From: Yuukianura sp. NJ FZ-2021
Taxonomy: Eukaryota
Length of the DNA: 64,000 bases
Assembly: GCA_046563655.1 (NCBI GenBank)
Contig: CM102285.1
Span: 3,534,001-3,598,000, forward strand
Reading direction: 5' to 3'
Shown: piece after piece, positions 1 to 64,000 of the stretch
Position numbering within the stretch: position 1 is the first letter of the stretch
Layout of the letters: each line of letters opens with the position of its first letter
The notes under the pieces: generated by a model
The model's database searches: none
Seen by the model: only the letters and a program-made list of their open reading frames with translations
What the model was told of the DNA's origin: nothing
Made by a program: the position numbers and the translations under genes

Positions 1-531
1 GACGTTGTGTCATTCTATTTTGTCAATTTAAGTAATTTTTTTTTTATAGGAAACTGAATTTTTTGTAACGAAAAAAGATGCTGGTTGAGTGCTTTTTAAG
101 GGTGCGCTAGGACTCTCAAAAGAATTTGATGAATAACTGTTTGCGTTTTGTATAATTCAACTTCTTTCTTTTTTTTGTCTTACTCGTGATTTCACGAGCA
201 AGTCATATTGCATAAAAAACGAATAAATTACATTGTGTTAGATTTCTTATGAGAAAAAGTTGTTTAAATCCAAGCCGAAAACCTTCGACAAAGCAAAAAC
301 ACAGAACGCTAAAGCAGTATGTTTACGTAGTACATTATATTGCTTTAGTTCCAGGGATTTTTGGAAGTAATTGACGCAAATTCCCGAAGGATAGACGACG
401 TAAACCTGTTCCGCTGGGAAATCCTCTCATGTAGCAAATTGTTTATAAATTCTTGCACTTGTACCTTGTAAATTTAGTAAATTTACTTCTACTGCACAGT
501 CACATTCGTAAGAAATCACCAGTGATAAAAA

Positions 532-1819
532 ATGGTTACAATTCAAGAGGATGGAGCATTTCGTTTGCATCTGCCTACTACTAAACATTCCGGGAAATTT
601 AAAATCAAGTTCAGTTTTGAACCGTTTGATCATCCCCGTTTCGGAACTTCAAAAGTCCTGTCGGGAGAGATCCCATTACTTCATTCACAAAAGTAAGTCG
701 TTTTTAACACTCGTTTCTTTTTCAAACACATTATTGAAGCATTTCTAGATACACAAAATGAGAATTCACAAATTTCAGTGAAATTGAATAAACCTTAAAT
801 CTTTCAGGTCTTTGCCGATTTCAAATTTCTTCGATCTGCCCCAAACCGATCAGGAGAAAGTTATACTTGATTCAGCAAAACGTCTGCGGTCACTTACGGA
901 AGAACTGGATGAAGATGACATCAAAAAAGTCAGCACCGGATATGTCGCTTTTACAACACTTTGTTACCCACGCCTGGATGTAAAGACCGCTAAATTCGAA
1001 GTTGGATGTGACGCTATGAGCACAGCGTTCTACATGGACGACATGTACGAGGAGCGATATTCCCAAGAATTCAGCTACTTGTACCGTACCTTGTGGGGAG
1101 GAATTATGGCCAGTGACGAAAAACAATTTACAATGGAGGTTTTCGACAGGCTATTTGCCAAATTTCTCAATGAATTTCATCCGCCTCTGTACTCGTTACT
1201 TCACTCAGTTGCGGAATATGCGAAGGTCGAAAAGGCAATCGAAGATAGCGCCTTGTTGAGACTGGCGTACTTGTTCATTAATGCGGTAGAGGGAGCAGGG
1301 ATGTGCGAATTCAAGGCAGAGGAACCTTTGACTTTGAGTGAAGACACTTTGCCGGCTGTGCGAGGTCATGACTCTGGTCTAGAACTTATGCTAGAATTCT
1401 ACGTCGAACTACAAGGGATAAAAGTACATGAATTTATTAGGAAGACAGTTCTATTCCAGTTTCTCAGTCAGAAAGCCCGTGAGTTTGGAGCCCTTTTGAA
1501 TGACATCTTGGGACTGCCGAAGGATATGGACCAAGAAGGACTTGGCAACAATGTCATTTTGCGCAGAGTAGTCCGAGAGGGAATTTCTGTTGAACAAAGC
1601 TTCCAGGATGAACTCGACCGAATTCAAAAATTAAGAGCGGATTTGGAAGTGTTGATCGAGCGCATGCGCCAAGCATTTCCGGCTGAAAAGGAAGTTGAAG
1701 CCTACGTCCTATCCTGTATGGACATGTGTGATGGACAAGTCCTGAGCTACGTCTTTACTTCGATGTTCAAAGGGCTACGCTATAGACCCATGACTATTCA
1801 ACTCCTAGCAGTAGATTAA
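532..1819 (+). CDS. Microbial-type class I terpene synthase (2 exons: 532-692, 808-1819; ~390 aa)
   Basis: Asp-rich motif FYMDDMYEE, NSE/DTE-like motif LLNDILGLPKD and C-terminal RY (GLRYRP). ATG 532 opens a stop-free frame that joins the 812..1819 ORF in phase across a GT(693)..AG(807) intron. AATAAA lies at ~1881. Confidence 0.88.
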
Positions 1820-2100
1820 GTTCAACAAATGAAAATGTATTGATCTTATTCCTATTTTCCCAATCTAAAAGAGTGTTTGGAATAAACTGTTGCAATTGCA
1901 AACGCGCTATGTAAGTAGTGATACGGGCACTAAGGCTTGTTAGGATGGCATTACATATACAAAGCGGTATGCAGTAAAAGCAGTAAGTGAAAGGTCAAGG
2001 TGACCTAACGATGTTCGTCTCAACGAGGTGAGCATGTTGTACATCTCATTGTACATAAAAGTGGTACAGTAGAGCTTTGTCATGTGTGTAGTACGTTATT

Positions 2101-2693
2101 AAGATGGCGAAGCTATCTTTATGTTCGGATTCATGTCTGTCTGTCCGTCTGTCCGTCTGTCCAGTGCAATTATCTCAGAAACTACTGGACGGATTTGATT
2201 CCGGTTTTCACCAATCAACATCCCATGACCCCTACCTGGTCACTATTGAATATTACCCCGGTGGCTCAACTCCTTCCGGGTCAAAGGTCAAGGTCAACCA
2301 GTTTCTTCCCCGGTACCATGGAAAATGACCTCTACAAAAGTTGTTCATCTCACCGAGACCAACAACTTTTGTGTACATCACATGACCCCAAGTGACCTGC
2401 TTCCGGGTCAAAGGTCAACTTTTTCATTTTAACGTCCTGCTAGTGGGAAAGTGGGAGGAACCCACCCTCAGACACCACCGGGAGAACCCAACCCCAAACC
2501 CACGGGGGAACCCACACCCACACCCCCCGGGGGAACCTGCCCCCACACCCTCGGTGGGAATTCGGTTGTTCTCCAGGTCCTCCGTTTAAATACTGGTTTC
2601 TGTTTCCCGGGACATTCTAACTCCATTGTTAGCTTTTAAAAAAACGTTATCGCTGAGCCATCTTCATTCTATGCGGTTTACAACCGGTTTATT
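2101..2693 (+). mobile_element. Non-autonomous Helentron/DINE-1-like (HINE) element
   Basis: 5' hairpin AAGATGGC-GAA-GCTATCTT (2101-2119), GTCY microsatellite, core shared with 40807-43039, 3' sub-terminal inverted repeat GCTGAGCCATCTT (2652-2664), then stem-loop CGGTT-TAC-AACCG (2674-2686) and a T-rich end. Confidence 0.8.
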
Positions 2694-3253
2694 TATTACA
2701 CACAGACAATAGTGAATATGACAAGGCATATAAACGTAACACTTGCACACAGGTCAATGTAATGCACCCAGTTATGTACAATCGACTTCAACGCTACAGC
2801 ACGCCAAGGAAATGCTAGCAATAACGTTAATTTTTGTGATATTTTTGGCAAAAAAAATCCGAGTAAATTGAGTATAATAATTAATTTGGACTGAAGTATT
2901 AATTTTAGTTTTGTTAATTGCGAATTAATGGCAAATGAGAATGAGAATAATATGGTTTTTATATCGTGAAAGAAGTATGGAGTGCGCATGCGTAATTCTT
3001 ATTCCATTTGTCTACCTACTATGTCATTTTATTCAAACTTACCCATAGACGTGAATTTGAAGTTCTGTTTTACTGAAAAAAAAAGTGATCCGAGCTTCAT
3101 TAATTTTTTTTACCTTCCGGATTATGTTTTAGCACAGCAACAAAATAAGCGTTGATAAAACATAAAATTCATTATAAGATTCTCCTTAATCTGCAGCTAC
3201 AAATTAAAGCTTATTTGAACAAAAATCTTTTTCAATTGGTGTATGTTTCCTAC

Positions 3254-4449
3254 TTATTCATTACTAGGCTCCGAAGTTTCAATGGCATATGCGATTCCCA
3301 GTTTTATATACTCATGCAACTGCGTAAAATTGACAGTGTCCAGTGTATCTTGTCGTGTGTGCCAGTAAGGACTGTTGTTTGGTTCCTTAGCATAGGCCAC
3401 ACGGTAATTTTCATAATAGAAGGAAGCATGATCTGAACAGCCATAACCACAAGTTCGGTCCTTCCATCCCCACTGCGTGTAGGTTTCAACGAGTGTGCGC
3501 AGGAATTGAGTCAGATCGACATCGATGTAATCCGTATTCAGCCCGATTCGTTCTTCCGTATAATATCCGTCTACATCAAAGTTCAGCATTGAAAAAACGT
3601 CCACTCCTGCTTCGGCGTAGCTTGACGCAATTTCTCCAGAACCACGAAGACCAACTTCCTCTGCAGCATACCACTGGAACTCAATTGTTCTTTTCGGAAT
3701 GAAATTTGCATGGAGAATGGATCGGAGTACTTCCAGAACAATTGTGGATCCACTTCCATCGTCATCTGCTCCAGGAGCTTCGCCATTGGCTCCGGATGTT
3801 GCTGAATCTAAATGGCTCCCGAGAATAACACGCTGCTGTGTTAAAGCCGGATCCGCCCCTTCAATGCGCACAATCACACTCGGTTGAATGTACGACGCAT
3901 GCTCAAATGTGTTGACGGTGACTGTTCCAGAATATCCACTTTCCACCACTGATGCCTCGGCTTGTGATTTGATAAACAGGGCTGCGTCGAGACCTGATTG
4001 GCTAGTGTAGTAACGGTTGAAAAATGACGTCAAACTGGTCAAAAATGTTTCGGCATGTGTCAAATCAATCTGAGCGATGACATCCTGTACTTGTGCTGTA
4101 AATCTCGGTGTCTGCGGGATTTCTATTTGATTTCAAAAACAAGAAATTAAAAAAAAAACATAAGTAAGAAAAAATAATTTGAATCTTAATTACCGCCAGA
4201 ATTTGGAGCTTTTTTATGGGAGTGTGACGATTCTTTTTGATCTGTAATGTCGATAAATCCAATTCCAAGACTGTTTAGCTTCAAAATTTGAGATTCGGTA
4301 AGCCATTGCCCAAGATCTTGTTCACTTGTTTTAATTAACCTTTTTTCAGTAGTTTGAACTGCTTCATGCACCCTGTCATCTTCTAGCGGTTTTGAAGTTG
4401 CCAGTACTAACAAGACAGCAAACACTCCAAAACGGATAAATCCGTTCAT
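3254..4449 (-). CDS. Secreted M28-family leucyl aminopeptidase, fungal LAP1 / Vibrio aminopeptidase type (2 exons: 4449-4194, 4122-3254; ~374 aa)
   Basis: Signal peptide MNGFIRFGVFAVLLVLATS, propeptide with FIDITD, and Zn-ligand motifs VILGSHLDS, APGADDDGSG, YAAEEVGLRGS, MLNFD, CGYGCSDHASF and PYWHTRQDT. A 71-nt GT-AG intron (4193-4123) joins the two ORFs in phase. Confidence 0.92.
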
Positions 4450-5256
4450 ATTGTTTTTTCTTAGAAATGTCTCGGAATTTGAATCAAATACTAGTTGAAA
4501 ATTTACTAACGGCTCTATATAAAAACTCCTACTCTTTAAATGCTAATTTGATTTTATCAATAACTTTTGTTTTGCTATCATTAACAGATTATCACCAGTA
4601 GTCTACCTTGTGACTTCATCCAAATGACAACACTTGTTTAATTACGATCATGGAATTTCCATCAAATCCTAAGAGTTTATATCAATGGAATTTCTGAAAA
4701 CGACTTTTGAAGGGCTTTAACGGTTGAGCGTCATGTGCCAAGCTGAATGTAACTTGCTCCTTCTTGCCGCGAGAGCACCTCATTGTTTCGAATAACTTGA
4801 TTCTAATGTAAAAGTTTCCAAATACTTAAAACTTCTAAAACGCCTAACCTTTTAATTTTAGAAACAAATGTTTTTAGAAAACATTTTATTTTAGAGCATA
4901 GTATGGCGTGGTTCATTTTTACTGAGGTAATATGGTGGTGAAAAGTCTTGAATAAATTTCTTACACTGACTAAAAACGAAATTATTTTTGTTGAAAAACT
5001 ATAAAATATTCAAAAATGTGGAGCTGCCTAAAATACGCCTTTTCTTGTAAGTGAATTGTTCCTTATTGAATCTCATTGAATCCCATGAGTTAATGTAGAG
5101 AAAAGTTGAGTGATTCTAAATAAATTAACAAGTCGTAATATGTTTTATACAACAGGCAGACACGAAGGTGTTTGAATTATATTTTGACATATTTTTGACA
5201 TGAAGACCTGAAGACTTTCCATAGGTTATCAATCACTTAAACTGTGCAGCTTAAAC

Positions 5257-8200
5257 ATGGCGTCGTTGAGAGTAAAGTTAATGTTATATGTCGTTTTGTA
5301 TATTAGAACGGCTATTTGTATTCAGAATATAGATTTTACCACGGCTGAAAATATGGAGTACATAAACTTGGATTTGTATTTGAAAGGTAGTTGGGCCGGT
5401 TGCTACAATCATTTGATATTGTACTCAAAATATACGAATATTTACAGTTCTCAAGTCATTACTTTGGCTCCACCAAAAACCCCGCGGCAGTTCAAATACA
5501 CCAATTCATGCGTATTTGCCTCCGACAACATGAAAATTATTCAAGGCGTTGTCCGCGTGTCGTATGCCGTGAAACATGGATTTTGCCCAGATAATCAGAA
5601 GTATTACATGGTACGAAATGTAGAGTGCATTGGAGTAATAGCGTTGTTTCCAGATAAGTTAAAAGAGGAAGAAGATATTTTTTGGTATTTGGATCAATTC
5701 TGGTTTCATCCACGCTTGCGCATACTCAATTCAGTAAATGGGGAACCCTATATTGAGAAAAGCGCAATGCAGTATTCGTACCATCTGACTAACCTCCGCT
5801 TGCAAGTAGTCACGGATGCATGTACCTTCAAAGATTCTCACAATATTGTTAAAACTACGTTGGAAATTCGCAATATGTGGAGCACCTACAGTCGCCACGT
5901 TACACGACTTTTAGTTCGAGTTGTACATGATCAGTGTGCGGGAAATATAAAATCAGACGGAAAAATAGATATAATGATTGGATCTCCATTATTACAACTT
6001 TTTGAGCTCTCTGTTATAAAAAATGCGGCTCTCCCTCTTCTTATTGATTTCAAACCTATACTTGGAAAACTTTATAAGACAATGCCAATGATAACCATGT
6101 ACACCTCAATAGACTTAGAGAAACCCGAAGACACATTGATTTTGCCTCCGTTTCGCGATTTCATGTACAGTGCATTCAATAGAAGTAGAAACGGAATATA
6201 TCCAGGTAAGAAATCCTAAAATATGTATATGATGCGCCGATTAAATAATCCTAATCCAAACTTACGTTAATTTTTAGGCTATGTTAACGCTTACTACAAC
6301 GGATATCAGGCTACAACCTATCACTTGCACTATCAATGGGTTCTTCCCATTACGTCACTCAATGCTTTTGGAGTGACGTGTCATGGCAAGGGCCAAGATT
6401 TGGGTTTAGTAGACTACGCTCGTCCATTCGGACCGAGGATGTGGCTTGGACTGGGTGTTCTAATGCTATTTATTTGCTCATTTTTTGCCATTTCTCCTGC
6501 ATATCGCGTTGAATGTTTACGTACCTCTGCTTATATTTATGCCAACATTTTAGATGTGGCATTTGAATTACCCAAGATTCCCGGAATTCCTGGGATTGGG
6601 CTTCGAGCATTTAGTGTCACTTTCCTTTTTATGACTCTTGTACTTACCAATGGCTACAAAGGGATTGTCACCACTTCACTTGTTATGCCATTTCCAGCAG
6701 AAGAGTTGAATTCCCTGGAAGAGGCTATTGACCAAAATTACACCAGAATAGTTGACTGGAACAAAACTTGGATGTACCAACAATGTTGTGCAAACCCAAA
6801 TGGAACTAAAACGTTTTACTTCTTTGAAGAATTTTGGAAAGTAGAGGACGGCCAAACCTGTCAGGATACAATACTAGGTCGGGTTATATCAAGCTTGAAG
6901 TCAGTTTTATCAAATACGAGGTTTTATTGCAAAGAAAAAATGAAAAGGAAAAGCTTTTAAAATGTTTCTTATTCAATTACAGTCATAACCAACGTAAAGT
7001 TGTATTTAAGTTGTATAATTTTGATTGTATTTTCCGTGTAGACATTCAAATTTAAAAAATTTACAAGAAGAATTCTTTTTTAATGTTTTCAATTTCTAAT
7101 AGTTGTTAAGTAACAGACAGACAGACAACGTCAAATCATCAAGTAGCTTTGGCGGTTTGATCATCTCTGTCTGCCTGTGTCGCCACCCGTCCGTCCGCCA
7201 GCGGCGATTATTACGGAAACGTCTCAATGCTGACGGGATCTACTTTCACCGTTGAACACAGGATGTTCAATGTTGAATATCATCTTTGTGAGTCAACCCC
7301 TTTCGTTACACAAAATGACCTCTACAAGAGTTGCTCATCTCATCGAGACGAACAACTTTTGTGTATATCAGTTGACCCTAACCCTACGTGACCTCCTTCC
7401 GATCAACTTTTGCCTTTTACCATTTATTTTTATAGTCTACTATGACTCGTCATAAAGGACGTTATGAGTAAGGATGTTCACGTTCCATGTCTTGTAACGA
7501 AACTTTTGCCCGATTCCGCTTCTTTTCCGTTTCCTAATATTTTGGAAACGGAAAATTTAAACCCCTGACTTTTGGTAAATTTAAGCATTTTTCTTCAGTA
7601 ATCGGTGGGAAAATGAAGGAAAATTGTCAATACCACTTGTTTATTGTATATTTAGGTGGTTGTATATGGCTAAACTACAAATAGAAAGTGAATTCCAATA
7701 ATTCACATTGTTTTTTCCATCATTTTTTCCTAATCTTTATGGTGTCTAATCTACATCCCGTTTCCCGTTCCGTTTGCGTTTCCGAAGTTTTTGGAGACGC
7801 AAAATCCGTTTTGTTTCCGTTTCCAAGCGGAAACGAAACGAAACGGAACATGAACATCACTAGTTATGGGCAGCCGTTTGCGGCTGGACCACAATCTTTC
7901 GCTACTTTAGTACCCTCCGGGTTGCAACCGGTTTTTATTTTTCAGGTTCTTTTCTTGAAGGCTTTAGTTTCGTTAAAGTGCAACCTGTGAATTCGAAACA
8001 AGCGCTGATTGGTTGTGTACAACATGAGCTTTCCCGTATTATATTAAAAGCTTCAAGTCACCTGCAAAACTTCACAGCAATCACCACGGCTTTGGTTTTT
8101 CTTTGTTCAAGTTCCTTCCGCAACGAACATTATGTTAATAATCTTGCAAAAATATCATACTGCCACTGTTTATGAAATGTTCCAATTGCTTCAACTTGAT

Positions 8201-8895
8201 ATAACCTGACCACGCTTTCAGCCATGGAACAACATCTAACAATGACGGACTTTCCATTTTTTACCGAAGAAGTGCAACGTGTAGTTGGCCCCGCAGTAGA
8301 AGCTATCGCCCAACGGCTCAGCATTATCAACACTTATGGCAAAAGAGGCCGAGCAGCTTACAACGTAATTAACGGCTCACGGTTAATTCCGTGTGGTTCT
8401 AACCAGCAGGAGCGATTACTTCAGTGTAAAAAAGAATATTTCTTGATACGCCGGTACGGTGACGCCGACCTAACAAAACGAAAGTTTGACTTCTTCGTAA
8501 AAAACCAAATGGCTGCGAATGCTACTCCAGGAATACACTTATACTATTTTATAGACAAAACAAAAGTTGCAGGAGATCAAATACTGGGGTTTGGGATCAA
8601 TACAGATTTTGGACATGACTACACTACAAGCTTAACACGGCTTAGTGAATCTGGGATAATGACAAGTAGGCTCAACCAGTATGATGAATTGTTTAATGGA
8701 TTTCAGCAAAAAATGGTCGTAAAAACTGTGGGAACTAAGCCATACCAACCCTCAACTCTCAACTTTAAAGCAAAAATCAGAGTAATTTTTTATGTTTTAC
8801 CAATAGGATTTACGGTAGCAATAATTTCTGGCATATCTGAACTTATTTTACGCAAATTCTTTTCTCCAAAACCGCTCTTGTCAATGACGGGCTAA
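5257..8895 (+). CDS. Divergent ionotropic receptor (iGluR-related chemosensory IR), about 4 exons
   Basis: N-terminal signal peptide; pre-M1/M1 ARPFGPRMWLGLGVLMLF; M3-like LVLTNGYKGIVTTSL followed by ELNSLEEA; S2-end LTRLSESGI; M4 IFYVLPIGFTVAIISGISE. In-phase introns 6206-6277 and 6878-7945. The last acceptor is at 8221 but its donor is uncertain. Confidence 0.75.
7138..7938 (+). mobile_element. Degenerate HINE/DINE-1-like element in IR intron 2, with a nested inverted-repeat element (7473-7858)
   Basis: GTCY-like tract, core AAAATGACCTCTACAA...CTCATCTCATCGAGACGAACAACTTTTGTGT (7312-7364) shared with the other copies, sub-TIR pair AAGTAGC (7141) / GCTACTT (7901) and 3' palindrome GGTTGCAACC (7920-7929). 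The nested element is bounded by GATGTTCACGTTCC / GGAACATGAACATC. Confidence 0.6.
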
Positions 8896-9854
8896 CTTGA
8901 AAAAAAAAACATTTAATAAGTAACCAGCTTTAAAGGAAACCCTATCGTCAGCAAACAATTGTCGACATTTTGTTCTGTTTTAGTGTCCAGAATTGCAGAA
9001 TTATAGACAGAATTGCAGAATGACATATCATTAGTTGGCGAGGGTCTATTCTTATTTACTCTGTAACCTTGATATTATACAATATTTAGCATCTATCTTA
9101 CTCATCCAACGTCGAGCTAAACCCTAGCGCTTTTAGTAGACTTTTACAAGTTTTAATTATTTTGGTCTGACGAATGCCATCAAACGAGTTAATAATGTTG
9201 TAAAACGCTTATAAAACCAGCGAAAAGACGACTTTCTAAAACTGAATAAGTAAAGATATCTAGAACTTAACAGCACTACAGTGTATTGCGGATCTCCGTG
9301 CAGCATGTTTTCATTATTGATTCACGAACGCCAAAAATTTAGCCTATTTGTCCCAACTTCTACTAAATACTTTAAAAACCGGAGAATCGGAACGCTGAAA
9401 TTTTGGAATTGTTGGAATTGAGATTACGAGATAAGAAAACATACTCATCATTATGAATTTTTTTTCTTTCCAGAAGGCAGGTTTCCTTCTCAAGGGCAAA
9501 GCGCTGTCTCTAGAATACCTCTGCCCTGCCTTCCAAAACTAATCAAAACTTCATGCTTGTTAGGGCGCTATCGTTATAAATTTGTAATAGTATGGTTTCG
9601 ACTCCACCTCTAAATAGTATCCAGGCTGATAAGTCAAAATTAAAATACAGTCTATTCGTTCTCGCCGTAAATTTTTCCACAGTAAAACCATGCAGCTTAG
9701 ATTATACCCTCCTGGAAATCAAAAAGTAGCCATTTGAGAGCTGTAAGCGGCAAGAGCACCACTTCAAAGGACTAGTGAAAATTTGCGTTTGGGTGCGCCA
9801 TAACATTCAGGAACTTGGAAAACTTCAATTTGTTCAAAAAACAATTTGTTCAAT

Positions 9855-11334
9855 ATGATAAAACTGGAAGATCTTCGTCTAAATTACTGGACATACTGGT
9901 TCATAGCTTATATGAAAATATTTCCAATCAACTTTAATTCAGCCACTGGTACAATTAGAGTCAATTCTGCCAATTACCAATGCAGTAGCTCCTGGCTTTG
10001 GTATGTATGGATACTAAATGGAATGCTGTATGCTCTCTACGTTGACGTACAGTTAGTGCAAAGTATTATTTTTGGTCAGTATGTAAAAATGGAACACTTG
10101 TGTTATCACATTGCATGTGCCTCTTGGTTTTCAATTGGAAGTATTTGGAGTTACATTTTGTTCGTGTGGAAAGCAGATCTGAACGAACTTATTTTTAATT
10201 ACCTTAACATGGAGTTTGGAAGTAAGTTGAAAATACATTTGAAGTAACTTAAGAATTTTTTATAGTTGAGAAACTTTTTTAGAGAATCAATCTTCGAACC
10301 CTACACGCAGTTACTCACTCCAGGAGTGGGTAATTGTTGGTTTGCCAATCGCTCTCTTCATTTGCGCCGCTTCTTTCTTTCCAATGGTATACCTCTACGA
10401 TCCAACTTCTCGCCAATTTTTATTTTCAACGCTATCAACCGGCAAGAACAGAATCGTATTGACTGGCTTGGTAATTTATGAGTCTGTCAACTTCTACTAC
10501 TATATGTGCCTCGCCTACCATGTTATGTTTGTCCAGCTCTGCTTCTTTTCTGGCTGTACACAGGATCTCACTTTTGCTACTCAGAGGGCAGAAATGATGT
10601 AAGAAATAAAGGAAGTGTAAATTTTGCGCGTAACGCAGCTATAGGGGTATAAATCCGGATTTTTATGGATTTTTAGTCCCATTTTACGAAAATTTTGCAA
10701 AACGAACGAATACAGCACAATTTGTGTCAACTAATTGTTGTCTTTCCTGTAATTCCGCAACTCTTTGTTTACGCGGCGGTTTAAGTCTTTGACTTAGGTG
10801 TGTATGGTGGTAGTGATGCGTGCAAAAGCTTAATAACCAACAATATCTTCTGATAGGTCGAAAGATGATGCTGATGCAAATGAAACTCTGGAAAGTTGTT
10901 GTACATTGGCGGAACGCATTGGCTTCAATATTAAGTTGTTTAATACCTGCTATTCCACGATAACATTTTTATTCAAACTGTTCCTAATTACTTGCTGCAC
11001 CACCTTTGCATTCTTTGGAATCAAATTTTTGGTGCCGAATACATTTGTTGCAACAATTTTCCTTTCTCAAGCTTTTCTTCAAGCAATTTTATTTATTATT
11101 TTATATGACAAAAGTTTCTCCATTCCAACAATGATAGAAACACTTAAGTCAAGTATACTTGTAGCAGAGATGAACATACCTGCTTCCAATGGTATATTTG
11201 GGAGCCGTACACGCGCTGTTCATCCTTCAGGAATTAAAGTAGGAGGTTTCAATACAATGGAAAGAACTTCTACACCAAATTTTCTGGACTTCATCGTCAA
11301 TCAAGTGACAAGCTTGTTGATAACATTCAGTTAA
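9855..11334 (+). CDS. Gustatory-receptor-like multi-pass membrane protein (3 exons: 9855-10221, 10283-10598, 10857-11334; ~386 aa)
   Basis: Three hydrophobic ORFs join in phase via GT-AG introns. There are about 7 hydrophobic segments. The C-terminus IKVGGFNTMERTSTPNFLDFIVNQVTSLLITF resembles the terminal TM region of arthropod 7TM chemoreceptors. Confidence 0.65.
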
Positions 11335-12129
11335 TTCACAGCACAACTCGAAATCATAAACAGAATTGAAGAAGTTAAACTGTTCAAAAATGATTCTATC
11401 AAACCAAACAAAATCTATATTCTTTGGTCTTTTAAAAAGTATGGTTGCACTTAAACCTTTAGGTTAGAAGTATACTTAGAAGAATACTTAGAAGTATGGA
11501 CTGGACATAGACATGAAAGGATTGTAGAACACGTCCTTATTTGCCTAAACATTTGCAACAACGTTCCGTACGTTGAGTCATTAGCCACCCATCTGCCTCG
11601 TCCCATTTCGTTGAATATCATTTACTTTAGCTGGTAAGCACGTGTGTTTCATCCCAGTTACGGAGAACACGAGAACAATCTCTCGTGTACTTCCTCGAGC
11701 TGCAGGTAATCTCCGAAGTCAACTGTTTAAATTATATTCTAGAATCTTCTATACAATTTTGACTTAACAAATTTACGAACTCGACTTAATCTTAACTTTA
11801 ACTTAAAATCGTCAACACATCATTACTTCACTCAACACATTATTGTTTCACTTAACTACTTTTAACTACAAGTCTTATAACTACCTATAATGTTATTCTA
11901 CTATTGTATTGTATTCCTATGCACGACGTAACCACTTGCATGCAGAGTATCCGTGGCAAATAAATAAATAAATGGTATGGTCTGCATATTTATAAGAATG
12001 GGGAAATATTTTTTATCAATTAAACTTAAAAAGGGCCTTTCTAAATACATTTTTTTAAATTTATTGAAAGTAAATAAACTGATCATCAGGAAATATTAAC
12101 TTTACCATAGTTTACCCTATACACGAGGT

Positions 12130-15100
12130 TTACCATAGGATGCATTTATTAACAGGGTTCATTCCGCTTCCTTTGTTACATTTCCAAGCTTCAGAAAAGT
12201 CGTCGAAATTTGACAGTGGTCCAAGAATTCGAAAACGAGATGGGCTATGCTCATTTGTTTGAATCAAGTTAGCTAAGCTGGTTGGATTCATGTACGCACA
12301 CCACGACTAAGTAGAAACAAAACGAAAATCAATGTTTTAAACTTTTAAGCAGCTTATTTCTTTAGCGTCAAAACGAGTTCCTTAAAATTTACTTGTGCAA
12401 AAGCCAAGAAAAATATTTGCTCGGACGTATATTTCTCCAGACCAGGAAGCCGTACGTCAGCTTCCAATTTTTCTGCTGCATAAAAACGATAGGCCCTGAG
12501 GGCTTCCCGTATCCCGCCGTTGTCGGCGATATTTTCCGCTAATGTTTGCCTCCCATTTACCTACATATAGTATCAAAACTTGTGAGAACCTTTACCAATA
12601 CGTATCTGTAATATGTATAAAACTGTATCAGGCACAAAGTGTTTCCAATATTATGAATGTAATACATATCCAATGCTACTGCGATTTTAAAACAAGAAAG
12701 GCATGAAGTGAATCACGCTTGTGCAATATTGTTTTTAAAATGTTTTTATACTAAATAAATTAAAAATGTCACGTCACGTACTGTATTATTTTCGCCCAAA
12801 ATTGATTCCAGTTCGGGAAGACGATACGAATTGTATTGATCTATGAAACATTTAGTTTTTCCTACAAATTTTGTCAGAGTCTCTACGCTCCACCAAGAAC
12901 TCAGGCGCCCATAAGCATCACTGTAACGACCTGTACATGGTAAGCAGTGCATATCAAGAAATATATTTTATGATAAAAATTTTATTGAGGAATCGCAAAA
13001 CACCACCTTCTGTATCAAATCCATGCGTGAGCTCATGTCCAATTACTGCTCCCAGAGCTCCATAGTCTGCGGCACTAAGGTAACGAGATTTACTATTTTA
13101 GTTAATATTAGGGTTAGATTGTTATTAACTAATTAGTTAAAAATTACAATAACATTACCTAATTCCCATTCCAATAAATGGTTGTTGAAGGAATCCAACC
13201 GGAAGAGCTAGAAAGACAAACATCAGTGGAGTAGAGAGATAAAGCCTATATAAATAATTTTACCGCCGAATAGTTTAAAACCACTATAAATATTATTTTA
13301 GAATGTTGTATTTAACATACTAATGGAGTTTAGCTCATCCAGATAAAACGCATCGGCTTCCGCCGGTGAATCGGAGTCATCGGACCATGACAGGTCCACC
13401 GTTTGACCGACCTTCCGAAGCTCACGAAGTGACGTCCACTCCATTAATGTCACCATGTTACGGAAAAACGAATTGGAAAATTTGAGTCCCTCGTAGTATT
13501 TCTGAACGGAGGCTGGATTCCGTAGCCAGGCTGGATAGCCTACAAACTTCCTAACGTGATCAGCTTTCTCCATTGCTTTCCCTTTGGTTGCCTAGGTTAT
13601 TCAACAAGAAATCGATCGATCAGCTGACATCACTAACCTTATAGTCAATTATTACTTTTATACCGTAAGTATGATATGCAAACCAAAATATCTACTGATA
13701 AAAAATTATCATCCTTCGTATAGTTAAGGCTAGGGAGAATTACTGTTATATTACCTCATCCATCCAATCCAAATTTGTAACCATCACTTTGAAGGCATTA
13801 ATGATGTTTTGAGCCATTTCTTCCGTTTCATCAATGATACTGTGATCGACATATTTTAGAATATACCTGGAATTTTTTAACATGAATGAAACAGACCGTA
13901 ATTTCACAATTTTTTGGGAATGGCGTACTTGTGCGTAAGTAGGAACGGAAGCTGGTCATCCAAAATTGCAATGCAAGTTGTGTGACTGCAAATAACATAA
14001 CCGGGTAAACTATGATGTATTTGTTGTATTTATAATTTATGAGTTTAGTTAAGTTATGTTATTAACACACCGATTAACAGAAGCTTCGTTTCCATTTATT
14101 TTGCCGGTAAAGCGATCAAACAGTAATCGAACTTCGGAGGTGACATCCGTTCCCATTGTATAAACAATTTGCCAGGTGATATACAAATCTACTCAGAAAC
14201 ATAGAAACTATAGAATATAATTATGAAACAAAGTAAATATGCGAGCACCAAATATTACCGAAGTCATCTCTCTTCAGTGATTTTAGAAATGCAGCGAGGG
14301 CATTGAGGTACCCCATATCATTTGCAATAAATGTTGTGTTTTCATCTATTGTCATAAATCCTTCGAACACTACATCAAAGTATTCCGTCCAGTTGAACTA
14401 TATCCAAATACTTAATATTAGTAAATGTTGACGGTAAAATAAAATTTGAAATTAAAATTTATACTTTATGTATATAGACATATATATACAACACTTATAC
14501 TATTAGTATTGTTATTTATAGATATATATGTAATTTTGTACCGACAAACGTTGTGGAGAAACATGAGAAGCATTATCACTTCCAAACATATCTTCTCCAC
14601 TGAACAGTCGATTTAGTTCTTTCAGCGTCATCAAGTTGTTCATTTTTGGTTTCGGCAGATTTTGAGCATCGGTCATGGCCTAACGAATTAAGAACTAATA
14701 GTAATATGCGTAAATTTTGAAAATGTTTATCTGCCACTGCGCATGCGCTTACCTACATTGGACAATACTGTATCCCATTCCACAATTTTTTTCACGTTGT
14801 CAATCATTGTCTGATATATAGGATACGCCTGAGAAAACTCCCTTGATACAATGGTAGCCAGTGATTGAATAAGGTACTCGTATGTTGCAGAGTCATCATT
14901 CGAAGAAGTCCATGCACCCTTATCCAATGGCAGTTCCGGTTGGTCCAGCTGAGTTGAAATATTTTGAAATATTGAAATATTTCCTGTTTTCTACTACAAG
15001 TAGTCATGAAGTTGCTTAAGGCTGAATAAGTTGCTTACTAACAAATATTGTGTTGTAGGAGTTGTTGACGTAGTCAGCATCGACTTTTAAGTTTATCAAA

Positions 15101-16310
15101 TAGCTCTGTCCCGTCTTCCGCCGAATTCTGCCTAAAGTTGTCGCCATGGAAGCATTCGTTTGGACCAAGCTTTTTACTAAGCGCACCAACGGTTTGAGTC
15201 CAGCCTTTTCAATTGACTCTATAATATACAACATAATTTGCATCAGCTTGCAATAAAACTATTTTCTGAACTGGTAAAAACCTGTGTATCACCTAAATCG
15301 ACGCAAGAGTCGTACATGTATTTGAGCTGATGTAAAGCCGGAATGTCATCCATACTTATAGCTTCAGTTAAACCTAACAATTGCAAATACAAAATGATCA
15401 TGGCAACATTAGAATTAATTGCACGCTATAATTATTGTATTGGTTTTTTACTTCGTAGTCGACCCAGGATTCGATTTCGCATGACTGTGGTATGATCATA
15501 GGTGGATTGTTCTACAACACTAGACGTATCTTCAATCCAACTGCCACAACTGAATAAATGGAAATCTTCACAAGGGTCAATTCGGTCATCAATGGACTTT
15601 ATAAGAAGCGCCGCCGTTTCTTCGCATGCCTTTGTACGACATATTTCGTATGGTGCTATCCAATAAATATTAAATGACATATACTCCAAAAAAAATTACA
15701 ATTTGTTTTTGATTTTTGAATCATTTACATATATAAAGCACCATTTTAAAGCTGGAGAATTTTTATAATTACATCAAATTACAAATAATTGTGTTCAGAT
15801 TAAATTATTGTTTTACATGGGCTTACGGAATGTGCTGGAATACATAGAAGCGACAACGGCGAGTGCCACGGCCAAAGAAATGCAGAGTATCGACAAAGCA
15901 ATTATGATTCCCGGAGCCCATGCGCGTAAATATGAAAATCTGGACAATTTTATTCAAATAAAAGTTTTATCTAATTTTTAGTTACGAAGTATTTGAAAAC
16001 AATTAAGTCACGACGCCTTGCAAGGGCATGTCAGTCAAAGTAAAACTTTTCGCTAGTTTCAAACTGGACAAGCATATAACTATAAACATGTTATTTATAA
16101 GATATTATAAAAAACTAAATTTTCAATTTGTTTAACTGCTCTTACAAAGTCTACTAACCGTGATTTTGATACTGTTGATGAATTAACTTCTGGTGGATTT
16201 TCCCCTGCATCACCGTACTCACTCGCACCATCCTCTTCAATCACAAAAGCCGTCTGCGATGGTGACCTTTCAGGCATGTGCGCAGATCTAGGAGCATCCA
16301 AGTAATCCAT
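12130..16310 (-). CDS. Neprilysin / endothelin-converting-enzyme-like M13 metallopeptidase (multi-exon, type II membrane)
   Basis: N-terminal TM exon (~15940-15830, IIIALSILCISLAVALAVVA), then CRTKAC...IDPCEDFHLFSCGSW, FVGYP, zinc motif GHELTHGFD (~13040), ENIADNGG (~12537), HSPSRFR and C-terminal MNPVNKCILW* (stop 12132-12130). The start could be 16382 instead; internal exon borders were not all mapped. Confidence 0.92.
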
Positions 16311-17458
16311 CTTATGCACATGAACTTCTGGTTTGAACAGAAACAAGGTGATGACTGATTTGTTAGTGCTTTCGTTGTTCATACAGAACCTAGTACAACG
16401 TCAAACTGATTTTGCCAATTCCCTAGAAACTTCACCTTTACTTTCAACTTATGGTTAGGTCCATGATAATTGTTGCTAAATGGTCCACTTTAGAAATCAG
16501 GTATTACAAGCAGTTTCAATGGAAATCTGCTAATGACCAGAGTTTTATGGACTCTCGACTCAAAACGTAGATTTCCACAAGATATGCGTCATACTGTTAA
16601 ACCGGACACTGTACATACATTGTTACTTAAACAGCAATTTCAATTGCTAACAATTTAGACTTAAACCGAGCAAAAGAGGTTAACAAAAACATGCGCCGCA
16701 TCTTAACCCTTTTGGTATTTTAATTAATTCTAGATGAATTCCAGTTTATTTGAAGTTGGAAGTACAGTACTTGCATTAAAATCAAGATCAAAGTGTGTGC
16801 CATTTTTTATTCCATTTTATTACGGCTACAAAGAAACACATCGGTTTCCGGACATAGAAATCCAAAATCAGAATCAGCGGAAATTTAAAACCACAGTAAA
16901 ACTAAAACGTACACCTAATTCATGAGACACTTCCTTTCTTTTTAGAAAATAGGTACAAACTCTTGCTGAATTAAATGACAAAAGTATTTGTCCGAAATAT
17001 TTTTGTTTTCTTCTAGTCTTGCAAACAACAAGTTTTGCTAAAAAGTACAAGCTAACCAGTGTAAAAAACTGCCAAAACATTATGCGAAACACTATTTTTA
17101 TTGTTTTAGTTTCCTTTGTGGTCCTGCCTGGTAAACAAAAAAAATAAGTTAACATCTTTTTGTAATATATTCACCAACTCCTCATTTTTGCAGCACTGGG
17201 GCAAAACACAAGACGTATAAATTGTAATCTCGCTGGGTGTATGCGATGTCCAAGTAAAACAAACTCAGCTTTACGTAATCTGTACAAAATGATCTAATAC
17301 AATCAGTTCATATTTTTTTCCTCTTTAATCCTGAAGTTGATGGAAACCGAGAAGAAAATGGTTGTTTTCGAGTCTGCGCAGCATTTCGTTACAGAGGAGC
17401 TCAGTGTGAAAACACGGGCCAGGGATCCACTTGCGTCTGTACTCGACCAAGGAATGTA

Positions 17459-18360
17459 CCCTATTTCACGGCGTATAAGTCGCGGCTTATCTGATGTTTT
17501 TCTGACCCAACAGAAAATCAAAAAAAAAATTTTTTTGGCTAACTTTGTTGATTTCCTTAACCGGTCTACTCTAAACTAAGAAAACGTCCTTAATCCTCCA
17601 AACTAATGTTTTCGAAACATTTGTTTCGCCCATTTTTGACACTCTGTACCGTGATTTCTTTCCAAGATTTCAACATTCACTCACAAACTGTGGCAAATAT
17701 TACATTTCTTCGATTCCGGATTTTTGTGAGCGATACAGTTTCATAGTCCAACATCCGCTCATCCCAAAAATTTCGAATTTTAGCCTTAAACGATTTGTTC
17801 ACGAAAAAGTGAAGTGGCTGCGAAAACTTAACCTAATTCGACGGAAATGGAAATTACTGTCCGTTGCGTAAATTTTTGAACCGCTTCTACTTTGGCAGTG
17901 AGATGTGATGTTTTGGATGCATTAGACCAGAAGGCAGTTTTCCTTTTTCGGTTTGGAAAAAAAAATTTTTTTTGTACCATATACTGCTGATCCGATCTTC
18001 AATCAATTTCCCGTTAACCCAGCCTTTTAAATTGGCTCGAATCAGAATTCCAGAGGGAAAGTTTTCTTGTAAACCTTTGATGTGTTTTTTCCCTTCCATG
18101 CAAATATTCTCCACGGATTATTTTTAAAATCATCAGTATTTTCAAACAAAAAAAAAATGGATAAATGAAAAATAATTTTCTCTCTATGCTAGAGACTATC
18201 GTATAATAATAAAATAGCAATTGCGGCGAGGGTTAACACACAAGGACTATTCGCCCTGTGACAGATTTGAGCCAATTCCACAAATCTTATACCCAAACCC
18301 AACACATTATATTGGGGTGCGACCTATACGCGAGTGCGACCTATACGCCGTGAAATAGGG
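17459..18360 (-). mobile_element. Internally deleted, degenerate pogo/Tigger-type (Tc1/mariner superfamily) DNA transposon
   Basis: 25-bp TIRs CCCTATTTCACGGCGTATA(A/G)GTCGC with TA on both flanks. Minus-strand transposase relics FPSGILIRANLKGWVN and QPLHFFVNKSFKAKIRNFW resemble the pogo DDE motifs NxKGWM and QPLDxxVNKPFK and are broken by stops and frameshifts. Confidence 0.85.
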
Positions 18361-21300
18361 TACTTCCAAGTCCGCCACAAAGTCCTCGACGAAATGGAAA
18401 ATAAATAACATCATCTATTGTCCGTGACGACATAAAAAATGAAAAAATGAAAAAATTTTCCAAAAACAACAATGTCAGAATGTGGTAATCTTTTTTCGAC
18501 AATATTAAAATTCATATTAGTTGCGATCTTAATAAAAAAAAAACAGTGCATTGCTTTTTGTGGTTCTTATTATTTTTAAAAACAAGTTAACTTGATTACT
18601 TTTCTTTGATTGAATTCTGATTTGCAGCAACTTTGAATTGAACCTGATTTATCAAAATATTGCAACTCCAAACAATCTGACAGTTACTGCAATAATTATT
18701 GGTTTTGTTTACTTGATTACTTTGATATTCCTTACTTAAGTTAGGATAAAGCAACTTAAGATAACTGTTGATAACCTTATTTTTTTCAAGGATTTACTGA
18801 TTGTTTCGTTGTTAAAAGTTCGAATACATTGAATTTTAAAAACACGTCAGCTTTTTTTATTTGTTTTGCCAGAGTTTATAATACAAAAAAATCTTAGATT
18901 AGAGCATCAAAAAACTTAAAAATTGGGTAAAAAATCTACCTATGTAAAATAAAAAAAAACAAGTGCGAGTTTCAAAGCCAAATTTTTCTATGAATCTCAA
19001 AAAAAATCGAGAAAAATTGATGAATCTTAGAATTTTTATCTTAGCCTTCAGTGCAGTGTATGTTTGATATTCGTCGATGCGTCATATAAGGCTTAATTGA
19101 ATATGATATGGGCGTGGTGGGTAGTTAGACCAGCATGCTATAGGGCAAGATAGAATTTTGTAAATCGAACTAGCTGAAATTGCGGAACGTATTCAACAGA
19201 AGAAAGTAAAAAAACCTTGCCGAAGTGGGAGTTTACCATATGGAGAAAGCATGCATGAAGGTAAGGGGGAACTTCGCCATCCATTCTCCCTGCTACTAAC
19301 CATAGAACATCTTATTCCCCTAGCTTTTCTTTATGGCCTCGGCCACAGTGAAAGTTCAGAGGACGCGCATTCAATTTTTCCCCCAAAAATCGATTGCCTT
19401 TAAGCAGGGGATTTTTTTCATTCAAAGTTAGTGAAGAAAATGGCCGTCAATTTGATTTTCCCTTCTCCCTTATTCCACAATATAGTAGAACACCATGACT
19501 TCCATTTCCTTCCAGTAGTGCTATTTGCAGTAGCTTCCCTAACCAAAAAAGAAAGCCAACAACGAGGGGGAAATGACGCCTTTCATGCGACTGCATTATG
19601 TAAATTTTTGATGTTCTGTTAATAAGCTTTCTCCGCCAAAAACTTTTCTCGTCCCTACCACTTTTCTCCAATTTCCTCCGGTTCTGTCTCCTCTACTTTC
19701 CCTAATGAGAATGGAAAGCCAATTTTCAGCCAACTACTCTACTACCTCATTACCACAATGGAAAATCAAAAACGGCAGAGCCTTAAGCAAAAAAAAAATT
19801 TTTTTTTCAATTTGGTATCTCGGAATTTGTTAATTTTTTAAAAAACGGCACAGGATTCAGCAGAAGTACAAAAGCGCCAATTATACTAGCAGGAAATTCA
19901 GTAACCGTTAAACCGCGGTACCGCGATCTTCTGGAACTTTTTGTTTTTAACACAACTACTCTCTACATGACTTGACAGCATTAAACCAGCATTAGTTATT
20001 AACCAGCTTAATATTCAAAACTAAATGAACTTCAACATAAGATTCATACTATTTATAATATTTTTAATATTTTCAAATAATTTTTGTTATTTGGGCTACA
20101 ATGGCTTAAATAATTCAACTATTTCATAATGAAACTAAAGTTTAGTAAAACTACAGTTATGAAGAAGATGAATTTGATGGTGGGAAAAAGTTAGGATCAA
20201 TTTCTGATGAATTCCCATGCTTCGTAAAGAATAATAATTTCAGCTTAGGAACCGGAATTTGAATATTCCGGATCGAATTCATTGTTTAGTTTGTGCTGCT
20301 TAGGGTAAGATGCTCTACCTCATTTCCATATCTGTTGGATATCCATGAAAATGCATGGCTAATGTAATGTACTTAAGGGCCAAGGTGAGAAGGATGAATA
20401 GGCTTGGGAGCACTCAGGATTATTTCATTTGGAGATCCACCTTCCCGAGTGTCACCTTGATGGAAATCTTCTTTTGTTCGTGTATGCATAACTAATGGAC
20501 TCTAGTACAAAGGCGAGTCAAGGAAAAACTCATATGCAATTCCAGTAGCTTTTTGTTTAGCGGAGACGCTACAAAGATACAAGGGATTTGATATGGTATG
20601 TCCTGGTAATTTATGCACCTTACTTAATATTCTAGATTAATTCCTACATTTATAAAGTTTATTTACAAATTTATTTTTTCTATTTTGTGTTTAAGTAACT
20701 TCATCATTGTAAAGTAAGGTCAAAACATTATTTAGATTAAGCGTTCTAAATTTGCAAGTTCGACTACGGCTTTGGAGAAACCATATGCTACAGCTCCAAA
20801 CTTCTTGCAACTCTCGACATCGTATCGTCAAGTTTTAAAAGTAAACACAAATTTTGTTGTTGGTGTTTAAATTTTAGACAAATGACATTGAAGTAAAATG
20901 AGGACTGACTGACTGACATTGAACTAAGATGACAATTTACAAAAGGAAATCATCAAATACAATAAAAATTAAAAAATAAGTTACGCTTCTTATTCTTTCC
21001 GTTTTATACCACTCCGATTTTATTAAAAGAAAAAATTTCCACACTTTTAATACGGCAATGTTCTTCTGTATTTGTGACAGCATTATCTGTATTGTAAGTT
21101 AAACTTTCTTGTTTTTCTTTGAAAAAAAAAATCCCTTTAAAAAAAATAAACTTTCATAAACTTAAATAAATTAATTTTAAATCATTTCAAAAAAATGCTA
21201 TAAAAAATTTCAGTAAATTTCAATAATTTAAGAGAAAAAAACTTATTTAATAATACGTGGTTCTCCGTGGTGTTCATGCATATAGTTTTGTGATGTTTTA

Positions 21301-22135
21301 CCCTTCAGGAAATGGTTCTTTTGTTCTGAGGCGTCTTTTAGAAGGAAGTTGGACAAGAAAGCAAAGGGGGAAAGTGAAAAAGCTTCTTGTTCCATTATGA
21401 TTACGATTTGAATTCATTCATATTCCCTGGGAAAAAGTCCATTTCAAATCCAGTTCGTCACAGAGTGCTTCCAACCAGTGGAGATAATAGGCACAAAGAC
21501 AGAATAGGAGAAACTACAGATGAAATGAATTCAATTCAGAGATCACATGAATTCAGAGACAGAACAAAGATTTGCTCTCTTCACTGTGATTAGCATGCAA
21601 AGTATATGCACAGAACTCTCCTCTGTCCTTAGTCCCCTCCTATGCATTTAAAATATTTTGGATGAATTGAATTTTCATAAAAATTAAACCATTTTTTAAA
21701 ATTCTGCTGCACTCATCTGCTGCCTCCTTGCTCTAGCTGGATGAGGAGTCTTTTGTGCCGAGTTTTAAAAAGTATCCGTGAAATTATGTTCAAATGGAGC
21801 CTTAGACACTTGGACTGCATTTGCATCTCTTAAGTCTTCTTATGAATGACACTCTTGCATAATTTTAATACGGAATGAACCGAGGGGACATGCAGATGCA
21901 GCAGTGACGATGACCCAATGGTGTACGTTTCATTTTGGAACATTTAGTTGAACTCCGAAGATCACTTTGGCAACTCATCCTCCTAAATAGACGCTTTCAG
22001 TTGGAAAAGCTGTGACTTGCAGTTTCGATTTGCACAAACAGTTCGGGTTGAACGAAAACTTCAAAAATTTAGTGCACAAATTTGAAATTGCAGCCATGTT
22101 TAAGAAAGACTTATTTCTTCAGGTTGAACTTACTA

Positions 22136-22975
22136 ATGTTCGTCTAAAAACGCAAGACAGTTTATTTATTCTCAAAATTGAATACTTTTGAATTTTTCGG
22201 CGCTGGTTGGGTTGCGCATGCGCGAAATCATGTATACACCAGCGCCTGATTCGGTTATTTTGGAACTTACTATCGCTGCAATGTAATTCGTCAAAAATCA
22301 TTTCGTTAGGTTAGTTAGTTAACTAATTCCACTTCTTACGATTAGTTGTGTTAATTAGAATAGCGTTAATTACTAAAGTCAGAAGTCAACTCAAACATTT
22401 CCCCAATTTTCTCTCGCGTTAACCTCTGACACCGGGGGGCTGTTGTAGGATCATAGTCCATATGACAAAAAATACTTCCCTCAAGATTCATAACAACCTT
22501 CATAGGCTTGACATCGTCGGTGTGCCCCACTTCACTTTTTGGACTTGAGTCTAGTCTCAAAAAAAGAGGAGCCCTTGGGGCAAAAAAAATTAGTTGCTCC
22601 GTCCAAACGTTCCAAAAATGTTTGAAACATGATAAAATGATAAAAAGTGAAAAAGGCGAAAAAAAAAATTATATCAATAAATTATAAATTAAAAATAAAA
22701 AACCTTATACGACCAACTTTCCACTCATATCAAAGCAGCCCTGCATGACATTATGTGTCGTCAACTCAAATTAGTTTGAAAAGTTCAACGGTAGACCGGC
22801 GGCATTCGATAGACCTGACATCTATAACCTGATGATTTAGATTCAGATTTAGAGGATTAGTGGTTACAAATGATGTAGCGCAGATTGTGTTCAACATTTC
22901 AGTAACGTATGGCAACAAGTAAGAAATCAGTGAAAATTTAGATAAACAAACTGTCTTGCGTTTTTAGACGAACAT
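22136..22975. mobile_element. MITE-like non-autonomous TIR element (840 bp, TA flanks)
   Basis: Perfect 28-bp TIR ATGTTCGTCTAAAAACGCAAGACAGTTT at both ends, extending further with one mismatch. TA lies at 22134-22135 and 22976-22977. No coding capacity. Confidence 0.75.
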
Positions 22976-25900
22976 TAATTGCGCTGTTACCTTAACACAA
23001 GATTTCGTAATCAAAGAAATTGCACAAAAATTAAAGGATTCATGTTTTTTTTTTTTTTTGCAAATTTTTTTTTTACGTAACTCCCAGTTTTCGCGTGACT
23101 TCATCAAACTCCATGTCAGCAGAAAAACCGCACCAAAAACTGGTGAAAAAATTAAGTTTTAAACAAAAATGAAAAGTAATTGAGAAGTTACTCAGTCGCA
23201 CGAAAGTGAAAGTGAGAAAGCAGTTTCGATGTGTTTCAAAATTTAAAAAAAAGTTTTCTTTTTTTTTGTCTATATTAGCAAAGTGAAGTGCTTGATTGTT
23301 CGCAAAGTGAGTTTGTTTTGACCCATAGTGTGACCCACTGTGTTCAAGTGTTGTACCCCAACAAATTACTCAAATAACATGCCACAGAGAAGAAAGGGCT
23401 CAAGGGCCTCGACCGATCCATTTTCAATATGTATTGAGAATTAGGATCATCCTGTTCAAAAGGATCCCTTCGGCTTCCAGAAGACCTAAAAAGTCCTTTT
23501 ACTAACCAAAGCAGTGAAAAGGTAGCCCTTCTAAGGGCCCTTTTTAATTTATTGACCTGCTTAAGGTCTCAAAAGAGCATCGAAGGACCCCAAGAGGACT
23601 GAAGTGAGCGATCAATAGGTTAGTGTTGGTGGTAACAAAGTAGTCCCTTCAAGGGCTCCTCTCAATAATCAATCCAATGAATAAAGGAAATTGATCTTTT
23701 GGCATGATTTGTGGGATTATTGGGTTTTGGATTGATGGATTCAGCAAATTATTCAAAACTTAACAGTAGTACTTGTGTCATCACTTTATAACAAGGTCAG
23801 TTTTCATTTTTTTATTTTTGTAGTTTTTTATATTTATAATTTGTTTTTGATTTATTTAAATTCTTGACGATTCCCATCCTATAAAAATGGGTGCTTAATT
23901 TTTTTGCCATCCTCAAAGAATGCCTTCAGTTAGCTTTTTTTTTGCAATTTTGATAGTATATTGTTTACTCAAAAAGTATTGGAATTGGTTTATAAACTTT
24001 ATATCAACAAAAATTTTCTTGTTGTGTTTAAGTTTCGGTTCACTTCGTAATTGAGTAAAACTAACAATTCCATAACGCTAACCGATAAATCAATGAAGCA
24101 TTTAAGAAACATTCTTTTCGGTTTTCCGTACACTGCCATTATTTACTTAAGAATTATTTAAGTCCACTGAATATTGTATTTCATCGAAGCAGAACGTTAC
24201 AAAAAAATTTGAAACTTCTCTCCAAATTTTTACAAGAACTTGCTGTACAAGATCTGCTTTGTATATTTTACAGCAGTGTGTACGGATACTGCTAAATAAA
24301 TTAACGTTTTGAATTACTTGATCTGCAATGTTGTACTTATTTACAGCAATTTTACAACTCAAAAATTTTTCAAACAAAACTGAATGCAGGTTCTACTTAC
24401 GGTAAACGGGTGGTAAACAATGTTTATACGTTCCACTTTTGCCAAAATCTTGTAAAGTGAGTTTAATTACTGGTTGTGTTCGTACCCCACAATTATGCAA
24501 ATGGACAGTACACCTAATAATAGGTTTGGTTAGGTTAGGCTAAAATATCTACTCATAGTTTATGCCAACCTAACTCCAACAGCATTTCCTCCCTGTCTCA
24601 ACAGGAAAGCAATTAAACAGTCAAAGTAACACTTTGACCGACTGTCAGTCCAGTTACTTTGAGTGTCCAGGAAATCCAGGAATCGTGCGTGCTGGCTAAA
24701 CAGCCTACCTCATTTTCAAAAATACTGTAAATTAATTGGCGCCTTTATTCAAAATACATGCTTTGTTTTCACTTTTTCCCCTACGCCATATTCCATGCAT
24801 AAAGTTGTTCCTCACTCGTCCATGTTTTAGTCCATCTGCATGTTTAAGAGAAAAACAAAAGGAAGTGGAGAGGTAGAGTTACCGCGGGAGATTTTTGAAA
24901 ACTCTTTTATTTTTTGAAACTAAAAAATATCCCGCAGTTTCTTTGAGTTTTGGATTTAATGAGGAGCATCCTTGCTATGACGTTGGTGTAGATCTTGGAG
25001 ATTTTGACTTTGACTGACATGGACATTCGTCTATGCAAAATAATGCTTGGAGGGATGGAAGTTAGTAGAACAAAAGATCCACTTTTTCATGAAAACTTTT
25101 TTTGAAATGCTTCAAATGAATTTGAAATTGAAATCGCAGCGTGGAGTCCATCCAGGAGGAGCTGTGAATCCATTGACAACTCAAAAGGAACTTGGGGGAA
25201 ATGTAATAATTGTTCTTCTTTTTTCAAAAAAAAAAAATTAAAAAAAAAATTTCAATAGACGCAAATTATAGGAGAGTTCAGTTCCGCCTGGATCTTTAAT
25301 TTAAAAAAATACACGCCTTGTAATTTTTTTTATACAAAAGAATGCCTTTTGTCCAAAATTTCGAATTTTCCCTCTTATGCATATTAGCATATGTAGTAAA
25401 GCTTAAGTAAGTACAATGAAGTTAAGTGTTCAAGTGTCCACTTTTCAAGTGGGATTGTTCAAGTCCACTTTTTCAAGTGTTCAACTTTATTTTGTTGTTA
25501 ATCATCCTGGCACACAATACCTGTCCACTCGAGGTGGAGTTTTACTACTTTTTCTTAATGAGGAACAGCGAAAGATGATGCCAGATGCGTAGCGTAGCTC
25601 ATCTTCAACTTGTTACGTTGTGTAACATTAAAACAAAAAATTCTTGTCAAAAAATTGAATCTTTAAAAAAACGGAGCTTTTAACATACTTCGTTTTCAGT
25701 TTTATTAGCAATGTTTCGAGAGTGTTACAGAGTTGATGGTAAAATTCCACGTTCAAAATTTCTCATAAATTGAAGTGCCATTCCTGTTTAGAAATTTTTC
25801 CCCAAATTTTCAGTATAATTTTCAGAACATTTTTAGTTTAAACTAAAATTTACCACGCAAGAAGTGTTTAATTTTGGTTAAACTAACTTTACCTTGATGT

Positions 25901-28900
25901 GATTAGAGTTAAGTTAAGTATTAGGTGTTAAATTTATTAAGTCTAAACTCATCTAGGTCAAATGGAAAGTTTCACCGGAAAATTACACATAAACGAAGGT
26001 GTAACTTAATCCGAATTTTGGAAAGTAATATTTACACTTCCCGACTGGTTGGATTTCAGCGTCCTTTTGTTGATTTAAGAACTTCCATTTATGCAGATGA
26101 GGTTGAGTCACCCTTAACCAAACCGGATGACGCAACTAGGTCACCGTGAATGATGACCTGGACGGTGTTAATAAACTAACTTAACCAAAACCTAAACATA
26201 GCCTAACCTCTTTTGAACAGTTGACGTTGACTAATATTAAGCAATCCTGTTCCTATTTCTTACCTTCTAAAACATCTTGTCCAAAGGGAATCTAGTTCAT
26301 CATAGTCCCTGGGCAATTGTTGGAGGAGCTGGAGCATCTTCTTTTGATCATTTCAAGTGAGCCGTATAAGTTAAGTTGAGGCTGCCTGAAGGGTCCCGGA
26401 GCCCTTCGTCTTGATTGTCGAGAGCACTTGAAGCCTTCGCTGGACCCTACATGCATACTAATCACACATGAATCTGGTTGAAGATGTACAAGGAAGGGTT
26501 ACATCACATCTTGAGACGTCTTAGAGCTTTGGACCAGTCTTTTCTTCCTATTATTACGGTTCCATTGTCTTCGCTTGTGTTTTGAGGATTATTTATTACT
26601 CAAACCATCTGCTCTAGTCGTTTCATGGATATCCACGAGGCATCATCAAACCTTTACGAGTCAATAACCTAACCGTAACCTAATTTTTTGGTTCTGTTCG
26701 GCGTATTGGTCAGTCTAGCCTAATCTAAGCCTAACCTGGTCAGTCACAAAGGCATCACAATCTGCCTTTCTCGGTCAAATATAACCTAACAAAGGTTCTA
26801 TCAGGAAAATCTAATTCAAAACTAGCGACAGCAAGGTGTGAAATGCAACGCCGATAGTTATCAACACAAAAGAATTCTAAGATAAAAAATTTCGGAAGTG
26901 TAACTTTTTTTTTTCTAAAGTCGGGTTTTACTCTAGATGAATTCGAGATAGCGGCGTGAAGATATAAGTACAAAGTTCTTATTTTCTCAGGTTTAAGTGC
27001 TACTTTTTGTTAGAAGCAAAGTTCGTTGCAGGAGAAAGTGAAAGTTGGTGTTCAATAACTTCTGTGCGTCGTGCAGTCTGGGACTCCATTTGCGATGTAA
27101 TTTTCGGATGACACCGTGCGTAGAATATCCTATAACACTACACTTTCCATTTTAAAATGCTTTCCTTCTGCTATGTTGTGGGCGGAGGAGACATTGACAT
27201 TCGTCGAAGGTTCAGAGAAAGGGGCTGGGCCACGATGTACTCTACTGTATGAGTCAACGTAAGCAAAAAGAAATATAATGCTAAAGGTTGAACCTCAAAG
27301 TGAACCAAACCGTGAAAAATACAAGTCTAAGTTTGTGTTTTTCGAAATATGAAAAATTGACCGGATGCAATTTGACGCCATGGTGTGGGAAATACTAAGA
27401 GAGAGCCGGTAAGCATTGAATGTCTTTGTTTACTTCACGGAAGACTTATTACAAAGCACGTTTTGGACTGATTGACCTCGCCGGAAAAGTCAATTAATAT
27501 AATTAGTTAAACAAAAACTAAAATTATTATGGAGATTTGAGAAATGATCTAAGTTTGGTCAGTGTTTGAATTGCGCAAGGGGGTGAATTCATCATTCCAA
27601 TTACTAACTAGCAATGTTACAAGTATGGACCTAAACAACTTTCAAGGCCCATGACTGCTTTATTGTCAAAAAACTGAAAGGCAGCAATTTGAACTGCGTA
27701 ATTTTATATTGTAGGATTGGTATTCTTTGTTACCTTGTTTTTGAAACAATCAAAAATCGTTGGTGGTCTGTTCAATTTTGAAAGTCGTCACATAAATCTT
27801 TGACTTTTTTCTAATTTGTATTCATTTGTATCATCTCTAAACTATTTCGTTTTTGGATTCAAAAACCCCGAGGCGAATACAAATTTATTGAAATGACTAG
27901 AAACTACTCATCTTTTTTTTTTCTCATGATGCCCAAAATTTTGAAGTTAAAACAATTCCCACTGCTCCAACTAAAATGAACTTACATGTTTCACTAAAAG
28001 AATGAAAATTTTGGAAGCGGTTTTAGACGATGTACATTTGTCACAAAATCATGTTGATATTGACGTAGTTAGCGAAACTAAAATATTTTGCAGATATAAA
28101 AATAAAATATTTTTGAGCGTTCACTGTATAAATTTTGTTCTTAAATTCAAAAGTCGCAAACTACAAGTTTGTCTTTTTGTGTAAAAATGATGAACCAAGA
28201 GAAGACATTAGAAAGGCAAGTGTAGGGATGAGACACTTTATGAATTTGTAATGACTCGAAATTTGTTTCTTGATGAGACCAGTATTCAAAGCGAGCCTTG
28301 AGTGCATAACATAGTATGCCCCTTCCCAAGATGGATTTGGATTATTTCGAAAAGGCACAAGGAGAGACGTGCTCTGACTTTTAAATTGGGAATGAGGAAA
28401 TTAGAAATAACGGAAGGAATAAAATTGCTCAAATTTTCCAGAGGGGAGGAAGTAGCTTTTATTGGATGCGGTTTAGAAATGACTTCAAATTAAGTTGCAA
28501 ACAATTTTTAACAATTCAGAGAGTGCTTCAGGGTTTTAATCAACTGCTCGCTTGATATTTTTTGTTCAAACCACAACTTAGCGCCTACCGATAATTTTTT
28601 TCGCCATCATATTTTGACCGATACACTTTAAATACAACTTCAAATTTTCAATGTTAATTGGGTAGTTTGAACGCTTTTTTAATCCTACTTCACAAAGTAG
28701 CACAATTAACTTATTCAACAATTGAAATACCAAGCTGTGCTAAAAATGTGGAAGCGCCTTTTCTATAATAACTTTTTTTTAGTTTTGAATCACAAAGTAT
28801 AAAACATTTTTAGAAACTTTTTGGGCACAGTCTTTCCGTTAATTCCTAAAATATGTTTAAATATTTTTTTGGCATTAATTTATATAATAAACTATATAGA

Positions 28901-31900
28901 AAAAGTGTTTCCGTTACTCAAAATTTAAAAGTAAGAAAGTATAATCTCTAAAAATAACTATCAATATCGGTGCATTTTAAGCCCAATACAAGGAAATGTG
29001 GAAGTATTTCAAAAGTTGCAGATCGAGCTTGAACGCTTGAAAGATCTTAGAATGTGGGAACAGTAAAATTAAAAAGTCAATTTTTATTTTCCTATAAAAT
29101 GAGAATTGAGCGGTAAACTTATGTGTAGCCATCTGCGTGCAATTTGAAGATTATGCTGTTGGAAATGTTTAAGTGAGTTTTCCCAGACACATACATCAGC
29201 TGCAGCAGCAGCAGCCGTCAGTGTATCTTTTCAAGAAAAATTAAGGTTTGATTGTAATTGCAATTACAGGAATCAACCCCAGCGTGCTACGTGATTTGAA
29301 TTGTTCTTCCGTCATTACGACGCACACCTTGATTCCATCCGCAGGGAACTTTTTCCCTTCATTTTCTTTTCTCTCTCTCTTTCTGAAAAAAAGAACAACA
29401 GGAAATGTTACGACCACATCCACCGGAGTTGTCTCGAAAATACATCGCTTTTCCCGCCAAAATTTGTTGTAAGTTGGAATATGATTGGAGTCATCAAAGG
29501 AAATAATTCTACTTCATCAATCAGAACAACCTAACTTTTCGTATTTTGTAATACATACACGATTCAATAACTGTGTAGTTAATTTTTTTTTCGCAAACTA
29601 AAGGAAGACATTTTTGTTCAAAAGATTGATACAAACGTTATTGTGCATGAAGCACATCCGCAGCGGCTTAACATTTTCAATTGAGATTCAAGTTTGAATT
29701 CATTTTACCGGAAAGTCACATTGATTTTTTAAACAAAAAGTGCGATTTGCTGCCTCCATTTGCCTTGAATAAAAATTGTGGCAATTTCAATTGTATGCTT
29801 TTTTCAAGCTAGTTTTTAACGACTACAACAGCACAAATTATACACAAACATATATATTTTTAAAGATATATGGTGTATGTAAACAGTTTGAAATTTAATA
29901 TAATGTATGTACAAAATATGTACGCAATGTATAACTACAAAGAAAACCGAAAATGACTGGTTCCGTGGAATTATGTAGAAGTGGCGTGGAAAAAGCCAGT
30001 CAAGAAGAAAACAATTTCTGAATACAACCGAAATTTATTCTCGACTGCTTGCTACTTTACGTCTTTTGTAACTGCCAAATGGGAATAATTAATTGGGGTT
30101 CCAAGGCTCGTATAATCCCTGGTTTGAGCGCAGGGCAATATAAATTGTCCGTTTCCTTAAGAACAATGGTCATAAGTCCTTTTAGTACTTAGTCTTTGGG
30201 TTTTAAGAGTTGTGTAAGTGGTTAGAAAACTGAAGAATTAATGCTCAAATTTCAAGGGAATTAATATGGGTGATGGGTGTTTGAGGCTCTAGTTTGTGAA
30301 CATGAAATATGAGGGGCTATTAAACTCAGGTCCACTTCCTCCTACTAAAAGTCGTGACTTTAGACAGAGTTCAGCGCCATGTCGTTCCGGTTCCTGCTCG
30401 ATTTGAAATTCGGTGAGCAGCGGAGGCTTGTCGAACGGTTAGAGAACACAATTTTTCTAACTTTTCGGCGTTTATGCCATTCCGGAATACACCCATTATG
30501 ACTCCGGTTCTTTCTCGGCTTTGCTGCTTGTAGTCATGGAGCTGAAGTGCTGCACAAGTGATGAAGTAGAAATTGTCGAATAAGAAAAAACCCAGGTCGA
30601 TTCGGAATCATAGTTATTAGTCTAACAAAAGTCGAACAAAGCCAAGGTTCGTAAACAAAGGAAAATTTTTTTTTCTATGCCAGGTTGTCCAATAACTGGA
30701 AGTTTTAAAAATTGAGTGAAAAAAAATCTGCTTGTCTATGGTAATTTTCTGCATGTAATGTAAATGGGATTGGTGCAGAAATTTGTTTGAAGTAAGATGT
30801 TTGGAAACACGGAGGCATTGGACAACCTGTTGTAGGAAATATAATTTGTGGTATTTGGTTGTCAAGGAACCTTGAACGACGCCTTTTTAGAAATGTATTA
30901 TGTAATTTTATTAGGTAAAATGATGTGGGAGAAATCTAGCTAGCACCAATAAAAGCTAACGAAATGATGTAATGAGAAGTTTCTTTTCCGGCTAATTTCA
31001 AAAATGCAGGCACTTAGCACCTTTTTTCTGGTCTTTTTTGTTCCTAAGTTGATTGCTTTTATTGGTGTTTTTGAAATGGTTTTTAAAATCCTATTTTCTC
31101 AAAAGTAGCCGCAAAAGCGAGTCGACGCTTCTCGGACCACCTTTTTCTTAAAAAATTTAAATCGGTCAACCAACAGCCAAACCGGGGCGTACCAATTTAT
31201 TTGAAAAGTGCGCGACTCTGAATTTGCCCTGAAAATTTTGAATTTTAAGTTCAAGTTTTGAGAGTCTAACTTTTTGAAAGATTCCGGTTTGAGAAAGTTA
31301 AGTGATTAATTGAGTCTAGCTGCAACTGCGTTAACCAAACACGAGAACCTAATTCAAAAATTAGCTCACATTGCCTACTTCCGTCGTTCCTCCAAGATTG
31401 AGTGGTGATTTTGAACAGGTCCACGGAGATGGTTATCTTTTTTTGAAAACAACTTTTAGTAGAAGGAGGAGAATTAATTTATTATGCTTCATTTTACGCT
31501 TGTCAGGAGCACTTTTCAGAGGAAATTACAAACGCCTTTTTAGTTCCCTCCTAAATTAAAAAATGGAAACAGGAAACCCATTGAGGAAAAAAAACGACCA
31601 AGTTTTCGCTTTCACTCAATTAGAAATTAGGAAAGAAATTAAAGTTTTCTTGGTTTTCAAAGTCTCGTTTTGATTCTTCTAAAAAAAACTTGAAAAACCA
31701 AAACGAGGTTCTAAAGCCAAAAAGCACAAGGCAGAGGGAAGCAGAAAATGAGTAAAAATTAAATGGGAAATGAAAGGCTTTAGGGGATAATTTGAATCAG
31801 TGAATGCTTCATGTCACACATTTACAAAAGAGCTTTTTGAAATTTTTTTTGCCTTTTTTTTTCCAAAAAAAGTTCGATTCCATTTTGTAATTATATTGGT

Positions 31901-34900
31901 GAGGCTTTATAACTCCGCTGCCTTTGCAGCTTTTCTCGCTGCTCCAGGGAGCTTTCCCTTTTTCTGCTTCTAGGAAGATAATAAATTGAGAATGGAAATA
32001 GAATTTAGGTATTCCAGAAGCCTTTTCTAAAAAAAATTCTAAGAATCTTAAGATCTCTTTTCCCAGCTTTCACTTTCATGGAAAATCAAGTAGAAAAAAC
32101 GAAACTATATAGTAAAAGGGAAGTTTTTTTCCTCCTTCTGCATTTTTGAAGCTTCCTCTATCGTTCGTGTTTTTATTAGATTAGAAATCCACTGTCGTCT
32201 TCCACTTTCACTTTCCATTCCATCATTTCCGTTTTCTCATTTTCCGCTCCCGCCTTCTAACATTTTTTTCTTAAATTTTTTCTTAGAATTTCTTTCCTCT
32301 ACTAAGAGTTCTTAAGAAGACTTTCTCTTTCCCTCGAAGGCTTGTGAAGAAAATGGGAAAATTTATTTCGAAACTCATTTTCATTTTCTACTCTTATTAC
32401 TGCATTTGGTGCTCGTATGTGTTTGGCCTTGTAACCAGACACTTCTGGACGGTAACTTATGGACCAACACGTCGAAATCACAACCACAAGAAATCTAGTA
32501 ATGAATATTTTTGCTTAGGTTTTGTTAAATTACATTTGTCATAACTTTTTTGCCTTATATTGTCTGCTTATGAAAACGCACATTCAGATCTGACCGTTCA
32601 AAAGTGTACAGAAATGCAATTTACTTCTTTCTCCATGTGGAGACTTTGCGAAGGATTTTCTGGAAAAAAGAGAAAAGACACGTTCGGATCAAGTGACTTT
32701 TCTTTTATTTTCAAGTTTCCACTTTCCTTTTTTCCCTTGATTCATTATGCCAAACGGAATGTCTCTTCCAGAATTTCAAATTATCCGCCAGCCCAATCCA
32801 ATGGAAATGAAAAGATGAAAGGCTGAAAAAGGCTAGGCAGAATCAAAACAAATTGGAATCGGGGAAAGTTCAGCCAAATGCTTTCTTTCCTTTCTGGGTT
32901 TTCTCTCATTATCGTGACTTTAAGAAACGGCAAGGAAGTGGTAAATACTAACTAAAACCAAATAGAAAGAAAACACAAAGCCAAAACATTTTGTAAGGTT
33001 TCAAAATAAAGTCACAACGTCGCTAGTGAAGATCTTTTGTAGCTGACTTTTTCCAACTCCCATACTACTTTTTTATTTTTAAATCAAAACCTTGTGTTAA
33101 AACAATTTAAGTCTTAACCAATTCAATTTAAATGTTCAGGTTCAAAACTCCAACAGATTGATTCGAATTTTGTTTTGTTTAATGCTGTCCAAAAATTTTG
33201 TTTTGCCTAATTTCATGTCAAAACATGTTGAAAAATAATTGCAATTTTGTAGTGCGCTGGGTAATATTCAATTGGATTTTGATTTTGAGGAACTTGAGTC
33301 TCCCCTTGCCTGGCGTACCGCTGTGAAGTGAAATATAGCGTATTTTCCGTTGACAAAGGAGGGTTTGTCAAAACCGTTATTTCCAATTTATCCAATCAGG
33401 AACAAGGATCGACTTCAAATAGGAATAAGTCTACCAATCGCACATTTTTTTTAAATTTCAAACACCCGGAAATCCAAAAACCTAGCCCTTGTTGCCAGCG
33501 TTTTACGCAAATCAGATTAAAGCTACTGCACTAATACGCACATCTTTAATATGAATTTCTAAAATAAGCGAGTGAAACACAAATATATTTTTATAAAAAA
33601 ACACGGCGAATGAAAGGTTGCCCAACTTTTAAACTTTTATTCTTTTTTTTTTTCACAAGCTATAGCTATTAGTAATATAATTTATGGTAATGCAGTAGCC
33701 ATTCACACCAGCTACAAAGACCATCAAAAGTGGAAATTTGAAAATTTGCAAAGCAATGTCTATAAGCATTGTTAGGGTACACAACTCTTCCTCCGGATGC
33801 TTTTTGAAGCTCGCTACTTTTACCTAGATTACTTTTTCTAGATGAAAATAATGTGTTGAACATTTTTCTAACCAAAGTGAAAGAAGGAAAAAACTCTAGT
33901 TAGACAAAAGCCGGTTAGGTTGAAGAGTTAGAAGTTAGAAAAATGAATCATATTGTTCCCCTCCAGTCCATTTGGCGTGTCTTTTGTATTGATCGACGGG
34001 GGAAATGGGTAGGGAGTGGAGAAAGAAGTGGAGTGGCTGCTGTATCCTCCATGCTGCCTTTCTCCCTCCTTTCACTTCAACGGTGGGTTGGATCAAACCA
34101 ACTCCACCGAGTTAAGGAAATTGAAAAAAACTGAAAAATCAAGCGTCGTTGCTCCAGCCAGCACAACTTCAAAGTCACTTTCTGTTCTTAGTTCCAGCTT
34201 CAGACCCACCGGTAGTAGACCTCCATTCTGTATAACAGCAGAAGCAGACTAAAAACGTAACACAAGTTTACGGTTCTGTCAACTTTCGTCTTCATCTCTC
34301 TTCCAAACTTTTTCCCAAACACAGGTAACGTAACAATTTTAATGCACTTTTTCGGACTCCATGGTTGGTATAAGCCTTATTCAAAATTTGTATTTTCCAA
34401 AACCAAATTCCATACCTTGCTGAAAAGCAAACTTCATAAAACTTTGAAACTTTTTATTTGAACAAGCAGCTCAAAAACAGGCTTAAATAACACCTTTGCC
34501 AAAAAATTTTGAGAGCAAAAAGGTTTTGGCTAGCAAAAAGTGATAATATTTGGAACCTGTCCTAATCCCAAGGGAAAAATTGTAAAAAGAATTTTGACCA
34601 GAAACTTTTGTTAAATTAACCAAATTATTTAAATTATTTTAAACTATCCAAGGAATGAACAACTTTTAAAAGAAATAATTTCATATAATTATGTCTTTAC
34701 AATACTTCCAGTAATTAACGTTAAATAAAGATCCGTGGTTATTAAACATGGAAATGGATCGATCAATTCAAAACTGTTTCAAAATTTCAAACTTCAGAAT
34801 GAAGAAAGGAATTGCTCCACTTCGAATAATTTCTGTAAACTGAAGTTAAAAACGCAAAGTAATTAAGGTGTACGAACACCCTGGAAACGGGGGGTCAAAA

Positions 34901-34920
34901 TGGGGCTGTAACTCGTCAAA

Positions 34921-35202
34921 TGAAAAATGGTCTGGATCAGAGTAGGATGGTCGTAGAATGACCCACAATATATCAAACTTTAGAAAAAGACTTGACCTAG
35001 TATCCTGTTGAAAAAAAATTACAAAATTTTAGTTCTATCTATGTAAATATGGAGGTGAAATGTTTGGGTCAAATTTTTTCACAGTTAGAACTAAAATTTT
35101 GTAATTTTTTTTCAACAGGATACTAGATCAGGTCTTTTCCTAAAGTTTGATATATTGTGGGTCATTGTACGACCTTTCTACGCTGATCCCCACGATTTTT
35201 CA
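34921..35202. repeat. Long imperfect palindrome (~117-bp arms, ~48-nt spacer), probably inside a TTAA-flanked element (34867-35440)
   Basis: 34921-35037 is the reverse complement of 35086-35202 with about 10 mismatches. TTAA-GG at 34863 and CC-TTAA ending at 35444 are candidate outer ends. Confidence 0.8.
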
Positions 35203-38200
35203 TTTTCAATGTCGCAGTTTCAGAAAACGTATTTACAAAACCCAAACGACGGCAACCGAACTTGAGTCAGTATTTTGTTTGTTTGAAAGTTCATACTTGT
35301 TTGACCATCTTTGCACTGATCGTTTTTCAGATGAGTGTTTCTTTTTGTCGATGTCTGCAACTTTTACTAACTACACAAGTTCGGTTATCGTGGTAACTAA
35401 ATTTAACAACTGCTGTTAATTAGACGCATAGCACACGTCCTTAAGCTCCAAAAAAGGTTTTTATTTTCAATAAAAAATTTATGTTAATTCGAAATGACAA
35501 TTTACAAGACAAACCAAGTATTGAAACTATGTGTTTTTCTGGAAACTTTAAGCATTTGAAAATTGTTGAATTCTTTGAATGTCACGTATTGAAAATTCTT
35601 GATACTAGAAATTGTAAAGTTTCCGATTTGATTTGCAAGAGGTCTCCGATGATTCAAAAATAGGAGGCTGGATGCAGATGCAAAAGAGGGGAAGAGTAAG
35701 ATCAGTTCTCGGAGGGTATTTGAACCGAACCGAAGGTTCGGTCGTTAAATGCAAAAAAAAAATCCGGAGATTTTTTGTCGTAACCCGCTTTCTTCCCCTT
35801 AGATAGCGTTCAAAGCGGCAGCTAACACGATTCGGAACTTCGGATTTTTACGGAGAGCTTTAAAAAATACATTCTGAAAAAGAAAGTTGGATGGAGTTGG
35901 TAGCGCACAACCGCCGTTTCTGAAACTTACCAAACTAAACTCAACTTATCATGCTTAGCTCTCCACACAATTCACATTTACTAAAATGGATCTAAAGTAA
36001 ATGTGAATCGTCAATAACAATAGAAAGTAGTAAAAAATTCTTGAATGAAAGTTTTTAAAAATTAGCCGAGTTTTAAGTTCAGAACAAATGCTGAGCTCTT
36101 CAAGCTTAAAGTTTTCGAACTTTGGAATTTCTTGCAAATTGTTATGGGTAAAATTAATTCCTTTTCCTAGTGACTCAGTCGCAGGTTGAGGCAGAAGTTT
36201 TGTCATGTTTAAGAATTGAGAGAACACTGTGGGTGTTTGTGTAGATTGGAATCAGGGGGAAGGTGAGTGAAGTAGGTAATTGGATTTTGAATTAGACAAT
36301 TCCGAGTAGTTAATAGTAATTGTTAGGGTAGGTTCCATCTCCTGGCATTGGAAATTAGAAAGTAGAATGATTCCTCTGTTGTGCTTTCAAAACTTGTGAG
36401 GAAGAAGACATCCTCGTAGATACGGATCTCTTACCTCCAAGTAAATTGACTTTTCATTGGGAAAACCCTGGAACCAAGTGTAAACGTGATAATAATCCGC
36501 CTTCAACATTATTTTTAATGGGAACAAAAACCCGGGTAGCAGGGCGTACTACCTTTTAATAATTCTCCCCTCCTAACACTCCCTTGCTTAGTGCCATATG
36601 TTGAGCTACGGAGTACTGCACAGTTGCAACTATAAAAATTGAAATAACTTAACAAGCATAAATTTCATGCAAAATTTAAAAAAACGAAGAAAGAATAATT
36701 TGTTTTTGGATTTTTTCATGAAACCAAAAATTCGACGCGTATGTAAACGCAATGCTCCACCTTGTAAGAATGGCTTTACTAAAACTCAGCTGAGAACAAA
36801 AGGTCGATGACCTCTAACCTTCACTGCGCTTTCTCCTCTGGCTGTAGCTTGGAAGATTGCAATAAAAAAACGGTGGATTTTTGAAACATTCAAGAATTTT
36901 GAAAACAGTGGTAAAAAGAAAAAGAAACATTTTGAAAACTTCAATTTGAAAAACTGATATGACAAACGCAGTAAAGATTAAGGGACGATAATGTTGTAGG
37001 GCTGAATTGACGTGTTGACATTTAAAAAAGAAAATTACGACTTCTTTTAAACAAAATTCGACAATGTGCTAAACTTGTAGTACAATAAAAATGTTTGTGG
37101 TTTATTAAAAACGGTATTGGAAATAAAGTTGTCCTTTTGCTAGAGGAAAATCGAAAGAAAGTTTTGTCAATTTGGACTTTTTGTGGAGCGTTTTGAGTCT
37201 GGAGGGATTTGTTTTCCAAGGGAATTTATTAGGATGAGAGCCTTTCACTGCGAATGGAGTTGAATAATGCCTCGATAGAAGCCGACTCAGCACAATAACT
37301 CAACATCTATTTGGTCAACCACTAAATCATTAAAACCAAATTATTTTGCATGCAATGAATATTGTGGAATAGAAAAATTGTTCCAAAACAAATTAGAGCA
37401 ATTGTGGTAGAGGCAGATCATTTATTGAAACAATTCTTGTTGAGGTAAATCATTTCAACCAATTTCAAGTACGCGCCTTGCAAGTTTAATTACAGTTGGT
37501 TTGTTATGTTTGTGTAGCTTAAAAAAGTTTTATATTTGTACAATTTCTTGTTTGTATGTTCCTTATTGCTTAAAACATTAATTTCGAACATGACTTATAT
37601 GAATTTTTTACATGTTTGTATCGAACAAATGGTAATTGAACTAATCACACACCCTCTTACTCCTTCAATAACCACGAAGCATTTACTCAATTTCTCCAAT
37701 ACTTTCTCCGACCGAGTTGCCCATGGAACAGCGATTTTTATCACTATGTCCTCTGAATCTCTCGTCTCCATCTTCCTCATTCCCATAAAGCCTTTCTTTT
37801 TGCCTATTCCTACCAATTCTAGTATGCATAAGCATAGACTTGAATTCTAAACGTATCTCAAACACTCATTCCCTTCCACTCACAATTTGAGCCTTCCCTG
37901 ATTTGTACTCTTGGAATTCTCAACACGATTTATTCATAACATTCCTTCATCAAGATCACACTCTGGAGAAGCCCAATTCACAATTCACTTTTTCCGTAAC
38001 ATGCAAATCCCCCATCGAACAAGGAATATTGCGCAGTGCAATTTTTATCTCCATTCCACTTAGGCATTCAAAAATTAAAAACGCATTTTTCCGTTCTTTG
38101 ACTTACTTTCACTTGCATTCCATAAAATTCAATGTTCAAAAATTTCCAACAAAGTTTAAACACTGAATCTATTCAAAGTTATAATTTTTGTGAATATTTA

Positions 38201-40806
38201 TTTGAATTTTGTTACAAAAATTAACGCGTAGGAAAATTTCACAGAATAAAAAGTTGTTTTTTTGAAAATTTGAAACAATACGGCAGCGCATAACTTATCT
38301 TTACGTTTTTCAGCAAAGGCAAAAGGTATTCGCTTTCGCGAACCCAAATATCAAAATATCCACCAACAAACTTTTTTCTCAGTAGTTGTATGTACAAGTT
38401 AATCTTAGCTTTGTGTATTAAGTTAGGTTTTGTTTGTTTTAACTGTTCCTGGCACCAAGTTATGTTTTGTCAACGTGACCCAATCTAGGGAAAGGCCTTG
38501 CTACTACAGTGCTATGACTACTTTGTGATTTTGATTGGATTTGGTGACTGGAGAGCAGGTAATGTTGACGGAGGGTGATCTCTGTGTCTGTTCGTGTTTT
38601 CGGTGCTTTCTCCTTGCAGTTGAATAAATAAAGTGCACTCAGCTCTGACTGGCTCCTCCGAGGGATATGGGATGTGAATTGTCAAGAAAATCCTTGGATC
38701 TCCACCATTACATTTTCAAGAAAAACGGAAAAATTGCCTCCAAGGCTCTTGTCGGAAGACAGGAAAAGTGTCGCTGTAGGAAAGGTGGAAGTTCTACACG
38801 TTTTGAGTTCCATGCAAAAGTAGGACTGGAAGTATAGGAGAAAGCATAAGCAGTAGGGGAGGAATAGAAATTGAATCCAACGGAACAACTGACATGAGGA
38901 ATAAGAAAATGTTATGTAAATTGTGTATGGCAGAATGGAGAGAGCACGGAGAGTAATGGGAAATCGGAGAGACTCCATGCTCGTTACCATGGTTTCTGCC
39001 AGGAAGTCTTTGATGTGAACTCCTATACTTTTCTTTTGGCGTTTCGACACAAAATGTTTCCAGAAAAATGGTCAGAGATCAATACGAGTTATGGTAAAAA
39101 AAAACGGCAGACATGGCGTCTCACTTTTTAGTAAGTCCTTCCATTTTAGAGGATTCCTAAAAAATGCAATCTTCAAAAAAAAGGAAAACAATTTTTTTTT
39201 TTGCATTAATACGGTTTTGGAAAAAAAGGCTTCAAAATTTGTAAAAATTTGAGGGCTGAAACCTATGTAAAGCAAAATTGAAAAAAAAAATGTTGAGAAA
39301 AAAAAACTCAAATCTAATCTAACTCAAGGGAATACTAAGTAGTCTAAATTTTGAATGAACATGTGTAAGCTTTAATTGAAAGTTGTTAGCGGTTGTAAGA
39401 AAATTGGGGAGGTTTCTTGATAAGCGATTTTTTCAAAAGAAAGGAATTGGAAAGAAAGCTTTCAATTACTCGGAATTGGAATCAGTCTGACTTTGATTTT
39501 GTAAATAATAAAAGCCGTACGAGAAAGTATCCAATTTTCGAAAAGTAATAACTTTTTTCTTTCCAAAAAGAAATGGGTCGGCATAACTTTTCTTTTCATT
39601 TTTTCATATTTTGAAGCAAGTCTTGTTACAAGGTCTATCCTTTCTTCTTATACTTTTGTATGGACTTGATTAAAGTGTAGACAAGACTTAAGAGCTGGAA
39701 AAACGATATTGCTCCCCATTTCTTGTCACTTTTATTGCTTCCTTTTGTTGTGTCTTGAAGAAACGATATTTTCTGGGAAAAAGAAAACATATAGAGAAAC
39801 TGTGGAGAAGGAGATGGAGTAAACTTCTAGCAGTTGGAGCCTTCACAAGTAACCAAGAAAGCCCTTGGCACCAATTATGAAATTGGTTGAAGCTCCACGT
39901 GCAATTTGAGGTCAACGGATACTTCAGAGGTCATAGGTCACCTTACATCAATCTAAAACAAATGAACAAACACAAAGTTAAATTTAGCAGAAATATTTTA
40001 ACACTTGATTGATAAACTAACAATGCTAAAGAAAACAAATTTTTGCAACTGAAAGCTCATCGGAACGAACTTTTATTCTTTGAGCTCAATTTCTTTTTAA
40101 ATCCTTTAGTTGTCTAATCCAAATTTTCTTCGTAACCACGTAATTGTTTGCGTGTTAGAAATTTTCTTTCAATGAAGAGTTCACTCTTTTATTCAAAGTG
40201 CAATGCAAAAGGTATAATTTGGCTTTTTTAACAGATGAAACTTTTTTGGGTTGTTTTGGTGTTAAATCGAAAGTGAGTATGGCTCTCCAAGTCGCTATTA
40301 TCTCAAGAGACTTGAGGAATTTCTCCGCTTTCTCCCACTAATAAGGTTCTCGTGACTCACTTGTAAAGCGCAGGCAGAAGAACATAATCAACGTATCCTT
40401 ACAGCCTCATCTCACTTTTAGCACTTTTCACCCCACTTTGAGCAGATTTTGACAAATCAAGAATGACCTAAACTCAGAAATTTTGACATTTGACCTGTTG
40501 CTGAATCACTTAATCAAAAGATTCGAAAATTGTGTAACTTTTTCTACTTAAAAAAAAACAAAACACTCAATTTCACAGTTTGGATGACTTGTACTCCGAT
40601 TCCTGTCATGGAACCAAATGAGTGAAAGTGAGGATGAAGTTTGAGCTGCGCGGCGGGAAATTCAAATCGCTGCCATGATTTGTGTCTCTGGATTAACGGA
40701 AAGCCGAATACTAATCAAGGGGTGCCGAGATGTATTCCCATGTGACAAAAATTGACAAAAGCGGTTCTCATCTGCATGGAATCAAAGTTCTTTCAAGGTC
40801 TGATGA

Positions 40807-41887
40807 AATAAACCGGTTGTAAACCGCCCATACTGATAATAGCGAAGCAATAGGCCCCCCGAAGGGGGTTTGTTCCCCCCACTTTCCCGCCTCCCCCCCC
40901 CGGGGGGAGTGGGGGTGTGTTTTCTCCAGTTTCCCGCCCCCCCGGAGTAGTGGGGGTGTGTTCCCCCCACTTTCCCGCCCCCCCAGGGTGAGTGTGGGTG
41001 TGTCCAGGGTGAGTGTGGGTGTGTTCCCCCCACTTTCCCGCCCCCCCCCAGGGTGAGTGTGGGTGTGTTCCCCCCACCTTCCCCCCCCCAGGGGGTGTTG
41101 ACATGTGAGACGTGACAGCTGAGGCGTGACAGGTGACAGGTGAGACGTGACAGGTGACACCCGGCAAGTGACACGTGAGGGTGACAGGTGACACGCGGCA
41201 AGTGACACGTGAGTGTGACAGGTGACACGCGGCAAGTGACACGTGAGTGTGACAGGTGACACGCGGCACGTGACAGGTGACACCCGGGAAGTGACAGGTG
41301 ACACCCGGTATGTGACAGGTGACACCCGGCAATTAACAGGTGACACCCGGCAATTAACAGGTGACAGGTGACACCCGGCAAGTGACAGGTGACACCCGGT
41401 GCGGTGGACACAGTGCATGAGTGTGTAAAGTGTATATGTCAACTGCGTAATAGATTTTTTGCTAAGCAGAGAACCAAGTCCCATGCCAATTGCCTTTCCA
41501 GTCTCACAAGCAGAGTTTTTGTTACACACACTTGCATTACAAATGACCTTTGAAATCGATTTTGACCCGGAAGGAGGTGACCTAGGGTCACACATTACAC
41601 ACAAAAGTTGTTCCCCTCGATGAGATGAACAACTTTTGTAGAGGTCATTTTCCATGTTACCTGGGATGAAACCGGTTGACCTTGACCTTTGACCCGGAAG
41701 GAATTGACACCCGGGGGTCATATTCAATAGTGACCAAGCCCGGGTCATGACATGGTCACTGGTGAAAACCGGAATCAAATCGGACCAGTAGTTTCTGAGA
41801 TAATTAATCTGGACAGACAGACAGACAGACAGACGGACAGACAGACAGACAGACAAACCACTTTTATCATAATAGCTTCGCTATTAT
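40807..41887 (-). mobile_element. HINE/DINE-1-like element, copy A of a head-to-tail dimer
   Basis: Read on the minus strand: 5' hairpin ATAATAGC-GAA-GCTATTAT, (GTCT)n, conserved core, central GTGACA-based minisatellite, G-rich block, 3' sub-TIR GCTTCGCTATTAT and stem-loop CGGTTTACAACCG. Confidence 0.85.
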
Positions 41888-42973
41888 AATAAACCGGTTG
41901 TAAACCGCCCATACTGATAATAGCGAAGCAATAGGCCCCCCGAAGGGGGTTTGTTCCCCCCACTTTCCTGCCTCCCCCCCCGGGGGAAGTGGGGGGTGTG
42001 TTTTCCTCACTTTACCGCCCCCCCCAGGGGAGTAGGGGTGTGTTTTCCCGCTTTTTGCTCCGCACCCCAGGAAGCGTAGGGGTGTGTTCCCCACTTTCCA
42101 GCCCCCCAGGGGTAGTGGGGGTGTGTTCCCCCACTTTCCCGCCCCCCCAGGGGGTTTTGACAGGTGAGACGTGACAGCTGAGGCGTGACAGGTGACACCC
42201 GGCAAGTGACACTTGAGGGTGACAGGTGACACGCGGCACGTGGCAGGTGACACCCGGCAAGTGACAAGTGACAGGTGACACCCGGCACGTGACAGGTGAG
42301 AGGTGACACCCGGAAAGTGACAGGTGACAGCTGACACCCGGCAAGTGACAAGTGACACCCGGAAAGTGACAGGTGAGAGGTGACACCCGGCAAGTGACAG
42401 GTGACAGCTGACACCCGGCAAGTGACAGGTGACACCCGGAAAGTCACAGGTGAGAGGTGACACCCGGAAAGTGACAGGTGACAGCTGACACCCGGCAAGT
42501 GACAGCCGTGACAGCCGTGACAGGTGACACCCGGCGCGTGACAGGTGAAGTGACAGATGAAGTGTGACAGGTGACAGTTGAGTGTGTTAGTCAACTGCGT
42601 AATGGATTTTGCTAAGCAGAAAACCAACTACCATGCCAATTGCCTTTCCAGTCTCACAAGCAGAGTCTTTGTTACATACACTTGCATTACAAATGACCTT
42701 TAAAATCCATTTTGACCCGGAAACAGGTGACCTAGCGTCACACATTCCACACAAAAGTTGTTAGTCTCAATGAGATGAACAACTTTTGTAGAGGTCATTT
42801 TCCATGTTACCGGGGATGAAACCGGTTGACCTTGACCTTTGACCCGGAAGGAGTTGACACCCGGGGTCATATTCAATAGTGACCAAGCCCGGGTCATGAC
42901 ATGGTCACTGGTGAAAACCGGAATCAAATCGGGCCAGTAGTTTCTGAGATAATTAATCTGGACAGACAGACAG

Positions 42974-43004
<31 letters not shown>

Positions 43005-43039
43005 AACCACTTTTATCATAATAGCTTCGCTATTATAAT
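41888..43039 (-). mobile_element. HINE/DINE-1-like element, copy B of a head-to-tail dimer
   Basis: Same architecture as copy A. Its 3' hairpin end abuts the 5' end of copy A at ...GCTTCGCTATTATAATAAACCGGTTG... (41875-41900). The central minisatellite differs in length and order. Confidence 0.85.
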
Positions 43040-44765
43040 AATGGATCCAGAACACCCGGACGTAGGGGCATAAGGTTTGCATATTAAGTTAGGTTATACG
43101 TTAGGCTGTTAGGTTATGCAATATGTTATTCTGACTATACAAAGTATTAGGTTAGGTTATGCATACTAACGCAACCTAGTTTCGGAGATTGGGAGGATGA
43201 CTTCCCTGCATATAATTATAACGTGTAGGCTAAGCAGCCCTTGGCTACCATAACACTTTCGAGTTTCCTCATTATATTAACTGGCGCGAAGTTTTGAATC
43301 TCCCGCCATTTATCGTAGGTTTCCGCTTCAAACATTTGCATCAGAGGAAGTGACTACTTTTTTTTCGAATTTTTTTTAAAATTTCATATGCAAGAGACGA
43401 TCTCAGAAGGAAATAGATTCTAACAAAGGAATTTGAGAAGTAACTGGCATTTAGGCTTGGGTGAAGCTTACTTCACAACCAAAAGACGCTTGATAGATGA
43501 GTTACTACCGTTAAAGCCCATGGAAGCTAATTTATCACTTCTCTGAGCCCTTAAGGGCCTCGCCCAAAGGTTAGGCTAGACCAACCTAACATATTTTCTC
43601 TGCATAGTTAAATAAGCACATTCACCTCTCAGTTCCCACAGATTCCGAAGCGTCCCTTGAAGGGACAATTGAATATGCGTTTTTTATGCTCATTTACTGT
43701 TAGATATGTCCAAGGCCCTTGGACCCAACCCTTTCCTTGGAATTGCTTTTCTTGCATGATGAGCAACGGGATTTTGTCTATTCTCAGGTTCCGTTTGAAG
43801 GGTCATGGGTTAACATTAGGCTAGGTTCAGGCCAACGTAAAAAACGGAGGACAATTGTGTCTCGAAGGCTATTCAAATGAAGGGGCCCTTATTTGAATAT
43901 CCCTCGAAATTTCTTCATCTCAAATGAGGATCTCTCTCATCTTATTCCAACCTTCCAATTGAACAGAGAACAGTTTTTTATAAAGTTCCTTTTGAACAAA
44001 AAAAGCGAAGGGTTGAATTTGATCTGGCGGAATCTTCGGAGACTTCGTTTGTTGTCCAAGGGACGGGGGCCCTTGGGATTGTGGTGCCTCCAAGGGACAG
44101 GTTTTGGTGGTGGCGGATAAAAAGTATTACGGTATGATTCAAAACTCATAAGCAGCAACGCATAAAACTTCGCTATAAACCAGAAAAACTTCGTTTTGGA
44201 TTGTGAAAATCTTGAAACTTTTCTGAAATTTTGCTCTTTTTAAACGGTATATCTTTATGCTACAAATGTTCGAATTCAAAAAAAATCTACACAAAAAATA
44301 GTTTTTTCTCTGGAGCTGTACATAGGTAAAATTTTGAAATTTATATTTAACTTTGATTTCAACGTTTTTGTAAATTTAGTGCCAACTAATGGATTGAACG
44401 AGTGAAAGCGTGGAATGTTGAAATCGCATCTCTCGTTTTCATTACCAAGGTTAACTTGTTAACGTCGTCAGCAACGGTTTGGGTAGGTTAATAACTTGAC
44501 CAAAAGTTAGCATAATGTGCTCAAAATACAAAACTACTTTAGTCAAGGTCGTGTTAACTTTTTTTAAAAAGGCTTAACCACATAAGGTTTTTTTAAACTT
44601 GCGCGCCCTACTGTAGCGTCTCTAATGTTTGTAAAAGTGATGTTCAGTTATGCAAGTATCAAACTGATCTGACTGAAAATATCCCACGCTCTTGGTTTGC
44701 ATGATTTCGTATCTGGTTAAAGGAAAACAGATAGAGAGGACCCTGAATAAGGGCTACCTTGTCCC

Positions 44766-44928
44766 AGTAGGAGGGTAGAGGGGACTTTCACGCCAAATCA
44801 ACCTTTGGACCCATAAGGTTTTAAAGCAACTGGCGTGAGATCCCAAAAGTCGGATTAATTAAGACATTCTTCAAGACTAATTAACACTTCCGTTCAAGAC
44901 TAATTAAGACTAATTAAATACTTCCTGT
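44766..44928 (+). repeat. Left terminal inverted repeat (163 bp)
   Basis: The first 100 bp are identical to the reverse complement of the right end. The remainder is identical except for one extra TAATTAAGAC unit on the right. Confidence 0.95.
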
Positions 44929-45238
44929 TGACTTTAATTAACACTCCTGTTATTTAATTAGTACCTTTGTCCGCTGACCATGGAGGAGGAGGAGGAAGAA
45001 AAAATGTGGGATTCAACGCTAAACAAATTCTTTGGGGGTCGGCTTTTGCTTAGGGGGTCGGCTCTGGCAGAATCCTAACTTCCTGTAACAATTAACACTT
45101 CCTGTTATTTAATTAATACCTTTGTCCGTTAACAATATCTGGCGGGTGGGAGGAGGAGGAGGAACACGAAAAAAGGCTATACCCTGACCCACAAATTCTT
45201 TGGGGGTCGGCTTAGGGGGTCGGCAGGTGTCGAGAGGG

Positions 45239-45273
45239 TATATAATACCACACATTTACGGAGACTTTCAGTC
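45239..45273 (+). promoter_or_regulatory. Pol II core promoter of pPolB (TATA + initiator)
   Basis: TATATAA at 45239 and arthropod-type Inr TCAGTC with its A at 45270 (31 nt spacing), upstream of ATG 45389. Confidence 0.6.
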
Positions 45274-45388
45274 TCTGCGCAACTACTGTTCAGTTCTATT
45301 GTCCTAAGATTGTCGCTACCTTTTACGGAGACTTTCAGTCTTTACACAACTCAGTTCTATTGTCCTAAGAATCTTATTGTCCTAAACA

Positions 45389-48300
45389 ATGTCAAAGCGC
45401 CAAGGAACACCAATTGTTGGACCATCAAGTAAACAATTTAATTGCATACTGTGCGCTCAAGGGTTTGCTTCTCGAGCAATATTAAAACTACATTTCGACC
45501 ATGTCCATAAAAACTGTCTTGAACCAGCACCACCAGGTTACGATGTCACGAACGAGAGTATTCTACAGGAATTTCGCCATTTGTTTTGCTATACATGTGG
45601 TATACCATTTGATTGTCGGAATAAGCTTCAAGAGCATTTCTACACCACTCATCCAGACTTTAGCATTCAAGATGGCGGAGGAATATCAACCGATCCTATA
45701 TCCGTGACTTTAGTGCTGGAATCTCTAAAAATGAGTCGCAAGTACATGGCCGACTTTGATACATTTCCATGTGGTGAAGGTGTCGACGAGAGAGACTTTT
45801 TTACGAATGTTAAACTATCATCCTATGAAGTCATCCGAGAAGACATCTCCAGATGGAAGAACTTAAGGATATTTTTTACCTTGGGGTGTCACTTCACCAA
45901 AACGCACGGAGATGGAACGGTAGAATCAAAGGATGTTGGATTCACCTCATTTCGACACCTTGTCTTCAATGCAAACATGCTACCTAAAGTTTGGTCAGTC
46001 ATGTGCAGCCAAATGTCGGACCAGATTGAAGACTTTACCAATGAGGGCAGCGGCTGGACTCTGGATTCCATTCGGAAATTTGGATTTGTCACTTCAAAAT
46101 ATCAATTCACCAAGATTGGTACATACATGGACACCCCGTACCCACTATCAACTCAAAAAGTTCTGCTTAACATCAACAACAGCAAAGTCTCAATGGACAA
46201 TTCCCACAACAAATGCTTCCTCTGGTCAGTGCTCGCCCATGACAAAATCGGTGGCATACCAGTCGGGAAAAACAACCATAGGTGCCGCATTGACAAGCTT
46301 GTGAAAACATACCAGCCAAATGAATACAAGTTGAACACTAAAGGACTCCATTTTCCGATGACTTTGGATCAGATCCCTCACTTTGAAGAACTCAACCCAA
46401 ACATTTCTATAACCATTCTTGGTTATGACATGGATGGACCACAGCCACCGAAGTTGAGCAAAATTGAATCATTCAATTTTATACAAAGCAAGATCTCAAT
46501 ACTGTACAATTCCCAACATCCGAAGGAAATACACATCGACTTGATGTGTCTTATGCAAGAAAACAACGCACACTTCATTCTGATTCGAAATCTTGAAGCC
46601 TTAATGAGAGCGCCAAATGATCACAAAGTCAAGCATATTTGTCGCAACTGTCTCTCCAATTTTCAATCAGCTCACTCTCTACAACAGCACATCAAGTATT
46701 GCGCAGCGTTGGATCTTCAAAAAGTTGTATATCCTGCAGACAAAAAATTGACTTTCAACAAGTGGGCCAGAACTCAGCCTGTACCATTTCGATTCTATGC
46801 AGACTTTGAAGCTTTCCTCCCAAAGTTTAATCCCTCAACTATAGAAGAGGAGGAACGCCGACAATTCAAAGAAGAGATACGTGGAAGACCAGTTCAACCT
46901 GTGAATAAATGTTGCACTCACCTACACAAGCCATGTGGATATGCTTGGGTTTGTGTCGACTTCAACGGAAAGCGAAGACATGGCGAATATTATCATATCA
47001 CCAGCGATGACGAAGACGTTGCTGCCAAATTCATTCAGAGCATTACTGAGTACTCCAAAACACTGGAAGAGGAAGTTCGGTACTATGAAAAAATTGCGCC
47101 AGATATGCTTAATCTGACTCCAGCGCAAAGAAGTGCTGCTGCCCTTGAAAAAAATTGTTGTTTTTGCAAGACGCCATTGGACGGAACGAAAGTACGACAC
47201 CACTCACATCTTCCACCGTTCAACTATATCGGGATGGCTCACCAAGACTGTAACCTCCAAGCACAAATCAAAAAGGAGTTTCCCGTCTTCATGCACAACT
47301 TCTCATCATATGATGTTCACTTCATTGTACAATCCGCTGGAAAGCTAAAGCAGGACGGAATCATCAAGGACATCACTGTTATCCCTAAGAGCAGTGAAAA
47401 ATACATGTCGCTGAGCATCGTTCCTGCGTACCACGATGATTTCGATGAGGACGATGGACCTTGGAGAAAAAAGCCCTTCAAGCTGAGGTTTACAGACAGT
47501 CTTGGATTTACACTGAAATCTTTGGACAAACTTGTGAAAGTGATGCGAGCTGATCCCAATGCTAAATTTCCAATTACAAGACAAGAGTTTGCACAACACG
47601 ATGACATTGAACTTCTCTTCAACAAAGGAGCTTATCCTTATTCTCTCATGAAGTCTTGTAAGGATTTCAAAATCAAACAACTACCTGCCAAAGAAGATTT
47701 CTATAATGACTTGACGGAATCACACATTGATAATGCCACTTATCAACACGCTCAGCAAGTCTGGAAAAGCTTCAACATTCAAGACATGGGAGATTGGCAT
47801 GACTTGTACGTCAGGCTAGATGTATCGCTTCTGGCTGATGTGATGGAAGGAATCCGAAAAATAATGTTTGATGCTTACGAATTGGACCTGGCCCATTATT
47901 TCTCGTTACCTATGATGGCAATGGACTGCGTTCTCAAGAAATCAGGAGTGGAATTGGAGCTAATCACGGATCCAACCATGCATTGCTGGCTGGAGCATGC
48001 TATTAGAGGTAAAACCTAGAAGACAAATGTTAGACATTTTCTAATTCATTTTATTTATAGGTGGATATGTTAGCGTTGGATCAATGCGAGAGGCTAGAGC
48101 GAACAATAAGTACATGGGAGATGAATACGATCCAGAAAAGGAGTCCAGTTACCTCATCTACATCGATGCCAACAACTTATATGTAAGTGTTCAACAACGT
48201 CTTTGAAAAATTATTATCTAAAGTTTAATGATTCACTAGGGCAAAAGCATGAGTCTTCCGCTTCCAACTGGTCAATTCCGCTGGCTAACAGAAGAAGAAC

Positions 48301-49632
48301 TGAAGAACATTCAAGAAAATAATTTTATCGTGAACAACGAAAAGGGGTACATGTTTGAAGTGGATTTGGAAATTGATCCTTCATTGCATGACAAGCTGAA
48401 CGATTTTCCTCCGGCTCCAGTTAGCCGTACAGTTGAACAAAAGGAGTTATCCACCCACCAGTTACAATTGACGGAGAAACTCAACACTTGTCCTGGAATT
48501 TTCAAGGTTAAGAAACTTGTGGCTGATCTGAATAATAAGAAGAACTACATTCTACATCACGCCATTTTGATGGAGTACCTGAAACTTGGAGTTAAAGTTA
48601 CAAAACTTCACTGCGGAATTTCCTTCACTCAGAGGCCATGGATGAAGGACTTTATCGACTTTAACACTGAAATGAGAAAAAGGGCTACATCAGACTTTGA
48701 AAAGGATTATTGGAAACTTCTCAACAATTCTGCATTTGGTAAAACAATCGAACAAGTTCGTAAACGTCAAAACGTTCGTATCGTTACATCCATGGAAGAA
48801 GCTCTACGTTACAACAAGAAACCCACCGTCCAGAATGTCATCCCAATTAACGAGTCAACATGCATCTTTATGATGAAGAGACTTCAAGTCACTTTAAACA
48901 AGCCAATATATACGGGCGTCACAGTGCTTGAGCTAGCAAAGAGCATCATGTACCGACATCACTACACGATACAAGCGAAATACGGCGTCGACAAGTGTCG
49001 CCTTATTTATACTGACACAGGTAAATGTTGAATTATCCAACAATTTAACTATAAACTAAAGCTAACTTTTTATTTCAGATTCCTTCATCTATCACATCCA
49101 AACCGATGACGTTTATCAAGACATGCTCCATGACAAGGACTTGTATGACATGAGTGAATATGAATCCGATCACCCCATTTTTGGAGAGTTTCACGATCCC
49201 ACAAACAAGAAAGTTTTGGGAAAATTCAAAGATGAAGCTGCCGGTTCTGTAGTCACTCACGTCGTTTGCCCTCGTCCAAAAATGTACACCATTAGATCCT
49301 TGAAACTTCAAGTCTACCGAGGCTTTGATGGGAAAAATATTTACCAAAAGAAGACTGACGGCAGCTGGTTCATCAAAGACGAATACACGAAGAAAGTCAA
49401 AGGAATAACTAAAACTGCTGTCAACAACCAAATAGCGTATGAAGATTTCGAGAAAGTCCTTAAAGAAGATGTTCAAACTCGTGTATGGATGAGAGGATTT
49501 AGAAGTGTAGAGCATAGAATTTTCACAGAAGTAACGTTAAAAAGGGCTCTTAACGGTTTAGATACGAAACGATATGGTGTTGATAGAATTAACACATTAG
49601 CATTTGGACATAAGGATGTGATTAAACAATAG
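45389..49632 (+). CDS. Protein-primed family B DNA polymerase, Polinton type (4 exons: 45389-48008, 48061-48182, 48240-49020, 49079-49632; ~1358 aa)
   Basis: ExoI YADFE, ExoII HNFSSYD, ExoIII YVRLD and motif B KLLNNSAFGK. Splicing restores IRG|G, DANNLY|GKSM (motif A) and YTDT|DS (motif C). Also two N-terminal C2H2 fingers and an EndoVII/HNH-like insert CCFC...VRHHSH...AHQDCN. AATAAA at 49681. Confidence 0.93.
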
Positions 49633-49689
49633 TTTATTATAAGTCGTGTCTATTGAATTAGTAATCGTAAAACTGAAAACAATAAATGT

Positions 49690-50115
49690 TTATAAAATCA
49701 TTTTGTCAAGCATTTTCAACAATCCTGCTTTGGTTATATTGATTACATTTCTTTTTCCGGCTTTTACAACAGCTATTAAAAAATCTAATTGACTTGAATC
49801 CAACTGGTCGGATGATTCCTCTTCATCGTCATCTGAATCAGAATCAGAATCGTCTGCTCCTTCCACAAGCTTCCGTAAACTGTCCAAAGTTAGCCGTTGA
49901 ACTCCAATATCCGCATTGTGTAGCGCATGAAGAATTAGCGATAAGCTGGATTTGCTCATGCCAGAATGTGCCTTAGAGTCATCTTCTTCTTCAGTTTCCG
50001 TTTCAGAGTATGCCTCAGAATCCATAGCTTCGTCTGAATGCGCAGTGCGAATATGTCGATGTAATGCGTCAGCGCGGGAAAATGACTTGGAACAAATGTC
50101 ACAGTAAACAGGCAT
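49690..50115 (-). CDS. Small single-C2H2 zinc-finger protein with acidic tracts and two helical repeats (~141 aa)
   Basis: MPVYCDICSKSFSRADALHRHIRTAH. TATAAAA (50164) and Inr TCAGTT (A at 50132) lie just upstream on the minus strand, and minus-strand AATAAA is at 49638-49633. The longer called ORF runs through the microsatellite and is not credible. Confidence 0.8.
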   Translation of the reverse strand: MPVYCDICSKSFSRADALHRHIRTAHSDEAMDSEAYSETETEEEDDSKAHSGMSKSSLSLILHALHNADIGVQRLTLDSLRKLVEGADDSDSDSDDDEEESSDQLDSSQLDFLIAVVKAGKRNVINITKAGLLKMLDKMIL

Positions 50116-50128
50116 GATGTACAAATGC

Positions 50129-50380
50129 AACTGAACAAATTTTTTCGGTTGCAACAGTTTTATAGTGGTGGTGGTGGTGGTGCCTCCTCCTCCTCCACCT
50201 CCTCCACCACCTCCTCCTCCTCCTCCTCCTCCTCCTCCTCCTCCTCCTCTCCTCCTCCTCCTCCTCCTCCTCCTCCTCCTCCTCCTCTCCTCCTCCTCCT
50301 CCTCCTCCTCCTCCTCCACGCAGGCTTATCAGGTGGTCGTGGTGTATATAAAGCGTTGGTGTGATGATGGAGGCACTTCT
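50129..50380. promoter_or_regulatory. Bidirectional promoter with back-to-back TATA boxes enclosing a (GTG)6 + ~(CCT)45 microsatellite
   Basis: Minus-strand TATAAAA 50164-50158 with Inr at 50132. Plus-strand TATATAAAG at 50345 with Inr-like GCACTT at ~50375. (GTG)6 at 50165-50182 and an interrupted CCT tract at 50183-50317. Confidence 0.7.
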
Positions 50381-50416
50381 GTCCCTCATCATTTGTGTTT
50401 CAGCATTCACAACAGC

Positions 50417-51151
50417 ATGGATTGTAGTGTTTGCAACAGTACGTTCACACGTTCGGATAACCTTAAACGCCATGTATATACTGCACATGGACATCAAACC
50501 GATGATACTACAGCGGATCGTGATACCACAGCGGATGAGTGTTTTGATTATAGGTTAAAGGCACCATTCTGCATGACAATTAGCGGAGCAAGCCAAAGTG
50601 GGAAGTCGTCGCTTCTTAAGCAATTACTCCTTCAACGTTTTGAAATGATTGATATTCCGATTAATGATATCCTTTATTGTTATGGAGAGCCAGAGAATGA
50701 ATTTTTTAAGGATCTGAAAAGTCACATCCCAACAATTGAATTTCACTATGGATTACCTGACGATTTTGCGAGTCCCTGCAACACTCATCGAATAGTCGTA
50801 CTTGACGATCTAATGCATGAAGTTTGTGCTAATAAGGATATCGCCTCAGCATTTACTCGAACGAGCCACCACAGAAATGTGAGCATAATTTTCGTCACTC
50901 AAAACTTCTTCGAGAAAGGACAACGTACGATAACAACAAATTGCCAGTATATTTGTTTCACGAAAAATCCTCGAGAAGTCTCTCAAGTTCTCTGCTTCGG
51001 ACGTCAGCTAACAAAAAACGGAAAACGTAACGAAGCTCTGGAAACGTGCTATGAAGACGTTATGAAAAAACCGTATGGTCATGTATTTATAGACCTGCAC
51101 CAATCCCAGGATGATAGGTTTAGAATCACAGAATCCTACAGAAATAATTGA
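50417..51151 (+). CDS. FtsK/HerA-superfamily (A32-like) packaging-type ATPase with N-terminal C2H2 finger (~244 aa)
   Basis: Finger CSVCNSTFTRSDNLKRHVYTAH, Walker A GASQSGKS, Walker B IVVLDDLM, motif TRTSHHRNVSIIFVTQN and C-terminal KPYGHVFIDL, as in Polinton ATPases. AATAAA at 51172. Confidence 0.88.
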   Translation: MDCSVCNSTFTRSDNLKRHVYTAHGHQTDDTTADRDTTADECFDYRLKAPFCMTISGASQSGKSSLLKQLLLQRFEMIDIPINDILYCYGEPENEFFKDLKSHIPTIEFHYGLPDDFASPCNTHRIVVLDDLMHEVCANKDIASAFTRTSHHRNVSIIFVTQNFFEKGQRTITTNCQYICFTKNPREVSQVLCFGRQLTKNGKRNEALETCYEDVMKKPYGHVFIDLHQSQDDRFRITESYRNN

Positions 51152-51183
51152 TAATTTTATTTGACTTTGTGAATAAAGACCGT

Positions 51184-51900
51184 TTAGCAATCTCTTTTAC
51201 CATGAAAAGTAATTTTCCAAATTATGTCACTGGAATAATGCTCTAGTCGAATACTCTCAAGTACAGCAAGTTCTCTCTTACCATAGAAACTATCTATTCC
51301 CCATTTCCATCTGTTAATTTCCATTTGCTGGTGCTTAGTAACGTCCAGTACATGTTGACTGTAGTTTGATGTATTAGTTGTTGTGCAGCAACAGTTGAAC
51401 TCGCCAAAAATACTCCTACAAGGATCGATTTCCAATTTGTTGTGACAGGATCGGAACGCCTCATTGCGAAGTTTCTCGATGTAGCCGCGTTTAGTTTCAT
51501 GAATCAGCATATCCAAAGATTCCTCCAAGTATGTGATAGGAAAACATCCACATTTTAGAAGTGACTCAACCAGCAGAGGAATATGGTCCAAATCGATCAT
51601 AACAGGCGCGCCGCTTCGGATAAGGATGACACGAGATGATGCGTCCTTGATAAAATGAATCGGCAGTAGTGGTTCATCCGGCGAGTACTCATTTTGCTTT
51701 GCTGCATTGTTACGGTTCTGTAGTAACAGCTTCTCAAAATGTGGAAGATGCTTAATCATTCTTCCTTCTTCAATATATGCTTTGACTAGCTCCTCTACAA
51801 CCGTTGGTAGTTCTTCGGATGAGAACATAATTGAACTTCCAGAAATCCCGACGCCAATGAGTCCCATGCTTAGAAACACTTCCGGTAGGGTAGATTCCAT
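51184..51900 (-). CDS. Hypothetical protein, paralog A (~238 aa)
   Basis: Intact ORF inside the element, colinear with 52186..52881 (LPHFEK, YLxESLDxxIHExKR, NCCC, HxLDxTKHQQ, IxFHG). Minus-strand AATAAA at 51161-51156. Confidence 0.8.
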   Translation of the reverse strand: MESTLPEVFLSMGLIGVGISGSSIMFSSEELPTVVEELVKAYIEEGRMIKHLPHFEKLLLQNRNNAAKQNEYSPDEPLLPIHFIKDASSRVILIRSGAPVMIDLDHIPLLVESLLKCGCFPITYLEESLDMLIHETKRGYIEKLRNEAFRSCHNKLEIDPCRSIFGEFNCCCTTTNTSNYSQHVLDVTKHQQMEINRWKWGIDSFYGKRELAVLESIRLEHYSSDIIWKITFHGKRDC

Positions 51901-52185
51901 TCTTGGCAATAGTAAATTTTAGTACAATAGTAAATGGATGGTGATGGTTAAACTGTATAGGTAGCACTGCGTTCCCCCCTGAATGTGGGTGGCATTAAAT
52001 TCCCCCTAATCACATGTTCAAAGTAAGTTCCAAAAACGTTTTTTGTACAAGAGCCAATCAGATTCATAGTCCTGGGGGCGAGGGAGTTAGCTCCTCCTAA
52101 CAAAGCAAAAAGAAAATGAATTAGTCCCAATTAGTTCAGTCTTAACTGGTCGTAAGAAGGAAACGCGAGTTTAAATTAGCTCAAC

Positions 52186-52881
52186 ATGGAAGTACTTTCG
52201 TCCACATCCGGTATTGAAGTCAGAAATTCATCTTTTTCCATTACTTTTACTTTGGAGGAACTGACGACGGTAGTTGAGAAGTTAGTTGTTCTATACATTG
52301 GAGCGGGGAAAATGATGGCTGACCTACCGCATTTTGAAAAAATTCTGGCTCAAAATCGTAAGAAAGCGAGCCAAGTAGAATCAGTCCGGGAAATCAGGGA
52401 AGCGAGTATTCATTGCATACGAGAAGATGATCAAGTATTCCTAATTCGAGCGTCTGGCGCTGCTGCTGTTAAGCTGGATCAAGTTCCACGTTTGGTTGGA
52501 AGACTCCTAAAATCATTTCCAACTTCGTATTTAGACGAATCGTTGGATAGAGTTATCCATGAAGCAAAACGAAGCTACTTGAAGGATCTACGCGAATTGG
52601 CTTTGAGTAGGTGTCGAAATAAAGAAATTCCAAGTAATGGAAGTGTTTTCGATCGTCCTAATTGCTGCTGTCCACAAACAAATCAACACATTCGGAAACA
52701 ATATACGTCACATTTGCTGGATTTGACAAAACACCAACAATTTCAGATCCGTCGAAGAACCTTTGTTATGGAGAGTTCTACACGTAGCATGTATTCTACG
52801 CTCGAGGAACTTCGAATGAAGCCGTACAGTGCTGATGTAATTGGCAGCATCATATTTCATGGTGTTCTAACCACTCCATAG
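52186..52881 (+). CDS. Hypothetical protein, paralog B (231 aa)
   Basis: Intact ORF divergently oriented to paralog A and homologous to it over nearly its full length. Confidence 0.8.
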   Translation: MEVLSSTSGIEVRNSSFSITFTLEELTTVVEKLVVLYIGAGKMMADLPHFEKILAQNRKKASQVESVREIREASIHCIREDDQVFLIRASGAAAVKLDQVPRLVGRLLKSFPTSYLDESLDRVIHEAKRSYLKDLRELALSRCRNKEIPSNGSVFDRPNCCCPQTNQHIRKQYTSHLLDLTKHQQFQIRRRTFVMESSTRSMYSTLEELRMKPYSADVIGSIIFHGVLTTP

Positions 52882-53705
52882 CTTGTAATTTTAATGTAAC
52901 TAGGATTTACAGATGTTAAAAATTTGAAGAAAAATGATTGTCCTTTCTAGTTTCGTTTAAAAGTTGAAAAACAAGCTGGCAAAGTAATTAAAGAACCTGG
53001 CCAAATGTGTTTAATTAATGTTCACACGTAGCGTTAAGAGAATTGTTCTAGGAAGCATTAATGGATTTACAAAAAATTTGAAAATAAAGGATTACAAGTC
53101 CTTTCTTGTTTCGTTTAAGAGTTGTGAACAATGTTCAAGCTTCATTGCTGCTTAACCTATAACACCTACATAACGGTCAGTTGTTGTAGACCGGAAATGA
53201 TTAAGACCGGAAACCACCAATTACCGGTGCATGTGTCCGATTTTGCAAAAGGACTATAGACTAAGTTGGTTAGTTTACACATGAACTAAAAGGCATCCTA
53301 ACTACTCATGGTTTAAAGTATGAATTTCATAATTTTCAGTGACGCATGCATTTTTTGTTTCAAATTTGGTGGGAAAGTTGTTCCTATTGGCTCGTGGTTA
53401 GGTTTCTCCACACATTTAAAATTGGATTTTGATGGGTGTTTTCATGTCATCCATTTTAACAAATTGGAGGGAGCCAGAGAGCGGAATTGGAGATTAGGCC
53501 GGATGTAGAATCATTATGGATGCAGAAAAGTAACTGACCATTTAGACATCCACGCCACCTTTTAAACCGTCTTGCTAATGCGACTAATTAATGAGAACAG
53601 ATGGCGTTTAACTGTCGCGGGATGTATTTAATTGGACACAGGAAGCGTTAATTGGTTTTAATTAGTCTTGAACGGAAGTGCTAATTAGTGCGTTCAGGAA
53701 TAGTC

Positions 53706-53878
53706 ACAGGAAGTATTTAATTAGTCTTAATTAGTCTTGAACGGAAGTGTTAATTAGTCTTGAAGAATGTCTTAATTAGTCTTAATTAATCCGACTTTTG
53801 GGATCTCACGCCAGTTGCTTTAAAACCTTATGGGTCCAAAGGTTGATTTGGCGTGAAAGTCCCCTCTACCCTCCTACT
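53706..53878 (-). repeat. Right terminal inverted repeat (173 bp)
   Basis: Reverse complement of 44766-44928 plus a 10-bp slippage duplication; followed directly by GTCCC. Confidence 0.95.
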
Positions 53879-56443
53879 GTCCCTTTTGCTTTCAAGGGAC
53901 CAGGGCCCTTGGAACCCTTTACGGGTTTTGCTTGTTAAAAAGCAAAGGCCAAGAATTAAAATACTCCTTCCCTAGATTTGCATGTATTCAAACCAGGTTG
54001 AAGTAGGTCCTTTCCCATGACCCTTCGGAAGGTCAAAATCCATTTGGAGGCCCTTCAATCCTTTCGGAGTTTTCAGTCTCCGATATGCAAAAAGACCCGG
54101 GAATTGTTCCTTGGAAGAAGAAAAAAATCGGAAGGCATCATCTTTTCCTGGGAAAGGGACAGTTTTGGTTCTGCGGGCCCTTTTCTTCTGTTTATTTGAA
54201 TAATAAATCAATATATTATGCTGATTTAACGGGTTTTAACCCGTTCCTTCTCTTTTTTAAGCAAAGAAAAAGCGGGACCCTTAGAAAAAAGTGTTTGATA
54301 AGAAAGATCCCTTGACCTTGTAGGAAGGGCCCCCTCTTGTCCCTTACGGAATCTCCCTATGCAAACTACCACTACGAAAATCTTTTTGGTGGACTTGGAG
54401 GCAAAACCTCCGTTTTCGCTTCCTTCCTGCTTAGGCTTGTTTGGTAAGCGCAACTACTTTTGAGACTGTACTAGTAGACGCACCCTGAAAAAATGGAAAG
54501 TAAAAAAATCGATCCAGAAAATCGTGTGAGGAGGACGTTGTTGGAAATGTATAGGAAGTGAAGCTAGCTGATGACATCATTCCTTTTGCTTAGAAAAAAA
54601 GTTTAAGCGAAAAGAGTCTACGATTTCTTTCTGAAACTACCTTCACTCTTCTTACGTTCTTTGAACCAAAAGGAAGCAAAAGTTCTGGAGGAAGCAGAAC
54701 CATACGCAAGTATCGCTTCACTTTTACCTTATTTTTCAAAGTTGGTGGTACACATGGTAAGACTTAAAAAACATTTCAAGTTCAAACCACATTTGAAAAT
54801 TTTTTGGAAGGTTCATTTTGCCTAAAAAGAATTTGGGCATTTACGGAAAGAAAAAAGTTTCTTTTTTTAAAAAAAAAAGGTCCCAACTTTTCTTCTCGGA
54901 AAACTTTTCACTTTCCCAAAATTTGTGAACTCAAAAAATTTTCACAGAATTCTTTTTGGAAAAAAAGGTGTGCTAAATTTGGGAGTTCTCATACTAAAAA
55001 TTCAAGAAACCTAAACTAAGAAACTAAAATTAAACAAAATTTGCAAAAGCCCGTGAATGTAAAGTGAAAGCAAACTTAATACATCGGTTTGTGAAACTAA
55101 AAAGTTAATGTTGAGTTAAATTAGTAATGCTTTTTATATAACAGATAAAAAAATTAGTAATGTTAGGCATGCCTAGCAAACTTGGAACAAGCGTTTTCTG
55201 GAAGACGGGGCTTTGTGTTTGACTAAAGTAAGGTTAATTAATTTAACCTAAATTACTCAAACAAACAAAATCAATTTACATTGTTAGATTGAAAATAAAT
55301 TAGGTTAGGCTAGGAATATTAAGCAAGCTACCTTCATTTGATTTATGTGAGAGTTGGTTAAGTGGAGATGATGGGATGCTTAAGATGAGATGTGATTAGC
55401 CGCCTTCTCTTTCTCTTGTGACTTTCATGAATGAAAGTGAAAGTGGCGTGCGTTTCAGGTTAGGTTAAGGAAGTGTCTTGGAAGGGAGACGCTGTTAGGT
55501 TAAGGTTAGGCTTTGTGCCTACTTAAACTTCTTAAGATTTATACTCATCCACTCCACCGAGAGACTATAGACACTTGACCTCCTTTAATCTTCAGTTCCC
55601 ATCGAACTCCCTTACCTACCACAATCCTATTTTTATTTTTAGACACAAAAATATAGAATCGGAAGTGTAACTTAATTACGATTTGTTTAAAATACGGCCT
55701 ACAATTGCGTTAGGATTATAAAATGTTTTACGGCTGCTGGTATTTCTTCTTGAATGTGATTTTGAAAAGCGCGTTACATATTCTTTAATTCTTATTTCAG
55801 AATACACGTTTTCAAAACAACATTTCCTTAAATTAAAGTAAGTTAATTGCTAGTTAATTAACCGAGTTCTGCAATACGGAAATCAGGAGTGTTTATAACC
55901 AGAAGCTTAAATTTAAGCTGGAAAATTTTCTAGACGAGTAATTAAAAGAAATTTTGTTAATCACGCTATTAAGACGAGATCGAAGAACCTGAAAATAACA
56001 TTAGAAAAGAGGATTATACAATTATATTCTTAACAGCAATAATTTTAGTTTTTCAAGAAATATAAACAAGATATTAAACGTTTTCCAATCCATCTAGTGC
56101 AAATGATGATTATTGTAAAAGAATTCAAAATATAACGAAGGCTTACAAAGTACTAAATTATTAATCACCTTAAATAAATTGATAATTATTTTAATTTAAT
56201 TTCTGTATTTACAGGTTTCTCAATATTCAATGGCGTGGCGAAGTCAGAATCTTCTCAAACATTATACAAAAGAAATCTCAACCGCTAAATTCACTTCCAT
56301 CTAAGTACGAAGTACTACTAACTTCAGAAGGTAAGCAAAATTATTTTGAAATTGTTTAGTCTGCATTGCTTCCAAGATCTTTATTACTAAGCATACAAAA
56401 AATTGAAGTATAAAAAGCAAACCTAGATTTTCGAAACTCTTCT

Positions 56444-56571
56444 TGATTTAAACAAAATAAGTCTCCACGCTTTTAAGTTCTCTCGCAATGTTATGAATTC
56501 TCGGACCTGATTTAAACAAAATAAGTCTCCACGCTTTTAAGTTCTCTCGCAATGTTATGAATTCTCGGACC
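56444..56571. repeat. Perfect 64-bp tandem duplication
   Basis: TGATTTAAACAAAATAAGTCTCCACGC...GAATTCTCGGACC occurs at 56444-56507 and 56508-56571. Confidence 0.9.
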
Positions 56572-59500
56572 TAAATAGAGGGGTGAGCATTGGGTAGAAA
56601 ACTAAGCAAAAACTCCCCAAAATCGTCCTTTTTTTCTAAAAATTTACAAAAAAGCTCCAAACAAAAAGCCAACCCCGAAGCCATACCGTCTAAAGTTCCC
56701 GATTGAAGTTTTATTGGGGGAGTTTTATTTTGTGTGAGAGGGTCAAAGGAAAGAGGATTTGGAAATTTCATTTTGACAGAAAATAGGGAAGAGAGAAGTA
56801 GGGGGATGAAAGTAGCAGTGGAGAACACCAGTGTTGTTCCTGGACTCCAGAAAATCCATTGTAATCCCGTTGGCGAGACTGGCATGACAACGGAACCGAA
56901 TCCATTGTCCTCCTCGTCTGCGGTTGGCGGCCATTATGAAATTGAAACTCCCGCAAACTAAATTTCAAATTGAAAATGCCCTCTGTCCTGAGTAAGATAA
57001 TCGACATGAGCTCCTTTCTCCTTTCGTGTCATCATCATCAAACGGCTTCCGTGTGGCAGGTCATTAGGAACACCACACTGACACAACCAAGCTATTCAGT
57101 AACAACATAGTCTAACTTATTACAAGGAAATGACTAGAGTGAAAGTCTATGAAAGTACTAAGAGTGTAGTAGCATATTAGACTCGTTCGTGGTGAAAGTG
57201 ATAGACTTTAATAGACAGGCGAAGACTAATGAGTCAACCGGAGAAGATGTCACTCAGCGGGAATCTTTGAATTTGAAACCATTATGGGCTTTTGTGTACA
57301 CTTTTCACCGCAAAAGCAACAAAGGAGTTTTCAGCTTGTTAAAGTTTGCTTAAATTTGGTTGGTAGAACCCAACGTTGGCTCATTCCGCAGTGTCAAAAT
57401 TCAAAAATTAAATTAACTTAAATCTCGAGCTCCATTTTTGAAAAATAATTGAGAAAAAGAATCCCACTACTCACATTTCCGAAAAGTTATTCGGATTTTG
57501 GTTTTATGTACTCAGATAATTTGTTACGAGTCTGCATAGACATTTTGCCTTCTGAATCTGAATTCTCAATTTCTGAAGTGAACGGGTAAAACATTTGAGA
57601 TTTGAAAATAACCGCAAGTCTTGATTTAGTGAAAGTTAGCATAGGGCGTCCAAGTTGTGATATTGGATCCATATATGTTTTGTGTTTTGTTGGTTTTGTT
57701 TTTTATCGAAATTTTGTAAACTTTTGAAAAAGTAATTTCTTACTGTGAGAAAGAAGTGAAAGTAAATGAGCTGGAAAATGATTTGAGGAGGGCATGTTCA
57801 AACAGTGATCATTACATCCAGATGCTTTTCCATTATGATTCAAGGAACAAGGAAGAACGGAGAAGTCAGAACCATTAGCCAAGTCAAAGGAAATAATATC
57901 TCATGTTTCATTTACAAAAAAAAATGGGACTGGGAGGGAGGTCGTAAGTGAAAGGAACTTTCTCCAAACGGACTTAATATGGTACTAAAAACCAGAAAAG
58001 CATAAGGAAAGAAGGCTGCGCTTTCACTAGTTCTCTTCCGGGAAATTAATATGTCAGGAATTACAATCTGATTTCCCTCTTCCCCGAACTTAAAACCGCT
58101 CAGCAGACTTTTTGATTAATTCCACAAACCCAAAAATCCTTCTTCAACCACTCTTGGATAATAGCTCTACCAATTTTTTACCAATTTTATCCAATTTTTC
58201 TAGATATCCATTACATAGTTGCATTTTTGTAACTTAACCGCAACAAAAACTTGAAAATGAGACAAAACGAAGCTTACTAAGCGTCAATGTCGTATTACGT
58301 CACTGAAAGTTGAAAAATTCAGTTCCGTTTACTGTGTAAATTACTAAAAATATTTTTGCTCTTTCATCCTTCAGTTCTGCACACATTAAGAACGTATGTA
58401 ATTGCAGAACATCTAATTCTGCATAAGCAGTTACGACGCAATTCGAATTATGTAATGATGCAAGGTTTACCTCATTACATGATGTATTAGGGTTGAGCTG
58501 AATATCGAGAACATCTTATGTTTGGAGCGGCATTTGTTCCTAAAGTTTAAGCAAATTTTGTTACATTTGAGCGAATTGTTGGATTCTTCAGCAGCTTTTA
58601 CATGCAGTTAAGGCTGGGTTTCCGAGTCGAAATATTAGAATTGTCGATAACATTACGTTAGTTGTCACACTTTAGAAGAGGAGAAAGCAGGTAATGTTGG
58701 TAGAGTGGATGGTGCGATCGACTACAATTGGACTTAATGGTCCACTTCAACTTTAGCATTAGGCATTAGACGTGGGAATAGAGAGAGGAGAGTGACGTAA
58801 GTTTGGGAATGGAGTCGTACGTGTAGCGCTTTAGCAGTAGTGGCAGCGATTTAGGAAAGAAATCAGCGGAAAGTGTTTTCTCGTCGTCGCATTTGAAGGG
58901 AATCCATTAGGGGAAGTGGTTTTGGAGAAGGCTGGGGTGGGGCTGGTGGGGCCGTGGTGGAGCCTGTGTTTGACAATAGTAGCCATCGCTCTTCGTCATG
59001 CTCGAAGAAGGTGGTTAAGCGACGGGCTAAAAATAATGTAACGCTCGAGCAGTTGCTTGGCGCTGGAGACGAGTAAGCGGAACCTTCCTGAGTCCTTGCT
59101 GAGGCTTCCTGGGAAGAAACCTGGAACAAGAATTTTTTCGAAGAATAATGCAATATTGGTCCGAATGTTGAAGTGGGGCGGCGGAGTGTTAGAGGCTGAA
59201 AATGGGGGCGGCGGGGCAGGGTGGGGCCATTGGTGGATCGACATTGAAGAAAGAAGGGGGAACTGATCGTGTCATATTGATCGACTGGGAAGTTGGAAAC
59301 CTATCATAGGGTAGAGAGCTGAGGCTGGCTGCTGCTAAAGGCTGTTCTCAACATACAAGTTGCTTTCTCCCTCATCCGCCTAGACTGTCTGTCACTTTTG
59401 CTTTTTCCATAAAGAGTAATAGAGTTATTGTGTGCAGAGGCACAACAGTTCTCCAATGGCACCCAAAATACTATGGCTGCCCAGGAGAAAGTGGAGGTAA

Positions 59501-60808
59501 AGAGACCTTTAGGCGCAGGGCACGCCAGGACCTAGCACTGTTTCGAACTCACCACGCAAGAATCACATTCTGCTCAAAAACTTCTTCCTGTAGTACCTTG
59601 CTTTCGATTTTAAATTCTCTGAAAATGTAAATTTAATTTTTGGAGAATCCGGATTTTTTTTTTAGGAAAACGCTTCATAAAAATTTTTTCAAATAAACTT
59701 TTGCGTATTAACTATTCACTGTATCGTGTTCGCCATCATCTTACATATTCAAATGAAAAGTACAGCGTTGGTAACTCTATGAGTGCGTTTTAGGCTGCAA
59801 CGTTTGTCAAATATACGTTGGGGGCATGTTGAGATTTTGAACAGCGCTATTTGAAAACATTTTTGAATTGATTGACTAATTAGGAGTTTGTAGCCGGTAT
59901 TGTGGTGTGGTGCGTGATGCGTGTCAAGTTGAGAAGTTGTGGAATTTGGAAAGGGAAAGGAGGTCAATGCCCTATGCGTTTGTATTTGGAAAGAAAGTTC
60001 ATTAGAAGTCTAGACTGGAGAGAGACATTGACACAGATTTTAAGTGGGAGCGGGAGAGAGATGCTCCAGTTTTAAAGAGTTTCTCTCAAGTTTTAAACCG
60101 CTGCGGCGGCAGTGGTAGCTCCAATCAATAAATTTTCTCGCCTCTTTGTCCCTACCCAAGGCTAATGGGATAGTAGGCGTAGTAGGTAGAGTAAGAGTAG
60201 TAAAGTAGTAAAAGAGGCTGATGAGGTGGATCTTTTTTTAGAACTATTCTTTTTTCCCGCTCTTTTCTCCCTGTGTACTCTTGATGATGATGAGGAGTTA
60301 GGTTGAGACATCCCAAGGAAAAGTAAGGGGGGAAGTTGAGACTCGGGGAAAGTAGAAGTCTAGTGAAAGAACTCATTAAAAAGTAGACGAAGGCGGGAGA
60401 CTTGGAAGAAGCGCATGGATCCTCATTCACTTTCAGCTATAGTCTTATTAGCGGAAGTCTGAGGGAAGCGCAGAGGCGTTAATTTAAGAAAAGCGAATCC
60501 CTGCACAACTTTCTCTTCCGGGGAAAGCACGTGGAGACGCCTAGGCTCCGTGTAGATAGCATAACCTAGGGCAGACTCCCTTTCAGTCTTTACTACTTTT
60601 ACTACTTAAAACTTTTGTGAATGAGGCCCTCATCACGCCTAGACTTTTTTTTAGCCTTTTTTAGATTTGGCTCAAACTAGGTTTCTGGGAAAGTTCAAAT
60701 TAGAGCGGAAAGGCATAGCATCATTTTCATTCATTTTCATTCAAAAGTGAACTTACCCCGATTACAAAACTTTCAACATACAATTTTCTTCCCTCACTTT
60801 TCATCAAT

Positions 60809-60987
60809 TGGTAGCACGCCATTTGTCCGAATGAATTAGTCCGAAACGCAATGGGACGAATGAATTGGTCCGAATGGCCGTTCGAAACAACATTACTCCA
60901 AGATCAATTCCTCCGAATGATTTCGGACCAATTCATTCGTACCATTGCGCTTCGGACCAATTCATTCTGAGCAGTGGCATGGAACCC
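60809..60987. mobile_element. Small foldback/MITE-like element with repetitive inverted arms
   Basis: GAATGAATTAGTCCGAAACGCAATGGGACGAATGAATTGGTCCGAA (from 60829) matches the reverse complement of ~60922-60967 with 3 mismatches. The arms are built from short CCGAA-containing subunits. Confidence 0.65.
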
Positions 60988-63900
60988 ATTAATTAAGGTG
61001 GAGTGTAAACCTGATTTTGAAACTGCCTTCTAAATTAGCACAAAATTTTTCATTTTTTTAAAACTTCGGTTCTTACAGTTTGATGTGTTATCATTGTGCA
61101 CGGTTGTATTTTTACGGGTTTTCTGTTAGATTCAAGCTACTCTTATCAATTAATTGCTCAGAGGCCACGCCCTTCCCTTTTTCAAAACTTTGGTAACCGC
61201 ATAGCATAGCATAACATTTCAAAACAAAAATTAAAACATAAAGGCAATTTTATTGGACCAGAATACACGTTCAAAATTCAATTTGGAGGCAATCCATCAA
61301 GACTAAACTGACTTATCAGTTGGAATGCGTCAGAAGCCTTTTTCTTTTTACAAAGACATGGTCTCAAGTGCCTTTGTAACAAAGTGGGAATTTAGTGGGG
61401 CCCTTGGCAAGACTGTATCAGAGAACAATGAGATTTCTTATTTGTTAGATCGAGATGAAAGATAAGATCTGTAGGTTAGGTTATAAGAGTTATAGAGTTA
61501 AACCTGTTTTTTGGTAGATTTCTTACAATTACTAAGTCTTGCTTGATTGGCATAAGCTCCACGCATCACACTTTATTAGCCTCCACTCCAACAATGTTAA
61601 TCCACAAAAGGAGACGGCGCATGGAGTTGTAAATGAGTTCAAAAGGTCACGTCCTCCTTGAACCCAATTACAACGCAGCTTGAAATTATTTTTCACAAAA
61701 ATGAAAATAACAAGAACCTGAAGCAAAAAATTACAACCGAGGTAAAATTGCTGTCAACAGAATGATTTAAGTGAAACTAAATGAAAGAAATTCAACTTAA
61801 TACTGGATACTATATAATACATAATATGAAGATAAGAAAATTATTGGAAAGGTTTGTTGGTAAGAAACATTCTAAAGTGAAATTTTTCAAATGAACTTAC
61901 TGAAAAAGTGATGATGAAGAATATGCACTGCGGATGTACGATGCGGAAGGACTGTTTGTTACTGTGATTAGATTTGGAATGAAGTTTTGAAAATTTAGGG
62001 ACTTTGAGGTGACTTTCCGCGCGTACTTTTTAAATTCGGATTTATACAGATATTCTATTCTTGTTTTGAAAGGGTTGTATGGACCAAAGGGATCTGCTGG
62101 ATCTGCATGTTGGGCCCTTAAAAGCATAAGCATATTCTATACTTAAGGGGCCTTTGGAGTTACTCATCCAGGCGAAAATACATAAATGTTGACTGGTCCT
62201 TTTTCGGTTTTTAAGTTATGCATATGCATGAGGCCTTTTGCATTTCCACCATTACAATCAATACAATACATCCATTCTCTAGTTTTTTTTTCGAAGAAGC
62301 ATTTTCACTGAAAGTTTTGCATGATTTAATGTTTTTATAAACTCATATTTTACATTTTATGCTTTGCAATTTATTAAAGCTGTTGAAAACATTAAACAAA
62401 ACATCATTTTCAAAATAAGCGGTAAAAAGCTTTTTGAGCACAAAATGTTTACAATATCCAACCGTTTGCAAAAATTTTCAGATAGTATAAGAACATCTAT
62501 ACGTAACTCTCAGAAACTATTTGTTTCGTTTTTTTTTCATTAATTTGTACTAGAACTGATATCATTAAACTTACAACCAAAAGTTCATAAAGGGGCTTTA
62601 TAGCATATGTATCTTATTATTTCAAAATTCCATTTTTTGATGCGGATGCTAGGATTTTTGAATTTATAAATAAAAGGAAGCGAGGGAGAGGCGTTTTGTG
62701 CCGTTTTTGCCGTGTTCCTTTATAAAAACTCATCCTTTTTGTTCGAATACATTTTCTAAAAAAAAATGGAAGAAATAATGGTCCTAATGGCTAAGGATCG
62801 TAGTTCATATGGAGTTGAATGTGAAACATTGAATAAGAGAATATCTTTTTCAAACAACAATGTTTAATGTCCTTTCCACTCAACGGTATTGTTACTTTCC
62901 ACACACTTTCCAGACACCCAAAGTCCCCATCCACTGGCCCAAATCGGTGAAATATTGCCACAACCGTAGGTTTTACATATGTAATTCTAGGAGCCAACAG
63001 ACCACATGGAGATACACCAGGCATAAATTAAAAATTTACTCTTAAAAATTAAAAGGGTTGCAAAACTAGTTGAAAAGAGCGGGAAACATGCTTTTTTCAA
63101 ACGCCAGGCAGCAAATAGCGTCCGTAGAATCTGTTCAACTTTATTCCAATATTTTCCACTTTTGGCATTTGCAAAAAGCAACTTTATCAACCGACCCTCT
63201 TGAAATTTTGTAAAAACAAAAAAAAATCGCTCCTGTGTAATTCTGTATTGAAAATCGTGAGGCGGAAACCAACTTTCTAACAATTTTTGAAACTTTCCCT
63301 CAGGCCGCGCATTCAGAGAACAGACTTTAGTATTTCAGAGTTAGAACTTCAGTATTTCTTATGAAGTAGATTGCTAATGCGGTATGTGCGGTTAACCGGG
63401 CATACGCAGTGCTATCGTTGTATGATCGGTATCAAGAATTCTGGACTGACGTGCATCAGTGCTGGTTTGGACCGTCAACTTTCACTTCCGAATCGATTTT
63501 GAATATTCTTGGGCAGAAGAGAAAGCAATTGGATTGTTACGGTTGAATGGAACGGGAGCTGCATGGAGGAAATAATGTATCCATACGACCAGAATTGTCG
63601 TTTTTGAAAAGAAGAGTTCTTTGCGCCAGGGAATTGGAAGTGTTTGGATTGAAGACACAATCCACCACCTCTGCAAGACCTCTCTCCCTCCCTTCTTCCA
63701 TGGATTTCTTCTATGGTTTATGTCGTCAAAGGGAAGAAAGCCCACAAGGAACCTTTCCCCTTGTACTTATGATTGAATTGGAATTGAGGGCGGTGCACTG
63801 CGGCGGTGGTTGTATGTACCCGGGAATTGGATCATGTGGAAGCAGGAGAGACTGGTGGTCTCTGGTTCCTTGGGATTTTGCATTAGGAAGCACAGTGAAC

Positions 63901-64000
63901 CATGACAGATTCGGAATAAGAAGGCTTTAGGTTCCTTTTGACTAGGAGAAAGCAGAGTGGAACAAGTGCACGAGACTGGAAGGAATAAATAACATATTCA

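Follow-up and report, generated by a model that had tools for sequence, protein, structure and literature searches.

A 9.1-kb Polinton-like element in what appears to be a springtail genome, with its own replication genes and packaging ATPase and no detected integrase, capsid or protease gene

Animal Polintons/Mavericks (adintoviruses) are the closest known systems to the element described here, and a springtail clade among them (Folsomia candida copies, the Orchesella springtail adintovirus and the metagenome contig L010) carries a protein-primed PolB of the same clade. The A32-type ATPases of springtail-clade Polintons are 46-51% identical to that of the element. Polintons and the element have in common terminal inverted repeats (TIRs) that start with AGTAG and a target-site duplication (TSD) of 5-6 bp, and in one relative, L001, PolB is likewise the first gene beside the repeat-filled end. 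Polintons encode an rve integrase, a DJR capsid protein, a penton protein and an adenain protease, whereas none of these was detected in the element, and they are reported to measure 13-25 kb (bioRxiv 10.1101/2023.08.22.554363) against its 9.1 kb. The element also differs from springtail-clade Polintons in having C2H2 fingers on three proteins, three introns in PolB and two PUR-like paralogs.

Loss of morphogenetic genes within the Polinton lineage, as in the element, is described for capsid-less Repbase Polintons (Krupovic, Bamford and Koonin 2014, PMC4028283). In that account, nine such Polintons lost the ATPase and the protease as well as the capsid gene and kept the integrase, as Polintons do, whereas the element kept the ATPase and is missing the integrase. 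The polB-lacking polintons of Pieris butterflies are presented as recently mobile and TIR-bounded with a hallmark gene missing, implying mobilisation in trans; they keep the capsid, packaging and integrase genes, and the element, with polB kept, shows the converse loss (bioRxiv 10.1101/2025.02.07.637071). Transpovirons and cytoplasmic linear plasmids are described as TIR-bounded, about 7 kb long and of polinton-like ancestry with the structural module lost, and transpovirons as travelling inside the particles of a helper (PMC5499653, PMC11161782). By these accounts they are extrachromosomal replicons of fungi or of protists that harbour giant viruses, whereas the element is integrated in an animal genome; their PolB is either part of a pPolB-helicase fusion or of the plasmid type and accompanied by an RNA polymerase, and a packaging ATPase is not among the genes described (PMC5499653, PMC11161782). 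We rejected the identification of the element as a transpoviron, as its PolB has no superfamily 1 helicase and it is integrated. A search of openly available papers returned a single one, about Tlr1, that speaks of non-autonomous or defective Polintons or Mavericks, and no mention of springtails together with adintoviruses.

The window, that is, the whole stretch of 64,000 nucleotides that was analysed, holds the element at 44766..53878 (9113 bp), with ends reading AGTAGG...CCTACT. Two pairs of inverted repeats were found, one of 101 nt (44765-44865/53779-53879, 100% complementary) and one of 76 nt (44853-44928/53706-53781, 99% complementary). End-to-end alignment of the TIRs gave 163 identical positions, no substitution and a single 10-nt TAATTAAGAC indel, which bears out the earlier description of substitution-free TIRs with one 10-bp slippage. 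The left TIR (44766..44928, plus strand) starts with AGTAGG and carries TAATTA-type subterminal repeats, and the right TIR (53706..53878, minus strand) has one TAATTAAGAC unit more. Across the whole window, the 20-nt terminus was matched at the element's two ends and nowhere else, with 0 occurrences expected from 100 shuffles. Inside the left TIR lies a subterminal region (44929..45388, plus strand) with two direct repeats of about 155 nt that contain (GGA)n tracts, TTAATTA sites, a TATATAAT box and the PolB leader. The right subterminal region (52882..53705) is non-coding, with dispersed repeats, TTAATTA sites and no frame above 63 aa. An Rfam scan gave no match at E<=0.1.

The target site was read from both flanks and from an empty-site comparison. 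GTCCC stands on both sides (44761-44765 and 53879-53883), a TSD of 5 bp as the sequence-only reading had it; this length is one of two equal readings, since counting the final T of the right end as target sequence makes the duplication the 6-bp TGTCCC (left copy from 44760). The joint 44759->53878, at which 6 letters fit either side, skips 9118 nt and stands in contigs from organism A (X1 and X4) and organism B (X3). These empty-site contigs, together with the identical TIRs, show that the insertion is recent and precise, as had been claimed. By comparison, vertebrate Mavericks are reported to end in (AGT)2//(ACT)2 with TSDs of 6 bp (PMC8097293).

The protein-primed PolB gene occupies 45389..49632 on the plus strand, with exons at 45389-48008, 48061-48182, 48240-49020 and 49079-49632. 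Removal of its three short GT..AG introns (48009-48060, 48183-48239 and 49021-49078) restores the junctions YIDANNLY-GKS and YTDT-DS and gives a CDS of 4077 nt (1358 aa) with one terminal stop. The protein has two N-terminal C2H2 fingers, then a conserved N-terminal region, then exonuclease and polymerase motifs (ADFEA, HNFSSYD, YIDANNLY, NNSAFGK, YTDTDS, PRPKMY); the exonuclease and polymerase parts are full, and no helicase was found in it. TP and vOTU domains are reported in Polinton PolBs (PMC11161782), and by the literature the conserved N-terminal region would correspond to them.

A search with PolB exon 1 gave 426 matches at E<=0.001 out of 3702 candidates; metagenome proteins (49, 45, 41 and 38% identity) ranked first, followed by Folsomia candida (35%). 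Polinton-type PolBs matched the window's PolB at E 8.5e-121 to 1e-51. PF03175 matched one of five aligned PolB members (E 2.2e-13) and not the window's exon 1 alone, PDB sequence searches with exon 1 and with the five-member profile returned zinc-finger matches only, and an IMG/VR scan gave one distant contig, L018, at 28% identity. In the PolB trees the window grouped with P0001 and P0002 (SH-like 96; SH-aLRT 97), and this group was nested in a clade (support 100) with the Folsomia copies, the Orchesella springtail adintovirus and L010. PolB and ATPase each share 46% identity with their counterparts in L010, a canonical Polinton contig, and on these comparisons membership of the Polinton/Maverick (adintovirus) lineage is supported.

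The ATPase, of the A32/FtsK genome-packaging type, is encoded at 50417..51151 on the plus strand, with Walker A GASQSGKS, Walker B VVLDD and an added N-terminal C2H2 finger. It matched Pox_A32 at E 7.3e-6 (26.1 bits, cut-off 22.8) and was 46 and 51% identical to the ATPases of L010 and L002, respectively, and 74% identical to P0243. IMG/VR scans gave no match for the ATPase, the paralog profile or the 29-nt terminus. On the minus strand, 49690..50115 encodes an acidic protein of 141 aa with one C2H2 finger (zf-C2H2 E 1.2e-6), a Ser/Asp/Glu-rich acidic middle and a short helical tail.

The remaining two genes are paralog A (51184..51900, minus strand, 238 aa) and paralog B (52186..52881, plus strand, 231 aa). 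All five reading frames were intact, tightly packed and alternating in orientation, and AATAAA lies on both strands within the 57-bp gap (49633-49689) and the 32-bp gap (51152-51183), so the proposed gene packing and overlapping poly(A) signals stand. The TATA promoters were borne out in part: a strict TATAWAAR was found at the ATPase promoter only (50345), TATATAAT lies upstream of PolB and TATAAAAC upstream of the C2H2 gene on the minus strand, and no clear TATA was found for the two paralog genes. A (CCT)n/(AGG)n microsatellite of 45.7 units (50183..50317) lies inside the divergent promoter region. DNA outside the assigned parts comprises stretches of 460, 301, 285 and 824 bp, and GC content by codon position did not set the element apart from two flanking host ORFs.

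We then scanned the element for integrase, capsid and protease. None was found in the eight main ORFs at E<=0.1 or in 55 further stop-to-stop frames (>=45 aa) at E<=0.01; two of these 55 frames gave low-complexity matches below the cut-off. No rve integrase was detected by the scans or by a fold check covering the two paralogs, and the largest stretch outside the parts, 824 bp, has no frame above 63 aa. No DJR-like domain and no spare ORF of capsid size were seen, and Peptidase_C5 matched neither the main ORFs nor the further frames. The same scans recovered an rve integrase (E 3.7e-11), Peptidase_C5 (E 5.2e-4) and the ATPase in L010, which also has a 630-aa ORF, and a DJR-like domain (PF21738, E 2.3e-9) in L014, indicating that they are able to detect these genes, which they do not pick up here. 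The claim that no ORF resembles any of the three and that there is little room for one held. For the penton, Pfam named none in L010 either, so sequence scans say little; by size only the paralogs qualify, and they were modelled without an eight-stranded roll.

The paralogs are 45% identical to each other and share the same predicted architecture, a PUR/PC4-like N-terminal domain followed by a helical C-terminal half with conserved Cys/His. Comparison of A with B gave pS 0.77 (saturated), pN 0.37 and identities by codon position of 60/66/37%; judged by these codons, they are an old duplicate pair under purifying selection. In the predicted models, of moderate confidence, the paralogs show two three-stranded meanders and long helices; the N-terminal halves consist of two beta-sheet-plus-helix repeats making one domain, and the C-terminal halves, with invariant C143, CCC160-162, H176 and H183, are poorly modelled. 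Fold modelling predicts these two previously unassigned frames to be PUR/PC4-like single-strand nucleic-acid binders, not integrase or capsid, so the sequence-only reading withstands its own refuting condition on the unknown ORFs. Chou-Fasman estimates of secondary structure failed to tell the control proteins apart and were discarded.

Searches against 1,835,955,588 representatives returned only two matches to the paralogs, both repeat artefacts. The paralogs had no Pfam, NCBIfam, PHROG or PDB-sequence match and no Foldseek match to their fold in the PDB at E<=0.001, and paralog B had no usable match in the Protein Atlas. They had no counterpart among 108 ORFs drawn from 17 related loci (best hhalign probability 4.3%), and PUR-like paralogs occurred in 0 of 18 related loci. 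In organism B, paralog B lies on a self-closing contig of 1.62 kb, which may be a tandem array or a circle. Pur-alpha and other PC4-like (Whirly-like) domains (PDB 3k44) are only 7-8% identical to them, with no Pfam match, and Pur-alpha has four strands per repeat where the models have three. The C-terminal helical half with its Cys/His cluster has no counterpart in Pur-alpha as described in PMC7549692, which reports a preference of Pur-alpha for GGN repeats and an ATP-independent destabilisation of duplex DNA.

On balance, we lean towards the reading that this is a 9.1-kb Polinton/Maverick (adintovirus) derivative of soil hexapods in which integrase, maturation protease and both capsid proteins have been lost, a self-contained replication module and a packaging ATPase remain, and integrase is provided in trans. 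The element landed recently despite having no genes for insertion or a shell, and these functions, integrase and capsid, were probably borrowed from a full-size relative. At the TIR ends, PolB would use the terminal-protein domain that it carries as primer, and the element would be copied by strand displacement. The PUR-like pair may coat or melt the displaced DNA, perhaps at the (GGA)n tracts, and the C2H2 fingers of PolB, ATPase and acidic protein may recruit these three proteins to the TAATTA-rich ends. An rve integrase that a full-length relative recognising the same termini supplies in trans would then insert the linear copy. Retention of the ATPase suggests that the DNA of the element may also be pumped into the capsids of that relative. 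PolB read depth was several-fold above that of the flanks and fell directly past the PolB stop (for example, X4: 5272 -> 138), and one contig shared with the element no more than the outer ~97 nt of the TIR; these observations may reflect further element types that have this PolB or these ends in common with it.

Differences between copies bear on whether the element is instead a dead end that arose by deletion from a full-length Polinton and that chance copied or mobilised, with no life cycle of its own and an ATPase not yet decayed. Among 34 listed coding differences 18 were synonymous and 16 nonsynonymous, and the listed indel groups add up to 12, 6 and +3 nt; this enrichment for synonymous changes and frame-keeping indels speaks against a dead end, as does the presence of the family in two organisms (A and B). 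All five genes are intact, including the spliced PolB, and the two additional genes are the old selected pair missing from the related loci. A tblastx comparison with 18 related loci found no relic of the lost genes (four rows outside known genes, all E>=0.17). Polinton-like elements below 10 kb are, on the other hand, usually treated as incomplete (PMC4028283), degraded loci are given as 96% of vertebrate Maverick loci (PMC8097293), and a single full copy was seen directly. We consider this explanation improbable; in line with the earlier argument against a random deletion relic, the old selected paralog pair and the lack of detectable relics indicate that the element is not a fresh random deletion.

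Less probable again is an autonomous element whose own protein integrates it by a new route, the candidates being the C-terminal halves of the paralogs, the N-terminal region of PolB and the C2H2 acidic protein. The paralogs have no sequence relatives, have been retained under selection since an old duplication and carry the invariant Cys/His in their poorly modelled halves, and no helper was found, all of which fits autonomy. However, searches of Pfam, PHROGs, NCBIfam, PADLOC and PDB sequences revealed nothing like DDE, tyrosine, serine or HUH enzymes, the confident part of both paralog models is a nucleic-acid-binding fold with no known catalytic role, and the ends and TSD match those of rve-driven Polintons as reported in PMC8097293. 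Least probable is a mainly episomal linear replicon, comparable to cytoplasmic linear plasmids and transpovirons, with the chromosomal copy as an occasional by-product: the complete replication set without structural genes, the identical TIRs expected of protein-primed ends and the described derivations from polinton-like ancestors (PMC11161782, PMC5499653) would suit it, but the insertion is precise and TSD-flanked, spliceosomal introns together with poly(A) signals of the nuclear type indicate a chromosomal life in the nucleus, no contig with a free end was identified, and transpovirons encode a pPolB-helicase fusion, unlike the window's PolB.

Within the reading of a derivative served in trans, a bolder form, which we hold to be rather unlikely, takes the element for a genuine satellite of an animal Polinton virus. 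It would have its own replisome (PolB with terminal protein, and a PUR-like pair melting the origin or coating single strands on (GGA)n), its own packaging motor and C2H2 tags for the TAATTA-rich ends, and would steal integrase and capsid from a full-length helper in the same springtail. Such a satellite would give animals an equivalent of the parasitism seen in virophages/transpovirons or phage satellites.

Polymerase and integrase together define Polintons, and elements shorter than 10 kb are normally discarded as debris. The present element, short, intact, under selection and recently inserted, would show that a replication module can persist alone, and that integration, perhaps also encapsidation, would be shareable between elements in the animal germ line. 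A PUR/PC4-like DNA-binding pair would have been recruited to a protein-primed replicon, which would put forward a specific candidate for the as yet unassigned single-strand-binding role in Polinton replication.

The 9.1-kb mini Polinton at 44766-53878 (9113 bp) was bounded by inverted repeats on both sides. The inverted-repeat search of its ends gave 101 nt at 100% and 76 nt at 99%, and the end-to-end alignment showed 163 identical positions with one extra TAATTAAGAC unit in the right arm as the sole break, in agreement with the sequence-only reading of substitution-free TIRs with one 10-bp slippage. The 20-nt terminus did not occur in the window beyond the element's two ends (expected 0, 100 shuffles). 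GTCCC was present on both flanks, as expected for the clean 5-bp duplication proposed in that reading, but a 6-bp duplication, TGTCCC, is equally possible because a T precedes the left GTCCC copy and the element's final letter is also T. About seven TTAATTAR sites lay within 350 nt of each end; the window contained 32 strand matches versus 16.5 expected, a count attained by 1 of 100 shuffles. GGAGGAGGAGGAGG tracts were located in both left subterminal repeats.

We aligned contigs from four coded runs (X1-X4), which contain 47-61% of the sampled words of the stretch, to window positions 43800-54800. X1 and X4, both from one sample of organism A, and X3, from a different study of organism B, had contigs with a 44759->53878 joint, which omits 9118 nt and in which 6 letters fit either side; the best-matching DNA run may be the window's own source sample, so only X3 is independent. 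The X2 contigs in this interval contained no such joint. The joint is the empty target site with a single copy of the duplication, confirming the recent, precise insertion claimed earlier; the insertion is recent and polymorphic.

The PolB gene (45389-49632, +) contained three GT..AG introns of 52, 57, and 58 nt, and its spliced frame (4077 nt, 1358 aa) had one stop, terminal only. Intron removal rejoined YIDANNLY-GKS and YTDTDS, and the full set of exonuclease and polymerase motifs was present. The metagenome relatives P0001 and P0002 (proteins) and L004 (a locus) read through or break at intron positions 48183 and 49021 (introns 2 and 3), and P0004 had no introns at these two positions; these differences indicate ongoing intron gain or loss in this PolB clade. 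The N-terminus carried two C2H2 fingers, followed by a region that P0001, P0004, and Folsomia also conserve. In Polinton PolBs, according to PMC11161782 and PMC8502044, the corresponding region comprises a terminal-protein domain and a vOTU protease, and the window's region may, by analogy with this literature, be assigned the same identity. In a search with PolB exon 1 (residues 440-873), 426 of 3702 candidate proteins matched at E<=0.001. We built a FastTree phylogeny of 41 rows (38 of the 120 listed matches, including all named ones used, together with L010, L002, and the window) and an IQ-TREE quick tree of 21 rows, restricted to the 392 columns that the window fills; both were rooted by midpoint only. 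In both trees, the window's partners were P0001 and P0002 (support 96 and 97, respectively); P0003 and P0004/L002 were next nearest, then Folsomia. A clade with support 100 comprised the window group, P0003, P0004/L002, Folsomia, an Orchesella springtail adintovirus, and L010/P0011.

The product of the 141-aa gene (49690-50115, -) carried a C2H2 finger (E 1.2e-6) and, after it, an acidic tract. The ATPase (50417-51151, +) scored above the Pfam cut-off for Pox_A32 and was 46%, 51%, and 74% identical to the ATPases of L010, L002, and P0243, respectively. Its residues 1-41 formed a C2H2 finger that was missing in L010 and P0243; a single N-terminal finger of this kind recurred on the metagenome ATPases P0249, P0250, and P0252. 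A single N-terminal C2H2 finger also recurred in the PolB relatives P0001, P0004, and P0098 (metagenome elements and a pearl oyster PolB), indicating that the finger tag belongs to the lineage rather than to this element alone. Both convergent gaps carried AATAAA on each strand, matching the overlapping poly(A) signals described from sequence. A divergent promoter filled by a (CCT)45.7 tract separated the C2H2 gene from the ATPase.

Neither the 8 main ORFs (E<=0.1) nor 55 further frames of at least 45 aa (E<=0.01) gave a match to rve, capsid, or adenain. The same scan of L010, a 13.8-kb metagenome contig of a canonical Polinton whose PolB, like its ATPase, is 46% identical to the window's, detected Pox_A32, rve (3.7e-11), BIR plus RING, and Peptidase_C5 (5.2e-4); L010 also has a 630-aa ORF. 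A second control, L014, gave a DJR-like domain (2.3e-9). These controls worked, and the reported absence of integrase, capsid, and protease was upheld at these thresholds. A tblastx comparison with 18 related loci revealed no lost-gene relics in the non-coding parts or the paralog half (4 of 23 rows fell outside known genes, every one at E>=0.17), and no related sequence was found elsewhere in the window.

The remaining genes, paralog A (51184-51900, -) and paralog B (52186-52881, +), were 45% identical. Their saturated pS (0.77), pN of 0.37, and identities of 60%, 66%, and 37% at first, second, and third codon positions indicated that the paralogs are real and old. Together with the lack of relics, these old, selected paralogs argue against a fresh random deletion, in agreement with the sequence-only reading. 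A two-paralog profile found only two matches among 1,835,955,588 representatives, both repeat artefacts. The same profile had no match among PDB sequences, NCBIfam, PADLOC, PHROGs, or IMG/VR, and hhalign comparison with 108 ORFs from 17 related loci reached a probability of 4.3% at best. AlphaFold2 models from the two-sequence alignment reached moderate confidence (pLDDT 63.6 and pTM 0.66 for paralog B; 56.8 and 0.53 for paralog A) and had a common plan of two units of three strands plus a helix, with a further helix between them and long helices after them; resting on one common alignment, they are not independent. The fold search was performed with VIA-align against 48,161 representative chains. 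Foldseek gave no match at E<=0.001, although Pur-alpha came fourth and human PURA ninth in its list. Judging from the models, the N-terminal half of each paralog is probably a PUR/PC4-like domain. The predicted fold would rule out a jelly roll or an RNase-H-like integrase core for these halves. According to PMC7549692, PUR/PC4-type domains are binders of single-stranded DNA or RNA, Pur-alpha has a preference for GGN repeats and needs no ATP to open duplexes, and phage T5 replication uses a PC4 homologue. By analogy, we infer that the element's (GGA)n tracts are a candidate target of the PUR-like paralogs.

Contigs at 85-99+% identity to the element numbered 472, 722, 173, and 951 across the four runs, and summed contig depth over PolB, which does not equal copy number, was several-fold above the flanks; the element therefore belongs to a diverged multi-copy family. 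Within the element lay 36 of the 40 listed substitutions, a biased sample (1160 more exist): 2 intronic, 18 synonymous, and 16 non-synonymous. From 47203 onward, 11 were synonymous versus 4 non-synonymous; in the N-terminal region (45663-46865), the counts were 6 versus 11. Of 12 listed indels (97 more exist), eight formed three coding-region groups, with sums of 12 nt in the ATPase, 6 nt in paralog B, and +3 nt in PolB, and common contig depths suggest that each group is one contig; the others lay in intron 2 (three) and an intergenic gap (one). The listed changes fit purifying selection, within this biased sample. Directly past the PolB stop (49305-50038), depth plunged from 344 to 148 (X1), 2847 to 869 (X2), 45 to 12.6 (X3), and 5272 to 138 (X4), so most PolB-like sequences (>=85% identity) seem to lack this element's right half. 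One X3 contig matched the TIR over its outer ~97 nt alone and then ran into other sequence. Both observations are hints of partner elements; neither identifies a helper. Separately, a 1651-nt X3 contig at depth 98.7 (flanks about 5) closed on itself across 53494->51884. The resulting ~1.62-kb cycle, a tandem array or else a circle, takes in paralog B, the promoter side of this gene, and 600 nt of downstream sequence.

Elsewhere in the window, we observed a microbial-type terpene synthase ORF (788-1816, +; Terpene_syn_C_2, E 3.2e-6) and, 1.4 kb away, an M28 leucine-aminopeptidase-like ORF (3257-4132, -), whose best named relatives were the springtails Orchesella (47-48%) and Folsomia (44%), followed by zoopagomycete fungi (43%). 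The peptidase match makes it likely that the host is a springtail or closely related animal, and the element was accordingly treated as an animal provirus. The two ORFs may each have entered the genome of such a springtail-like host by horizontal transfer. A G+C-rich (52-54%) block at 40768-43041 comprised two ~1.15-kb units packed with 14/28-nt and 21/34-nt minisatellites, and parts of the block reappeared inverted at 2134-2412 and 7312-7381. MITE-like hairpins occurred at 34918-35205 (133-nt arms at 89%, 22 nt apart) and 60800-60996 (75-nt arms at 83%, 47 nt apart), and a perfect 64-nt tandem duplication at 56444-56571.

We read the element as a long-lived, streamlined derivative of a Polinton rather than as a fresh deletion; besides a packaging motor, it encodes the functions that a protein-primed replicon requires. 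An rve integrase, absent from its own genes, is suggested by the Polinton-type ends and the 5-6-bp duplication. In the capsid-less Polintons of PMC4028283, the ATPase is gone along with the capsid gene, whereas here it is kept; packaging in trans is argued for mainly by this retention, which we put forward only as an argument. The satellite-like reading is partly supported, as to streamlining, replication genes, and ATPase, but the depth and TIR hints did not identify a helper. Our literature search, with Repbase reports and supplements outside its scope, returned no described Polinton with PolB and ATPase yet without integrase and capsid; the nearest described case, polB-less mobile polintons (2026 preprint), shows the converse gene loss. 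Beyond the element's identity as a Polinton derivative, the added finding is the predicted PUR-like pair.

Follow-up and report, generated by a model that had tools for sequence, protein, structure and literature searches.

Putative spliceosomal introns within the catalytic motifs of a protein-primed polymerase gene in a Polinton-derived element of Yuukianura sp.

The window, i.e. the whole stretch of DNA that was analysed, comprises 64 kb of contig CM102285.1 of Yuukianura sp. NJ FZ-2021. It contains a 9.1-kb element (44766-53878) in which a gene for a protein-primed PolB (pPolB) is followed by a small zinc-finger gene, a packaging ATPase gene and two orphan ORFs. The features are, in positional order:

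44766-44928, + strand: left terminal inverted repeat (TIR), beginning AGTAGGAGGG and preceded by TGTCCC at 44760-44765
45239-45246, + strand: TATA-like TATATAAT, 5′ of the polymerase ATG, read from the sequence
45268-45273, + strand: initiator-like TCAGTC, about 30 nt 3′ of TATATAAT, read from the sequence
45389-48008, + strand: pPolB exon 1, 2620 nt (873 codons plus 1 nt), uninterrupted
48009-48060, + strand: intron 1, 52 nt, phase 1, GTAAAA...TTATAG
48061-48182, + strand: pPolB exon 2, 122 nt, from the GGYVSVG stretch to motif A (YIDANNLY)
48183-48239, + strand: intron 2, 57 nt, phase 0, GTAAGT...CACTAG
48240-49020, + strand: pPolB exon 3, 781 nt, with motif B (KLLNNSAFGKT) and the start of motif C (YTDT)
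49021-49078, + strand: intron 3, 58 nt, phase 1, GTAAAT...TTTCAG
49079-49632, + strand: pPolB exon 4, from the remainder of the Asp codon and SFIYH... to the stop
49690-50115, - strand: small single-exon gene, 141 aa, with an N-terminal C2H2 zinc finger (PF00096, E 1.2e-06) and an acidic tail
50417-51151, + strand: A32-like packaging ATPase, single exon, with an N-terminal C2H2 finger
51184-51918, - strand: orphan ORF A, about 236 aa, a paralogue of ORF B (45% identity)
52180-52881, + strand: orphan ORF B, 231 aa
53706-53878, - strand: right TIR, followed by GTCCC

The TIRs are about 163 nt long with one 10-nt offset, and were found as inverted repeats I2 (101 nt, 100%) and I3 (76 nt, 99%). 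The six letters TGTCCC are shared by the two flanks if the last T of the TIR is counted; since this T is ambiguous, the target duplication can be read as either 5 or 6 bp. Four DNA contig runs were compared with the window. An empty-site joint (44759 to 53878, with 6 shared letters) is found in the contigs of runs X1, X3 and X4, and the DNA runs show the element to be multicopy. The element is thus both multicopy and mobile.

The ATPase matches PF04665 with 26 bits against a cut-off of 22.8, and is 50% identical to the ATPase ORFs that adjoin polB in the related loci L001, L010, L013 and L017. ORFs A and B have no homologue, no Atlas match and no Pfam or PHROG family. The AF2 model of ORF B has a mean pLDDT of 63, and a Foldseek search with it gave no match at E≤0.001 (best E 0.26); PUR-repeat proteins among its weak matches were considered but are not interpretable. 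An Rfam search of the window found nothing. The sister lineage L017 has an integrase of the rve type (PF00665, E 3.2e-10); no ORF of the element has an rve match in Pfam, and the integrases of L017, L010, L011 and L007 match the whole window by tblastn only at E values of at least 0.31. Capsid and protease families were likewise not found among the element's ORFs, which leaves the A32-like ATPase alone as the morphogenetic module. Lacking integrase, capsid and protease genes, the element is a reduced Polinton derivative. The sequence-only reading had called it a Polinton, and that label is borne out by pPolB, the TIRs, the target duplication and the A32-like ATPase, but not by the missing genes. 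In the same way, the element resembles Polinton/Maverick elements and adintoviruses in its homologous PolB with an adjoining A32-like ATPase, its long TIRs that start with AG and its target duplication of 5-6 bp, but differs from Polinton/Maverick elements in that this 9.1-kb copy carries no integrase, capsid or protease gene and in that its polymerase gene contains three introns.

All four pPolB exons are open (4077 nt), and removal of the introns yields a single protein-primed PolB frame of 1358 codons. Exon 1, which had been described as 2.6 kb without apparent introns and is uninterrupted over its full length, encodes N-terminal C2H2 fingers, a conserved N-terminal region, exonuclease motifs and an Endonuclease VII/HNH-like insert. 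The closest database proteins, none of which comes from this organism, have best identities of 49-56%, and the homologues include the PolB of the Orchesella springtail adintovirus as well as Folsomia candida proteins. In an alignment of 17 sequences, the invariant columns of the Exo and Pol motifs are present; PF02945 matches 10 of the 17 pPolB homologues and PF03175 matches 5. The separate window exons matched no polymerase family in Pfam or PHROGs, and PF03175 was also missed in Pfam searches with the full-length intronless proteins P0004, P0005 and P0002. A profile of the 17 homologues, compared by sequence with solved structures, matched a zinc finger only and no polymerase. We take TATATAAT and TCAGTC (45239 to 45273) to be a putative TATA box and an arthropod-type initiator, and an AATAAA lies downstream of the gene at 49681-49686.

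The placement of the three GT-AG introns in IRGG, motif A and motif C, as claimed by the sequence-only reading, was confirmed in coordinates, lengths, phases and position within codons. Intron 1 splits the Gly codon (G|GT) of IRG-G-GY, a stretch which we presume to be the YxGG/A motif of B-family polymerases. Intron 2 separates the Tyr codon from the Gly codon in DANNLY|G of motif A, and intron 3 splits the catalytic Asp codon (G|AT) of YTDT-D-S in motif C. An in-frame stop had also been reported for each intron and was found in all three: the open frames end at 48019 (TAG, 48017-48019) in intron 1 and at 49031 (TGA, 49029-49031) in intron 3, and intron 2 reaches a TGA after 7 codons. The earlier arithmetic for retention of intron 1, a product ending ...IRGKT-stop after 876 aa, is correct. 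An active polymerase requires the removal of all three, since every intron has a stop in frame and introns 1 and 3 fall within invariant codons.

All three segments have the GT...AG ends and the extended 5′ and 3′ consensus of U2-type introns, with a branch-point-like site and a T-rich tract. The branch-like sites are CTAAT, 16 nt from the 3′ end, in intron 1; CTAAA, 18 nt from the 3′ end, in intron 2; and CTAAA and CTAAC, 19 and 13 nt from the 3′ end, in intron 3. Including the introns of related loci that were seen as DNA (two in L005, one each in L016 and L002; see below), CTRAH is present in each of the 7 introns (52 to 69 nt long), at a distance of 13-25 nt from the 3′ end; in mononucleotide shuffles it occurs at 0.16-0.30 per intron (product 1.5e-5). 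The GC content of the window's three introns is 0.22-0.26 as compared to 0.375 for the window, and two neighbouring host introns of 71 and 72 nt are likewise GT-AG and AT-rich. None of the 16-mers of the three introns recurs elsewhere within the 64-kb window, and their pairwise identities (0.50-0.70) do not exceed what AT-rich sequence would give. No joint was found at the intron borders among the 15 of 24 joints listed from the DNA contigs, which by their nature cannot show absence.

The junctions were further examined by running the four exon translations, kept separate, by blastp against 120 homologues. At junction 2, the exon matches abut at the next residue in 111 of 111 cases; at junction 3, exactly one residue, the split Asp, is skipped in 101 of 102; and at junction 1, 106 of 116 cases have an offset of +1 and the other 10 one of +2. 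The spliced frame is thus collinear at the level of single residues with over 100 homologues that lack interruptions, and such exact abutment is far beyond chance. The sites of introns 1, 2 and 3 (sites 1, 2 and 3) lie at local conservation percentiles of 94.5, 99.3 and 96.9, respectively (calculated in a 94-row alignment over 1351-1352 positions); that all three would fall in such conserved stretches has a post-hoc probability of 3e-4 for the whole protein and 9e-4 for the polymerase half. The flanking residues that are invariant in the 17 sequences are, in P0004 numbering, G956 and G957; D991, N994, L995 and Y996; and D1266, T1267, D1268 and S1269.

Could the three segments instead be junk insertions in a decaying copy, never removed from the RNA? 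Most Polinton copies in animal genomes are degraded, as stated in excerpts of PMC8097293, and the present copy has neither integrase nor capsid genes. However, its four exons are open throughout, its insertions have canonical splice signals whose use restores the frame exactly, and two of the insertion positions are common to relatives that are only 45-58% identical. Differences between copies are also enriched for synonymous changes: among the 40 differences listed of about 1114, the 34 best-supported exon differences comprise 18 synonymous and 16 non-synonymous changes. We therefore give the dead-gene explanation very little credence. In the same comparison, an indel cluster in the coding sequence nets +3 nt, and a diverged copy in run X3 has deletions of 1, 2 and 2 nt inside intron 2 that sum to 5 nt.

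Mapping intron positions in relatives, a check which the sequence-only reading had proposed, showed that sites 1 and 3 recur in L005 and site 3 in L016. L005, a metagenome relative that is about 58% identical, has introns of 62 nt in the same Gly codon and 64 nt in the same Asp codon, exactly at sites 1 and 3 and in the same phases; L016 has a 63-nt intron at site 3 with the position and phase seen in the window. At these two sites, position and phase are thus conserved to the nucleotide, whereas near site 2 only neighbouring positions are occupied. In L002, the Leu codon of motif A is interrupted by a 69-nt intron, seen as DNA, at -4 nt from window site 2. In P0001, an intron at -2 nt is deduced from the tail C-K-C, which fits T|GTAAGT; in the P0003 family and P0014, one at +1 nt is deduced from the tails G-E-L and G-M-Y, which fit G|GTGAGT and G|GTATGT. 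Across lineages, motif A thus has four intron positions within 6 nt (-4, -2, 0 and +1). The 5′ ends of the relatives' introns are GTTTGT, GTAAGT, GTAAGT and GTAAGG, each paired with a YAG end. In addition, the database proteins P0002, P0389, P0293, P0294 and P0320 have tails that match a read-through at site 3. P0390, which shares at least 90% identity with P0002, is uninterrupted at site 3 and would be either a copy that lacks the intron or a spliced transcript. Protein starts at an invariant Met four residues past site 2, found in 14 of 45 N-terminally truncated proteins, were rejected as intron evidence since they are confounded by gene-caller behaviour. A scan of viral contigs with exon 3 alone gave no match, while a scan with the alignment recovered four distant loci including L021, the other three being uninterrupted at all three sites.

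In a 35-row tree, the window groups with P0001, P0002, L005 and L016 (SH-aLRT 91), and all 4 members of this group with coverage of site 3 are interrupted there. Site 1 behaves differently: it is occupied in the window and the L005 family, while the nearest relatives P0241, P0001, P0002 and P0390 read straight through IRGG without intron 1, the first three of these lying between the window and the L005 family on the tree. The introns thus appear to be inherited features of this polymerase lineage and not damage, with presence and absence changing fast among close relatives.

This distribution bears on whether introns have been gained repeatedly and independently at a few hot spots, either by sequence-preferring insertion or through selection to interrupt catalytic codons. 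The four closely spaced motif A positions (L002, P0001, the window, and the P0003 family with P0014) and the patchy occupation of site 1 would both be expected on this account, as would the site-3-type read-through (TDT followed by G) of P0293, P0294 and P0320, which belong to the other major clade. On the other hand, most of the relatives' positions are deduced from protein tails in the absence of DNA, and the pattern of presence and absence would be explained equally well if old introns were often lost or if copies exchanged sequence. Moreover, within the 64-kb window, the unique 16-mers and the AT-background identities give no sign of a repeated, introner-type source. Hot spots of intron gain are, in our estimation, an unlikely explanation. 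A related proposal, to which we assign a somewhat higher but still low likelihood, is that animal Polinton polymerases have few recurrent intron sites, at the exonuclease/polymerase hinge, motif A and the motif C Asp, which are independently occupied in distant lineages. If so, the recurrent sites would reflect either a targeted gain of introns or selection in favour of a 'splice-gated' polymerase, one made solely from nuclear, fully spliced mRNA and with an output tunable by retention.

Introns in mobile elements have precedents. According to excerpts of PMC11957031 and PMC12166617, Maverick-Polinton-like viral elements of dinoflagellates contain introners, i.e. repeated, transposon-derived families that mostly arrived after integration. 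These are similar to the present introns in being spliceosomal introns inside Polinton-like integrated elements, but the window introns are unique (within the 64-kb window), short and host-style, lie inside catalytic-motif codons and have positions conserved between divergent elements. Closer in this last respect are the Ginger1 DNA transposons, whose enzyme genes have 1-4 canonical GT-AG introns with positions and phases conserved between families; they differ in that their enzyme is an integrase-like transposase of another element class, and excerpts of PMC2836005 report no link of their introns to catalytic motifs.

The 5′ splice site of intron 1 (GTAAAA) is weaker than those of introns 2 and 3, and its counterpart in L005 is likewise the weaker one (GTTTGT), which would fit partial retention. 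Retention of the third intron of the Drosophila P element gives a repressor, and the present gene is similar in that it is a DNA transposon enzyme gene with short introns in which retention leads to an in-frame stop and a truncated protein. In line with the sequence-only reading, it is conceivable that intron 1, or any of the three, is kept in some tissues, which would either block polymerase production or give an 876-aa repressor or primer that has the zinc fingers, the N-terminal region and the exonuclease but lacks a polymerase domain. Retained intron 1 would end translation 3 codons on, exactly at the exonuclease/polymerase boundary, and unspliced RNA would be non-functional for the polymerase owing to all three introns. 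Unlike in the P element, however, the enzyme is a polymerase rather than a transposase, and intron 1 is missing from the nearest relatives. It is thus not a conserved device of the lineage, and its absence there weighs against a conserved splicing switch of the P-element kind. The read-through peptide is not conserved either, comprising 3 codons in the window and 22 in L005. A stable 876-aa protein is also disfavoured: the stop would precede the regular one by about 1.6 kb and have two introns downstream, so that nonsense-mediated decay would be expected. Regulated retention is thus improbable.

Taken together, the evidence makes it probable that the three segments are genuine U2-type spliceosomal introns, inherited and constitutively spliced, and that their placement in the motifs is a by-product. 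The introns would be of the host's own short, AT-rich kind, and the gene that houses them would be the pPolB of an element that is multicopy, bounded by TIRs and descended from an adintovirus-like Polinton/Maverick ancestor, in a genome that is probably of springtail-like arthropod type. With its candidate TATA box and initiator, three introns and AATAAA, pPolB resembles an ordinary nuclear Pol II gene, and plain constitutive splicing would be the most likely mode of expression, with the export and expression benefits that are usual for a nuclear gene. The motif placement would be a by-product because protein constraint fixes the motif codons, which supply good exon-side splice context and preserve it: Arg-Gly gives GAG|GT in the window as well as in L005, and Thr-Asp gives CAG|AT in the window. 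The by-product account is weak, however, for site 2 (TAT|GG), and it fails for site 3 in L005 and L016, where the exon side is CCG|AT. In addition, the presence of site 3 in both major clades, along with the clustering of intron positions in motif A, suggests a more specific cause than chance combined with constraint.

Polinton genes had been taken by the sequence-only reading to be generally described as intronless, in agreement with the literature: excerpts of PMC8097293 report intact vertebrate Mavericks as intronless, and excerpts of PMC10120064 state that endogenous viruses are intron-free. Interruptions in Polinton/Maverick genes are, in these parts of PMC8097293, counted as decay, and prokaryote-style gene callers that assume no introns are routine for Polinton/Maverick elements and endogenous viruses (PMC10120064, in part). 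The comparisons above point to a lineage of arthropod-associated polymerases with conserved host-type introns, and in public protein collections the genes are represented by fragments with an end at a splice site (P0001, P0002, P0003, P0014, P0242, P0293, P0294 and P0320). With conserved introns and genes that appear as fragments, some elements scored as broken may be intact. The introns also suggest that the polymerase gene is expressed, with splicing, as ordinary nuclear genes are, and their positions provide a new character for tracing these elements. If their recurrence in the motifs proves to reflect independent gain or regulatory design, these polymerases would offer a natural system for studying intron gain and the control of such elements.

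The pPolB gene (45389-49632, +) reads as one long gene in four pieces, with three short GT-AG segments between them (a slash marks a boundary):

45389-48008, + strand: exon 1, 2620 nt, no interruption
48009-48060, + strand: intron 1, 52 nt, GT-AG, splitting the Gly codon (G/GT) within IRG-G-GY
48183-48239, + strand: intron 2, 57 nt, GT-AG, between the Tyr and Gly codons of motif A (DANNLY/G)
49021-49078, + strand: intron 3, 58 nt, GT-AG, splitting the motif C Asp codon (G/AT) within YTDT-D-S

Once all three introns are removed, 1358 codons lie in one frame. Each intron contains an in-frame stop, and their GC content is 0.22-0.26 vs. 0.375 for the window. With intron 1 retained, the predicted protein would be 876 aa long and end ...IRGKT-stop. 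The coordinates, lengths, in-frame stops and 876-aa product of the sequence-only reading are all correct. TATATAAT lies upstream of the polymerase ATG, with TCAGTC ~30 nt beyond it, and AATAAA follows 49 nt after the stop codon; with these putative motifs, whose assignment is presumptive, the gene is built like an ordinary nuclear gene. In the 5′ leader (45257-45368), a ~54-nt segment containing TACGGAGACTTTCAGTCT is present twice, and contigs of two DNA runs (X2 and X3) omit 45304-45356, leaving a single unit in those copies. The exonuclease half of the polymerase carries a Cys/His-rich insert (~47150-47270, residues ~590-630), which matches Endonuclease_7 (PF02945) in 10 of 17 aligned homologues and has invariant Cys/His/Asn columns.

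The four exons were translated separately and compared with 120 homologues, retrieved using the exon-1 protein. At junction 2 the exon ends abut, continuing at the next residue in all 111 uninterrupted homologues, and at junction 3 a single residue, the split Asp, is skipped in 101 of 102. At junction 1 the offset is +1 in 106 of 116 homologues, which are one residue shorter after RGG, and +2 in the other 10. The exon ends abut exactly on uninterrupted homologues, in line with introns placed within the IRGG, motif A and motif C codons. Local conservation at sites 1, 2 and 3 is at percentiles 94.5, 99.3 and 96.9 of a 94-row alignment, and the probability that all three would fall at such conserved positions is 3e-4 to 9e-4, a post hoc figure since the hypothesis arose from the same data. 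The residues flanking all three sites are invariant in a 17-sequence alignment. A branch-like motif, CTRAH, lies 13-25 nt from the 3′ end in 7 of the 7 introns visible as DNA (three in the window, two in metagenome locus L005, one each in L016 and L002), its chance in shuffles being 0.16-0.30 for each intron. Two introns in neighbouring host genes are also GT-AG and AT-rich:

4123-4193, - strand: 71 nt, within the M28 peptidase gene
6206-6277: 72 nt, within a receptor-like gene

The best named matches of the host peptidase are Orchesella and Folsomia (44-48% identity), and those of the polymerase are Folsomia and ‘Orchesella springtail adintovirus’, which makes a springtail-like arthropod the probable host. 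The leucyl-aminopeptidase-like M28 gene (3257-4132, -) has its best named relatives among both springtail proteins and zoopagomycete or chytrid fungal proteins, which are about equally identical to it (42-48%).

The polymerase gene lies in a 9.1-kb element (44766-53878) bounded by perfect or near-perfect inverted repeats, whose ends start AG and which has TGTCCC/GTCCC on both flanks. The element is multicopy; hundreds of DNA contig pieces, from three runs of one sample and one run under another organism label, cover it at 85-100% identity. In each of runs X1, X3 and X4, one contig links 44759 to 53878 through six shared letters; with the caveat that the intervening letters are ‘not known’, this joint marks an unoccupied site, either at the locus itself or at a paralogous one. 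The best-supported of the listed differences among copies comprise 18 synonymous and 16 non-synonymous changes, which indicates coding constraint. The other genes encode a small protein with a C2H2 finger, an A32-like ATPase (PF04665, above cut-off) and two orphan paralogues. No integrase, capsid or protease gene was found in the element or elsewhere in the 64-kb window, and sister lineages carry an rve integrase together with a matching A32-like ATPase; by gene content, the element is therefore a Polinton derivative in reduced form, whose movement presumably depends on enzymes provided in trans.

The orphans, ORF A (51184-51918, -) and ORF B (52180-52881, +), are divergently oriented and 45% identical. 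A 5.8-billion-protein collection yielded no homologue of them, and Pfam, PHROG and Atlas gave no match. The AF2 model of ORF B (pLDDT 63) has a beta3-alpha unit twice, followed by long helices, and its fold matches are weak, PUR-repeat proteins among them (E 0.29 and above). A similar C2H2 zinc finger opens three element genes, namely: the polymerase (45440-45510), the small ORF (50040-50115, -) and the ATPase (50417-50490). The polymerase of the homologue P0004 likewise starts with such a finger, and the ATPases of L001, L010 and L013 have none at the N-terminus. A long (CCT)n/(GGA)n microsatellite (50150-50330), where reads are cut, fills the gap from the divergent C2H2 gene to the ATPase gene. 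Immediately left of the element lies a GC-richer (0.47) tandem-repeat block (40768-43029), whose repeats form long open frames on the minus strand. A second recurrent segment (…NYLRNYW…IPVFT…), at 2009-2395, ~40768-41000 and 42700-43029, looks like another repeat family.

That Polinton genes are generally intronless, as the sequence-only reading stated, agrees with a passage of PMC8097293 reporting intact vertebrate Mavericks without introns, ‘in agreement with Kapitonov and Jurka (2006)’. Passages elsewhere state that endogenous viruses carry no introns (PMC10120064), and describe introners within Maverick-Polinton-like elements of dinoflagellates (PMC11957031) and conserved introns in Ginger1 transposase genes (PMC2836005). 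A full-text literature search, with founding papers and supplements outside it, returned no paper on conserved spliceosomal introns in the polymerase genes of animal Polintons; a prior description is possible.

A metagenome scan with the near relative P0002 as query gave 17 loci, several of them near-duplicates of each other. In L005, which shares 58% identity with the window protein across 609 columns, a GT-AG intron of 62 nt matches intron 1 in Gly codon and phase, an intron of 64 nt matches intron 3 in Asp codon and phase, and motif A is uninterrupted. L016 has a 63-nt intron at site 3. L002 is uninterrupted at sites 1 and 3, but a 69-nt intron splits its motif A Leu codon, 4 nt upstream of site 2. 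Counting near-duplicates, sites 1, 2 and 3 are interrupted in 1 of 10, 1 of 11 and 2 of 16 covering metagenome loci, respectively; of four viral-contig loci, three are uninterrupted and one is ambiguous. Database proteins predicted blind to introns mirror these loci in the form of read-through tails. After TDT, P0002, P0389 and P0294 continue G-K..., and P0293 and P0320 end immediately past TDT-G. P0001 departs from motif A after DANNL (tail compatible with T/GTAAGT); the P0003 family (P0003, P0393, P0395, P0396) and P0014 depart after LYG (tails compatible with G/GTGAGT and G/GTATGT). P0242 and P0389 start within the 3′ end of a site-1 intron. The site-3 pattern occurs in at least 4 of 248 site-covering proteins (267 homologues), a lower bound because eukaryote-annotated proteins come already spliced.

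Introns are often missing from close relatives. The nearest, P0241, is uninterrupted at all three sites, and intron 1 is absent from P0001 and P0002. P0390, near-identical to P0002 and in one 90% cluster with it, reads DTDS uninterrupted where P0002 has an intron-like tail after TDT; it may represent a copy that lacks the intron or a transcript that entered the collection already spliced. A quick-search 35-row tree (LG+G4) puts the window with P0001, P0002, L005 and L016 (SH-aLRT 91), nested in a 10-row clade (97) including P0003/P0004 and L002/L010/L013. An exon-3-only tree groups it with P0241 and P0244 (95) and places P0293, P0294 and P0320 in the other major clade. All four window-group members that cover site 3 are interrupted there, and the site-3 intron is therefore probably ancestral within that group. 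Either frequent loss or exchange, or repeated gain, would fit its recurrence outside that major clade, the patchiness of site 1 and the four motif A positions within 6 nt.

The placement in catalytic motifs is probably for the most part a side effect of codon fixation, which supplies a stable exon-side splice context, such as GAG/GT at Arg-Gly in the window and L005; this account holds less well at sites 2 and 3. Given that intron sites recur across lineages, a more specific cause may be at work, either hot spots or selection in favour of a polymerase that depends on splicing. As to function, the sequence-only reading proposed a P-element-like switch through retention of intron 1. Such a switch is possible, with the anatomy as its sole support, but intron 1 is absent from the nearest relatives, its read-through peptide is not conserved, and the retaining transcript would be expected to undergo degradation. 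We favour constitutive splicing, whereby the polymerase gene would be transcribed in the nucleus and would need three splicing events before an active enzyme is encoded.

Follow-up and report, generated by a model that had tools for sequence, protein, structure and literature searches.

Phage pac sites lie in or beside the small-terminase gene, so that the site and the gene for its reader are tightly linked. Single C2H2 zinc fingers usually bind DNA weakly on their own; the GAGA factor reportedly binds GAGAG, a purine-rich promoter repeat, through a single C2H2 finger. It requires flanking basic regions and has a BTB domain. In adenovirus, IVa2 binds packaging repeats at nt 220–400 from one end as well as a promoter element, and 22K reads a second motif, as outlined in PMC5033970. 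For zinc fingers of the Zif268 type, a module table gives RSDNLAR for GAG and RSDALTR for GTG (PMC3607563), RSDALTR is applied on GTG subsites in PMC2634973, and RSDNLVR serves for GAG in PMC5260015. The main texts that we found make no mention of fusions of a finger to an ATPase with cognate arrays, and supplementary gene tables might list such fingers.

The 64-kb stretch of DNA analysed here (the window) contains a 9.1-kb Maverick/Polinton derivative with genes for an ATPase and for a small acidic protein. Each of the two proteins has a single C2H2 finger, and the triplets that these fingers are predicted to read stand between the two genes. A finger with a matching triplet repeat in its own promoter looks like a readable self-recognition tag.

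A mobile Maverick/Polinton derivative

The element is bounded by a target duplication of 5–6 bp and terminal inverted repeats (TIRs) ending AG...CT (Table 1). The TIR arms form two pairs, I1 of 101 nt with 100% complementarity and I2 of 76 nt with 99%, and Tandem Repeats Finder identified 23-nt tandem units in the left TIR. An empty-site joint linking 44,759 to 53,878, with 6 shared letters, is present in contigs of sequencing runs X1, X3 and X4. Given the TIRs, the target duplication and the empty-site allele, the element has moved recently, and it is a young, mobile Maverick/Polinton derivative. The window stretch was recovered from sequencing runs in DNA contigs only, and RNA-run rows at a share of 0.05 are most likely microsatellite words. 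Contigs from these runs break within 50,156–50,325, the array region, and they do not give array-length variation.

The pPolB gene, the TIRs and the target duplication place the element with the Mavericks/Polintons. Besides the intron-containing pPolB it encodes the ATPase, the small acidic protein and a pair of paralogous proteins with 45% identity, for which Pfam, PHROG and Atlas gave no matches. Genes for an integrase, a protease or a recognisable capsid were not found in the 9.1 kb, and we term the element a derivative lacking integrase because neither the ORF list nor Pfam gave an rve integrase ORF within 44,765–53,879. The pPolB product has the motifs FYADFEAF, HNFSSYD, IDANNLY, NSAFGK, YTDTDS and GKFKDE, of which IDANNLY and YTDTDS appear upon splicing, and the six-frame scan placed two C2H2 fingers at its N-terminus (helices SRAILKL and CRNKLQE). 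Its three large ORF pieces are adjacent and in the same order in relatives (tblastn); none of the three had a Pfam match.

Table 1. Features of the element, in window positions.
Feature	Position	Strand	Remarks
Left target-site duplication, TGTCCC	44760..44765	.	5 nt if the first T is part of the terminus
Left TIR	44765..44928	.	TAATTA-type sub-repeats inside; terminus AGTAGG...
(GGA)5	44982..44996	+	217 nt from left end; within duplicated ~150-nt module
Second (GGA)5	45149..45163	+	384 nt from left end; ~75 nt upstream of pPolB TATA; GGTGG before it
pPolB TATA	45239..45246		
pPolB	45389..49632	+	Three GT..AG introns of 52, 57 and 58 nt
Small acidic protein, 141 aa	49690..50115	-	One N-terminal C2H2 finger, codons 50038–50103, helix RADALHR
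TATA-like box of small gene, CTATAAAA	50158..50164	-	Abuts (GTG)6; read from the sequence
(GTG)6	50165..50182	+	Tandem Repeats Finder; predicted cognate of RADALHR
(CCT) x45.7, 94% matches	50183..50317	+	(AGG)n/(GAG)n on minus strand; predicted cognate of RSDNLKR
GTG-rich stretch, GTGGTCGTGGTG	50333..50344	+	Abuts ATPase TATA box; read from the sequence
TATA-like box of ATPase gene, TATATAAA	50345..50352	+	28 nt past CCT array; read from the sequence
A32/FtsK-HerA-type packaging ATPase (packaging role predicted), 244 aa	50417..51151	+	N-terminal C2H2 finger 50423–50488, helix RSDNLKR
Protein without family assignment, 238 aa	51184..51900	-	Paralogue of 52186..52881 product
Protein without family assignment, 231 aa	52186..52881	+	Paralogue of 51184..51900 product; divergent transcription
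Right TIR	53706..53879	.	
Right target-site duplication, TGTCCC	53878..53883	.	

The two finger proteins

The ATPase, whose N-terminal sequence is MDCSVCNSTFTRSDNLKRHVYTAH, is of the packaging type by motifs, Pfam and fold, and a packaging role is predicted for it. Its Walker A motif reads GASQSGKS and its Walker B motif VVLDDL, and the protein scored 26.1 bits against Pfam Pox_A32 (PF04665; cut-off 22.8). The best Foldseek matches were to the STIV/STIV2 B204 packaging NTPase (E=1.6e-6, TM 0.51/0.59). A reading made from the sequence only had taken it for an FtsK/HerA-type ATPase, which is supported by STIV B204 as best structural match and by relatives that sit within full Mavericks. The finger is followed by an acidic flexible linker of about 20 aa and then the ATPase domain. 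AlphaFold2 (mean pLDDT 89.6) modelled finger and ATPase domain with confidence, the finger as a beta-beta-alpha fold (pLDDT 94–95 for residues 1–24) with its helix at residues 13–23, and the linker as disordered (residues 32–39 below 50).

The small acidic protein begins with MPVYCDICSKSFSRADALHRHIRTAH, and an acidic tract directly after its finger leads into a conserved C-terminal part. It has a single homologue, P0039, with 44% identity, similar length and the helix RHDALSR. We found no longer forms of the protein, and its neighbours in Atlas were generic C2H2 proteins only.

Both fingers fit the C-x2-4-C-x12-H-x3-5-H spacing and have the hydrophobic core (F/Y at x4, L at +4). Against Pfam zf-C2H2 (PF00096; cut-off 25.2) the finger of the small protein scored 29.1 bits, over the cut-off, and that of the ATPase 22.3 bits, under it. 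There is one finger per protein, with no tandem fingers joined by TGEKP-like linkers in either. Base contacts are predicted for R(-1), D(+2), N or A(+3) and R(+6), and by the canonical code the N(+3) finger of the ATPase would read GAG(G) and the A(+3) finger of the small protein GTG(G). This assignment, GAG for RSDNLKR and GTG for RADALHR, had already been made in the sequence-only reading and agrees with the published module entries cited above.

Homologues of the ATPase number about 5,300 in public data, with 5,304 hits at E<=1e-3, and N-terminal fingers were found in 31 of the 187 proteins examined. Across 36 N-terminal fingers of ATPase homologues, R stands at -1 in 33, R at +6 in 34 and D at +2 in 20; position +3 is N in 19, S in 6, D in 6 and A in 2; the core has F/Y in 34 and L/M in 30. 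To judge from these residues, a near-invariant R(-1)/R(+6) with a varying +3 is what helices that read DNA show. It counts against the view that any match to a repeat is coincidental, the fingers serving protein contacts, RNA binding, nuclear import or a non-specific grip on DNA, and R/N/R being simply ancestral. That view gains from the poor binding generally known of single fingers, and from R-N-R being the commonest helix (19/36), so that whatever feature recurs in the promoters would tend to be found alongside it.

Triplet repeats between divergent genes

The six-frame scan confirmed the earlier description of two divergent genes, each with one N-terminal C2H2 finger (RSDNLKR and RADALHR), and Tandem Repeats Finder that of (GTG)6 and about 45 CCT units between their TATA boxes; the GGA tracts described upstream of pPolB correspond to the two (GGA)5 tracts of Table 1. 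AGG-class runs of at least 3 units occur six times in the window, all within the 9.1-kb element, and none was found across the remaining 54.9 kb, which is flanking host DNA. (GTG)6 is the sole GTG-class run of at least 4 units in the window. Two ORFs across the array, 50,099–50,494 (-) and 50,125–50,364 (+), were rejected as genes because they translate to homopolymer runs, and a sigma-70 promoter scan was set aside as irrelevant to a eukaryotic element.

The large arrays are internal, 3.6–5.4 kb from the element ends, and the (GGA)5 tracts lie near the left end only, with none near the right end. The position of arrays next to TATA boxes fits an operator no less well than a packaging signal.

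Fingers and arrays among relatives

We compared 95 related loci, and the 69 of 96 loci with at least 300 nt upstream were scored, an AGG array being counted from at least 4 units. AGG arrays stood upstream in 5 of 6 R-N-R loci against 2 of 63 others (p=1.1e-5). With the window left out the counts were 4 of 5 against 2 of 63, and with near-duplicates collapsed as well they were 3 of 4 against 2 of 55 (p=0.0012), in a small sample of loci that are in part related and come from short contigs. The finger-bearing loci L009 and L080, whose upstream DNA is shorter than 300 nt, fall outside the count. A scan of IMG/VR with alignment A1 gave no relatives; alignment A2 was too diverse for locus scans, and the narrower A3 used instead gave one locus, the fingerless L084.

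The R-N-R arrays differ in form. L025 (RIDNLQR) has (TCC)8.7 about 5 nt before its TATA box, L050 (RSDNLQR) a 390-nt array of TCCTCCTCCTCAC, and L085/L087 (RKDNLQR) four to five blocks of (GAG)3-8 that end about 15 nt before TATA, with no AGG runs elsewhere in their DNA. No R-A-R small finger protein was found near the L085/L087 ATPases in the available flanking DNA. The distance from array end to TATA is 28 nt in the window, about 5 in L025 and about 15 in L024 and L087. The array-bearing ATPases represent four lineages, 31–46% identical. On the ATPase tree, from which L085/L087 are absent, the window, L025 and L050 each belong to a different clade, and array-less neighbours stand beside two of them: the fingerless L002 beside the window and L010, with a finger remnant, beside L025.

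Of the loci with R/A/R fingers, L005 (RSDALKR) has an imperfect (TGG)42 array about 505 nt from TATA, upstream of sequence common to L024; the array may not be R-A-R-specific, because the L024 contig ends short of that region. The other, L086 (RKDAMLR), keeps its finger, and its intergenic DNA spans about 150 nt and contains no array. L024, with the helix RTFNLNR, has a 9-mer array, TGCTCCTAG x20.8, and no triplet array. The check proposed in the sequence-only reading, whether finger and repeat type covary across relatives, came out in favour of that reading: the two go together in distant relatives, with L086 and L024 as exceptions. Its interpretation as a whole is partly supported. The ATPase DNA of L005 and L024 is 92.6% identical, and the two share no homology in the block made up of upstream region, TATA, finger and linker, as if finger cassette and adjoining region swap together.

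These data also bear on whether the triplet arrays are ordinary promoter microsatellites that exclude nucleosomes, form H-DNA or serve as host-factor sites. Tandem arrays of unrelated sequence stand upstream of fingerless ATPases too (L013-15, L067, L075), and because of this arrays as such are a habit of the family. L086 and L024 violate the finger–array rule, and orientation is inconstant, the coding strand being pyrimidine in the window, L025 and L050 and purine in L085/L087. AGG arrays themselves are another matter: the two among the 63 other informative loci are one (AGG)4 each in the fingerless L066 and L084, and the host DNA around the element has none. Where the finger has been lost or is absent within a clade, the array is absent too (L002, L010), and GTG-class repeats adjoin A(+3) fingers in both the window and L005. 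We consider it somewhat unlikely that coincidence or host-driven promoter features account for the pattern.

Possible roles of finger and array

The fingers probably bind the arrays, which would serve as an operator in the promoter, as a tag by which the genome is recognised, or as both. We envisage the ATPase and the small acidic protein as each carrying one N-terminal Zif268-type finger on a flexible tether. An individual finger–triplet contact would be weak, and we infer that binding would become multivalent through the many sites and through oligomers of the ATPase. The element would in that case provide, in the array, a cis site that its own proteins bind. The primary role of this site, in our view, would be that of a promoter-proximal operator or enhancer through which the ATPase and small-protein genes are autoregulated, and the acidic protein would act as an activator-like partner. 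Through that contact the genome could possibly also be tagged for the ATPase, as with adenovirus IVa2. To this account as a whole, operator or enhancer with a possible genome tag besides, we would give about an even chance of being correct.

Packaging could instead come first, the ATPase finger, aided by the small finger protein, marking element DNA for encapsidation into the capsids of a putative helper, and the promoter position merely reflecting tight linkage of reader and site. The helper capsids of the sequence-only reading are inferred because capsid, integrase and protease genes are absent from the element. The ATPase is of the packaging type, with Pox_A32 over its cut-off and STIV B204 on top in Foldseek, and relatives sit in elements with an rve integrase (L022, L027, L037, L065) and, in L027 and L037, also an adenovirus-type protease; L065, which is more distant and had no match to the window pPolB by tblastn, has PF03175 at E=3.7e-44. 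The window element is without those genes, yet its perfect TIRs, target duplication and empty-site allele point to a recent move. The two (GGA)5 tracts, confined to the left end at distances of 217 and 384 nt, may be set beside the adenovirus packaging domain, and the joint exchange of finger cassette and adjacent region in L005/L024 would also fit. The large arrays, however, lie deep inside the window element, and in four lineages they stand close to TATA boxes. Virions and a helper element are hypothetical here, and no capsid genes were identified in any locus; element termini are known for the window copy alone among the loci, and the small partner protein has just one known homologue. We think it unlikely that packaging is the primary role.

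A broader form of the idea is that Maverick ATPases carry a one-finger address label, the +3 residue and the linked triplet deciding whose DNA the ATPase acts on. A switch among N, A and D at +3 together with the array, or a cassette swap as in L005/L024, would then create incompatibility groups, and stripped-down elements like the present one that keep only polymerase, ATPase and label would parasitise the capsids of full-length relatives. We regard this as quite unlikely.

The operator account and its possible genome tag bear on how Mavericks/Polintons know their own DNA and on whether particles form. A readable finger fused to a packaging ATPase, with a linked repeat, is a direct experimental handle, as one residue predicts a switch in specificity, and the number of homologous ATPases makes the finger–array pattern testable at scale. 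If true, it would be a natural case of single-finger recognition of a microsatellite, and it may explain the persistence of short elements without capsid and integrase genes.

Comparison with known systems

The element resembles adintovirus-like Mavericks/Polintons in its pPolB, A32/FtsK ATPase, TIRs and 5–6 bp target duplication, and differs from a full Maverick/Polinton in its length of 9.1 kb and in being without integrase, protease and recognisable capsid genes. Its fingers are like Zif268 modules in their C-x2-C-x12-H-x4-H spacing, in sharing the -1, +2, +3 and +6 contact residues of the GAG and GTG modules and in their predicted beta-beta-alpha fold. Unlike the tandem fingers with short linkers of the classical proteins, each here is a lone finger fused to an ATPase or an acidic protein, and affinity would therefore have to come from oligomers and arrays of sites. 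The GAGA factor likewise pairs one finger with a purine-rich promoter repeat, a pairing that is predicted here, and it differs in that our proteins have an acidic sequence after the finger and no BTB domain, and the repeat has a period of 3 nt.

Another parallel is adenovirus, where IVa2, a packaging ATPase that belongs to the same lineage in a broad sense, reads a short repeated motif of its own genome and a small protein, L4-22K, reads an adjacent one; here the two specificities are predicted. The adenovirus ATPase also acts at a promoter, and the (GGA)5 tracts here are found at 217 and 384 nt, counted from one end. Unlike the proteins described here, IVa2 lacks a C2H2 finger, and it binds a bipartite AT-rich A-repeat instead of a microsatellite; the main array here is internal and abuts a TATA box, and binding has been shown for adenovirus and is predicted here. 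The linkage of site and reader is similar to that of phage pac sites, which involve another protein family and other hosts, and in the present element the putative reader is fused to the ATPase itself.

Finger Helices and Triplet Arrays in the Window

The sequence-only reading had proposed that the C2H2 fingers of the ATPase and of the small protein match the triplet repeats between the TATA boxes of the two genes. Its observation was borne out in every detail, namely the finger helices (RSDNLKR in the ATPase, RADALHR in the small protein), the repeats and the TATA placement. The (GTG)6 directly adjoins the small gene's TATA box, and the ATPase TATA box lies 28 nt past the CCT array with GTGGTCGTGGTG just before it. 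All runs of at least three AGG-class units (GAG, GGA, CCT and TCC included) in the 64-kb window are within the element. In a finger helix, D at +2 prefers G or T as the next base, and the arrays read GAG-G and GTG-G, meeting this preference. The proposed reading of RSDNLKR as GAG and RADALHR as GTG agrees with published sources, where RSDNLAR is tabulated for GAG and RSDALTR for GTG (PMC3607563), GTG subsites are targeted with RSDALTR (PMC2634973) and GAG is targeted with RSDNLVR (PMC5260015).

Features of the window and of loci encoding ATPase relatives (L-numbers)
Locus	Feature	Position	Details
Window	Host-side ORFs	788–1819 and 3254–4132	Terpene synthase family 2 hit of 27.5 bits; peptidase M28 hit of 115 bits
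Window	GC-rich block just outside element	40864–43004	53% GC vs ~36% around
Window	Terminal inverted repeats	44765–44928 and 53706–53879	Arm pairs 101 nt (100% complementary) and 76 nt (99%)
Window	(GGA)5 tracts	start 44982 and 45149
Window	pPolB N-terminal C2H2 fingers	45443–45508 and 45587–45652	Helices SRAILKL and CRNKLQE
Window	pPolB introns, GT..AG	48009–48060, 48183–48239, 49021–49078	52, 57 and 58 nt
Window	(GTG)6	50165–50182
Window	CCT x45.7	50183–50317
Window	GTG-rich, either side of GAG array	50165–50182 and 50333–50344
Window	Divergent paralogues	51184–51900 (−) and 52186–52881 (+)	45% identity, CCC motif in common
Window	Perfect tandem duplication	56444–56572	64 nt, 2.0 copies, 100% match
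L025	Finger RIDNLQR		(TCC)8.7, ~5 nt before TATA
L050	Finger RSDNLQR		Array of TCCTCCTCCTCAC, 390 nt
L085/L087	Finger RKDNLQR		(GAG)3-8 in 4–5 blocks, spacer AACAATAGAATT; array end ~15 nt before TATA
L087	GTG-rich, either side of GAG array	5708–5727 and 5912–5917
L024	Finger RTFNLNR		TGCTCCTAG x20.8, one GAG per unit; array end ~15 nt before TATA
L005	Finger RSDALKR		Imperfect (TGG)42, ~505 nt from TATA
L005 vs L024	Non-homologous cassettes	560–1063 vs 244–791
L086	Finger RKDAMLR		No upstream array found
L003	Finger SRQSYQL		72-nt AT-rich repeats; no triplet array of at least 4 units
L088	Finger WGHDLNR		No upstream array found
L088	(CAG)26	486–563	Poly-Q linker joining finger to ATPase domain
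L009, L080	Finger present		Upstream DNA too short for scoring, left out of counts
L001, L002	PI-PLC X-domain proteins	788–1549; 4382–5250	Directly downstream of ATPase
L022	BIR+RING (IAP-like) cargo	8628–9476
L065	NIDO-domain cargo	5186–5899

Co-Occurrence of Finger Type and Array

We gathered 95 loci with ATPase relatives (96 with the window), comprising 80 metagenome contigs (the best 80 of 405 confirmed), 14 eukaryote-like contigs binned in bacterial MAGs and one IMG/VR entry. AGG-class arrays of at least four perfect units within 1 kb upstream were scored in the 69 of 96 loci having at least 300 nt upstream. On the question of whether related elements keep the fingers without arrays, AGG arrays were found in 5/6 loci with R-N-R fingers (helix residues −1/+3/+6) vs 2/63 others (p = 1.1e-5), in 4/5 vs 2/63 with the window left out (p = 9e-5) and in 3/4 vs 2/55 with nine near-duplicate loci left out as well (p = 0.0012), while ACC-class arrays (GTG and TGG included) were found in 1/2 R-A-R loci vs 0/57 others (p = 0.034); these p values come from small numbers and ignore host composition and residual relatedness. 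The two array-positive loci among the 63 others, L066 and L084, have 4 units each.

Protein identity among the R-N-R array bearers is only 31–46%. The window, L025 and L050 sit in separate clades of the tree (L085 and L087, fetched later, are outside it), and fingerless, array-less neighbours are interspersed, with L002 next to the window and L010, which keeps only a finger remnant, next to L025. AGG runs are confined to the upstream array in L085 and L087, L025 has one additional (GAG)5 run downstream of the ATPase, and nearly the entire L050 locus is array. It is possible that the match is coincidence or marks a host-factor site, as array orientation is inconsistent across loci and there are two exceptions, L086 with an R-A-R finger and no array and L024 with a 9-mer array.

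In the window, and likewise in L085/L087, GTG-rich DNA borders the GAG array at either end, and the L050 unit reads, on the purine strand, GTG then AGG three times. Noticed post hoc, a composite GTG+GAG site may be the real unit. Tandem repeats built from unrelated units of 11, 28, 22, 72 and 19–23 nt lie upstream of or around ATPase/polymerase genes without R-N-R fingers (L013/L014/L015, L067, L075, L003, L010, L020/L021), including a 23-nt array on each side of the L021 polymerase gene in inverted orientation. The Maverick-like contigs inside MAGs labelled bacterial (L081–L083 and L085–L095; Limnohabitans, Sedimenticola, Myxococcales, others) most likely represent binning contamination, and at least L091 has an apparent GT-start intron following the finger exon.

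ATPase Family and Finger Swapping

Scanning 1.84 billion representatives in full returned 5,304 ATPase homologues at E<=1e-3, and a genuine finger precedes Walker A in 31 of the 187 examined. Among 36 first fingers, R is found at −1 in 33, R at +6 in 34 and D at +2 in 20, and position +3 is variable (N 19, S 6, D 6, A 2). Near-invariant G-reading arginines on either side of a variable middle residue would be expected of a helix that reads G-N-G. The one homologue found for the small protein likewise carries A at +3 (RHDALSR). ATPase DNA of L005 and L024 is 92.6% identical and the segments spanning their upstream region, TATA box, finger and linker are non-homologous, therefore finger and neighbouring DNA travel as one cassette, which indicates that recombination swaps the finger module.

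The Element and Its Genes

The 9.1-kb mobile element contains the region addressed by the sequence-only reading (49690–51151). Its termini are AGTAGG...CCTACT with TGTCCC flanking each side. In contigs of public DNA sequencing runs X1, X3 and X4 (two organisms), 44759 is joined straight to 53878 with six shared letters; since this empty-site joint exists, the insertion is recent and polymorphic, and hundreds of contig pieces 85–99% alike show a multi-copy family. Outside the element, the GC-rich block consists of nested tandem repeats with units of 7–77 nt (e.g., GTGACAGGTGACACCCGGCAA) and an apparent ~1.15-kb duplication, as (GACA)11 is present at both 41812 and 42961 and TTGACCT repeats at both 41676 and 42826.

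The protein-primed PolB gene has four exons and, when spliced, yields the motifs IDANNLY and YTDTDS; its three large ORF pieces are adjacent and in the same order in relatives. Intron content varies, L025 and L017 being continuous at some intron points. The polymerase also has an internal C2HC-like finger mid-protein (C-x2-C-x12-H-x4-C), and polymerase-strand fingers like those of pPolB occur in L017, L020, L021, L022 and L027. Helices of the polymerase fingers, in the window and in relatives, do not match the G-N-G pattern. The acidic protein (141 aa, minus strand) is followed by the ATPase (244 aa, plus strand), which scores above the Pfam Pox_A32 cut-off and whose AlphaFold2 model (mean pLDDT 89.6) has the STIV B204 packaging NTPase as its best structural match. 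The paralogue pair, the sole other cargo, matched no family, Atlas entry or fetched locus. Related elements also carry cargo genes, with PI-PLC X-domain proteins in the closest relatives among the loci fetched (L001, L002).

The element lacks integrase and protease genes and any capsid gene that could be recognised, and elements carrying ATPase relatives include some with rve integrase and adenovirus-type protease. Based on gene content, the Pfam and fold matches of the ATPase and the integrase/protease in relatives' elements, we read it as a Maverick/Polinton derivative without integrase and capsid genes.

Proposed Role of the Arrays

Neither a finger-ATPase fusion nor cognate arrays in Mavericks turned up in literature searches of main full texts, or when the articles PMC3671162, PMC10748475 and PMC8502044 were checked for such terms. 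One database source labels an ATPase homologue 'Poxvirus A32 protein/Zinc finger, C2H2 type' and nothing more.

The fingers, modelled on flexible tethers, are predicted to contact the triplet arrays weakly at each site and multivalently overall, and the arrays would act as a promoter-proximal operator/enhancer run by the element's own proteins. We favour this role because in four lineages the arrays sit close to TATA boxes, and because the small protein resembles a finger joined to an acidic activation region. A role as a genome tag is also possible, given that a capsid-less element keeps the ATPase plus arrays and that (GGA)5 tracts, at 217 and 384 nt, lie near just one of its ends.

The candidate operator/enhancer and its proteins have a close precedent in adenovirus, as described in PMC5033970: the packaging ATPase IVa2 binds packaging-domain repeats at nt 220–400 and a promoter element, and 22K, a small protein, sits on a motif adjacent to that of IVa2. 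Binding is established there, whereas for the ATPase and small protein of this element it is predicted only.
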